This document shows positions 1 through 64,000 of a stretch of 64,000 nt of DNA, one piece after another. The notes below the pieces were generated by a model. The model ran no database searches. It was not told where the DNA came from and saw only the letters and a list, made by a program, of their open reading frames with translations. The DNA lies in NCBI GenBank assembly GCA_964016885.1, contig OZ024743.1:370822001-370886000 (forward strand), given 5' to 3'. The stretch is from Eledone cirrhosa (lineage: Eukaryota). The translations under genes were made by a program, and so were the position numbers. Within the stretch, counting starts at the first letter, position 1. Each line of letters starts with the position of its first letter.

Positions 1-11685: not shown

Positions 11686-14600
11686 GCTTTCTTTATTAAC
11701 CACAAGGGTTTACACAAAGTAGACATTAAGGACAGTACAGGACAATACAGGATGGTACAAATGGACATTTCTGCGTGTAAAAAAACAAAAAACAGAGGAT
11801 GTAACAAAAAAAGAAACAATGAAAAATTCCCCAATAGGGGGGAGACTTCCGAGGGACATTCATGGAGAAAGCCCATTAAAAAAAAGCCACGGTGACCCTG
11901 ACCACCAGGGCAAGTGCCCTCTTCCAGTTTTCCACCTTCAATTTACAGGCACATACTCAGAGTAGGCCCATTCACATGGGCCATTCTTGCTTCTCACCCA
12001 TCTTTCAACAAAATGTTGGGAAGAGAGCACTTCCCTCTCTACCCTGATTTTCCTTTTTAAATGAAATTTGAAAAAGTTAATCAGGGTATCACCGAAGAGG
12101 TAAGTGCTCGTCTTCAGCCCTTTCAAACGTGTCCACAATACTATTTCTTTCGCCATGGCCACCAGACAGATAAGAATTGCCTGACCTTCCCGGTTAAAGG
12201 AAGAGGGCGGGGCAATCCTCACGATGGACTCAGCTGATAGCTGGATCCGTCCTACACGTGACAGCAGGTGTTCGACATAAACCCACAAGTCAGCAATGCT
12301 CGGTCACTGGACGAGTGCGTGCAGGATGGTTTTGTCGCCCTGCGCGCTTCTCGGACATGCCCGGCTGACGGTACCTCCATACCTGTAGAGTTTATCCCGA
12401 ACTGGCAAAGCTCCTCGGTAGCACTACCAGGCCAGGGATTTCTGGAAATTGTCCATAGGCCCCGGCCCGAAAGTTCTTCCGAAGAGATTGGCTAGTTCAT
12501 TTTCGTCGACGCCTAGAGTTTCCCCAAGTACGTCGCCGTTAAGGAGACGTGCTGGGGAAAGACGCATCTAGCAAATGGCGACCACACCTGATCACCGTCG
12601 AGGAAGAGGTGCAGATGTCATAGCCTGAGTGCGTGTCTGCACATCATCAGCCACGGCATTCCCAACCCTCCACGTAGCGGGTGTTGACAGCAGATGGACC
12701 GCCTGACTATCGGAGCGCGTCCCTTCCAGAAAAAGCGAAAGAGAAACTGCTCCAGCGCAGTCAGGCGAGGCTTAGGACAAGGCACGACGGTCAGGCAGTA
12801 GTAGATGACAGACGCGATGTATGGGTTAGCCACCTCCGCGCGACCTTTCAGGGATAGCTTCTTCTCCGCCCATTTCTGGCTGAGAGAAGCCACCCTGCTC
12901 GTCACCTCGTCCCAGTTTTTGTCCGTCTGGAGGTCCGGACCAAACCAGACCCCTAGCAATTTAACCGATCTGTCCGTCCAGCGCCCGACAGCATGGACCT
13001 GCCTCTCCAGGTGCCGAGCTGCAGGCCCACCGACTTTTCCTGGTTGATCATTGCTCTTGTCACCGCTTCGTATTCTCTTAGTGTAGTGCTGATCTCCTCG
13101 ATGTGCTTGGCGTTCGACAGCACTACGGTGACATCGTCAGCATATGCTGACACGGATCTTCCGCATCCTAGTTCGCGCGGGAGCCCCCCTCAACGTCTTC
13201 AGTTTGTGCAGTAATGGCTCGAGAGTCAATACGTACAAGAAGGACGAGAGGGGACATCCTTGGCGGAGCGAGCGCATGATGTTGAACGGTTCCGAAAGGT
13301 GACCGTTCACTCTCACCACAGAGCAGATGTCGCTGTGCATGGCAGCGATCCAGCTTCTGAAGATGGTCCCAAAGCCAGCCGCCCTCGGGACTGCCGCCAG
13401 ATAACGATGGACGACTCTATCGAAAGCTTTCGACTGATCTAAATTGATCAAGGACCCACCCGTCCCTAGCTACCCTCTCCACAATGTATCTCATGAGGTG
13501 GAGGTATCTGTCAGGAATGGCACATGACTGCGCCTCTCCCACCAGACCACCAACGACAAGCCCCAACCTCTTTGCTAGCACCTTGGCCAAAATCTTGAAC
13601 TCTGTTTTGAACAGAGTTATGGGTCTGAAATTATCTATGTTATCCCCCTTGTTCCGCTCTTCGGCTCACAGAGCTGGGAATTCTCCCGTTCTGTTGCCAG
13701 TTGCAGTAGACGTCCGCCAAGAGGCCTCCGAACAAGTCTGGCATCTATACGTAAAGTTCATAGGGCAGACCATCCAAACCAAGCGATTTACCCGTTGTGC
13801 AGCCAGTCATTGCCTCCCGTATTTCAGCTGCTGTTATCGGCTTTTTGCAACACTCTGCCTCAGTGGCCGAGAGCCGCGGCAGTCCGTCGAGGTAGACACT
13901 AAAGTCCATCCGTCGATCTGGCTCTCCGCTGCCCGAACAGCTGAGGGAAGTGTCGCTGAGAAGCTTCACGCATTTGCCTGGGATCGAGTAGCATGCACTC
14001 GTCGTGGTCCACCAAAGACCGGATTGTGGCTTTGTTGACACAATAAGCCTCCACCACTTGGGCCCATTGGACGGCTTTCATCCCCTCGTGTCTGAGAGCA
14101 CGCACCCTAGCTCTGACAACGCAGCCTTCATGCTTTGCATTGAAGAATTGGTCAGGGGCCAATTCCGCCGCAAGTACGTCGGTCGCGATGCCTTTGCTAA
14201 GCGCCTCGTCTAATTTTCTAACTAGTTCTCCCTCTGCTCTATTTTTCTCTATTGCTAAAGCCTTACTAAACCTAATGGACTCTATTCTAATTGCACTTTT
14301 CAGAGCAAACCACCATTTGTTGTTGACGATGGCTCCCGTCAACACTCGCTTAACTAGTTCGCTAATCCGTTTTCCACCTCTGAAGACGGGCCCAAAGCCA
14401 GCCGCCCTCAAGACTGCCGCTAGGTAACGATGGTCGACCCTATCGAAAGCTTTCGACTGATCTAAATTGATCAAGGACCCACCCGTGCCAGGTTCCCTAG
14501 CTACCCTCTCTACGATGTATCGCATGAGGTGGAGGTTGTCGTGGATGGATCTATCGGGAATGGCGCATGTCTGCGCCTCTCCCACCAGAACACCAACGAC

Positions 14601-17600
14601 TTTGCTAGCACCTTGGCCAAAATCTTGAACTCTGTGTTTAGCAGAGTTATGGGCCTAAAATTATCTATGTTATCCCCCTTGTTCGGATCCTTTCTCAGCA
14701 GTGCCACCGCTCCTCGGCTCACAGAGCTGGGAATTCTCCCGTTCTGTTGCCAGTTGCAGTAGACGTCCGCCAAGAGGCCTCTGAACAAGTCTGGCATCTA
14801 TACGTAAAGTTCATAGGGCAGACCATCCAAACCAAGCGATTTACCCCTTGTGCAGCCAGTCATTGCCTCCCTTACTTCAGCGGCCGTTATCAGCTTTTCG
14901 CAACACTCCGCCTCAGTGGCCAAGAGCCGCACCAGTCCATCGAGGTAGACACTAAAGTCCATCCCTCGATCCGGCCCACCGCTGCCCCCGAACAACTGAG
15001 CGAAGTGTCGCTGAAAAGCTTTACACATTTGCCCGGGATCGAGTAGCATGCGCCCGTCGTGGTCCACCAAAGACCGGATCGTGGCTTTGTTGCCACGACA
15101 TGCCTCCGTCACTCGGGCCCATTGAACGGCATTCGTCCCCTCGTGTCTGAGAGCACGCACCCTAGCTCTGACAACGCAGCCTTCGTGCTTTGCATTGAAG
15201 AATTGGTCAAGGGCCAATTCCGCCGCAAGTACGTCGGTCGCGATGCCTTTGCTAAGCGCCTCGTCTAATTTTCTAACTAGTTCTCCCTCTGCTCTATTTT
15301 TCTCTGTTGCTAAAGCCTTACTAAACCTAATGGACTCTATTCTAATTGCTCTTTTCAGAGCAAACCACCACTTGTTGTTGACGATGGCCCCCGTCAACGC
15401 CCGCTTAACTAGTTCGCTAATCCAGTCTCTGTAGGCCTTGCGCGCTGGTAAGGACGCGTTTAGCTTCCAGTAGCCGGGTCCTCGTCTATGAAGCCTATCT
15501 AAGTCAAGCACACAGATCACGAATTTGTGGTCCATGTAGCTGACTATCTTGAATTGTGGACAGTCTATGCTAGACCTATCTATTTCTCTACAAAATACTC
15601 TATCTAGATATGATCTGGATGACCCTATGCGATTTTTCCAAGTCCACATTGGCACATTCGGGAAATCCAATCGGTACCTGTCAGAAAGTTCAAAACGCCT
15701 GAGCAGGTTGGTGAGACTCTTGCACTCTCCTCCCCTATCTGCTAATCCCACACAGTCCCAGCGTGCATCTAAGATCCCATTCCAGTCGCCCACTAACACT
15801 AAAGAGCGGGACGTTCCAAGAAAGGTCTCCAGACGCCGGAAGAAATCAGGCCGCCCTGCTCCTGTCGGGGCATAGACGACCACTAGCCTGAAAGCTTGCC
15901 CATCTCCGCTGGTCACATATAGCACCACCAACTTACCTTCTGGGTTCAGGAAGATGGCTCGTATGGCGAGATCCAAACCGCTCCGAAAAAGCACAGCAAC
16001 TCCTCCCCCCGATCCCGGATGGCTGGGAGATGCGTACACATCGTAGCCGCCGAAGATCAGTGCGAAGCCCCGTGCTTCGGAGATTTTGGTCTCGCTGATG
16101 GCCACTACATCTATGTTTAGTGACCTGAGGTCGTTGAGCAGGTGGCCCTGCTTCCATGATGACCCCAAGCCACGCGCATTTATGCTGCCTATTCTGAGTG
16201 AGGTCATGTTGAAATGGAGTGGAAAAGATGGGAAAGAGCACTTACCTTACTTCTCGTAGAGGAAGGATGGTTTGTCCATCCTTTTCACTGCTTGTGGCCT
16301 CCTCCGGAAGGATGTCCTTATAAATCCTCCTGGAGAGTGTTTGTCGGAAGTCTCCGATGTCTTTGGGGAATTTTTGTTTTAGTGTCGTGTACGTTTTCTG
16401 TGTGATGCGAGTGATTTGTATGTGTGGAGGTGGTGTGAACTTTTGGGTTGTTGTGTAGACTTTTTCTGTGATGCTGGTGTTGTGTTGCATGTAGTGTAAT
16501 AATTGGTTGTTGTTCAAATCTAATGCTGTGTCGTGTGTATTGTTTTGGTTGTTTTGTTTTGTTTGCGTTTGTTGTGGGTTTGTTTCTGTTATGCTTTTTG
16601 GTGACCTTTGGGGTGTTGGTGATGGTGGTGTTGGGGTTAATGATGGTGTTGGTGTTTGTGGTGATGGGGGTTGGTGATGCTGGTGTGGATGGTGGCATAT
16701 CTGTCCTAACTTTTTTGTTTGATAATTTATTTGTTTCCCTCTGTATTTTGTTTTTGGAGGGGGAAGGAAGAGAATTTTTTCTTTTTTGGTTTCTTTCTTT
16801 CTTTTTTCCTGATACTGTTTCCCACTCCTCGTCTTCACAATCTGTCTCCAGTTGCGATAAGCCGGGGAGTGGAAAATCTTCCACAGGCGTTGGTTTTGGT
16901 TGTGGCGTGGTGGATGGTGTAGGCGCTGGTGCTAGTTCTGGCGTGTTGGGTTGTGGTGGTGTTGATTTTGCTACTGTTGCTGGGGTTGTTGCTGTTACAG
17001 TTGCTTCTGTTGTTGCTGCTACAGTTGTTGCTGCCATTTCTGCTGCTAGTGGTGTTGATGGTTGAGTCACTGGGGTGGGTAAGAGAGGTGGCCTCAACCT
17101 TTTAGCCTGAGGGCAGAAAACCCTTAGGTGGGTTCCTTCACCACAAACGACACACCTAGGTCTTCTGCCCTCGACGATTACGGTGAGGTGGCTGCCGTCA
17201 GTGACGTCTATTACCTCTGGGATCTCCTCAATGCTTTTATGGTCCGCTTGGATCAGGAGCTCCATCCCAGATCCGGACCAGTTCTCCTGCTTTTCTTTCG
17301 CTATTTCAATTATCTTAGTGTTGGCCTCTATGCCGGCGAGTAGGTAGCCATTAGCCAGGGAATTTCGATGGCCGGTGGAACGTGGGTCACCCTGATCTTC
17401 ACAAGTCTCTGGCCACAATAGCTTGGGACGAATGTGAAGTCGTCACTTCTTAATGGGGCCATGGAGTGTTCTCTGGCCTCCTGTGGTGTTTCAAAGAACA
17501 CGACCACGGTTCCATACTTCTGCCCACCTCTGATGTGGGTTTTCTTTGCCCACACATGTCCCAAAGCTTTTTGGATTTGGGACTCGGATGCCCGTTCCAC

Positions 17601-18384
17601 TCGGCGCAATTTTATGTTAATTGTCTAATAAGACAATTGCTCCATTTTATTAGGTGTGGGGGGGGGGGGGGGGGTGAGGCTGACCCTGTACCCATCTTTC
17701 TTTACCATTCCTTTGGCTTCTTCTAATTCCTCCTGAGTTACCTGGATCGCTTCGCACGTTTTTGCTACTCTGGCAAAACTCAGGGTAGTTTTCTTAATTT
17801 CATTGTTGCTGTTGTTGTTATCGCTATTTTTGCTATTGTTAATTTTAGTTTCAGTTGTGGTGGTGGTGGTGTCAGTGGTGTTCGGTGTGGAAGAGTTCAT
17901 TTTGGTTGAATTCATTTCGATATCACGAGTTAATTTATTTTTTCTTTTGTTTCTGTTGTCGCTGTGGTGGTGGTGGGGGTGGTGGTTGTCGCGGTGGTGG
18001 CTTTAACACCTGCAGTCATTGGTAATGGCGGGAAATGAACGTCTGCCTGAGACAAATTTAAAATATTGCTACTGCTTACATTTCCAGTGTTGGCAAACGT
18101 AGCAATATTTACAATGGTGGTGTCGGTGTGAGGTGTTAGATTGTGAGGAAGGAGTGACTCTGAGACATCCATGATTTTTCAAAGAAAAATTTTTGTTTGA
18201 TAATTATAAAAAGTTTAAATTTGGGGCTCAAGGCCCCAATATTTTTGAGTGTCCTTTTCAGAAATCAATGTATGTGCACTTATATACAGTTAACAATAAA
18301 AATTATCCATAAATGGCGATCTTAAACAACTGAAAATAACAAACCTTTGCGGAGCTCACGATACGATTTACTACGCAGGTCGCC
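11686..18384 (-). mobile_element. Apparently full-length but degenerate Tx1-like (L1-clade) LINE flanked by (TAA)n
   Basis: Frameshifted ORF1 (about 18172-16318) with the CX2CX4HX4C knuckle CVVCGEGTHLRVFC. ORF2 starts at 16207: APE (SINARGL, ISETK, VGDWN, YLDR, DH), GYWKLN, RT (DQSKAFDRV, RQGCPLS, AYADD). 3' end ccttgtggttaataaagaaagc(ATT)n. Confidence 0.92.
14798..16207 (-). pseudogene. Tx1-like ORF2 N-terminal part (APE endonuclease plus linker), 469 aa to a premature stop
   Basis: ORF track; APE catalytic motifs are present. Confidence 0.85.
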
Positions 18385-18421
18385 AATAATAATAATAATA
18401 AATAATAATAATAATAATAAT

Positions 18422-21400
18422 GATTTCTTTATTGGCCACAAGGGCTGACATCAAGAAAAACATTACAGACGGCACAGGACGGTACGATGTGGGTTTTGTG
18501 CGTGTAAAGATTTTTATTATTTATATAAGAAAAGAAAAAAAAGGACATAGAAACATATATATATATAAACAATAAAAATGAAAATTGAAACAATGAAAAG
18601 TTCCCCAACAGGGGGGAAATCTCCGAGGGTTACTCGTGGCGAAAACCACACAAAAGACCACGGCCACCCTGACCACCAGGGCAAGCGCCCTCTCTCAATT
18701 TTTCCATCTCTGAAAAACCACAGGCATATATTCAGAGTGTTCACTCGGACCATTCTCGCTACATTCACCCACCTTTCAACAAACTTGCTAGAAGGCAGCA
18801 CTTGCCTCTTCACCCTGATTTTCCTGTTCAAGTGAAACTTGAAAAAGTTAATTAGGGATTCGCCAAAGAGGAAAGTGTCTCTCTTTAACCCTTTTAACCT
18901 TGTCCACCAAACAATCTCTTTCGCCATGGCCACCAGGCAGATGAAAACCGTCTGCCCTTCCTCATCGAAGGAAGACGGCGAGACCATCTGCACAATGGAC
19001 TCAGTCGACAACCAGATCAGTCCTACACGCGACAGCAACTGTTTGACATAGCTCCACAAGTCAGCAATGCTCGGGCACTGAACGAGTGCGTGCACGACGG
19101 TTTCGTCGCTCTGCGCGCATCTCGACAGGCTCGGCTGACGGCACTTCCGTGCCTGTAGAGCTTATCTCGAACCGGCAGCGCTCCCCGGTAGCACTGCCAG
19201 GCCAGGGATTTTTGGAAGTTATCCATAGGCCCCGGGCTGAAAGTTCTCTGGAAGAGAACAAACAGCTGATCTTCTTCGACGCCCAGGGTCTCTCCGAGAA
19301 TGTCGTCGCTCTTCCCCTCCACTAGTCCTCTATAGAACGCCAAGGTGGTGTTCCACCGATACTGGTGCCCAGCTGGCAGAGGGCAGTGAGCGCCTGGAGA
19401 GATTCCAGTTTCCAAGCGCTATCCCTCGGTCTTTTTCTAACCCAGGACTGCAGCTCCGTCAAGGAGACGAGCTGTGGGAAAATGTGCCTGGCGAACGGCG
19501 ACCACACCCGTTCACCATCAAGGAAGCAGCAGAGATGTCACAGCCTCAGCGCATGTTTGCGCATCATCAGCCATGGTATGCCCAGTCCTCCACGCAACGG
19601 GTGTTGACAGCAGATGGATCGTCTGACCATGGGAACGTGTCCCTTCCACAAAAAGCAGAGGCGCTCCATTTTGGTGAGAGTTGGGGCGGAGCAAGGGACG
19701 ACGGTGAGGCGGTAGCAGATGACAGATGCGATGTACGCATTCGCCACCTCCGCCCGGCCTTTCAGGGACAGCTTCCTCTCGGTCCATTTCTGGGTGAGGG
19801 AGGCCACCCTGCTTGTCAGCTTGTTCCAGTTTTTCTCCATCTGGAGGTCTAGTCCGAACCAGACCCCGAGCAATTTAACCTTCCGTCCGTCCAACACCCC
19901 ACGACGCTGTCGGACGGCATGGACATGCCTCTCCAGGTGCCGAGCTGCAAACCCGACTTTTCCTGGTTTATCTTTGCTCCTGTCACCGCTTCGTATTCCT
20001 TGTGAGCGGTGCTGAGCATCTGGACGTGTCTGGTGCTCGACATCACCACGGTGACGTCGTCAGCGTAAGCCGACTCGGATTTCCCGCATCCTAGTTCCGT
20101 GGGACGCCCCTCATCACCCCAAGTTTGTGCAGTAACGGCTCGAGAGCCAATACGTACAAGAGGGACGAGAGGGGACAACCCTGGCGGAGTGAGCGCATGA
20201 TGCTGAATGGCTGCGACAGGTGACCGTTCACCCTCACAACTGAGCAGATGTCGCTGTACATCACAGTGATCCAACTCCTGAAAACGGGCCCGAAACCGGC
20301 TGCCTCGAGGACCTCTGCCAGGTACTGATGGTCGACCCTATCGAATGCTTTGGATTGATCCAAGTTGATCAGGGCCCCACCCGTGCCAGGTTCCTTAACC
20401 ACCCTCTCTATGATGTATCGCATGAGGTGGAGTTTGTTGTGTATGGATCAGTCTGGAATATCTGCGCCTCTCCCACCAGACCCTTGACGACAAGCGCCAA
20501 CCTCGTTGCTAACACCTTGGCCAAAATCTTGAACTCTGCGTTTAGCAGGGTTATGGGCCTGAAATTATCGATAACTCCCCCTTGTTCGGATCTTTTCTCA
20601 GCAGCCCCACTGCTCCCCGGCTCACAAAACTAGGAACGCTCCCGTTCTGCTGCCAGTTGCAGTAGACGTCTGCCAAGAGGTCACCGAACAAGTCTGGCAT
20701 AAATGCATAAAGCTCATAGGGCAGACCATCCAAACCTGGCGATTTACCCCTTGTGCAGTTAGACATCGCTTCCCATATTTTACCGGCTGTGTTTGGCTTT
20801 TCGCAACACTGTGCTGCGATCGTCGAGAGCCGAGGCAGTCCGTCGAGGTATGCACTGAAGTCCATGCCCCGATACGTGCTGCCACTGCCGCTCCCGAACA
20901 GTTCAGCAAAGTGCTGCTGAAAAGCTTCACACATCCACTCGGGTTCGAGCATCACGCACCCGTTTTGGTCAGACAAAGACCTAATTGTGGCTTTGTTGCC
21001 ACGTCGCTCCTCTGCCACCCGGGCCCATTGGACGGCTTTTGTCCCCTCGTGTCTTAGAGCACGCGCTCTAGCTCTGACAATGCAGCCTTCGTGTTTTGAA
21101 TTGAAGATTTGGTCGAGTGCCAATCTCGCCGCAAGCACGTCGGTTGCGATGTCTGTCCTAAACGCCTCTTCTAGCTTTCTGACTAGCTCTCCCTCTACTC
21201 TATTTTCCTCTATCACTACTCCTTTGCTAAACCTAATCGACTCTACTTTAATTGCCCTTTTCAGGGCGAACCACCACCTGTTGTTGATGACCGCTCCCGT
21301 CAATGCCCGCTTAACTAATACGCTAATCCGGTCTCTGTAGGCTTTGCGCGCCGGGAAAGACGCGTTCAGCTTCCAGTAACCAGGTCCTTGTCTATGCAGT

Positions 21401-23131
21401 CTGTCTATCTCGATCTCACAGATCACAAATATGTGGTCTGTGTAGTCGACTATTTTAAATTGTGGACAACTTATACTAGCCTTATCTAGTTCTCTGCAGA
21501 ATACCCTATCGAGATACGATCTGGATGACCCGATGCGGTTTGTCCATGTCCACATTGGCACATTCGGGTGATCCAGTCGATACCTGTCAGACAGTTCAAA
21601 ACGTCTGAGCAGGTTGGTGAGGCTCTTGCACCGTCCTCCCCTATCCACTAGCCCCACATGATCCCAGCATGCATCCAAGATACCGTTCCAGTCGCCCACT
21701 AACACTAAAGAGCGGGACGTGCCAAGAAAGGTCTCTAGACGTCTGAAGAAATCTGGCCGTCCTGCCCCTATTGGGGCGTAGACGGCTACTATCCTGAAAG
21801 CATTGCCTTCGCTGCCGGTCACGTCCAGCACCACCGACTTACTTTCTGGGTCTAGGAAGATGGCCCGTATCGCGAGATCCAAGCCTCTCCGAAAAAGGAC
21901 GGCAACCCCTCTCCCCGATCCTGGATGGCTGGGAGATGCGTATACATCGTAGCCGCCGAAGATCGGTGCGAAGGCTTGTGCTTCTTCGTTTGTTGCCTGC
22001 CCTGCTCTTGGTAGCAGCGGACCAGGTATTGGAAGGAGAGTGGTCTTCTTCGCCGTCTTCTGCGGGCAAAAGGCCCTGAGGTGACCCTTCGACCCACAGA
22101 GATAACATGTTGGCCGTCTTCCTTCTACACTTATAGAGAGTTGGAGTCCTTCCTCGATGTCTATAATATCGGGGATAGCGTTGATACATTCCTGGTCAGT
22201 TTGTATAAGCATTTGCATGCCTATACCTGACCAGTTCTCACTCCCTATTTTTCTACTTGCAGCATGGTCGTCCTGTTCTCGATTCCAGCAAGGACAGATG
22301 CGGCCAGCCAAGGTATGGGCACATCGGGAGGGACCTGGGTCACTTTGACCCTCACAACTTTAGTGTTTCCAAAGAGTGAGACTTTGCTTCCTGGGGGGTG
22401 GCGAAAAGTACGTCTACTGTGGTGTACTTTCTGCCTCGGGTGATGTGGGTTTTGCGTGCCCAGACGCACCCCAAGGCCTTTTGGATTTGAGCCTCCGTGG
22501 CTCTCTCCACCCGATGTGAGATTTTGCTTACGGTGCAGTAAGTCACCGTCCGTAGCTACTGGTCCTTGAAAAAATCGGGTGGAGGTTTCAGGGAGACTCT
22601 ATTTGCGCTTCTTGTCACCATGGCCCTTGCGACTGCCATCTCCTCCTCTGTGACTAACACTGTCTCGATATTTCGGGCGACACCTGCAAAAGAAGTGGTC
22701 CCTTTTTCAGCAGCACCACTATTGCTGCCGCTACTGGTCTTACTGGTAGTGCTGAGATCGCTATTACAGGTATCGGTGTCATTGTTGTTGTTTTCGTTGG
22801 TACAGTTGTTGGTGTTGTTGTTGTTGTTTTCATTGATACTGTTGCTGTTGTTACTGTTACTGTGGCTGTTGTTATTATTGTTGTTTTTGTTGATACTGTT
22901 CCTACTATTATTGTTGTGGCTGTTGTTATTGTCATTGTTATTGTCGTTCTCGACTTTACCGCTGTTATTTTTGTTGTTGCTGTTGTTATTGATGGTGTTG
23001 TTGTTGGTGGTATTGTTGGTATTGTTTGTGTTAGAAATATTTGTTAATTTTAAATCTGTAACAATCTTCTTTTCATTTGTAATATTTTCATTTATATTTA
23101 CCTCCGCTGGAATGCTGTCTTGTTGACATGC
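18422..23131 (-). mobile_element. Second Tx1-like LINE (different ORF1 variant), internally deleted
   Basis: Asn-rich ORF1 N-terminus; the knuckle CYLCGSKGHLRAFC is fused in frame to ORF2 EN (ORF 20551-22311); RT motifs; 3' end cccttgtggccaataaagaaatc(ATT)n; (TAA)n at both ends. Confidence 0.92.
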
Positions 23132-23149
23132 TGATAATAATAATAATAA

Positions 23150-25832
23150 ATTGTTGAAAAGCATGAGAGAAGTAAGAAGCATCATTCTATCTGGAAGGAG
23201 AGCAAAAAATATGCTACTGATCTCATGCTTGATACCCAGGCTGGACAGACTAAAGAAACTGATGCAACTGATGCTGCTAGGCACACAAAATCACTGGCAA
23301 AAGCAAAAGGGCAAGGATAATTAGCATCAAATTGGGAGCAGAAACCTCTGCATAGCAAATATGTGGCCTGTAGCAAACAAGCTGATGTTGACCAAAGGCA
23401 CACCCATCAGTGGCTACGTATTTTAGGGCTAAAGGCGGAGAGTGAAGGCTTCATCTTAGCTGCCCAAGATCAAAGCTTATTGACTCGTAATTACCAGGCC
23501 AAATGTGATGAGAAACGGAATAAATCCAAAGTACCGATTCTGCAATGCTGAGGTTGAAACAGTGGATCACTTAGTCTCTGGATGTAAAGTTTTAGCACCA
23601 GTAGAATACAAATATAGACATGACAGAGTTGGCCAATATCTACACTGGGTAATATGTCGGCATTACAAAATCAAAGCTGAAGACAAGTGGTACAACCATC
23701 ACCCTGAGGCTGTAACTAAGGAGAAGTAATAATTCTCTGGGACTTTCCTGTACATACTGACAGGACCATAAAAGCAAATAGACCTGACATCATTATAAAA
23801 GATCAACATAACAAGGTCTGTTTGTTGATAGATATGAGCATCCCATGTGATCACAATATCGCGGCAAAAGGATTTGACAAGCTACAAAAATATAAAGATC
23901 TCATCATCATCATGATCATCACCGTTTTACGTCCGTTCTTCCACGCTAGCATGGGTTAGACGGGTTGTCCTGTTGTGGGCAGTGTCTGGTCGGCTGACCA
24001 TGCCTTGCTCATACAGGAACTGATCTGGCTTGATTTCTACAGCTGGATGCCCTTCCTAACACCAACCTCATTTACAGTGAGTGCTGGGTGCTTTTTCGTG
24101 GCGCCTACACGTCCACTTTACAGTGTGGGCTGGGTGCTTTTTTGCCGTGGCACCTCCACGACCACCTTGCGGTGGGGGGGGGGAGGCATATTGTTTATAT
24201 GCTTCAGCATGTACCCATGGGAGGTCGGGTACCCTGTATTACTGCGTGACGCCAGAAGTCACGGTCGTGTGTCATTGTCTTTGAGAGGTGTAGTTGGGTA
24301 AGGTCGGCTTTTATCACCTCATCCCAAGTCATCTTGGGTCTCCCCACTCCGCGGTTTCCATCAACTTCTAGTGCTCTGCACCTTTTTATGCAGCTGTCAT
24401 CCTTCATACGCATCACATGTCCATACCAGCGTAACCGCCTCTCCTGCACGCAGCATTTGATTCCTCTTATGCTCAGTCTCTCTCTCAATTCCTTTATGCT
24501 TTGTCGTTCACGTATATTACTGTTACACATCCATCGGAGCATGCAGGCTTCGTTTCTCTCTAATCTACGTAAGTCTTCCACCTTCAGCGCCCAGGTCTCA
24601 CTACCATGCAACATCGCTGTTCGGATACACGCATCATACAGTCTGCCTTTCATTCTGAGGGAGAAGCCTTTTGCAGCTAGCAGTGGTAGTAGTTCCCTAA
24701 ACTTCTTCCATCCCGTTCTTACCCTAGTTATTGTACTTTCTGAGCACCCACCTCCGTTGCTAATTCGGTCACCTAGGTAGCAGAAGCTGTCTACTGTTTC
24801 TACAGGGCCCTCCCAGAGATTGGTGGTACTTGTTTCCTGTGGCTGTTTGCTTGCTGTTTCAGTACAGCTGCTGCATGTGAATCCTACATTCTTAATTAAG
24901 CTTCCTGAGATCCCGCTACATCTCTTGTGTACCCATTGTTTGCATTTGGGGCAGAGAATGGAGTTCCTACCTACACCTTTCCTACATACTGAGCAAGGCC
25001 ATTTCCCTGAGGGGATCTGGGTTCTGTTTTCTCGTCTACTTACAAGGACCTTAGTCTTTGTCATGTTGACTTTGAGGCCCTTTCTCTCTAGTCCCTGCTT
25101 CCAGGTTTGGAATTTATTCTCTAGTTCTACCATAGATTCAGCTATGAGTGCGAGGTCATCAGCATACAGGAGTTCCCATGGGCATCCGGTCTTAAACTCC
25201 TCCGTTATTGCCTGCAGGACTATGATGAACAGGAGAGGGCTAAGAACAGAGCCCTGGTGGACCCCAACCTGTACGCTAAATTCCTCGCTATACTCATTGC
25301 TAATCCTAACTTTGCTGACTGTTCCCCTATACATGGCTTGTACCGCTTTCACAAGCCATTCATCTACTCCTAGTTTTCTAAGAGCCCACCAGATTACTGC
25401 ACGTGGAACTCTGTCAAAGGCTTTCTCAAGGTCGACAAATGCCAAGTCGACAATCTGCTTATTGAAATTGAGAAAATGTGGCACCTCAAGGCCGTTACAA
25501 TACCAGTGACTGTGGGAGGACTGGGTATGATCAAGAAAGGAACAGAACAATATTTGTGAATGATTCCTGGTTTGCCCTCTCTGCACGAGGTGCAAAAAAT
25601 TGTTTTGACTGGTACTGCACACGTATTGAGAAGAGCACTATCTCTGTAAGATTGATATCCCTCCTTGTATTTACATATGCATATGCACATGTGTATATAT
25701 GTATACTGTTTTTTTTTATTATAATCAATGTGCTGTATTAACTGGCTTACCAATGCACACTGTGAATTTATTTGCCCTAGGTGTCACTCGGCATATATCT
25801 CAGAAACAATAATGAAACAATAATGAAAGAAA
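23150..25832 (+). mobile_element. 5'-truncated R4/Dong-like RLE LINE, split by an RTE insertion
   Basis: GLKAESEGFILAAQDQ, CCHC-like ETVDHLVSGC, RHD, RPD..LID nuclease motifs. KYKDL (to about 23903) resumes as LIEIEKMW after about 25455. Ends in gaaa(ATA)n. Confidence 0.88.
23901..25452 (-). mobile_element. Young 5'-truncated RTE LINE inserted in the Dong-like element
   Basis: Open RT C-terminal half (AFVDLEKAFDRV, HQGSVLSP, YADD, PHD-like finger, RRLRWYGHV); (GAT)n tail at about 23901-23920. Confidence 0.93.
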
Positions 25833-25852
25833 ATAATAATAATAATAATAAT

Positions 25853-25953
25853 AATTGTTTCTACTTTTGGCACAAGGCCAGGAATTACCCAGTGTATTAC
25901 TGGTACTTTATTTTATCGACCCCGTAAGGATGAAAGGCAAAGGTAACCTTGGC
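25853..25953 (-). mobile_element. 5'-truncated SINE family A between (TAA)n runs
   Basis: Same core and 3' end as 52772-52952; (TAA)n on both sides. Confidence 0.85.
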
Positions 25954-25968
25954 AATAATAATAATAAT

Positions 25969-27228
25969 GATTTCTTTATTGGCCATAAAGGCTGGCATCA
26001 AGAAAAACATTACAGACGGTACAGGACGGTACGATGTGGGTTTTGTTCGTGTAAAGATTTTTATTATTTATATAAGAAAAGAAAAAAAAAGGACATAGAG
26101 ACATATATATAAACAATAAAAATGAAAATTGAAACAATCAAAAATTCCCCCATAGGGGGGAAACCTCCGAGGGTTACTCGTGGTGAAAACCTCACAAAAG
26201 ACCACGGCCACCCTGACCACCAGGGCAAGCGCCCTCTCTCAATTTTTCCATTTCTCAAACTACAGGCATATATTCAGAGCGGTCCCGTTCACTCGGACCA
26301 TTCTCGCTACATTCACCCACCTTTCAACAAACTTGCTAGAAGGCAGCACTTGCCTCTCCACCCTGATTTTCCTGTTCAAGTGAAACTTGAAAAAGTTAAT
26401 TGGGGATTCGCCGAAGAGGAAAGTATCTGTCTTTAACCCTTTCAACCTTGTCAACCACACAATCTCTTTCGCCAAGGCCACCAGGCAGATGAAAACCGCC
26501 TGCCCTTCCTCCTCAAAGGAAGACGGCGAGACCATCTGCACAATGGACTCAGTCGATAACCGGATCAGTCCTACACGCAACAGCAACTGTTCAACATAGC
26601 TCCACAAGTCAGCAATGCTCGGACACTGAACGAGTGCATGCACGACGGTTTCGTCACTCTGCGCGCATCTCAGACAGGCTCGGCTGACGGCACTTCCGTG
26701 CCTGTAGAGTTTATCTCGAACTGGCAACGCTCCCCGGTAGCACTGCCAGGCCAGGGATTTTTTAAAGTTCTCTGGAAGAGAGCAAACAGCTGATCTTCTT
26801 CGACGCCCAGGATCTCTCCGAGAACGTCATCGCACTTCCCCTCCACTAGTCCTCTATAGAACGGGATGTTCCACCGATACTGGTGCCCAGCAGGCAGAGG
26901 GCAGTGAGCGCCTGGAGACATTCCAGTTTACAAGCGCTATCACTCGGTCTTTTCCTGACCTAGGACTGCAGCTCCGTCAAGGAGACGAGCTGTGGGAAAA
27001 CGTGCCTGGCGAACGGCGACCACACCTGTTCACCGTCAAGGAAGCAGCAGAGATGTCGCAGCCTCAGCGCATGTTTGCGCATCATCAGCCATGGCATGCC
27101 CAGTCCTCCACGCAAAGAGTGTTGACAGCAGATGGATTGTCTGACCATGGGAGCGCGTCCCTTCCACAAAAAGCAGAAGAGGAGGCGCTCCATTTTGGTG
27201 AGAGTTGGGCCGGGGCAAGAGACGACGG
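25969..27228 (-). mobile_element. 5'-truncated Tx1-like LINE
   Basis: C-terminal ORF2 (CLRCAQSDETVVHALVQC) and a 3' UTR nearly identical to the one at 18422; (TAA)n on both sides. Confidence 0.9.
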
Positions 27229-27243
27229 TAATAATAATAATAC

Positions 27244-28275
27244 TCCATTACAAACGATGCACAAAGATACAGTAATGGACTACAAATTTCAGAAATCCAT
27301 TTACTGCTGAAATGGAAAACACAGAAAAAGCAAAGCAGGTAAAAGTAACTGGAAAGAAAGAACTGCTACAGAAACTGGCTAAGAAATAGCAAGAAAAGCC
27401 TCTGTATGGAAAATACCCAGAAAGGGCTAACAATCCTGATGTTGACAAAACTTTAACCCATCAGTGGTTGGCATCCTCTGGACTGAAATCGGAGACTCAA
27501 GGACTAATTATATCAGCACAAGATCAGTGTCTGCCAACAAAAAATTACCAAGCCATCATAATAAAAAATGTATGCAGCCCATTATGCCGTGTATGTAAAA
27601 AACAACCAGAGACCATTGATCATATAATTTCAATGTGCTGTCCAAACGAATACCTAAACAGGCACGACAGAGCTGCACAATACATACATTGGATAATGTG
27701 TAAGCATTTTGACCTGCCCCATCAAAAGGATTGGTGGGAGCATCAACCACCTCCCGTACTTGAAAAAGATCACATCTCAATCTTGTGGAACTTTAGCATC
27801 CAAACAGACCGAAAAATAGATGCAAATAGACCTGATATAATACTGAAGGACTTTAAAAAGAGGGTATGCCTGTTAATTGATATGTCCGTTCCAATAGATA
27901 AGAATGTATCTATAAAAACATTTAAAAAATTGAGGAAGTATAAGGACCTGGAGATAGAAATTGGAAGGAAAAATGTGGAAATTAAGAACTAAAACAATAC
28001 CAGTAGGCGCTCTAGGAATGATACCTAAGGGGTCTAATGATTACTTATCGTAAATCCCAGGAAACCCGCATATAGGAGAAATACAAAAGATAGTACTAAT
28101 GGGAACAGCCCATATACTAAGGAAGATTCTGTCAATATAAGTACATCACAAGTCTAAACACCTAAAGATACATGTGTGTTCTTTCGTGAACATGGCGGAC
28201 CTTGTTGTATCTTGAGGTCACTGATGGTGACTTGGTGATAACTCGTATGAACATAACGCAAGATAAATGCAACTG
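27244..28275 (+). mobile_element. 5'-truncated R4/Dong-like RLE LINE
   Basis: GLKSETQGLIISAQDQ, CRVC..ETIDHIISMC, RHD, RPDII..LID..VP; preceded and followed by (TAA)n. Confidence 0.9.
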
Positions 28276-28299
28276 TAATAATAATAATAATAATGATAT

Positions 28300-29000
28300 T
28301 TGCAATTTGTTGAAAGATGGGTGAGAGAGGCGAGCATGGCCCGAGTGAATGGGCCTGCTCTGAGTATGGGCCTGTAGATTGGAGGGGGAAAACTGGCAGA
28401 GGGCATTTGCCCTGGTGGTCAGGGTCATCAAGGCTTTTTGTAGGCTTTCTCCACGAGTGACCCTCGGAAGCCCCCCATTGGGGAATTTTCCTTTGCTTCT
28501 TTTTTTGTCATTTCCTTTATTTTTTCTTTACACGCAGAAATGCCCATTTGTACCATACTGTGTGTCCTTAATGTTATATTTTATGTCAACCCTTGTGGTT
28601 TATAAAGAAAGCACTATTATTACTATTATTATTATTATTATTATTATTATCATTGTTCCGAGTGAACGGGACCACTCTGAATATACGCTTGTAGTTTGAG
28701 GAATGGGAAAAAATTGAGAGAGGACGCTTGCCCTGGTGGTCAGGGTGGCCGTGGTCTTTTGTGTGGTTTTCGCCACGAGTAACCCTCGGAGGTTTTCCCC
28801 TATTGGGCAAGTTATCATTGTTTGAATTTTCATTTTTATTGTATATATATATGTTTCTATGTCTTTTTTCTTTTTCGTTTCTTATACAAATAATAAAAAT
28901 CTTTACACGCACAAAACCCACATCGTACCCTCCTGTACTGTCCTGTGTACTGTTTTTCTTGATGTCAGACCTTGTGGCTAATAAAGAAATCATTATTATT
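28300..29000 (+). mobile_element. Two tandem Tx1-like 3'-end fragments, each ending in (TAT)n
   Basis: About 28300-28612 and 28654-28991; both end ccttgtgg..(t/a)ataaagaaa..(ATT)n. Confidence 0.85.
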
Positions 29001-29026
29001 ATCATTGTTGTAGTTGTAATTAATAA

Positions 29027-30614
29027 TGATTTCTTTATTAACCACAAAGGGTTTACAAAAAATACATTAAGGACAGCACAGGTTGGTACAAATAGAGATT
29101 TCTGTGTGTAAAAAAAAGAGAAAAAAAAAAAAAGATGTAACAAAAAAATGAAAACAAAGAAAAAATCCCCAATAGGCCACGGTCACCTTGACCACCGGGG
29201 CAAGTGCCCTCTCGCAGTTTTCTACCTCCAATCTGCAGGTACATACTCAGAGTAGGCCACTTCACTCGAGCCATGCTTGCCTCTCTCACCCATCTTTCAA
29301 CAAACTGTGGGAAGGGAGCACCTCGCTCTCCACACTGATTTTCTTTTTGAAATGAAATTTAAAAAAGTTAATCAGGGCTTTGCCAAAGAGGTAAGTACTC
29401 GTCTTCAGCCTTTCAGGTATGTCCACCACACAATTTCTTTTGCCATGGCCACCAGGCATATAAAAACTGCCTGACCTTCCTGGCTAAATGAAGGCAGCGG
29501 AGTAATCTTCAGGATGGATTTAGCTGATAGCCGGATCCGCCCTATATGCAACAGCAGGTGATCGACATAAACCCACAATTCAACAATGCTCGGACACTAG
29601 ATGAGTGCATGCAGGACTGTTTTGCCGTCCTGCACACATCTCAGACAAATTTGGCTGTAGTACTTCCATGCTTGTAGAGTTTATCCCAAACTGGCAAAGC
29701 TCCTTGGTAGCACTGTCAGGCCAGGGATTTATGTAAGTTGCCCCTGGGCCCTGGCCTGAAAGTTCTTCTGAAGAGATTGGCTAGTTGATTTTCATCGATG
29801 CCAAGCGTCTCCCCAAGGACGTCACGATCTTGCCTTCTACTAACCCCCCTATAGAAAACCAATGGGGGGCTTCCGAGGGTCACTCGTGGAGAAAGCCTAC
29901 AAAAAGCCTTGATGACCCTGACCACCAGGGCAAATGCCCTCTGCCAGTTTTCCCCCTCCAATCTACAGGCCCATACTCAGAGCAGGCCCATTCACTCGGG
30001 CCATGCTCGCCTCTCTCACCCATCTTTCAACAAATTGCAAATATCATTATTATTATTATTATTACAGTTGCATTTATCTTGCGTTATGTTCATACGAGTT
30101 TCCACCGATCACAGTGCCCAAATAGCCGTGGACTGTGAGCGTCTGAACACATTCCAGTCTCCAAGTTCTCCCTCTCATTCTTCTATTGACCCAGGACTGC
30201 TGCTCCATCAAGGAGACGAGCTGGGGAAAAACGTGTCTAGCAAAAGGCGACCACACTTGTTCACCATCAAGGAAGAGCTGGAGATGCCGCAGCCTTAGTG
30301 CATGTTTGCGCATCATCAGCCACGGCATGCCAAGCCCTCCACGTAGGGGGTGTTGATAGCAGATGGACCACCTGACCATCGGAGTACATCCCTTCCACAA
30401 ATAGCAAAAGAGCAAATGCTCCAATGCAGTTAGGCGAGGCTTAGGACAAGACATGACAGTCAGGTGATAGTAGCTGACTGAGACAATGTACATGTTTGTC
30501 ACCTCTGCTCGATTTTCCAGGGATGGCTTCTTTTTGGCACATTTCTGATCACCTCATCCCAGTTTTTGTCTGTCTGTCTGGCGGTCCAGCCCAAACCAGA
30601 CCCTAGCAATTTAA
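29027..30614 (-). mobile_element. 5'-truncated Tx1-like LINE with an internal inverted insertion
   Basis: QHPLRGGLGMPWL and C-terminal ORF2 motifs; 3' end preceded by taataat on the + strand. Confidence 0.85.
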
Positions 30615-30703
30615 CCACAACTACAATGGTGGTGGTAACAGTGATGGTAGTGGCAGTGATGATGATAATGGTAGTGAAGAGAATGACGGTAATAATAATA
30701 ATA

Positions 30704-30803
30704 ATTGTTTCTACTTTTGGCACAAGGCCAGCAATTAACAGTGCATTACTGGTACTTTATTTTATCGACCCCCGTAAGGATGAAAGGCAAAGTTAACCTC
30801 GGC
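30704..30803 (-). mobile_element. 5'-truncated SINE family A
   Basis: Same 3' end, with a (TAA)n tail at 30690-30704. Confidence 0.8.
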
Positions 30804-31827
30804 GTGATGGTGGTGAAAGTGGTGGTGATGATGGTGTTGATAATGATAAAGATACACTTTAGCCTGGCAAAGTAGGTTATATAGAGATGGTGTCTCAATA
30901 AAAATACCTGTGCGTGGGGAAAGCCCCAATCATGATGCAAAACAATAATGAAATATTTAATGGCGTGAATGAAGCTAGAAGCAATCATGGTGAAGGTTCC
31001 TCGCCCGGTATGTTCCAAGCCCACAGCAACAGGAAAATAATCTGGTTTTGGACAGTCGTTACCAAGGAACAGATCATATACAGTATGTGCGTGCAACTAG
31101 ACACAAATTTAAGAAGGTAGAGTACGCTACACTGACTAAATGCAATGAAAGAGCAAAAATGGAAGAAGTTATCGATTAGGATGATACACTGTGGACTTTG
31201 TCTGGAAAAGAGCATTTTTGAAATGTCTGAAAGTAAACTAATGAATTAAGTGAGGGTGATTAGGAGGAAGGGCTGGTTAACTGAGGTAGAAAATCTTGGA
31301 TTAGTGAATGCTTAAAGGAACCTGTAGATGAACAATAAAGCGCGGTTAGAGCTGAAGCTGTTTCTATGGTTGAAGGCAGAGAGAAAAATGGGAAGCAGGA
31401 GAAGGGAGATTGTGATGGGAATGTTAGGGCTGCCGAAGAGAAATAGCTAAGAACGAGAAGTATTGCAAGTGGTTGAGTCACTTAGATGATGAGTTGCTTG
31501 AATTATGTAGCTGGATTTAATGAATGCCCCAGAAGAATATGAGAAGAGTAGATAGGAGGTTGATAATTGAAACTACAAAAAAAGATAAATGCAGTCATAC
31601 ATATACATCCAGACATAAGACAAACTAAGAACCTCATCCAAGCTTGTAGAGGAACAAATGGGACTGATGAGCACTAAGCAGAGTAAGGCAAAAGTACGTT
31701 GGTGGAAAAGACACATTGAAAATGTCATGATGTGGTTGAGGCAGGATCTAAGTAAAATTGAACAATGGTTTAAAGGAAAGTGAAAAATGCAAAAAGGCTG
31801 ATGAAAAAGCAGTAGACAAGATATATA

Positions 31828-33113
31828 CAGGGTGGAGCATAAATTCGGAAGCAAATTTTTGAAATTTGATTTCTAAAAGTGTTGTAAGTCTATCATTAAT
31901 TTTATTTTATTTTTATGTTAAAACATTAGTCTATGTAAACATATTGGACTTTGTTTGAATTTCTTAAAGAATTTGAATGTCATCCAATATAGAAAAGATA
32001 CTCAAATTTCATCGCGCAGGGAGGTCAGTTTCGGATATTGCAAAGTTACTTTTGGTTGCAAGATCTACAGTTTGGAAAGCTGTGAAGCATTTTAAAGAGC
32101 AAGATTTGTTGGAGAGACCCAGAAGTGGAAGAGCACAAACTAAAGAGACTCCTACTCTCATTAAATCCGTTTGAGAAAGCATGATAAAAATGGCAAAAGA
32201 GGTCCGAGTAAGCCCTAGGACAATGAAAAGGATCATCAATGATGACTTGGTAATGTCTTCCTTCACCTTTCACAGGAGACATACCCTTTCAGAAAGGATA
32301 AAACAAAAAAGGCTAGAGTGAAGCAAGAATTTGCTTAAAGAAAAGAAACGTGGCATGGCAGAGGAAATTGTCTGGTCAGATGAAAAGATGTTCACTATTG
32401 AGTAGACACACAACCGAAGAAATGACCGAGTAATTAGAAAAAAAGCATCAGCAATCAGTGTTGACCAAACAACTGTATTCCATACAATGAAACCAGCTTC
32501 TGTTATGGTGTGTGTGTGTGGGGGGGGGGGGGGGGGGGGGGGGCTGTTTAATCATCTTAGAAGTTTCCTCTCATTTTTGTGGAAGAAAGGACAAAAATCA
32601 GCTCCCAATCTTACATAAATGGTATTCTGGAGCTAATGCTTGCCTCTGCAACTAATTGTTTTGGCAATGATTATCTGTGGACCTCCCAACAGGATGGAGC
32701 CATCTCTCATACAGCAAATATCACACAAGCTTGGTGCAGAGACCATCTTCTAAGGTTCTGGTCAAAATAAATGTGGCTTCCGTGTTCACCTGATTTGAGC
32801 CCTATGGACTTTTTAGTATGATCTATTCTTGAAGAAAAAGCCTGTTTAAAAGTCCATGAGACAGTCGATGATTTTAAAGCATTTTACTGAGTGAGAAAGA
32901 AATTCCCCAAGAAATGTAGTATGCTTCAGTGAAAGATGTTTGATGGAGGTTAGAGGCTGTTATTGCTGCATGAGGGGGTCGTTTTGAATAAACTCAATAT
33001 ATTATATTCTAAAGATATTTATGTACAATTACATATATGTTGCTGGTCAATAAAGTTAGAAGTTTTGTTATTAAAAGTATCTTTATTTGCTTCCAAACTT
33101 ATGCCCCACCCTG
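31828..33113 (+). mobile_element. Tc1/mariner superfamily DD37D (maT) DNA transposon, 1286 bp, non-functional
   Basis: 29-bp imperfect TIRs (cagggtgg(a/g)gcataa(a/g)tt(c/t)ggaagcaaat) and TA TSDs. Transposase from 31977 with HTH, WSDEK and QQDGA...SPDLSPMD (37 codons between the 2nd and 3rd D). Several stops. Confidence 0.92.
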
Positions 33114-34680
33114 TAAAATACGGAAGGGTGGATTTCATACAGTAATAGAACAGCTAAATCAGAGAATTCTCTTGAAAAGCCAGAAGATAAGGAAATGTGT
33201 AAATAGAAATAATACAAAACAATTCTTCTACACTCTGGAAGGAAACAATGGGAACGGGAAGGACACTATCCCTAATGCTGATAAGGCCAAGGAGTTCTGG
33301 AATGGGATATAGAAAAAAGTATGAGGTATAGAAAGGATGTCAAGTGCATAGACACCATCAGGGACAGAATTGTGAGGAAATATATAATGAGATATTACCA
33401 TAAGCAAAGTTGATGTGAAGGATCAAGCAGCCAGGATACCAAACTGGAAAGCTTCCGGACCGGATGGATCCACAGCTTTTGGCTGAAGAAATGCAATGCA
33501 ATACATGAAAGACTGGCAACACAATTGAATGATTGTGTCAAGAGAGGTACTGTCCCTTCTTGGACAGTTACAGGGAGAACAATGTTATGATAAAAGATAG
33601 AAGTAAGGGGAATGCTGTGGGAAGCTAGCACCCTATAGCATGCCTAAACATAATATGGATGGTTCTCACTGGGATATTAGCGGGTAAGACATATGCTTTT
33701 CTGTCACAGGAAGGAATACTAACAAGGGAACAAAAAGGAAGTAGGAAAAGTCCCAGGGTACCAAGGATCACCTGGTTATTGATAAGACAGTTTTGAGGTA
33801 TTGTAAGAAATATCACACAAACATGTCTCTGGCCTGGATTGACTTTAAGAAGGTATATGATTTGGTGTCCCATTCTTGGATTGGTGAATGCCTGCAGATG
33901 TTTGGTATTGCTAACAGCATCATAAGTTTATGCTGAATAGTATGCCAGAGTGGAAAACCAAGCAATATCTTTCTGAGAGAATTAGAAATTAAAAGAGGTA
34001 TCTTCCAAGGGGACTCATTCTCACTGTTACTAATTGTTATAGCATTGACACTTACTCTCAGAAATATCAAGATTGGCTACCAATTTGGAAAGCGAGGGCC
34101 ATTCATAAACCACATTCTGTTTAAGGATGAGCTGAAACTTTTTGGGAAGTCTGAAAACAAATAGATGCATTGGTTAAAACAGTTCAGCGATGTAGCAGTG
34201 ACATCAGTATGGAATTTGGGATTTCCAAATGCTCTGTACTCAACATGAAAAGAGGGAAGAAAGCACCCTGGATTATGATTGCCATCAAGAGAAACTGTGG
34301 GAAGAGCAGAAGATAGTGGTTATCAATATTTGGGGATCTTACAACTAGACGCTATTTTCACACAGAAATTAAAGAAAAGGTTAGAGGGATATATTTAAAA
34401 AGAGTAAAAATGATTTTAAAATCCAATTTGTGAGAAATCTGGTCATTGGAATGAATATCTGGGCACTTGCTGAGCTTAGATATAGTGCATCTATTCTCAG
34501 TTGGACTGAAGAAGAAATATCAAAATTAGGTAGAAAGACAAGTAAGTTAATGGCATTATCTGGAGCTTTACACTCTAAAGAATGGTGGCAGAGGCCTCAT
34601 CAGTGTGGATCATTATATCAGGAGTGAAAGGAGAATGCTTACAGAACATCATGGAGAATTGTTACAATAAGCAGCAGAAG

Positions 34681-37362
34681 ATCATCATCATCATCATCAT
34701 CATCACTGTTTTACGTCCGTTGTCCTGTTGTGGGCAGTGTCCGGGCAGCTGACCATGCCTTGCTCATACAGGAACTGATTCTGGCTTGATTTCTACAGCT
34801 GGATGCCCTTCCTAACACCAACCTCATTTACAGTGAGTGCTGGGCGCTTTTTTTCCGTGGCGCCTACACGTCCACTTTACAGTGTGGGCTGGGTGCTTTT
34901 TTGCCGTGGCACCTCCACGACCACTTTACAGTGGGAGCATATTGTCTATATGCTTCAGTTTTGGCTTGTACCTGTGGGGGATCGGCTCTTCTGTATTACT
35001 GCGTGACGCCAGAGGTCTAGGTTGTGTGGCATTGCCTTTGAGAGGTGTAATTGAGTAAGGTCGGCTTTTATCACCTCATCCCAGGTCTTCATCACCTTTT
35101 TATGGAGCTGTCATCCTTCATACGCATCACATGTCCATACCAATGCAACCGCCTCTCCTGCACACAGCATTTGATTCCTCTTATGCTCAGTCTCTCTCTC
35201 AATTCATTTATGCTTTGCCGTTCGCGTATATTACTATTACACATCCATCAGAGCATGCAGGCTTCGTTTCTTTCTAATCTGCGCAAGTCTTCCACAGACA
35301 GCGCCCAGGTCTCACAACCATGTAACATTGCTGTTCGTATACGCACATCAGTCTGCCTTTCATTTTGAGGGAAAAGCCTTTTGCAGCTAGCAGTGGCAGT
35401 AGCTCCCTGAACTTCTTCCATCCCGTTCTTACCCTAGTTATTGTACTTTCCGAACACCCACCTCCGCTGCTAATTCAGTCACCTAGGTAGCAGAAGCTGT
35501 CTACTGTTTCTATAGAGCCCTCCCAGAGTTTGGTGGTACTTGTTTCCTGTGACTATTTGCTGCTTGCTGTCCCAACACAACTGCTACATCACATGTAGCC
35601 GACATTCTTAGTTAAGCTTCCTAAGATCCCGCTACATCTCTTGTGTACCCATTGTTTGCATTTGGGGCAGAGAATGGAGTTCCTACCTACACCTTTCCTA
35701 CATACTGAGCAAGGCCATTTCTCTGGGGGGATCTGGGTTTTGTTTTCTCATCTACTTACAAAGACCCTAGTCTTTGTCAGGTTGACCCCGAGACCCTTTC
35801 TCTCTAGTCCCTGCTTCCAAGTTTAGAATTTCTTCTCTAGTTCTACCATAGATTCAGCTATAAGTGCGAGGTCATCTGCATACAGGAGTTCCCATAGGCA
35901 TCCGGTCTTAAACTCCTCCATTATTGCCTCCAGAAGTATGATGAACAGGAGAGGGCTAAGAACAGAGCCCTCGTGGACACCGACCTGTACATTAAATTCC
36001 TCGCTATAGTCATTGCTAATCCTAACTTTGCTGACTGCTCCCCTACACATGGCTTGTACAGCTTTCACAAGCCATTCATCTACACCTTGTTTTCTAAGAG
36101 CCCACCAGATTATAGCACAGGGAACTCTGTTAAAGGCTTTCTCGAGATCGACAAATGCCAGGTAGAGCGGCTTACTTTTAGCTAGGTACTTTTCCTGTAA
36201 CTGCCTCACAAGGAAGAGGGTATCAGTGGTGCCTCTTCCTGGTACAAACCCAAATTGCATCTCCTTTAGTTTCACCTGGTCCCTAATCAACTGTGCTATA
36301 ACTCTTTCTGTTACTTTCATGACCTGGTCCATCAGATTTATACCTCTATAGTTTCCTCCATCTAGTGCTACTGCACCAATCCTTTGGTATGACACTTTCT
36401 AGTATTACCTGGTTAACAATATACGTATGGTTATGGTGTGACCTACCGACCCAGATGCCTTCAGCATCTCGGCAGCTATACCCGATGGACCGGTTGCCTT
36501 CCCCGTCTTCATATCTTTGATTGCCTTACTTACTATGCTGCTACTGACTTGTACTGCTGGCCCCTCTATAGGGTCTACTTGGGGTAGGGTCTCTTCCGAT
36601 GCATTCTTCTCATTTAGTAATCTATCATAATAGCTCTTCCACGCATCTTTCTTCTCAGCACTTGTGAGGGCAAACTCACCTTTATCACTCCGGATACACT
36701 TCTCTCTAATGACATCACAATTCTCTCTGACACACTGCCTCACAATCTTGAACACCTCCTGTTTCTGGTCCTCACGTTACAAAACATGCTTGAATTTTCT
36801 ATCCTCTGCTTCCCTCCTAGCTAAGTATACTTGTCGCCTAGCTTCCCTCCAAGTGTCTCTATGTAATGTACCCTGCTTCCCCCGTTCTTCCATTCTTTCC
36901 ATGCCTGTCTCTTGGCCTTAACTGCTTCATCTACCTTATTGTTCCACCACCAAGTCACTCTCCTCCTGCCTGTGGTTTTACTCCAGCCACAGATCTCATC
37001 CGTCGCCTTTAGTAAGTTATTTTTTAGGAACTCCCAGTGCTCTTCTACATTGAATATCTCTATCTGTTCTTCTTTACTGTCATAGGCATTGAGTAAAATA
37101 TCTTTAAATCTGTTACTGGCTGAGGGGTCTTTCAGCTTCCAGATCTTTCTTCTCCAGGTTGGCTTCTGTTTCCAGGTTCGTCTAGTTCTGACCGTGAGGT
37201 CGCTGATAACTAAGCAATGTTGGGAGGTACATTCCTCACTAGGGAAGACTTTTGTGTTTACGACCGTCCATCTGTCACGTCCTCTGATGAGGATAAAATC
37301 TATCTGACTAGAATGCTCCCCTGATCTATAGGTGATCATGTGGTTGTCGGGTTTTTTGATAT
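34681..37362 (-). mobile_element. 5'-truncated RTE LINE
   Basis: (GAT)n tail, 3' UTR and EN C-terminus through RT (QFGFVPGRGTTD, YADD). Confidence 0.92.
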
Positions 37363-38988
37363 GGGTATAAATGCAGTAGAAATGGTTGGAAAGGAAGAGT
37401 TTAACCAAGGAGCAGAAGAGAAAACTATAAGATCTAAGAATGAGAATGCATGGTCAGTTTGAGAGAAATATACAAGATATCATGAATAAAACAACATCAT
37501 GGACATGTCTTAAGCAAGGAGATTTGAAATGTGCCACTGAAGGCCTTATAGTTGCAGCACAAGACCAAGCTCTTGCTACCAATTGGAAGAAGTATAACTT
37601 CTACAAAACTTCTGACACTCAGAAATGCAGGATCTGTGGAAGGAATGTGAAAAGTGTGGCCTTCTTGGTAAGTGGATGTGAGAGCCTTGCACGAAAAGAA
37701 TACAAGTGCTGCCATAATAAAATCTGTCTATACTTTCATTGGCTTCTGTGCCATAAATACCAATATAAAGTCATAGAGAATTGGTATGAACATGTGTCTT
37801 ATAAAGTAATGCAGGAGGATGGGAAAGCAATGATATTCTGGGATTATGAGTTTCAAATTGATAGAATCATTAAGGGTCCCCAACATTGAACAAGAAAGAC
37901 AAATTCTGTCAGATCATCAATGTGCCCATACCACTTACTTGTGAGTAAGGAGATTGAAAAAAAATCACCAAGTACTCTGAATTGAAAGTGGAACTGGCAA
38001 GACTATTTGGAATGCAAGAGGATAATGTGAAAGTGATACCAGTTGTGATTGGAGTATTAGGATCAATCCCATTAAAAATTCAAGACTTCTTAAAGTGACT
38101 ATACAAGTTGGGTGTCATACAAAAGGTGGCTTTGCTAGGTACTGTGCCCATTTTGAGGAAAGTATGATCTGTCCTTGTTGCAGCTTGTCAAATGACTAAA
38201 CACCCTGGTGCATTATACATCTGCACTGCATGACAACAACAAAAACCCAAACCTATTTCTATTCATTTAACATTAGCAAATAGTTATGACAATAGCAAGC
38301 TTATAAAGAGAATAAAGAACTAAAACAAACATTTAGTTTAACGAAAAATTTGAAATGAAATAATAAAAAAACAGATAAATAAATAAACAATTAATCCAAC
38401 TTGAAATACTTCATTTTTGTTTTGTTCTTTCCATTTTATTTTTTCATTTTCTTATTTAATAAAAAAAAAAAAAAAAAACTTTCATTGAATGTTATTGTGA
38501 AAATTTTTCAGGAAAAAAGTTATCCTCAAAAAAATAAATTTATAAAAACTGAAAATTTAATTCCAGTTGAATGCCATTTTATTTCGTTCATTTTCTTAAA
38601 TACATCACTTATTTCAATTTAAAGCTTTACCTTGATGTACTTATACAAACACACACACATCATCCCCATTTTACAACTATTCTCCATGTTTGCATGGATT
38701 AGACAGGTCATCAGGTTCTGAAACTAAATAGGTCAGATGACTGTATCTCACTCATATGTTCTATTCTGGCATAGTTTCTACAATGGGATGCCCTTCTTGA
38801 TGCCAACTACTTCATGACGTGTTGGGTGCTTTTTATCATAGCACTATTACAACCAACTGAAAGGGTGGACTGGGTGCATTTTATTTTTGGCACCAGCACT
38901 CCCACATTTCAACACTAGAGCACTTCCCTGGAACCATAAAAGAGTACTGATCCTATAATTCTGTGAGTGATGGTGCCAATGCAACTCA

Positions 38989-39094
38989 TTTAATTACAGA
39001 TGATACCTCACCAAATCATCAGAATACTGATCTGCTAGTACTAGCACACAGATCAGTATTCTGATGATTTGGTCAGGCATCAACTGTAATTAAA
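38989..39094. repeat. Inverted repeat, ~46-bp arms with a 14-nt spacer
   Basis: taattacaga...atcatcagaatactgatctg / cagatcagtattctgatgat...ctgtaatta. Confidence 0.9.
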
Positions 39095-39208
39095 AGTGAC
39101 ATAGCTTCTGGCGATTAGTGATATTTAGACACACCGGACTAACAAAACAATTGTTAATACTTTAAATAAACCCTATTGTACAGTCGGCCATGTTATTCTT
39201 CACTCATT

Positions 39209-39242
<34 letters not shown>

Positions 39243-39286
39243 CATTGTGTAGTTTGCTGGAAGCATTGTTGAATAGGAAACACAAA

Positions 39287-39542
39287 TTTAAATAATTCTG
39301 AAAACCATACAATGCATTAGAAAGAAAATCAAGATTGCTAAGATTACAAAGAATCTTATCTGAGCAAATTTGATAATCCCCTGCTCTCTAAACAAACAAG
39401 TCAACTCCGATCGATCTTTTAAGTCCCTCAGGGTTACTCCCTTGATAATGGGATATCAAATTTGCTAAGGTAAGATTCTTTGTTATCTTTGCAATCTTGA
39501 TTTTGTTTCTAATACATTGTATGGTTTTCAAAATTATTTAAA
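39287..39542. repeat. Inverted repeat, ~93-bp arms with a ~69-nt spacer
   Basis: 39287-39380 is the reverse complement of 39450-39542, with scattered mismatches. Confidence 0.9.
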
Positions 39543-39830
39543 GATATATATATATATATAAACGGTAAAAATGAAACGAAACTTCATTTCTCACTCTTAG
39601 TACGGCTGTTACTTAAATATAAGTATGTATACGTACATACATATATGTATACAGATGTACAGTAGTATGTATATATATATATATACATACATGCACACAT
39701 ATATATATGTACGTATGGATTCACCGAACATTTATTATAATGCTCGGTGTGTTTGTAAACAAACATCCCGAATTAAGCCGTACAGTGTCTAGCAACCATC
39801 GTTGCTCATTTGTTCAACACTGACAAAGGA

Positions 39831-39873
39831 ACGCTGTACTAGTTTCAAGCTTATTAGCTATCGTCAGCAACGT
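39831..39873 (-). ncRNA. Minimal type I hammerhead ribozyme motif (copy 1, sense to the MTMR pre-mRNA)
   Basis: acgttg-CTGACGA-tagctaataagctt-GAAA-CTAG-TA^cagcgt on the minus strand. Confidence 0.75.
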
Positions 39874-39915
39874 ACACCTTCCTGCCAGATGGTTGGACGT
39901 CTTGCAGGAAGGTAT

Positions 39916-39958
39916 ACGTTGCTGACGATAGCTAATAAGCTTGAAACTAGTACAGCGT
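39916..39958 (+). ncRNA. Minimal type I hammerhead ribozyme motif (copy 2)
   Basis: Stem I acgttg/cagcgt; core CUGACGA and GAAA; stem II agct/agct; palindromic stem III ACUAGU; predicted cleavage GUA^ after 39952. Confidence 0.78.
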
Positions 39959-40348
39959 TCCTTTGTCAGTGTTGAACAAATGAGCAACGATGGTTGCTAG
40001 ACACTGTACGGCTTAATTCGGGATGTTTGTTTACAAACACACCGAGCATTATAATAAATGTTCGGTGAATCCATACGTACATATATATATATGTGTGAAT
40101 GTATGTATATATATATATACATACTACTGTACGTCTGTATACATATATGTATGTACGTATACATACTTATATTTAAGTAACAGCCGTACTAAGAGTGAGA
40201 AATGACATTTCGTTTAATTTTTTCCTTTTATCGTTTTCGGTACCCCGGCCGATTAACTCACTCGATATGCAAATTAGGCTGCTCAGCCGTTAATATGTAT
40301 AAGGAAAGTATATACTTTCAGACGTTCAACCATCTGGCAGGAAAGTAT

Positions 40349-40391
40349 ACGTTGCTGACGATAGCTAATAAGCTTGAAACTAGTACAGCGT
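40349..40391 (+). ncRNA. Minimal type I hammerhead ribozyme motif (copy 3)
   Basis: Identical 43-nt motif. Confidence 0.78.
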
Positions 40392-40683
40392 TCCTTTGTC
40401 AGTGTTGAACAAATGAGCAACGATGGTTGCTAGACACTGTACGGCTTAATTTGGGATGTTTGTTTACAAACACACCGAGCATTATAATAAATGTTCGGTG
40501 AATCCATACGTACATATATATATGTGTGCATGTATGTATATATATATATACACATACTACTGTACGTCTGTATACATATATGTATGTACATATACATACT
40601 TATATTTATATATATATATATATATATACATACAATCGTCGTCATTTAACGTCCATCTTCCACGCTAGCATGGGTTATATATA

Positions 40684-41153
40684 CTACCAGAAAAACCACC
40701 CTTCGGGTGGTTTTCTGCTAGCATGTTGATATTATACGCAAATATACATGGATGTAGATATGATACATCAAATAAAATCGTAATTGACATTATCCCCAGA
40801 AATTGAATGAAGTCTGCGTTAGACTCTCTTATGTAATCAGTAAAGTAATCCATGATACATTAAAAAAAGATGATATTATATATAAACTGCATTAGGAAAA
40901 AAATTAGTGACGGAAATATATGAATGTTTATTTAAGCGATCGCTAACCGGAAGTGTTGACATTTAAAAATTTTAAAGAAGTGAATCTTTAAATAAGCAAT
41001 AAAATATATTTAATCAAGAGTTACAAAATTTAGTAGATAAATTATGTAATATATCATTCATTATTTATTCAAAGTAATCCAACTTATTTTACAAACGGGA
41101 TAAAAAAATATATTCTGGACGCAATCCCACACTCTTTCTTTATTATAGTTAGA
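40684..41153 (-). mobile_element. Non-autonomous Helitron
   Basis: Minus-strand 5' end TCTAACTATAATAAAG; 3' hairpin agaaaaccaccc-GAA-gggtggtttttct followed by GTAG|T (a variant of CTAG). Confidence 0.65.
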
Positions 41154-42174
41154 CTAGCAGAATGGCCCAGCATTGCTCGGATGTAAACATAGATTGGCAT
41201 GTTTATCCCTCCGTTCTGAAACAGTACAGAGAAGTACGGAATACCTCGGGATGGTGTCTACATTTTGTGCTTATGAAAAAAATTTGTCGTAGATTACAAG
41301 GGTTTTTTTTCCATGCGAAGAAAATCAATACTATATCGCGAAAAAAATACTTTTGTTTATATTTTGTTATTGTGTATGCAAAAATATCTGTACACGAATA
41401 TATAATTATATATATATAGTATAAAAAAACGAAAAATCAGTGATGCATCTGGACTCAGTTTATTGCGTGTTACAATTGTTTTGCCGGCAGGTAGCTCGAG
41501 TGATAAAATTTGCTCCGAACGAAGTGCCTGTGTCCGAAGGAACCTGCAGCCGTAGAATCAGCCAGATCCATACAGTGATCATGTCTCGAGCTACCTGCCG
41601 GCGAAACAATTGTAACATGCAATAAACTGAGTCCAGATGCATCACTGATTTTTCGTTTTTTTATACTATTCACACTCTGCTCTGTATGAATATTGAGTGC
41701 TAATTTTGGCATACCGCCTACGGAAGCACCATAGCTACCATTATACACACGTATATATATATTAAAATAACAGATTAAAGTTTAAGCAAAGAATCGCTGC
41801 TTTCACCCTTAACGGGATCTTCTGAAACGGAAGTAAATATTTCGAAAAACGTTACACACACTATATATATATACACACATATAGCGCCATAATGTCGTAA
41901 TGCAGACAGCCAGACATAGAGACAGATATTATAAGGGTGCAACGTTATATTTATGTATCTATCTAAAAAGAAAGACTAAGAATTATAGAGAGAGATCGCT
42001 AAATCGCCTAATGCGGTCCCTGAGGGCATTGAAAATTTGAAATATTTTTTGCTCAAAACACTCACAGGACCATAAGTATCATATGTTTAAAGTTTAAAAA
42101 CAATCGGTTGGGTGGTTCTCGAGTTTTAGGGAGTCAGACAGACAGACAGACATTCTCTGTCTTAGATATATAGA
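41154..42174 (-). mobile_element. Non-autonomous Helitron (Lep1/HINE-like architecture) with an internal 85-bp inverted repeat
   Basis: A|TCTATATATCT 5' end followed by (TGTC)n; 3' ccgagcaatgctggg hairpin plus CTAG|T; no TSD. Confidence 0.8.
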
Positions 42175-42895
42175 TATATATATAGTTTATGTGATTTAGT
42201 GAATTACTGGTGGTGGTACCAAAATGAGCACTCGGTGCACATGCAGAGTGTATATATTAAGAAAATGATGATATTTTGTTTACATTTAATTTTTTTTTTA
42301 TTGTATATCAACCTGTTATGTGGGTTTGGGAGAGGATTGGCTCAAGGTCACCCAGAGAAGTTATGAACCTGACACCATTATCAATCTGCTTTTCAGATTG
42401 GTGATTCAGCAAAAAAATATGTTGAATCACCAGTCTGAAGAACAGATTGATAATGGAGTTGGGTGTATAACTTCTATGGGTGACCCTGTGAAACACGTGT
42501 AACATATCGATACACAATAACAAACTAAATACATGTAAATAAAACTTCATCGTTTTTCTTAATAAATATAGAAAGTTCCCTCTCCAAGGCACCAGTCTGG
42601 GCAAGGTTGTTTATGGAAGACCAGCAGTCATTTAGGCATACCAGTCTCCCCTCGCCATCAATGTCAACAATATATATTCTCTTATCACTGCTACCTGCTG
42701 AAACTGCTGAGAATACATAGTATTCTGAAAGGTATACATCAACTGATTAATCTAATTTGCATACCAAGCGATTTTACAGCCGCCTTTACCAAAGATTAAG
42801 GACAAAATTTGTTTTCACTGGAATAAAAGGATGACATCAGTTATCTAGAAAACACACATGCTGTTATGAGGCTGTTTGCTTGCAAACGAGCTGAA

Positions 42896-43945
42896 TCATC
42901 ATCGTTTAACATCCACTTTCCACGCTCGCATGGGTAGGATGGGCTGTCCCTTTGGGAGAGATCAGGTTGGAAGACCATGTTTTGTTCACATAGGGCTGAT
43001 TTTGGCTTGGTTTCTACAGCTGGATGCCCTTCCTAACACCAACAACATTCATAGTGTGTGCTGGGTGCTTTTTGTCATGACACCTATACGACCACTTTAC
43101 AGTGTGGACCGGGCACTTTTTGTCATGTCGCCGACACAACCACTTTACAGTGTGGACTGGGCACTTTTTTCATGACACATAGCTGACCATTATATAGTGT
43201 AGGCTGGGCACTTTTGTCGTGGCTCCAGAGGGACCACTTCATGGTGTGTGATGGGAACTTGGAAGGGTGGGGGAAAAAGCTTAGGGAAATTGAGGGCATA
43301 GGTAACAGGGAAGGGGTGGTTACAGTAAAGGGAGGTGTATGGGAAGGGAGTTGGTAGAGGATGGTGTTGCTTATTAAATATATTCCTCAAGCATATGGGA
43401 GGATGTGCCTTCTGTAGTACTGCATAGCACCAGAGGTCTTGGTCCTGTGTCTTTGCTTTGGTGAGGTGTAATTGTGTAAGGTCAGCTTTTATTACCTCAT
43501 CCCAAGTGTTTCTAGGCCTGCCCACTCCATGGCTACCATCAACTTGGAGCGCTCTGCACCTTATTATACAGCTGTCATCCTTCACATGCATCACATGTCC
43601 ATACTAACACAATCTCCTCTCCTGCACACATCTGATTCCTCTTATGCCTAATTGCTCACACAGTTCATTTATGCTTTGCCATTCATGTATTGCACATGGA
43701 GGCTTTCTATCTTCACAGGTCCTCAGCACACAGTGCCCGGGTTTCGCCGCTGTGCAACATTGTTGTTCGTATACATGCATTATTCATCTGCCTTTCATTT
43801 TGAGGTGAAAACCTTTTGTAGTTAGCAGCAGTAATAGCTCCCTGAACTTTCTCCAAACCAATCTCACTCTGGTTTCTGTGCTTTCAGAACACCTTCCTTG
43901 ACTACTGATTTGGTTATCCAGGTAAAAGAAACTATCTACCACTTC
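42896..43945 (-). mobile_element. 5'-truncated RTE LINE
   Basis: 3' UTR with tandem units; GVGRPRNTWDEVI. Confidence 0.85.
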
Positions 43946-44013
43946 TATCACTATCATTATTATAATATTATATTAGGTATCCACCGTGTTAGAGAAAAAC
44001 AAATTTTGTTTTA

Positions 44014-47000
44014 TCATCATCATCATCATCGTTTAACATCTATCTTCCATGCTAGCATGGGTTTAGATGGGAATTGTCCCACTTGAGGCAAGATTGGTCA
44101 TCTCGTTCGTATGGGACTGTCTGGCAAGTTTTCTACGGCTGGATGCCCTTCCTAACACCCACCATGTTTACAGTGTGGACTGGGAGGTTTTTACCGTGTT
44201 ACCTACATGGCCACATTACACGATATTGTGTGTTTTTTTTTCTTGTCGTGACACCTACACGACCTCATTTATTTAGAACTGGATGTTGTGGTACCAACAT
44301 AAGTTTAAAGAGAAAGGGGTGGTGTTGATGGGGGTGGGGGAGTTGGGGGTAGTGGGAGAGGTGTATATTTGATTAAGAGGTGCCTACTGATTGTAGGTTT
44401 CGCTTTGTACTTAGGCAAGGTAGGTTTTCTGTATTAATGCGTGGCGCCAAAAATCTTGGTCCAGTGACATTGTCTTAGAGAGGTGTAAGTGTGTAAGGTC
44501 GGAATTTATCAAATCATCCCAGGTTTTTCTGGCTTTGCCTACTCCGTAACTTCCGTCAATTTTGATCGCCCTGCACTTTTTTATACAGCTGTCGTCTTTC
44601 ATGCACATCACGTGACCATACCAACGTAGTCTTCTCTCGAGTAAACAGCATCTGATCCCTCTTATACCTAATTTCTCAGTTCATTTATGCTTTGCTGTTC
44701 ATGTGTATCACTATTACACATCCAGCAGAGCATGCATACTTCGTTCCTCTGCAGTCTGCGGAGATCCTCTGCACACAATGTCCATGTCTCGCTGCCATGT
44801 AACATAGCTGTTCGTATGCAAGCCTTTCATTTTTAGAGAGAAATCTTTAGCGGCCAATAGTGGTATAAGCTCTCTGAACTTTTTCCATCCCATTCTAACT
44901 CTGGCTACTGTACTTTCTGAGCACCCTCCACCACTGCTGATTTTGTCACCCAGGTAACGGAAGGTGTCCACTATTTCTATAGAGCCATCGGGGCAATAGA
45001 AGGAGCTAGTATCCTGTGGGCGCTTGCTACTTATTGCACCTGAGCACCAGCCACATATAAAATCTATGTTCTTAGATAGCTGACCTGTGATCCCACTACA
45101 TCTTTTATGCACCCATACTTTGCATTTGGGACATAAAATGGAATTTCTGCCTACACACTGAGCATGGCCATTTCCCAGAGGGGAACCGTGCCCTATTTTC
45201 CTCCCATCATACTAGAACTTTAGTCTTAGACAAGTTAACTTTAAGGCCTTTTGATTCTAGGCCATGCTTCCATGTTTGGAATTTCTTCTCTAGTTCAGCC
45301 ATCGATTCAGCTAGGAGCGTTAGATCGTCTGCATAGAGAAGCTCCCATGAGCAGCCGGTCTTGAACTCCTCTGTTATGGCCTGAAGGGCAATAATAAATA
45401 GGAAGGGGCTAAGGACACAGCCCTGATGGACCACAACTTTTACGCTAAATTCTTCACTATATTCGTTGTTAATTCTAACCTTGCTGACTGTTTCTTTATA
45501 CATGCCTTGTCTCGCTCTCACAAGCCATTCATCTACACCTAGTTTTCTAAGAGCCCACCAGATAATGCAGCAGGGGAATCTGTCAAAGGCTTTCTCCAAG
45601 TCAACAAAAGCTAAGTAGAGGGGTTTACTTTTAGCTAGGTACTTCTCCTGTAGTTGTCGTACAAGGAAAAGGGCGTCTGTGGTACTTTTATCTGACACAA
45701 ACCCAAACTGCATTTCGTCTAGATCAATTTGCTCACTGATTAGTTGCGCAATAACTTTTTCTATGACCTTCATGACCTGGTCAATTAATTTAATGCCTCT
45801 ATAGTTTCCTCTATCTAGTGCATCTCCTTTACCCTTGTAGCAGTTAATGATGATGCTGCTACGCCAGTTTTTTGGTATGACCCCGTTCTGTATGACTTGG
45901 TTTACTATCCGTGTGACCATAGTGTGTCCCACCGTTCCAGATGCTTTCAGCATTTCAACAACTATTTCCGAAGGCCCAGCTGCCTTGCCTGTCTTCATAT
46001 CTTTGATTGCCTTACTTATTATACTACCTTCAACTTGCACTGCTGGTCCCCCTATTGGATCAATGTGGGGCAGACTATCTTTGTCCCATTTTTTTCTCCT
46101 TATTTAGTAGCCCCTTGTAGTGACACTTCCAAGCGACCTTCTTATCAGCGTCAGTGATGGCAAGTACACCATCATTATTACGGACACACTTCTCCCCGAC
46201 AATATCATGGTTTTCCTTGACACATTGTCTAGCAATCCTGAACACCTCAGGTTTTTGGTCCTCGCATTACTTGAACTTTCTTTCCTCTGCTGCCCTTCTT
46301 GCAAAGTACACTTATCTCCTAGCTTCCCTCCTGGCCACTTGATAGTCTTCTCTACTTCCCCCATCCCGCCATACTTTCCAAGCCAGCTTTTTGGCCTTGA
46401 TTGACTCTTCCACCTTACTGTTCCACCACCAAGTTACTCTCCTCCTGCCTATAGGTCTGCTCCAGTCACAGATTTCATCTGTCTCCTTCAGCAGGTTAAC
46501 TTTCAGGAATTCCCACTGTTCCTCTATATTGTAAAACTCTAATTGCTCTTCCTTACTGTCAAAAGCATCAAGTAATATGCTTTTAAATTTGTCACTGACT
46601 GTGGGGTTCTTTAACTTCCATATTCTTCTCCTTAGGGTAATCCTCCTCTGTTGTTGAGTACGTCTCGTCCTGACTATGAGGTCACTGACTATGAGGCTAT
46701 GTTAGGAGGTGTATTCTTCATGGGGGAGGGATTTAGTGTTTACAACAGACACTCTATCACGTCTTCTGGTAAGGATATAATCTATCTGACTGGTGTGTTC
46801 CCCTGATCTATAGGTGATCAAGTGATTGTCTCGTTTTTTTAAGTTTGTGTTACAGATAGTTAGGTTATTTGCATCACAGAATTTCAGGATTCTGGAGCCT
46901 TCCTCATTTCTAGTACCAAACCCATAGCCTCCATGGATTCCGTCATAGCCGTCACAATGTTGTCCAATATGACCATTTAGATCGCCAGCAATAATTATGT

Positions 47001-48364
47001 AGTCACTGTAGGTTATGTAGGTTATTTGGGAGGTAGTGAGCATTAACGACTCATAGAATCTGTCTTTTATAACGCCAGGCAGTCCGGATTGGGGTGCATA
47101 TGCAGATATTATTGTCACAGTAGTTCTATTTAGGACAAGTCTTATTTTAATTATTCTGTCATTCACTCCATTTACGTCTATTATCCTATCTACCCATTTT
47201 TCTGCTAGCATGATTCCTACTCCACCCAGCCCATTGTCATTTCCCACCCAGAAAAGTTTATAGCATCGTTTTTTACCCACAATGAATCTAGCAGACCCAC
47301 CCCTCCACCTGGTCTCTTGAATACAGCAAATATCAACTTCCTTACGTTCAAGCATCTCTACAACCTCGTTAGAGCGACCTTTTAAGGTGCCTACATTCAT
47401 GGTACCAACTCTGAAGTTTTGGATTGCGTTTGGTGGGTGGAAAGGATGAGGCGCAGGGAGGGGTGTGGGAGATGGGGTTATGTTAGCCATCCGCGGCCGA
47501 AATAAAGAAGAGTCCTTGCATTCTCGTCCGGCAACATGAGGTGAATTTATCTTTATCTTTGGCATTGTCATTGAGTGTCCAGATTTTTCAGACTCTCCAG
47601 AATTCCATAGTCCATCTAGCATATCGAAAAGCAACCAGGTCTAAAGAGTGATAGCCGAGGCGGTGGTTTTGTGAAAGAAATTGGTAGGAGAAACATATTA
47701 TAAGCCGCTGAATTATGATTAGACCAAATAATAATGGTGGCGAGTAGGGGCGGGGGGAGTTAGCGAGAAGGTTATTTTATAGTATAATCCTAGAAATTCT
47801 GCCATAATTAAACGAGCATATAACAGTAATAAGAGTTTAAATACAAGTAGAAGATTGTTTTCGAAGGTCTGACAGAATTATGAGATTTTAAAATACAAGA
47901 AGATTGTTTTGAACAATCAGACAGAATTATCGAATAACGTTGAAAAGAAAAGATTAGATTCTAAGTTAAGCAGACAATATAATACTGATAGGTGAATGGA
48001 CTAGGAACATGGAGAGACAAGAAAAATAGGATGAATACATTACATTTCACAAAAGCGAGCGAGCGGGCGATTCAGCCAAGAATAAGGGATCGACAAATTC
48101 TGAGATTCGTAGCTCACAACAAGGTTATTTTATATTTGGAGAGAGGGGGAGGGGGTGAGGGAGAACCTGCAGGCGTATATACGATATATGGGGGGAGGGG
48201 GTAGAGAAGAGAAGGGAGTAGGAAGAAGTTTCGAGAAGGTTATTTTATAATATAATCCTAGAAATTCTGCCATAATTAAACGACCATATAAAGGTAATAA
48301 GAGTTTAAATACAAGTAGAAGATTGTTTTCGAGGGTCTGACAGAATTATGGGATTTTAAAATAC
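44014..48364 (-). mobile_element. Near full-length RTE LINE (single EN-RT ORF, several disablements) with a repeated 5' region
   Basis: APE (GTMNVGTL, CIQETRW, SAYAPQ, GDLNGH), RT (YADD), PHD-like finger and (GAT)n tail. 47764-47896 is repeated at 48232-48364. Confidence 0.9.
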
Positions 48365-48411
<47 letters not shown>

Positions 48412-48414
<3 letters not shown>

Positions 48415-48856
48415 ACTATAAATGAGAATGTATGTGTGTATATGTGTATCTGTGTATATGTCTATGGCTCTCAAAGGCTTCAAAATGGTGCATCCTAGAG
48501 AAAAACGGTTTTCATTTTCAAAATCTGTGTCCCAATGAGAAGGTTTTAGGGTTGTTAGTCATCAAAAAATGTAATTGTTACGAGATATAAATCAACTTCA
48601 AAATCGCCAATATAGAATATCATTATAATCAACAATTGTCAGATTACCTCTCTCTATATATTAATCTGTCTCTCTGTATTTTATGCTTTTCCTCTTTGTA
48701 TGTATCTTTACCACATTCTCGCACTCTCTTTCTATATCTTCTATGGTTGTGGTGGTAGTGGCAGTAGTAGTAGCGGTGGTGAGGGTAGTAGTAGTGGTAA
48801 TGGTGGTGATAATGGTGGTGGTGGTAGTAGTTGTGGTGGCAGTAGTAGTAGTAGGC

Positions 48857-48889
<33 letters not shown>

Positions 48890-49607
48890 GCTACCACCAT
48901 TACTATTACTACTATCACCACCATTACTATTACTACTATCACCACCACTACCAATACTATCACCACAACTACTACCACCACCACCATTACCACCACTACT
49001 ACCCCCACCAAACTCTCCCAGTCATTCCAAAAAGCAATAGGATTGATCAAATCCAAGCCTGTTATAAGAAAATCAACACTTTGGACTTCTATCAAAGTTT
49101 TGAAGCTCACTACAAACTTGAGTACATATTTTGGTAGACAAACAATCAGAGTAGTTCACCCAGAATCTATTAATGCTTGGGGACGGAAGACTTCCTGTAG
49201 ATAGAAAGGGAGCTATCGATAGGCACGATGGTGGAATCATTATATTCCATCTCATAGAAAAAGTGTTTCTTAATCTTCAATATCAGTTCACAATCACAGT
49301 TCGTTCCAAGAATTCTTCTGATGTCCCATTTCAATTCAAACGACTTCAATTTCCAGTCAGTATTAGTTTTGCCATGACTTTATGTTGGGTGTTCAAGAGT
49401 AGGAAGTCAGATAAATCTTTATATCTATGCACCAGATGGAAAAACAACAAACATTGTTTATACAAACATTATAAATTGACCCAATTAACAATGAAATCCA
49501 TCCTCATCCTTCGCAGAGAGACATGGTCTGACATGGAATAAAAAAAAAATTGAAATAAAAGCATGCTATTGTGATTATTGCCCAACAACGACAGGCTACT
49601 CAGCTAA
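48412..49607 (+). mobile_element. Degenerate non-autonomous Helitron containing inverted (TRG)n/(CYA)n tracts
   Basis: tactataaatgagaatgtatgtgtg start; ends cccaacaacgacaggc..cagctaat (degenerate hairpin plus CTAR). Confidence 0.5.
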
Positions 49608-49660
49608 TATATATATATAAATACATATATACATACACATACATATGCATACATATACAT

Positions 49661-49760
49661 ATATGAAAAGAATCAGGATTCCAATGGCTGAACTCCAACT
49701 GTTTCGACAGCCGTCGAAACGGCCGGAGCTCAGCCATCGGGATCCTGATTCTTTTCATAT
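49661..49760. repeat. 100-bp palindrome (48-bp arms, 4-nt loop)
   Basis: atatgaaaagaatcagga...gtttcgac-agcc-gtcgaaac...tcctgattcttttcatat. Confidence 0.92.
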
Positions 49761-50103
49761 TACCCACTCTACTACTTTTCATATTACCCACTCTACTACT
49801 TTTCATATTACCCACTCTACTACTTTTCATATTACCCACTCTACTACTTTTCATATTACCCACTCTACTACTTTTCATATTACCCACTCTACTACTTTTC
49901 ATATTACCCACTCTACTACTTTTCATATTACCCACTCTACTACTTTTCATATTACCCACTCTACTACTTTTCATATTACCCACTCTACTACTTTTCATAT
50001 TACCCACTCTACTACTTTTCATATTACCCACTCTACTACTTTTCATATTACCCACTCTACTACTTTTCATATTACCCACTCTACTACTTTTCATATTACA
50101 CAC
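49751..50103. repeat. 24-bp minisatellite, 14 perfect units plus one partial
   Basis: Unit cttttcatattacccactctacta. Confidence 0.97.
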
Positions 50104-50119
50104 TTTATTATAGTCCACC

Positions 50120-50796
50120 TGGTATCTTACCACCCAAACGACCACTTTACAGTGTGGGCTGAGCACTTTCTGTCATGGCACCAAATTGACCACTTTACAA
50201 TGTGAGCTGTTGTGACACCTACACGACTAATTTACAGTGTGGACTTTACAGTGTGCATTTGTTGTGACCACTTTAGTGTGGACTGAGCACTTTTTGTCAT
50301 GGTACCAAAACAACTAGATTACAGAGTAGACTGGGTGACTTATCTGGTAAAGTGTGGGCTATTAGGGCATATGTAGAGTGTTAGGACGTGGTTGGAGTGT
50401 TAAGACGTTGTTGGTAGGTGAAATATAAGGATATGGGGGGAGGGAAGGTGGTACATACTAGATGTATGCTTCAACCTGTGCCCATTGGAAGGTGGGTCTT
50501 CTGTATTACTGCATAACACTAGAGATCTTAATCCTGTGTCATTACTTTTGAGAGGTGCAATTGTACAAGGTCAGCTTTTATCACCACATGCCGAATCTTC
50601 CTAGGTCACCCTACTCTGTAGCTTCCATCAACTTTGAGCACCCTGCACATGTGTGTGCAGCTGCCATCCTTTGTACGAATCACATGTCCATACCAATTCA
50701 ATCTTCTCTCCTGTATACTGCATCTGGTCCTTCTTATGCCCAGTTTCTCTCTTAGTTCATTTACGCTTTGCCGTTTATGTATATCACTATTACATG
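50120..50796 (-). mobile_element. RTE 3' fragment
   Basis: gaccactttacagtgtgg 3' UTR units and a degenerate ORF C-terminus. Confidence 0.75.
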
Positions 50797-50802
50797 CCTA
50801 TA

Positions 50803-51680
<878 letters not shown>

Positions 51681-51709
51681 CTATAGATATGGCTGCTAGA
51701 ATTCTGTAA

Positions 51710-52660
51710 TGCAAATCAAGTAACCATTTGTAACACTAACTTCAGGAAACTGGCAAGCCACATGATTACCTATCAATCAGGCAAATACGCAAGTCAGATT
51801 GACTTCTTACTTGTTAGAAAATGACCATGTTAAGTCCTTCTCTATAAATGTGACTGTTAAGTCATTCTCTAGAGAAGAATGCACTACCCAACATAAGTTA
51901 GTGAGTTGTGATATCAGAATATGCACAAAACAGAACAAAAAACACAGGAAAATCTAAAGGAAGAGAGTATGGAATCAAAAAGATCTTACTGTTAAATATA
52001 AATTAAGAAAAGTTCTACATGATGCATATAACAAGAGGAAGGAAGAGTTAGACACATATGATATAGGGGACAACTGGAAGTTTCCATGTGACAAAGTACT
52101 AAAAGCTACTGATGAGACCCATGGCTGGAGCAAAGCATCAGCTAGATGGAAGATGACCTCGTGGTGAAACAGTCCCATGGATAGAGATGGTAAAACGAAA
52201 AGAAAGGAGTGGAAAAATGTAGCAGCAACACCAAGCCTGGAAATGCTACTACGAGAAGCTGATAAATGTAGAGAATGAATGGGAAGAAGAAAGACTTCTC
52301 CCAGTTGACCCATCAAAGGGACCAGCTATCAAAATTAACAGTTATAGGGTCAAAGAAGCAATCAAGGAGATGAAAAATGGTAAAGCTGCTAGACCCTCAG
52401 AGATAGTAACTGAGATGATGAAATCTGAGGAAATAGGAGCTGAACTAGTCACCTACAAAGTCTATCAGGTAATACATAATGGGTCATACTCAATAACTAG
52501 CACAATAGTTTAAATATTAACTGCTACAAGGAAAAAGGTGATGCTCTAAAAAGGAACAACTACAGAGGCATAAAATTAATGAACCATGTTATGAAAGGAT
52601 AGAAAGAGTTCTAGCACAACTAATTAAGGAAAGAGTCAAATTAGATGAGATGCAGTTCAG
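51710..52660 (+). mobile_element. Older RTE fragment (EN C-terminus to RT start)
   Basis: ITYQSG...SQIDF, NCYKEKGDAL..NYRGIKL and LDEMQF. Confidence 0.75.
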
Positions 52661-52771
52661 CCACGTACATCCCATGCCATTTCTGGAGGTGACTCAGTAA
52701 ATTGAGCACAATTATGTAGTTGATATTCAAAGAGAAGCTGACTAGGATCCATTAATGACTAATGAGGAAGC

Positions 52772-52952
52772 GTGGTGAATTGGCAGTATCGGTAGAAGGT
52801 CAGACGCCTTTCTAGCATACTTATGTCCCTTTATGATCTGAGTTCAAATCCCGCCGAGGTTAACTTTGCCTTTCATCCTTACGGGGTCGATAAAATAAAG
52901 TACCAGTAATGTACTGGGTATTGATGGCCTTGTGTGCCAAAAAGTAGAAACA
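52772..52952 (+). mobile_element. Near full-length SINE family A with a 21-bp TSD
   Basis: tRNA-like head (tggcagtatcggtaga; gagttcaaatcc), core ctttcatccttacggggtcgataaaataaagtacc, TSD attaatgactaatgaggaagc (52751-52771, 52953-52973). Confidence 0.9.
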
Positions 52953-53824
52953 ATTAATGACTAATGAGGAAGCATGTAACTGAATCACTATTTAGGAACA
53001 TACATATGCATACATGACACACACATACACACACATGCATATGGATATAAACAAACATTATACGTACACACACATATATATGGATGTAAACATACATATA
53101 CATCTTAATATAAACATACATCAGATACACACACATATGGATATAATAATACATAAGATATACACACAAACATCATCATTGCCATCAACATCATTAAAAT
53201 ATCTTCTTCCTCTTTTTCAGAACATGTCATAAAATCTCATGAAAGCAACCAGTACAGACATGGTAGATAATGCACCTGTTAATACCATATCAACATGGAA
53301 AAAGGAAAATAAAACTTCTGGTAATGTGATAATCATGATAGTGGTGGTGATAGTGATGATGATAGCTAATGGTGCTCAAGGCAATGGTGATGAAGATAAT
53401 AGTGGTGGTGGTAGTGATGATACTGAGGGGAGTAATGGTAATGATAATGGTCGTGATGATGGTAATGACAATGATGGTGGTGATTGTTATGTTGACAGTG
53501 GTGCTTGTGGTGATAAAAATGATAATCATGATATTGGTAATGTTGGTAATTATAGAGGTGGTAATGATGGTTAATGATGATGATAATGGTGGTTGCGATG
53601 ATGAAACTGGAGTCAATTCTGTGATGTCCAACTGCAACTTCCTGTTGCCAAACCTTCATTTGCATTCTGTTAACAGACACTTTGCTGCACTGGCCAACAC
53701 TGTGTTTACAACTAATAGCACTTGTTACTGCTGTTTCAAGACAATCTCTTTAACATTTGTAAACATTCTCTTTCCAGTGAGGATTTCAACAGAATAAATT
53801 AGATTTCAGCACTACAAATAGATA

Positions 53825-54170
53825 TCATCATCATCATTGTTCAACGTTCATTTTCCACACTAGCATGGATTAGACAAGCTGTCCTATTGTGAGACAAGCG
53901 AGATCAGACGACTGTGTCTTGCTCATACAGAATTGATTTTGGCTAGGATTCTATAGCTGTATACCCTTGCTAACGCCAACCTCATTTACAGTGAATACTG
54001 GGTGCTTTTTGTTGTGACACCTTACACAACTACTTTACAGTGTAGACTGGGCGCTTTTTTGTTGTGACATCTACATAACTACTTTACAGCGTTGGCTGGG
54101 TACTTTTTGTTGTGGTACCAAAAGGAGCAGTTTACAGTGTGGACTGGGTGTTTTTTGTCATGGCATTTTC
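53825..54170 (-). mobile_element. RTE 3' UTR fragment
   Basis: (ATC)n, ttccacactagcatgg and actttacagtgt units. Confidence 0.75.
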
Positions 54171-54745
54171 CTTTTAAAATGGTAGGGTATTATATTAGGG
54201 ACATATGACTGCTATTACTAGCAAGTCAAGTAACTACATAAATGCTCCTTTGCTTGAAAATAAAGTTAACTCTTTTGCCCTAAACTAGCTATGGTTCTAT
54301 GAAACAAAAACACCTAATTTAAAGGGGTTTTTTTTAAATTAAAATCTTCCCAAACTAATTTAGAACCTTTTGATAAGTTATTTTGCAAATACCATATTAA
54401 CAATCAAATAATTAATAATTTTAGTAAATCAGTCCAAATTCTTCATTGTGTATTGCATTAGAAATATGGTAATGAAAGGGTTAACTCCTAATGTGCCAAA
54501 CACTCAACACAGTATCTTTTAAAATTTACACAATTGATTTAATACAGCATGAAACCCTGTTAGCAAAACATTCTTGAAAAATACAAAACAACACTATGAC
54601 TGATCACATTAAAAATTGAAGTATTTACTCCAATATTGCAAATGTTTACACTGATCACCCTAGTAGTAAAGATACTATAAACATTTGAATTAACAAACTT
54701 GCAGAGTTAACTGGTGATGACATAAACCAAAAGATTACAACTTAC

Positions 54746-54862
54746 CCATGTTTCCTTTTTTCGAACATTGTCCACAAAAATCAAGTGGGTTGCTGTTAAA
54801 TGTAAAGTGCCTTCTGATGACTTGCGAGGATTGACACGATCCAACCATTTGACATTCTCGAC
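54746..54862 (-). CDS. MTMR6: Myotubularin-related protein (MTMR6/7/8 group), internal coding exon (probably exon 2; start of PH-GRAM domain)
   Basis: 117 bp between ttcaAG and GTaag, phase 0/0. Encodes VENVKWLDRVNPRKSSEGTLHLTATHLIFVDNVRKKETW, matching the MTMR6/7/8 N-terminus (VEQVKLLDR...GTLYLTATHL.F...KETW). The symbol denotes the group; invertebrates usually have one co-ortholog. Confidence 0.93.
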
Positions 54863-55229
54863 CTTGAAATAATGCAAGTAAATAAGAAAAAAATAAGCAA
54901 ACAACTATTTCAACTGGTCCAAAATTCGCATGAAATTTTTTTGGTCCAATAATACCAAATTACCTAATATAGCCTATTCATATTAAAATAAGAATATCAA
55001 CACAAATCTCATTATTTCGTCTATGATAACACACAACTATATAAACAATTGTTAGATTTATTTTGACAATTTTTATCACAAAATTTTGCCCTCTGAATTT
55101 TTAAAGATTTTTTTCCACATTGCAATTTGAAACTTTGCTGATACTGTTTACGCCTTTAAAAAAAAATGTATACTAGCTCCACATTCCTGAGTAGCAATTC
55201 TGAATTTGAAGGATCTGTGAAAGAAGAGG

Positions 55230-55800
55230 CTGAAAAAGCAAGTGAAAACTGTAAAGAAAATCATGTAGGAAATATTCAATTGGATATCTTGATTTGGATA
55301 CTGAAAGTGATTCTGACAGATTCTGACAATAACAGCATTGATATTATAGATAATGAAAATGATATTTTTCAAGAAGTATGGAGCGAAAGTTTGCAAAAAA
55401 AAAAAAAAAATACTTTTCAAAACTTTTCTGAAGGCACAGGACCTAATCCCAGTTTTTCTGATAATGTGAGAACTGTGGACTATTTTTTTTCTTTTTCTCA
55501 TTAAAATGTTCCAAGTAATAGCTGCAAAAAAAATTTGCTATAAACAAACTGTGAAGAGAGATGGATTATGGTTTCTTACATGCCTGGAGGAAATCTGGAC
55601 ATTTCTTGCCATAAATATTATAATGGGGATTAGGAAGTTGCTCAGTGTTATCAACTTATTAACCTTTTAATGACTCCTATGTTTCCAGTATAATGACCCA
55701 AATACATTTTATAAAACTTTGCCAATATTCCCCATACAATTACTCACAATACATCAATCAGTATGTGAATATGAAAACTATAACCCCTTATTTAAAATGA
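55230..55800 (+). mobile_element. piggyBac-like transposase remnant
   Basis: Acidic N-terminal stretch, then FSEGTGP..VDYFF and EEIWTFLAINIIMGIRKL, resembling PGBD-type N-terminal motifs; frameshifted. Confidence 0.55.
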
Positions 55801-55819
55801 AAGAAACAGGACTTAATTT

Positions 55820-57300
55820 GTGTGGCATCATCTAGGTGTATCAAACGTTGAAAAGAGCTGTGATGTTCTGAACAATGTGGTCTATACCGAGAGCAAAGAG
55901 GAGGCGGCTCAAAGGGTCACCCTGTTGAACCCCAGGGGCTGAAGGTATGATTGTGTCAGCAGCAAAGAGCATGCTCAGGGCCCCATATGAGAGGTAGGTC
56001 AGCGGGCAGGCAGAGGGGGCCCAGCTGAGGCAGGCCTCGAGCACGTGGTCATGGTGTAGACAATTAAAAGCATTCCTCATGTCAAGCTTGACAATGAGGT
56101 GCCTGGTGTCCCTCGACGCCAGTCCCAGTGGGCAGCTATTGAAGAACTGCTGAGCTGCATGTGTGGGCCCCTCACACCCACCGGACATGCCGACCCCTAG
56201 TTGCAATGGGCTGAGGTCCTCACCAAGTTCAGTGATGGGACATATGCCACTCTCTTTCTTCCTGAGAGCAGCCAGGCTGGCCAAGAAGAAGAGGCCTCCA
56301 GTGTAAGGGTCCAGGGCGCCATGGATAAACCTGTTGATGAGTTCCACAATTGCACTCAGAAGGCAATGCTTGGCTTCGGCTGATAGGGCGGATAGCAACA
56401 CTTTGAAGTCGCCAGGTAGGAAACCGTCAGTACCTTCGCTGCTGCTGGCAGGGAAGGACTTAATGGCAGCCATGATGTCTGTGTCTGATGCCACAAAGAG
56501 CAGGTGAGGATCAAATGTGAGTATGGGTCTGAGGGCAGCTCAGGATGCTTGAGCTGAATAGCAGCTAGGACCTCCTCGGTGGGGTAGATGGCGGTGTCCT
56601 TGGAGGCAACCACTCTGACCATGGCCAAGACATCATCCTTGATCTTGATTAATTTGGAGTTTACGCGGTCGCCTATACACTTTGTGTTGGCCTCAGTGGT
56701 GGAGGATTGAGGCCACCTGAGAGCAGAGGGTATGTTGTCCTTGGGCAAACCTGGGATGGGCACTTGCCCAAAGGAACAAAATTTGGCCTTGACAAAAGCT
56801 GCTGTTGACAGGCTGTCTCGGTCAGCGCCAGAATTGGGGAGGCTGAGGACGAGTGGAGCGAAATAGAAGAGGCACTCCCAGTCGCTGGCTCGATTGGAGT
56901 CCAGGGCCCTCTTGTTTGAGGATGCTATGGCGTCGACCACCAGCACCTGGGCTGCTCTTGGGATCTTGAGCGGAATCTTCCGGAGCCGCCTAAACTGAGC
57001 GATGTTGACCAGCGATGCTTCAGCATCAAGCAAGCTCACTGTCTCATTTGGTGGTGTAGTGGACAGCTGCAGCTGTGCAGACGAGAGGAAGAGACAGTTG
57101 TTGCATCTCCATGCTGTGAGGGCACTGAAGACACAAGCGTCACGCCAACACAAGAAAGGTAGTGGAAACAGCCGCACCCTGAATTATTCTGGCCTTTCTT
57201 TCACCTGTTCATAGTTGTGCATGCACTGCAGATGTTGCTCAGTGGGGCATGGAGCCGAGGACTGGAGCACTATGTGGCAATATGGGTGGGTGGAGGGGAG
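55820..57300 (-). mobile_element. CRE-clade non-LTR retrotransposon fragment
   Basis: LRKKESGICPI, PLQLGVG..GGCE..H, KLDMRNAFN, GVQQGDPL..LLF, then a frameshifted YLDD at about 55830; GC-rich island. Confidence 0.78.
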
Positions 57301-58364
57301 GAACTGGAATCATGGGGAAATAGGCAGGGAGATTATATGAAGAATGTATCATATCTCACTTACACCAGATCCGAAAGCAACATAAGATAAAACAAAAAAG
57401 GGGGAGTAGGGGCATGAAGGGGGATAAAAAAACACACACCCAAAAAACAGTGGGTGTTCCAGTGGAAAATCTTAGAGATTTATATGTATATCAGTATACA
57501 CACACACTCCCTCCCAAGTTTTGGCTATGACACCAGAGTATATGTTGTAAGTACATGCTTGTATGTGGACATTCTCATGTCCATGTGTGTGTGTGTGCAT
57601 ATTCATGGCCTGATTATAAAATGTATCAATAGTTAATAATATAGCTATGTATTTATGTACACAGATTATCTTATATAGACAGATGTACAATGGATGTTTG
57701 TGTATGTTTTCATGGAGACAAATTTTACATCATGTGTGTGTGGTATGAGTGTAATTATCAACAGGTATAAATATATATCAATATGTATGTAATTGTGTAT
57801 GTATTTGCGTGGTACAATTGATCCTGGCTAATTTCTCGCATTTATTACCAGTGAGACATCTTCTTTTGATGATCTTATAGTTCTGTTGCTCCTCTCCATT
57901 TTATTCTTCCCGACATATAAACACATGTATACAGTGTTAGTGATGATGGAGACAGTGATGTTCATTTGGTTGTGATCATTTAAAATATATATGTATATAT
58001 ATATCTTAAATGATTTAAATCCCTGGTGTTGTAGTTGTACGAGGGTCATAGTATTTTGGTGTCCTCATCGTTTTGTTGATATTTTCTGAGTTATTGCTGT
58101 GGATGTCGACTACTAATTATCATTGTCGACATACAAAAGGGATTGTCAGCTTGGAATGACTGGGAACTGTAAATATATACTTGGCATGGCAATAAAGTCT
58201 TTAGAATAGTAGGCTGTGTACCGTATATAGCAGTAAATGTAGTTAACATTAGTTGGAATTTGAACTTTGTAGTACGCGTGTGATATTCTGTATGAATGCT
58301 GTATTTTGTCACAGGCCTATGCATAACTATTTTGCTGTCATTCTTGTGAGTTTTTAATACACAC

Positions 58365-58640
58365 ATTGAACTGCTCAATCCACAAAATATTTTTTCCAGA
58401 GGAGAAGAGTGGCAATGATCAAACAATCACCCTATAGTCCAGACTTAAATTTGTGCGATCGTTGGGTGTTCAAGTTATTAAAGCAACATCTTTGGAAATT
58501 TGTTTTTGCTTCATTAGAAGAGGTGGTTGATGAATCGTTGTGTTGGTTTTGACAATTGCCAAAGGAACGGTTCTAAAAAGAGTTAAATGCTTTACATAAG
58601 CACCGTAAAGATAATATTGCATTCAATGGTGATTATGTTT
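58365..58640 (+). mobile_element. mariner transposase 3' remnant
   Basis: QSPYSPDLNLCDRWVFKLLK at about 58425-58485. Confidence 0.65.
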
Positions 58641-58769
58641 TACAGAATAAATAAATTTTAGTTTAAACTAGCAGAATGGCCAGGCGTTACTCAGGATTTG
58701 CTCTAGGGTTCTTATATATTTATCCTTATTGAGCCTCGTGAAATAAATACGTTTATATATATATATTAA

Positions 58770-60160
58770 ATAACCAATGCTTAGCACGCAATATTGTCTA
58801 CCGATGTACAATAAATTCCGGAACCAACAAATGGTATTACGTCGGATGTACCGCAACATCTTTCAAAGCTCGCCTATACCAACATCAATCTTCGATCAAG
58901 CATGAGAAAATGCGCTCCGTAACAACCCTTGCCGATAAAGCCTGGCAGCTTCGGAAGAACAATCAAGCATTCTCCCTTTATTGGCAAATTATTACAGTTG
59001 CGCCAGCATATAAGCAAAATCACCGATTTTGTAAATTATGCAATATGGAGATATACTGCATTTTAACGTCGGAAAACAAACTTTTGAACAGCAAAATTTA
59101 ACGTTCCCTTTACTGTAACCATCGTTTAAAAACGACTTTTTCTTTTTTTAAATGCATATAATGTTATCTTTTTACACCACCATTTGCAAATTTTTATTTT
59201 TATTTTTATTTCATATTTTTATATGTTTATACATTTTTATATGACTTTTTATAATAATAGCACTAAACACTGTTTTTTAGACCCCCTTTTAGAAATATCC
59301 TGCTACTATAATAGCCCCAATAACTTGTCTATAATTCTGTACTACATTGACCCATTTAACTAAATGTTGTCCAAACTACACCACTAGAAGAATTTACTTC
59401 CCCCGCCAACCCTAACACGCCTCATTTAGCTAACTGCTGCCAAAACATTTTCTCCTATACAATCTCTACTACTCTGACAGTCTTGAATCCTAAGACTACC
59501 TCCCCCTTACTCACTTCCCTCTTCCTCTTCCCTTCCTACCTCCTACTTTCTCACATATCATTTTTCATTTCATTTCATTTTACGTCCGCTTTTCCCTGCT
59601 TGCAAGGGTAGGACGGGAACTGATGCTGGCTTGATTTCTACAGCGGGATGCCCTTCCTAACACCAACCTCATTTACAGTGAGTGCTGGGTGCTTTTTTGC
59701 CGTGGCACGACCACTTTGCAGTGGAATGATAGGGACCCCAGTCCCTATCATCTCATTTCTACAGCTGAGTAAACTGGAGCAATGTGAAATAAAGTGTCTT
59801 GCTCAAGGAAACAACACATCACCCGGTCTGAGAATTGAACTCACAACCTTTCGATTGCAAGGCCAATGCTCTAACCACTAAGCCATGTGCCTCCTATAAA
59901 ATATTCTCCTATCATTTTACCATAAAGGTCTGATGACATGGTGTGTTCTCTTACAGTGTACCTATGATTTATGATAATATTTTTATATTATACAAATAGC
60001 GAGGTATAGGTAACCCACACACTATAGAAACAATTGTTACCTAATATATTCTTTATACCCGCATTTCCATTTCATAAACTTCTTCTTCATATTTTCTCAG
60101 GATTTTAAAGCATATTTTATTATACGTTGAGCAATCTCCGACGTCGGTTGACTCCATCCA
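58770..60160 (+). mobile_element. Penelope-like element 3' remnant: GIY-YIG endonuclease plus 3' region with a hammerhead, interrupted by RTE and SINE fragments (59575-59893)
   Basis: Translation QCLARNIVYRC...YYVGCTATSFKARLYQH...W.L...W.I...CKLCNME...LLNS*..CNHR fits a PLE GIY-YIG domain with a C-terminal CxLC/CxH signature. Confidence 0.8.
59926..60042 (+). ncRNA. Type I hammerhead ribozyme motif with a ~90-nt stem II
   Basis: aggt-CTGATGA-[59937-60026]-GAAAC-AATT-GTT^acct; stem I aggt/acct; palindromic stem III AACAATTGTT. Confidence 0.7.
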
Positions 60161-60224
60161 ATGCGACTACCTAGTAACATTGGAGTACAGATTTATTAAT
60201 TCTATATATATATATATAAATATA

Positions 60225-60276
<52 letters not shown>

Positions 60277-60301
60277 AATATATAAATATATATATATAAA
60301 T

Positions 60302-63300
60302 ATCATCATCATCAGGTTTAGCGTCCGTGTTCCACGCTTGCATGGGTTTGGACGGGGGTTTTCCCACTTGAGGCAAGAGTGGTTGTCTTGCTCGCATAGG
60401 ACTGTCTGGCGGGTTTTCTACAGTTGGATGCCCTTCCTAACACCAACCACATTTACAGTGTGGGGCTGGGAGGTTTTTACCGTGTTGCCTACACGGCCAC
60501 ATTACAGCGTGGACTGTCTGGCGGGTTTTCTACAGCTGGATGCCCTTCCTAACACCAACCACATTTACAGTGTGGGGCTGGGAGGTTTTTACCGTGTTGC
60601 CTACACGGCCACATTTACAGCGTGGACTGTGTGTTTTTTTGTCGTGACACCTACACGATCTCATTTGTTTCGGCCTGGATGTTGTGGGACCAACATAACT
60701 GTACATTGAAAGGGGCGGTGTGGATGGGGTGGAGGTGGTGGGACGGGGGGGGGGGGGGGGGGGGGTGTTTTGATAGAGATGCCTACTGACTGTAGTAGGT
60801 TTTTACTTTGTATTTAGGTAATGCGGGTCTTCTCTACTACTGAGTACCGCCAAAGGTCTCGGTCCAGTGACATTGTCTTGGAGAGGTGTAAGCGTGTGAG
60901 GTCGGAATTTATCAGCTCGTCCCATGTTTTTCTGGGTCTGCCTACTCCGTGGCTACCGTCTATCTTTATTGCCCTGCACTTTGTTATACAGCTGTCGTCT
61001 TTCATGCGCATCACGTGACCGTACCAACGTAGCCTTCTCTCGAGTAAACAACATCTGATCCCTCTTATTTCTAATTTTTTCCTTAGTTCGTTTATGCTTT
61101 GCCGTTCACGTATATTACTATTGCACATCCAGCGGAGCATGCAAGCTTCGTTCCTCTCTAGTCTGCGTATATCCTCTGCACACAATGCCCAGGTCTCACT
61201 GTCATGCAGCATTGCTGTTCGTATGCAGGCATCGTATAACCTGCCTTTCATTTTTAGGGAGAACCCTCTAGCGGCTAATAGTGGTATAAGCTATCTGAAC
61301 TTTTTCCATCCAGTTCTGACTCTAGCTACTGTACTTTCAGAGCACCCTCCCCCACTGCTGATTTTGTCACCCAGGTAACGGAAGCTGTCCACTATTTCTA
61401 TAGAACCCTCTGCGCAGTTGAAGGAGCTAGTATTTTGTGGGCACTTGCTGCTACTTATTGCACCAGAGCACCGGCCACATGTAAAATCTATGTTCTTAGT
61501 TAGCTTACCTGTGATCCCACTACATCTTTTATGCACCCATACTTTGCATTTGGGACATAAAATGGAGTTTCTACCTACGCCTTTCCTACACACTGAGCAT
61601 GGCCATTTCCCAGATGGGACTGCCGCCATATTTTCTTTCCTACAAACTAGAACTTTTGTCTTAGCCAGGTTAATTTTAAAGCCTTTTGATTCTAGGCCGT
61701 GCTTCCATGTTTGGAATTTCTTCTCTAGTTCGGTCATTGATTCAGCTATGAGCGTTAGATCATCTGCGTATAGGAGTTCCCATGGGCAGCCGGTCTTGAA
61801 CTCCTCTGTTATAGCCTGAAGGGCAATAATAAATAGTAGGGGGCTAAGAACAGAGCCCTGATGGACACCAACTTTTACGCTAAACTCTTCACTATATTCG
61901 TTGTTAATTCTTACCTTACTGACTGTTTCTTTATACATGGCTTGTATAGCTCTCACAAGCCATTCGTCAACACCTAGTTTTCTAAGAGACCACCAGATAA
62001 TGGAACGGGGGACTCTGTCGAAGGCTTTCTCCAAGTCGACGAAAGCTAAGTATAGGGGTTTACTTTTAGCTAGGTACTTCTCCTGTAGTTGTCGTACAAT
62101 GAAAAGAGCGTCTGTGGTACTTTTGCCTGACACAAACCCGAACTGCATTTCATCTAGATCAATTCTCTCTCTGATTAGTTGCGCTATTACTTTTTCCGTG
62201 ACCTTCATGACCTGGTCGATTAATTTAATGCCTCTATAGTTACTCCTATCTAGGGCATCTCCTTTTCCCTTATAGCAGTTAACGATGATGCTGCTACGCC
62301 AGTCCTTCGGAACAACCCCATTCTGTACGACTTGGTTAACTATCCGGGTGACCATGGTGTGTCCCACCGAACCAGATGCCTTCAGCATCTCAGCAACTAT
62401 TTCCGAAGGACCAGCCGCCTTACCCGTCTTCATATCTTTGATTGCCTTGCTTATTGTACTACCCTGGACTAACACTGCTGGTCCCTCTATTGGGTCGATG
62501 TGGGGGAGACTTTCTTTCTCCCATTTATTCTCCTCATTTAGTAGCCTTTCATAGTGACACTTCCAAGCTACCTTCTTATCAGCGTCGGTGATGGCAAGTA
62601 TGCCATCATCGTTAAGCACACACTTCTCCCCGACAATATCACGGTTTTCCTTGACACATTGCCTGGCAATCCTGAACACCTCACGTTTTTGGTCTTCACG
62701 TTGTAGAACATGCTTGAACTTTCTTTCCTCTGCTTCCCTTCTTGCCAAGTACACTTGTCTCCTAGCTTCCCTCCTGGCTACCTGATAGTCTTCTCTACTT
62801 CCCCCATCCCGCCATGCTTTCCAAGCCTGCTTTTGGGCCTTAATTGACTCCTCTACCTTACTGTTCCACCACCATGTTACTCTCCTCCTACCTACAGGCC
62901 TGCTCCAGCCACAGACTTCGTCTGCCGCCGTCAGCAGGTTTGCTCTCAGGAATTCCCACTGTTCCTCTATATTATACGACTCTAATTGCTCTTCCTTACT
63001 GTCGAAAGCGTCAAGTAATATGCTTTGAAATTTATTTCTGGCTATGGGGTCCTTTAGCTTCCATATTTTTCTCCTGAGGACAGTCCTCTTCCGCTGTCTA
63101 GTACGTCTCGTCCTGACTATGAGGTCGCTAATTATCAGTCTATGTTGGGAGGTGAATTCTTCATGGGGGAGGGATTTAGTGTTAACAACAGACACTCTGT
63201 CACGTCTTCTGGTAAGGATATAATCTACCTGGCTTGTGTGTTCCCCCGATCTATAGGTGATCAAGTGATTGTCTCGTTTTTTGAAGTTAGTGTTACAGAT

Positions 63301-63586
63301 AGTTAAGTTATTTGCGTCGCAGAATTCCAGGATTCTGGAGCCTTCCTCATTTCTAGTACCGAACCCATAGCCTCCATGGATTCCGTCATAGCCGTCACAA
63401 TGCTGTCCAACGTGACCATTTAGGTCGCCTGCAATAACTATATAGTCACTGTCGGTTATTTGGGAGGTAGCGAGCATCAGTGTCTCGTAGAATCTGTCTT
63501 TTATAGCACCGGGCAGTCCGGATTGTGGTGCGTACGCAGATATTACTGTCACCGTAGTTTTATTGAGGACAAGTCTTATTTTAATT
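60302..63586 (-). mobile_element. Young 5'-truncated RTE LINE inserted in a (TA)n tract
   Basis: EN-RT frame open for about 765 codons to a single TAG at 61291-61293, then continues in frame to 60814; (GAT)n tail; TA-rich tracts on both flanks. Confidence 0.95.
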
Positions 63587-64000
63587 ATATATATAAATAT
63601 ATATATATATATAAATATATATATGTATATAAATATATGCAAAAGTTATATTTAAAATTGTTGGGTTACAACGAGTAAATATTTTATAACTGATATAAAA
63701 GCACTCAACAGTTTCTGGAGTAGGTTTACGATATTAAACAAATGGAAACTATATTTATAAAACCATATTTATTTCGTTATATATATTTCTGGGATATCAT
63801 GTTAAAAATATGGTATGCCTTCCTCAGACAAAATACAATACATAAGCTGTTTTATAAATAATTTTGATATACCTTAATAATGCAACTTCCATTTAAAAAG
63901 TTGATTTGGTAGTGAAACTGTTATGACAGTTATATAGAAAGAAAAACGAAGATGAAAAGAAGAAGATGAAGAGATGTATGTAAATAAAAAAAGAAGAAGA

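What the first reader, a model, noticed from the sequence alone, without database searches (positions are those of the whole stretch)
39574..40610. Three identical minimal hammerhead ribozymes in a fold-back Penelope-like unit inside the MTMR intron
Seen: the 43-nt motif acgttg-CUGACGA-uagcu-aaua-agcuu-GAAA-CUAG-UA^cagcgu occurs at 39831-39873 (-), 39916-39958 (+) and 40349-40391 (+). Stem I extends further through aagg/ccuu. Copy 3 also contains the reverse complement of the palindrome's loop, so copy 2 looks like a snap-back of copy 1. Known: Penelope-like elements and retrozymes carry minimal type I hammerheads with a palindromic stem III that cleave as dimers. Inference: the two + copies, 433 nt apart, could dimerise and excise a ~430-nt RNA, possibly circular. 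The base of stem II is U-U rather than the usual G-C, so the motif is either a variant or inactive.
Basis: partly seen in the sequence, partly recalled or inferred. Interest (0 to 1): 0.8.

Follow-up and report, generated by a model that had tools for sequence, protein, structure and literature searches.

The report
Octopus hammerhead retrozyme, Penelope-style insertion
This is one of thousands of copies of a small, protein-free jumping element in an octopus genome; it carries a hammerhead ribozyme motif that likely cuts its own RNA, and its ends bear the marks of having likely been pasted in by a Penelope-type retrotransposon's enzyme, so it is a new member of a known class.

Summary
The three identical 43-nt motifs are real. 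They belong to one two-armed insertion of a 433-nt non-coding repeat with 27,161 core matches in this genome (control 0). The ribozyme is a canonical type I hammerhead (6-bp stem I with bulge, 4-bp stem II with hexaloop, palindromic stem III), not the minimal Penelope type. U·U at the base of stem II is family-wide (25,721 of 27,161), recurs in a second family, and is published in an active axolotl retrozyme (PMC7229834). Stems covary across three families. The element is a non-LTR retrozyme with Penelope insertion marks: (TA)n target, head-to-head arms, and a 56-nt tail on exactly one arm (25 of 25 classifiable insertions). The host MTMR6/7/8-like gene runs on the minus strand; in either read-through direction the fold-back is predicted to mask the ribozymes needed for a dimer, so circle excision from this locus is unlikely though plausible for head-to-tail arrays. 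No RNA data; no autonomous partner identified. New member of a known kind; the strict tail rule is the useful lead.

The parts
39544..39559 (.). left (TA)n target tract
   Evidence: sequence; 43 of 49 terminal ends in 38 loci run into (TA)n
39558..39613 (-). 56-nt 3' tail ending the left arm (unit positions 1-56), with a short hairpin
   Evidence: L001 = window; hairpin z -2.0, 7 of 200 shuffles as stable
39614..39902 (-). left, inverted arm: unit positions 145-433
39823..39885 (-). hammerhead copy 1 (extended); predicted cut between 39837 and 39836; change in the stem I bulge at 39875; the only copy in sense in the host pre-mRNA
39900..39902 (.). head-to-head junction of the two arms, 3-nt overlap
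   Evidence: L001
39900..40607 (+). right arm: 5'-truncated unit (positions 158-433) followed by one full 433-nt unit; ends without tail
39904..39966 (+). hammerhead copy 2 (extended, no change at conserved columns): stem I 39916-21/39953-58, core 39922-28, U·U 39929/39942, stem II 39930-41, GAAA 39943-46, palindrome ACUAGU 39946-51, predicted cut after 39952
40176..40231 (+). internal copy of the tail sequence (hairpin decayed)
40232..40336 (+). spacer present once in this insertion up to 40319; holds octamer ATGCAAAT at 40267-40274, kept in sister family B; possible promoter (inference, untested)
40337..40399 (+). hammerhead copy 3 (extended); predicted cut after 40385; change in distal stem I at 40344
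   Evidence: (Rfam HH9 18.9 bits, E 0.0097, below gathering 52)
40608..40628 (.). right (TA)n target tract
54743..54865 (-). host MTMR6/7/8-like exon upstream of the intron (aa 9-49 of P0001)
   Evidence: 97.6% identity
9712..9873 (-). host MTMR6/7/8-like exon downstream of the intron (aa 49-101)

Best explanation
The region is one two-armed insertion of a high-copy, non-coding 433-nt repeat that carries a canonical type I hammerhead motif (a non-LTR retrozyme), likely inserted into a (TA)n tract by a Penelope-like element's reverse transcriptase and endonuclease acting in trans. Inferred cycle for the family: head-to-tail arrays are transcribed, the hammerheads cut (better as dimers through the ACUAGU palindrome), unit-length RNA is likely circularised, and the Penelope protein nicks both target strands and primes cDNA at two fixed RNA sites 56 nt apart, one per strand; the two cDNAs, each able to run past one unit, are joined head to head. 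This copy is a slowly decaying passenger in a host intron; when read through it is predicted to form a ~330-bp double-stranded hairpin that masks the ribozyme instead of releasing a circle.
For: Shown: copy number; dispersed head-to-tail arrays and inverted arms; no conserved reading frame in the unit and no PLE ORF continuous with a unit at the 5 junctions read; 43 of 49 terminal ends at one of two sites, then (TA)n; 35 of 59 flank-selected loci two-armed, and 25 of the 25 with both ends classifiable have one tail end and one tail-less end, none tail/tail or body/body; same in 10 of 10 classifiable family C insertions and the one two-armed family B array; hammerhead pairs covary, 12 of 17 pairs changed on both sides in 14 hand-picked copies; families A and B are 63% identical over the unit yet keep the core; RT/GIY-YIG-type ORFs of 647-760 aa with their own hammerheads lie in the same genome. 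Literature: tail on one arm, inverted 5'-truncated copy and (TA)n bias are PLE marks (PMC8557442, PMC3846280 passages); PLE protein cuts and extends both strands and starts at two RNA sites that bound the tail (PMC11167929, parts 1-2 of 4); U·U retrozyme ribozyme cleaves, better as dimer, and gives circles (PMC7229834, parts 3-4 of 6).
Against: No RNA evidence for transcription, cleavage or circles was obtained. No autonomous PLE sharing this unit's end sequence was found; those examined (L053-L100) carry other hammerheads and another tail. The hammerhead region folds no better than shuffles (z -0.41, 0.42, -0.16), and in the 39900-40420 construct the double-hammerhead fold lies 5.5 kcal/mol above the minimum. 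Rfam HH9 score is only 18.9 bits. In a 2026 preprint 8 of 9 predicted Xenopus retrozyme dimers did not cleave in vitro (10.64898/2026.07.22.740005). Arm 5' ends show no excess at the cleavage site (1 of 70, 1 of 38), so the genome holds no trace of cut linear templates; this fits circular or uncut templates equally. Covariation rests on few independent, family-level events.
Confidence: 0.8

Rival explanations
1. The unit is a detached pseudo-LTR of an autonomous Penelope element; the copies are 5'-truncated insertions or local tandem expansions made from linear, uncut RNA, and no circular RNA is involved.
For: All end marks are PLE marks. In PMC11167929 ribozyme mutants did not affect insertion in vitro and no reads ended at the cut site. 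No 5'-end excess at the cut site. The 2026 preprint finds retrozymes related to pLTRs.
Against: No ORF-bearing element with this repeat in the loci examined; arrays of up to 14 full units, 12 of 12 identical across both arms in one case, with insertion-specific variants, need a template that regenerates multimers; canonical rather than minimal ribozyme.
Confidence: 0.12
2. The U·U motif is a catalytically dead relic that spreads as a passenger; only the 3' end signals matter for copying.
For: G10.1-C11.1 is highly conserved in PLE ribozymes (PMC4209133); low Rfam score (18.9 vs 38.6 bits for the G-C sister); weak folding z-scores; C·A also occurs in a sub-lineage.
Against: Core kept across families 63% identical, with compensatory changes in stems I and II; U·U present in a second family with different stems; active U·U precedent in axolotl; core departs 18 of 726 vs flank 444 of 8778, p = 0.001, though confounded by subfamily sites and CpG.
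Confidence: 0.15
3. One reading: this locus itself releases a 433-nt circle through a dimer of copies 2 and 3.
For: Both cores are intact; a nested double hammerhead can be built at -154.8 against -160.3 kcal/mol in the isolated 39900-40420 construct.
Against: Host gene is on the other strand; + read-through pairs copy 2 with copy 1; a start inside the spacer would include only copy 3; copy 3 has a distal stem I change.
Confidence: 0.08
4. The inverted arm arises by self-priming or template switching of one cDNA (fold-back), not by a second priming on RNA.
For: Short overlaps at many junctions; self-priming on an antisense template was proposed for PLEs in PMC3846280; units on the two arms are identical in young arrays.
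Against: Each arm holds sequence the other lacks in this locus; the one-tail rule needs two distinct start sites; both-strand extension is shown in vitro (PMC11167929).
Confidence: 0.25

Closest known systems
Metazoan non-LTR retrozymes (Cervera and de la Pena 2020, PMC7229834), above all axolotl Rtz353 / HHR_Amex2 and mussel retrozymes
   Same: Non-coding tandem repeats with one canonical type I hammerhead per unit, thousands of copies, low GC, short palindromic helix III; HHR_Amex2 also has U·U at the base of helix II.
   Different: Unit 433 nt (above the ~170-400 nt given there); expression and circles untested here; tail, (TA)n target and two-armed insertions are not described in the parts of that paper I read (its supplement could not be read).
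Endonuclease-bearing Penelope-like elements and their pLTRs (PMC8557442, PMC3846280, PMC11167929)
   Same: Inverted 5'-truncated copy, optional tail on one end, microsatellite target, partial tandems, type I hammerhead near the 3' end.
   Different: No ORF; ribozyme is canonical, not minimal; tail 56 nt against the 30-40 bp cited; no shared end sequence with the autonomous elements examined.
Xenopus retrozymes as PLE derivatives (bioRxiv 10.64898/2026.07.22.740005)
   Same: Same conclusion that retrozymes depend on PLEs.
   Different: That work rests on co-occurrence and pLTR homology in vertebrates, insects and a coral; here the evidence is the insertion signature, in a cephalopod.
Minimal PLE hammerheads (PMC4209133)
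   Same: Type I topology, palindrome at 15.2-16.2, predicted dimer action.
   Different: Helix lengths, no extra base after A9, loop 1 and loop 2 conserved, U·U in place of G10.1-C11.1.

Membership tests
Type I hammerhead ribozyme | Core CUGANGA / GAAA / UH in type I order | tested here: met
   62 of 69 flank-selected ungapped copies keep it
Type I hammerhead ribozyme | Helices I-III supported by covariation | tested here: met
   stem I 5 of 6 and stem II 4 of 5 pairs changed on both sides; helix III pairs never vary, palindrome changes ACUAGU to ACGCGU in family C
Type I hammerhead ribozyme | G10.1-C11.1 pair (usual, not obligatory) | tested here: not met
   U·U in 25,721 of 27,161; an active U·U case is published (PMC7229834)
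Type I hammerhead ribozyme | Rfam gathering score | tested here: not met
   HH9 18.9 bits vs 52; the G-C sister also misses it at 38.6; no hammerhead hit in the 4.5-kb scan
Type I hammerhead ribozyme | Site-specific self-cleavage | not testable with these tools
   needs in vitro transcription
Minimal PLE hammerhead (min-HHR) | Helix I 4-5 bp, helix II 7-8 bp, extra base between A9 and 10.1 | tested here: not met
   6-bp helix I, 14-nt stem II region collinear without gap with the G-C sister
Non-LTR retrozyme | Tandem non-coding units of a few hundred nt, one type I hammerhead each | tested here: met
Non-LTR retrozyme | High copy number, dispersed, no encoded RT | tested here: met
   no ORF of 120 aa over the element
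Non-LTR retrozyme | Expressed as unit-length linear and circular RNA | not testable with these tools
   no RNA holder listed
Autonomous Penelope-like element | ORF with RT and GIY-YIG endonuclease between pLTRs | tested here: not met
   none in the element; none continuous with a unit at the junctions read
PLE-mobilised element | Tail on one end, inverted 5'-truncated arm, microsatellite target | tested here: met
PLE-mobilised element | An autonomous partner with the same end sequence | tested here: inconclusive
   not found among L053-L100 and neighbours; only a few of the genome's PLE families were sampled (54,315 first-look candidates, 150 scored)

The most novel reading that the evidence does not exclude
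Octopus retrozymes record how ribozyme circles get into genomes: two Penelope reverse transcriptases load on one circular RNA at two fixed sites (34, 56 or about 68 nt apart in three families), each primes one end of a cut (TA)n target, and both roll around the circle, giving head-to-head multimer arms with exactly one tail. This would be direct genomic evidence for rolling-circle twin priming, linking retrozyme mobility to PLE machinery and explaining the PLE tail.
Probability: 0.4. Interest if true: 0.65.

Novelty: new member of a known kind. Interest (0 to 1): 0.38.

Why it matters
The locus itself is an ordinary copy. The family matters in three ways. (1) How animal retrozymes move has been argued from co-occurrence and pLTR similarity; here three families show the Penelope end signature directly, with a strict one-tail-per-insertion rule that gives defined templates for the existing in vitro PLE system. 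(2) The genome offers natural U·U, C·A, C-G, A-U and G-C versions of the same hammerhead position for a clean activity comparison. (3) Over half of the sampled insertions are fold-backs, so thousands of intronic hairpins are expected; these are candidate substrates for A-to-I editing or small-RNA silencing in a lineage known (recalled, not checked here) for heavy RNA editing. I found no paper on cephalopod retrozymes; the library lacks most subscription journals and repeat databases, so the families may already be catalogued.

Tried and rejected
Rfam scan of 38000-42500 gave only hairpin and microsatellite artefacts (83 matches, none at gathering, no hammerhead). Expression: no RNA holder listed; the four runs laid are contigs of unrecorded kind from one study and show neither ends nor strand. 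Family look-up PF26215 was not in the library. The endonuclease fragment beside units in L031 turned out to be a separate truncated element in opposite orientation; its family has a different hammerhead. PLE fragments next to units in L011, L015, L037, L039 are separated by (TA)n or other repeats; those flagged in 7 of 59 further loci were not read. A 67-codon frame through the spacer and ribozyme, seen by eye, is not kept in the L031 copies and was dropped. A spliceosomal intron ending at stem I, as in Drosophila virilis Penelope, could not be tested without RNA. Test for cut linear templates: no excess of arm 5' ends at the cut site (1 of 70, about 1 expected; 1 of 38). One 'body/body' call (L026) is a script error: one search shows a partial tail at that end; I left it out of the rule and report it here. 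Pfam and PDB do not recognise the long PLE-like ORFs; their assignment rests on the Atlas look-alikes, a GIY-YIG Pfam hit on a homologous remnant and recalled motifs; the clade name Neptune/Nematis is recalled, not tested. Earlier findings of the scan: nothing. PMC5785218 is not held; the supplement of PMC7229834 could not be read and bioRxiv supplements are closed; either may list cephalopod motifs.

Full report
Observation. The three 43-nt motifs are identical and lie where stated. They sit in a 332-nt inverted repeat and a 276-nt direct repeat with 433-nt spacing. With the unit numbered from 40176, the insertion reads: (TA)n, tail (1-56, minus), positions 145-433 (minus), a 3-nt overlap at 39900-39902, positions 158-433 (plus), a full unit (plus), (TA)n. 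Over the 63-nt extended ribozyme only copy 2 is unchanged at the conserved columns; copy 1 differs at 39875 and copy 3 at 40344.

Host. A myotubularin profile finds exons on the minus strand at the left edge of the window and beyond it. One exon is 99% identical to a protein that NCBI names Octopus bimaculoides myotubularin-related protein 8, and that protein maps exons to 54865-54743 and 9873-9712, minus strand. The element is therefore in a 45-kb intron of an MTMR6/7/8-like gene of an octopus, and only copy 1 is in sense in the pre-mRNA.

Family. A DNA search gave 150 candidates, 40 scored, 96-100% identical for the full-length matches. The core pattern with free positions 7, 10.1, loop, 11.1 and 17 has 27,161 matches against 0 for the control; 25,721 of them have U·U. 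Freeing stem II gives 40,375 matches (control 9) and reveals family B: 466-nt units, same 14-nt stem II region, G10.1-C11.1, 63% identical to this unit over its length. Family C (310 nt, palindrome ACGCGU, U·U or A-U) has 18,550 matches. Among 170 motifs in my loci the 10.1/11.1 letters were U·U 141, G-C 22, C·A 6, C-G 1 (not a random sample).

Ribozyme. Fourteen hand-picked natural copies of the three families align without gaps. Of 17 pairs, 12 change on both sides, and 0 of 500 shuffles reach that; slid partners give 1-3. The rows are related, so this reflects a few family-level events. In the first 100 of 12,141 copies chosen by their flanks, the fourth pair of stem I is U·G, G·U, A-U or C-G in 96 by my count by eye. 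Loop 2 (UAAYRA) and the stem I bulge are conserved, as in canonical type I ribozymes; the minimal PLE type described in PMC4209133 (parts 1-2 of 4 read) has other helix lengths and an extra base. Rfam HH9 matches copy 3 at 18.9 bits, E 0.0097 and family B at 38.6 bits, both below gathering. In 66 copies anchored downstream, core columns depart in 18 of 726 cells and flanks in 444 of 8778 (Fisher p 0.001); flanks include subfamily sites, indels and CpG, so this is weak. Folding z-scores are not significant. PMC7229834 (passages and parts 3-4 of 6) reports axolotl HHR_Amex2 with a U·U mismatch at the base of helix II, 22% cleavage as monomer, more as dimer, and circular RNA in tissues. Activity here is therefore likely but untested; the 2026 preprint (parts 1-3 of 5) saw cleavage in only 1 of 9 Xenopus dimers.

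Insertion signature. In 38 loci, 43 of 49 terminal ends lie at one of two sites 56 nt apart and run into (TA)n. I drew 59 loci, one per insertion, from the first 100 listed of 2,592 matches to a 24-mer downstream of the ribozyme (three are segmental duplicates). The script called 35 two-armed; 25 had both ends classifiable, and all 25 had one tail end and one tail-less end; 10 had a damaged or cut-off end. In the first 28 loci the count was 14 tail/body, 4 unclassifiable and 1 body/body that one search shows to be a parsing error. In family C, 10 of 10 classifiable two-armed insertions follow the rule with a 34-nt tail (16 loci, chosen by me as arrays, so the share that is two-armed is not informative), as does the one two-armed B array. 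In six young C arrays the units on both arms are identical or nearly so (12 of 12, 11 of 12, 9 of 9, 13 of 14, 6 of 6, 6 of 6), while 14 of 15 pairs of insertions differ by 0.3-1.3%. For family A, median identity was 0.993 within an arm, 0.972 between arms and 0.842 between insertions, subfamilies mixed. Arm 5' ends are spread over the unit with no excess at the cut site. PMC8557442 and PMC3846280 (passages) describe the inverted copy, the tail often on one end only, and (TA)n bias as PLE features; PMC11167929 shows both target strands extended and two RT start sites that bound the tail.

Partner. The genome holds many RT and GIY-YIG-type elements, with open frames up to 760 aa, their own hammerheads and (TA)n ends; the Atlas places one among GIY-YIG / HTH_animal proteins. 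None examined shares this unit's ends, and fragments beside units are separate insertions where read. The partner is unidentified.

This locus. In the isolated 39900-40420 construct a nested double hammerhead is 5.5 kcal/mol above the minimum fold. With the left arm included, copy 2 pairs fully with copy 1 (stem probabilities 0.0; 74.7 kcal/mol to free it) and copy 3 is left alone. On the host's strand copy 1 is likewise masked. A start in the spacer would include only copy 3. So the predicted product of read-through is a long hairpin, not a circle. A simple snap-back does not explain the arms, since each holds sequence that the other lacks.

Shown versus inferred. Shown: motifs, copy number, U·U as family norm, covariation, architecture, tail rule, host strand. 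Inferred: cleavage, dimer action, circles, PLE mobilisation, two primings on one template, promoter in the spacer, hairpin editing.

Comparison and verdict. It works like, and meets the testable features of, a metazoan non-LTR retrozyme; it fails the tests for a minimal PLE hammerhead and for an autonomous PLE. Searches (listings) found the class, the U·U variant and the PLE link in print, but no paper on cephalopod retrozymes or on a tail rule in retrozymes; unread supplements and unheld journals may hold them. Also seen: passages of PMC11300833, PMC2837043 and PMC11722881, none decisive. New member of a known kind; interest 0.38, carried by the insertion signature more than by the motif.

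Noticed in passing
L088:5021-5083, L089, L106-L115 (G000:C1:5738326-5752444): Sister retrozyme family B, 466-nt units, canonical G10.1-C11.1, arrays of about 30 units; shares the octamer ATGCAAAT and a tail hairpin with this family.
   Followed up: partly
L037:4429-4491, L203-L218: Retrozyme family C, 310-nt units, 18,550 core matches, very young two-armed arrays with identical units; best material for mechanism work.
   Followed up: partly
L081-L097: Autonomous-type PLE family (RT, linker with cysteines, GIY-YIG-like end) with an AU-rich hammerhead with long stem II about 1 kb downstream of the ORF; several further hammerhead families appear in the same loci.
   Followed up: partly
window 58766-59050 (+): GIY-YIG endonuclease remnant of another PLE family (Pfam PF01541, 23.8 bits, over cut-off).
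   Followed up: partly
window 40267-40274: Octamer ATGCAAAT about 80 nt upstream of the ribozyme core, conserved between families 63% identical; possible promoter element.
   Followed up: no
window 38989-39094, 39287-39542, 41416-41669, 42343-42488: Four further short inverted-repeat elements (arms 46-89 nt, 84-98% complementary) around the insertion; the intron is rich in fold-backs.
   Followed up: no
window 13899-16246, 20551-25637, 35823-36398, 44714-47640, 55841-56539, 61291-63645 (all -): Several LINE-type fragments (AP endonuclease, RT, some with a PHD-like finger after the RT), all scanned ones on the host gene's strand.
   Followed up: no
L116-L118, L033-L036: Sub-lineage with C·A or C-G at the base of stem II and a GUU cleavage triplet.
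   Followed up: partly

What the first reader, a model, noticed from the sequence alone, without database searches (positions are those of the whole stretch)
52751..52973. SINE whose 3' end mimics the Tx1-like LINE 3' end: a candidate SINE/Tx1 partnership
Seen: the SINE 3' end ggccttgtg-ccaaaagtagaaacaattatt aligns with the LINE 3' end gcccttgtggccaataa-agaaatcattatt. SINE copies at 10828, 25853 and 30704 lie in (TAA)n. The two copies in unique DNA have 18-bp and 21-bp TSDs that both begin with ATTA (4223 and 52751). The SINE core (ctttcatcctt.cggggtcgataaa..agtacc) resembles, from memory, the Meta/MESC-type conserved domain. Known: stringent LINEs mobilise SINEs that share their 3' end, mostly L2/CR1/RTE partners. 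Inference: this SINE is mobilised by the Tx1 machinery, an uncommon partner, and its TSDs record that endonuclease's preference.
Basis: partly seen in the sequence, partly recalled or inferred. Interest (0 to 1): 0.72.

Follow-up and report, generated by a model that had tools for sequence, protein, structure and literature searches.

The report
Octopod SINE riding ATT-tailed L1/Tx1-like LINE
A very abundant short mobile element in an octopus-like genome ends in the same small hairpin and ATT-repeat tail as a young L1/Tx1-type LINE beside it and lands at ATTATT sites, so that LINE family likely copies it; this is a new example of a known, though uncommon, kind of partnership.

Summary
Window 52772-52952 is a SINE copy flanked by an exact 21-bp duplication that starts ATTA. 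Across 108 copies, 57 have a clear duplication of 10 bp or more, and 54 of those 57 start ATTA (40 start ATTATT).

The LINE is real, young and very abundant. It is about 6 kb, with ORF1 plus a 1161-aa ORF2 (APE endonuclease, RT, zf-RVT). Its best solved relative is human L1 ORF2p. Its tail is (ATT)n, and all 18 full-length copies examined sit inside (ATT)n.

Plain sequence similarity between the SINE and LINE 3' ends is weak. It is significant against one LINE subfamily and not against the youngest one. The better evidence is a shared module:
- a 4-bp hairpin with a CUNGU loop and compensatory stem changes;
- a 12-nt spacer ending AGAAAY;
- an (AUU)n tail, with matching target sites.

A second LINE specific for the same repeat (R2/Dong-like) has the opposite tail polarity and lacks the module, so I reject it as partner.

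Tx1-clade membership could not be tested; only L1-group membership is shown. The "Meta/MESC core" recall is unsupported. Because ATTATT is also the tail repeat, the duplications cannot separate endonuclease preference from tail-target pairing.

Verdict: a new member of a known kind.

The parts
52751..52771 (.). 5' copy of the 21-bp target-site duplication, ATTAATGACTAATGAGGAAGC
   Evidence: identical to 52953-52973.
52772..52952 (+). Full-length SINE copy (181 nt). This copy is 93-95% identical to the best genomic copies.
52781..52851 (+). Head with an A-box-like TGGCAGTATCGG (52781-52792) and a B-box-like GAGTTCAAATCC (52840-52851). tRNA origin is presumed.
   Evidence: for coordinates. The box consensus is recalled. 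ARAGORN and Rfam find no tRNA here.
52870..52904 (+). Conserved body motif CTTTCATCCTTACGGGGTCGATAAAATAAAGTACC
   Evidence: The superfamily (CORE, Meta or MESC) was not tested.
52925..52939 (+). 3' hairpin TGGC-CTTGTGT-GCCA. This copy has a 2-nt longer loop than the family's usual CTTGT.
52940..52952 (+). Spacer AAAAGTAGAAACA, ending in the AGAAAC box that abuts the ATT tail or target
52953..52973 (.). 3' copy of the duplication. Its first bases, ATTA, double as the SINE's tail.
4223..4320 (+). 5'-truncated SINE copy (about 4240-4302) between 17-18-bp duplications ATTATTTCTATGCCTGT(C) at 4223-4239/40 and 4303-4319/20
10809..11000 (-). SINE copy (10830-11000) followed by (ATT)7
10654..10799 (-). 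Related SINE subfamily (SINE-2 type) with a longer body insert and its own tail
25856..25992 (-). 5'-truncated SINE (25856-25953) inserted in the (ATT)n tail of a LINE 3' end (25963-25992)
30706..30808 (-). 5'-truncated SINE copy followed by (ATT)5
18416..22549 (-). LINE copy of subfamily B, with broken frames. 3' end ...CAGCCCTTGTGGCCAATAAAGAAATCATT(ATT)n at 18416-18445.
11680..16289 (-). LINE copy (90-95% identical to the young subfamily) with a 482-aa open EN segment at 14798-16246. 3' end at 11680-11718.
26133..27192 (-). 5'-truncated LINE body belonging to the 3' end at 25963-25992
28302..28997 (+). Two short LINE 3' fragments. Their ends are at about 28618 and at 28968-28997.

Best explanation
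The element at 52772-52952 is a SINE copy with an exact 21-bp target duplication, and it is likely mobilised in trans by the (ATT)n-tailed L1-group (probably Tx1-clade) LINE family that also fills this window. Shown: the LINE has a 1161-aa ORF2 with an APE endonuclease, an RT and a zf-RVT domain. LINE and SINE end in the same module, which is a 4-bp hairpin with a CUNGU loop, a 12-nt spacer ending AGAAAY, then ATT repeats. SINE duplications start ATTA or ATTATT and run 10-25 bp. Full-length LINE copies lie inside (ATT)n. Inferred: the LINE endonuclease nicks the bottom strand just after 5'-AATAAT-3'. That 3' end pairs with the AUUAUU at the RNA's tail. ORF2p picks its template through the hairpin, as stringent LINEs do, and reverse transcription starts at the box/tail border. 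This would explain why unique-site copies read GAAACA|ATTATT-target with no extra repeats. A second nick 10-25 bp downstream would give the duplication.
For: (1) Target. Of 108 non-redundant SINE copies with an intact 3' end, 57 have a duplication of 10 bp or more starting right after GAAACA, against 12 of 108 in mismatched-pair controls (Fisher p 4e-11). 54 of the 57 begin ATTA, 2 GTTA and 1 TTAT; 40 of 57 begin ATTATT. The background frequency of ATTA is 0.7% per position. The ATTATT is present in the 5' copy too, so it was in the target. (2) The LINE uses the same site. 18 of 18 full-length copies with a detectable 5' end are preceded by at least 7 ATT units; 8 of them sit in the tail of another LINE copy and 2 in a SINE tail. 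21 of 28 further 3' ends carry at least 4 ATT units. One 5'-truncated copy in unique DNA (L128) has the duplication ATTATTATTTTAAA. (3) Module. The pattern C[CT]TTGTG..GAAA..ATT has 66 hits in 664 kb against 1.6 in shuffles. All but 5 fall in SINE or LINE 3' ends. (4) Hairpin. In 15 tails (11 LINE lineages or copies, 4 SINE variants), 90% of cells pair, against 72% in shuffles (0 of 500 reach it) and 18-60% when slid. 3 of 4 pairs change on both sides (GC/AU, CG/GC, UA/AU). RNAalifold predicts the same helix unprompted, and it appears in the MFE fold of a whole SINE. (5) Timing. 20 LINE copies are 99.45% identical pairwise and most have an intact ORF2. The young SINE subfamily is 98.5% identical pairwise. 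(6) The LINE is L1-group: Exo_endo_phos + RVT_1 + zf-RVT, and human L1 ORF2p at E 3e-52, collinear over residues 5-855.
Against: Primary similarity of the two 3' ends is weak. It is not significant against the youngest LINE subfamily (940 of 5000 shuffles), and the SINE tail's best local match in the 6-kb LINE is elsewhere. The helix is only 4 bp. I saw it by eye before testing it, and its double changes trace to perhaps 2-3 independent events. SINE and LINE differ in context: only 8 of 63 SINE copies carry 4 or more ATT units, against 21 of 28 LINE ends (p 1e-8). The LINE therefore looks far more repeat-bound than its supposed passenger. 43 of 108 SINE copies gave no duplication. Other ATT-tailed non-autonomous elements lack the CTTGT hairpin, so the tail alone may suffice. 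No expression or mobilisation data exist. The Tx1 clade label is untested.
Confidence: 0.7

Rival explanations
1. Same LINE family as partner, but relaxed recognition. The enzyme would need only an (AUU)n 3' end that can pair with a nicked ATTATT site, as L1 needs only poly(A). The hairpin would be inherited baggage.
For: Weak primary similarity. At least two other non-autonomous elements end in (ATT)n without the CTTGT hairpin. Few independent compensatory events support the helix.
Against: The hairpin keeps pairing while its stem letters change, across LINE lineages that have even switched tail repeat, and in the SINE. It keeps a fixed 12-nt distance to the tail.
Confidence: 0.15
2. The SINE is moved by the other (TAA)n-specific LINE of this genome, an R2-group (Dong/R4-like) element.
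For: Dong elements are reported to target TAA repeats, including one in a snail (PMC3812793, passage). Such a LINE is present here, also in the window at 27390-28294. Its RT is closest to R2 proteins, E 9e-17.
Against: Its sense strand ends ...AAGATAAATGCAACTG(T)(AAT)n. That is the opposite polarity to the SINE's (ATT)n, and it has no hairpin or AGAAAY box. That SINE duplications of 10-25 bp suit an APE-type enzyme is established knowledge, recalled and not tested here.
Confidence: 0.03
3. An unsampled LINE lineage with an ATTA-nicking endonuclease that is not bound to long repeats is the real driver. The resemblance to the sampled LINE would reflect only common descent of tails.
For: The SINE is mostly at short ATTATT sites and the sampled LINE mostly in long (ATT)n. 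The LINE group is diverse, with lineages of 67-95% identity and different 3' UTRs and tails.
Against: In 664 kb, every LINE-type 3' end carrying the module belonged to this group. A truncated LINE copy with an ATTATT-initiated unique duplication exists (L128).
Confidence: 0.1

Closest known systems
Stringent SINE/LINE pairs with a 3' stem-loop (eel UnaSINE1/UnaL2; zebrafish ZfL2-1 and ZfL2-2). Sources: PMC4176376, abstract read; PMC3747384, section 1.4 and passages.
   Same: SINE and LINE share a short 3' stem-loop followed by a simple-repeat tail. Stem letters vary while pairing is kept.
   Different: Those LINEs are L2 clade and not target-specific. Here the LINE is L1-group, the stem is only 4 bp, and the tail repeat equals the target.
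SINEU / Tx1-Mar of crocodilians (PMC4494074, abstract and passages)
   Same: A SINE is assigned to a target-specific Tx1-type LINE because both land in the same target. Some SINE families show a weaker preference than the LINE.
   Different: SINEU has snRNA-derived heads and poly(A) tails, and the target is a Mariner transposon. Here the head is tRNA-like, the tail is (ATT)n, the target is ATTATT or (ATT)n, and a shared hairpin is added.
Microsatellite-specific Tx1 elements: Kibi (TC)n, Koshi (TTC)n, crocodilian Tx1 on (TTCC)n/(TTTC)n (PMC4494074 and PMC3812793, passages)
   Same: An APE-type L1/Tx1-group LINE bound to one microsatellite. Sister lineages use other repeats; here these are (ATT)n and (CTAT)n.
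   Different: The repeat units and the host (a cephalopod) differ. No SINE partner is mentioned for Kibi or Koshi in the passages I read.
L1-clade LINEs with stringent tails: a maize/sorghum L1 lineage with its SINEs, and Chlamydomonas L1-1_CR/SINEX-3_CR (PMC3747384, passages)
   Same: An L1-group LINE with a conserved 3' stem-loop, compensatory stem changes and a SINE sharing the tail. This is rare: the review reports 3 SINEs with L1 tails among more than 800 L1 LINEs.
   Different: Those are from plants and an alga, with poly(A) ends and no target specificity.
Dong (R4 clade), specific for (TAA)n (PMC3812793, passage)
   Same: Uses the same microsatellite. A Dong-like LINE coexists in this genome.
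   Different: Different enzyme group (RT closest to R2), opposite tail polarity, no shared module.

Membership tests
SINE (tRNA-derived, Pol III) | Short, non-coding, highly repeated, flanked by target duplications | tested here: met
   181 nt. 1662 first-look candidates in the genome, with all 40 scored at 93-100% identity. 63 copies with an intact 3' end in 664 kb. Duplications in 57 of 108 copies.
SINE (tRNA-derived, Pol III) | tRNA-like head with A and B boxes | tested here: inconclusive
   B-box-like GAGTTCAAATCC and A-box-like TGGCAGTATCGG are present (the box consensus is recalled). ARAGORN finds 0 tRNAs in the window and in 10 loci. Rfam gives 0 matches at E<=1.
Stringent SINE/LINE pair | Sequence similarity of the 3' ends | tested here: inconclusive
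   Versus LINE-B, 10 of 5000 shuffles reach the score. Versus LINE-A, 940 of 5000 do.
Stringent SINE/LINE pair | Shared 3' stem-loop kept by compensatory change | tested here: met
   90% of cells paired against 72% in shuffles (0 of 500). 3 of 4 pairs change on both sides. The helix is short and the independent events are few.
Stringent SINE/LINE pair | Same terminal repeat and same target signature | tested here: met
   (ATT)n tails on both. ATTATT-initiated duplications in the SINE (54 of 57 start ATTA) and in one truncated LINE (L128). LINE copies lie inside (ATT)n.
Stringent SINE/LINE pair | Trans-mobilisation that depends on the tail | not testable with these tools
   Needs a retrotransposition assay.
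L1 group of LINEs (L1 + Tx1) | ORF2 with an N-terminal APE endonuclease, an RT and a C-terminal Cys-rich (zf-RVT) motif, and closest to L1 ORF2p | tested here: met
   Pfam Exo_endo_phos 3e-14, RVT_1 7e-29, zf-RVT 7e-8. Human L1 ORF2p E 3e-52, against R2 proteins at 1e-20.
Tx1 clade | RT-domain phylogeny that groups it with Tx1 references | not testable with these tools
   Two database searches returned no named Tx1 or L1 references. The Atlas names are generic. External reference sequences could not be brought in.
Tx1 clade | Target-specific insertion | tested here: met
   18 of 18 full-length copies lie in (ATT)n. A sister-lineage copy lies between (CTAT)n runs. This feature is typical of the clade but not exclusive to it.
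MESC / Meta SINE superfamilies | Homology of the central domain to the MESC or Meta consensus | not testable with these tools
   No reference sequence is held. The MESC paper states that no homologues were retrieved outside snails and mussels (PMC4758252).
CORE-SINE superfamily | Homology of the central domain to the CORE consensus | not tested
   Resemblance of ...TTTCATCC...GGGG..ATAAAATAAAGTACC to the MIR/CORE core is my recollection only. Octopus OR2 is listed as a CORE-SINE (PMC4758252).
Passenger of a Dong/R4-type LINE | Same tail polarity and 3' sequence as the LINE | tested here: not met
   The Dong-like LINE ends in sense (AAT)n with an unrelated 3' end.

The most novel reading that the evidence does not exclude
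In this animal L1/Tx1-group lineage, template choice (a 3' hairpin) and target choice (pairing of the microsatellite tail with the nicked site) are separable modules. Swapping the tail repeat, (AUU)n versus (CUAU)n, retargets a lineage. A SINE that copied hairpin plus tail escaped the LINE's need for long repeats. It became a main driver of the octopod SINE expansion, on the order of 10^5 copies.
Probability: 0.3. Interest if true: 0.7.

Novelty: new member of a known kind. Interest (0 to 1): 0.5.

Why it matters
Octopus genomes are about 12% SINE, and most families are unclassified (PMC13282606, supplement table). My four literature searches found no paper that names the LINE which moves them. 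This pair would name a carrier for what extrapolates to a few hundred thousand copies.

It would also add an animal case to the very few L1-group LINEs with stringent, hairpin-based template recognition. The system looks tractable: sister lineages with (ATT)n and (CTAT)n tails allow a test of whether tail-target pairing or the endonuclease sets microsatellite specificity.

It is not a new kind of mechanism. Other follow-ups of this scan reached the same reading elsewhere in this genome.

Tried and rejected
1. Clade assignment by named relatives failed. The search for homologous proteins with ORF2 and with a 19-sequence profile gave only unnamed or generically named proteins. The ESM Atlas gave generic cluster names. 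The supplement of PMC13282606 holds coverage tables only.

2. tRNA origin of the head: ARAGORN and Rfam found nothing.

3. Positional test: I expected the SINE tail's best match in the 6-kb LINE to be its 3' end. It was not. I therefore dropped raw similarity as the main argument.

4. The Dong/R4-like LINE was examined as partner and rejected on tail polarity. Pfam and PDB gave nothing for its C-terminal domain, so its restriction-like endonuclease is only recalled from the motif.

5. I looked for a SINE with a (CTAT)n tail matching the sister LINE lineage. None was found among 20 (CTAT)n runs in 664 kb.

6. A possible outer stem (TAATTG/CAATTA) around the SINE hairpin appeared in one fold. 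It was not pursued, because I saw no clear counterpart in the LINE.

7. Earlier-findings look-ups by place and by sequence returned nothing.

8. Read mapping for expression was not attempted, because the tool turns repeats away.

Full report
**Observation**

Window 52772-52952 (+) is a 181-nt element between two identical 21-mers, ATTAATGACTAATGAGGAAGC (52751-52771 and 52953-52973).

- 10830-11000(-), 25856-25953(-) and 30706-30808(-). These are followed by 7, 8 and 5 ATT units.
- 4238-4302(+), a 5'-truncated copy between 17-18-bp duplications ATTATTTCTATGCCTGT(C).
- 10654-10799(-), a related SINE with a longer body and another tail.

The quoted LINE 3' end is at 18416-18445(-), 25963-25992(-) and 28968-28997(+). 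The copy at 25856 sits inside the ATT tail of the LINE end at 25963.

**The SINE genome-wide**

The window is part of a 3.0-Gb assembly (G000). The SINE query gave 1662 first-look candidates, and all 40 scored matches were 93-100% identical.

I built an unbiased sample of 664 kb: the window plus four blocks at arbitrary coordinates. It holds 63 copies with an intact 3' end. Extrapolated, that is a few hundred thousand copies.

I pooled these with the copies around the 29 best hits. That gave 108 non-redundant copies.
- 57 have a duplication of 10 bp or more beginning immediately after the last SINE bases GAAACA. Mismatched-pair controls gave 12 of 108 (Fisher p 4e-11).
- 8 are ambiguous low-complexity cases.
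- 43 gave no duplication. Some of these are nested or tandem copies, and some have only 4-6 bp.

Of the 57 duplications, 54 start ATTA, 2 GTTA and 1 TTAT; 40 start ATTATT. ATTA occurs at 0.7% of positions. Non-microsatellite duplications average 15.8 bp (33 in the unbiased sample) and 17.4 bp (20 around the best hits), with a range of 10-25 bp. Position -1 is G in 1 of the 52 counted.

The ATTATT is present in the 5' copy as well, so it belonged to the target. In unique DNA the junction reads GAAACA|ATTATT-target with no extra repeat units. In the unbiased sample, 8 of 63 copies carry 4 or more perfect ATT units.

**The LINE**

A 482-aa open endonuclease segment from the window (14798-16246, -) gave 49,362 first-look candidates. 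All 88 scored matches were 93-100% identical, and most lie in an open frame of 1161 aa.

I fetched twenty copies with flanks. They show an element of about 6 kb:
- 5' end GAATGCCATGGTTGACGG.
- ORF1 of about 700 aa with one CCHC knuckle and no Pfam match.
- ORF2 of 1161 aa.
- A 3' UTR of about 250 nt ending ...AAACCCTTGTGGTTAATAAAGAAATCATT(ATT)n.

ORF2 carries Exo_endo_phos, RVT_1 and zf-RVT. Its best solved relative is human L1 ORF2p, E 3e-52, collinear over residues 5-855; R2 proteins follow at 1e-20. That places it in the L1 group.

Whether it is Tx1 clade could not be tested. Two large searches gave no named references, and I could not bring in outside sequences. Indirect support for Tx1:
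- The target specificity shown below.
- In Octopus vulgaris, L1-Tx1 covers 56 Mb against 11 Mb for L1 (PMC13282606, supplement table).

The twenty copies are 99.45% identical pairwise, and the young SINE subfamily is 98.5% identical. Both were therefore active recently.

**LINE targets**

18 of the 20 copies had a detectable 5' end, and all 18 are directly preceded by at least 7 ATT units. In 8 of them the repeat is the tail of another LINE copy, and in 2 it is a SINE tail.

Of 28 further 3' ends, 21 carry at least 4 ATT units. This compares with 8 of 63 for the SINE (p 1e-8).

One 5'-truncated LINE copy in unique DNA (L128) has the duplication ATTATTATTTTAAA, the same signature as the SINE.

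The LINE and the SINE thus use the same site, but the LINE is much more confined to long repeats. I cannot explain this difference. Possibilities are longer AUU tails on LINE RNA, stronger selection against 6-kb insertions elsewhere, or a driver subfamily that I did not sample.

**The shared 3' end**

Raw similarity is weak.
- Against the window's LINE subfamily, the SINE tail scores 21, reached by 10 of 5000 shuffles.
- Against the youngest subfamily it scores 14, reached by 940 of 5000.
- The best match of the SINE tail within the whole LINE is not at the 3' end.

What is shared is an arrangement:
- A 4-bp stem around a 5-nt loop: SINE TGGC-CTTGT-GCCA, LINE-B GCC-CTTGT-GGC, LINE-A AACC-CTTGT-GGTT.
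- A 12-nt spacer ending AGAAAY.
- The repeat tail.

A pattern for this arrangement has 66 hits in 664 kb against 1.6 in shuffles. All hits lie in SINE or LINE 3' ends, except 5 that are very short SINE stumps or chance.

On an alignment of 15 tails, 90% of cells pair, against 72% in shuffles (0 of 500 reach it) and 18-60% when the partner is slid. Three of the four pairs change on both sides. RNAalifold finds the same helix on its own.

Three cautions apply. The helix is short, I saw it before I tested it, and the double changes trace to few events.

Sister LINE lineages (67-75% identical in ORF2) keep the hairpin but end in (CTAT)n, and one such copy lies between (CTAT)n runs. Tail repeat and target therefore change together.

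**Rivals**

The same repeat is also used by a second LINE.
- Its RT is closest to R2 proteins (E 9e-17).
- Its C-terminal part has a Cys motif and an RPD...D motif, which I recall as restriction-like.
- Its sense strand ends ...AAGATAAATGCAACTG(T)(AAT)n. That is the opposite polarity to the SINE, and it lacks the module.

It fits the Dong/R4 type, which is reported to target TAA repeats (PMC3812793). I reject it as the SINE's partner.

Two rivals remain:
- The tail alone may be recognised. Two other ATT-tailed non-autonomous elements lack the CTTGT hairpin.
- The true driver may be an unsampled relative of this LINE.

**Mechanism**

Shown: the anatomy, the duplications, the targets and the ages.

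Inferred:
- The endonuclease nicks the bottom strand after 5'-AATAAT.
- The freed 3' end pairs with AUUAUU at the RNA tail.
- The hairpin selects the template. This is by analogy with ZfL2 and UnaL2, where ORF2p binds the tail stem-loop (PMC4176376, abstract).
- The second nick falls 10-25 bp downstream.

The two GTTATT duplications show that the first base of the junction comes from the target. They hint that the nick position is set by the enzyme. The data cannot otherwise separate enzyme preference from pairing.

**Comparison with what is known**

- Tail sharing between SINEs and LINEs is textbook.
- In the L1 group it is rare. The review reports 3 SINEs with L1 tails among more than 800 L1 LINEs (PMC3747384, section 1.4).
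- Tx1-driven SINEs have been inferred from a shared target (SINEU/Tx1-Mar, PMC4494074).
- Microsatellite-bound Tx1 families are known (Kibi, Koshi and crocodilian families; same paper).
- My searches found no paper that pairs an octopus SINE with such a LINE.
MESC was not found outside snails and mussels, and octopus OR2 is listed as a CORE-SINE (PMC4758252). My own impression of a CORE-like body is recall only.

Other follow-ups of this scan reached the same reading at other places in this genome. They are not independent evidence, though I re-derived their main points here.

**Verdict**

This is a real, well-supported SINE/LINE pairing and a new member of a known kind. The Tx1 label and the role of the hairpin are still to be proven.

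Noticed in passing
window 27390-28294 (+); also L072:8252-9721 (-): A second LINE uses the same microsatellite in the opposite orientation. Its RT is closest to R2 proteins, its C-terminal part has Cys and RPD...D motifs, and its sense 3' end is ...AAGATAAATGCAACTG(T)(AAT)n. Six copies of that 3' end lie in 664 kb. Two unrelated LINE groups thus share one repeat as a landing pad.
   Followed up: partly
L079:4762-4800, L080:618-795 and 6473-6511, L090:1477-1515 and 7100-7138: Sister lineages of the L1-group LINE (67-75% identical in ORF2) end in (CTAT)n instead of (ATT)n. They keep the 3' hairpin, with loops CTAGT, CTGGT, CTCGT and CTGAT.
   Followed up: partly
L007 about 1460-1500; L020 about 1470-1500; L005 about 1480-1500: At some SINE 5' junctions, an inverted copy of the SINE's first 15-20 bases lies between the duplication and the SINE start. 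This looks like a snap-back or template switch at the end of reverse transcription.
   Followed up: no
reverse complement of L044, about 880-1147 (oriented copy); copies in blocks C1 and C2: A non-autonomous element of about 270 nt (CTCCTTGAGTCTCAGTC...GGGATCACTTTGACTTC) is flanked by (ATT)n on both sides but lacks the CTTGT hairpin. A second element has 61-bp internal tandem repeats and ends ...CACAATAATTTC(ATT)n.
   Followed up: partly
block C2, minus strand, SINE 3' ends at about 112290-113247 (L094 region): Four SINE copies are spaced exactly 319 bp apart with the same flank. This is a local tandem duplication of a SINE plus its flank, not four insertions.
   Followed up: no
window 24204-25637 (-): Another LINE type has an RT followed by a PHD finger (Pfam RVT_1 1.5e-21, PHD 1.9e-6). 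It probably belongs to the repeat families D4-D12 that recur 4-7 times in the window.
   Followed up: no
window 49679-50182: A tandem array with a 24-bp period, about 20 units, nearly perfect in the middle.
   Followed up: no
L043-L062 and window LINE 3' ends: The LINE spacer holds AATAAA 6 nt before the ATT tail. It looks like a polyadenylation signal, yet copies end in (ATT)n and not poly(A). The SINE lacks it.
   Followed up: no
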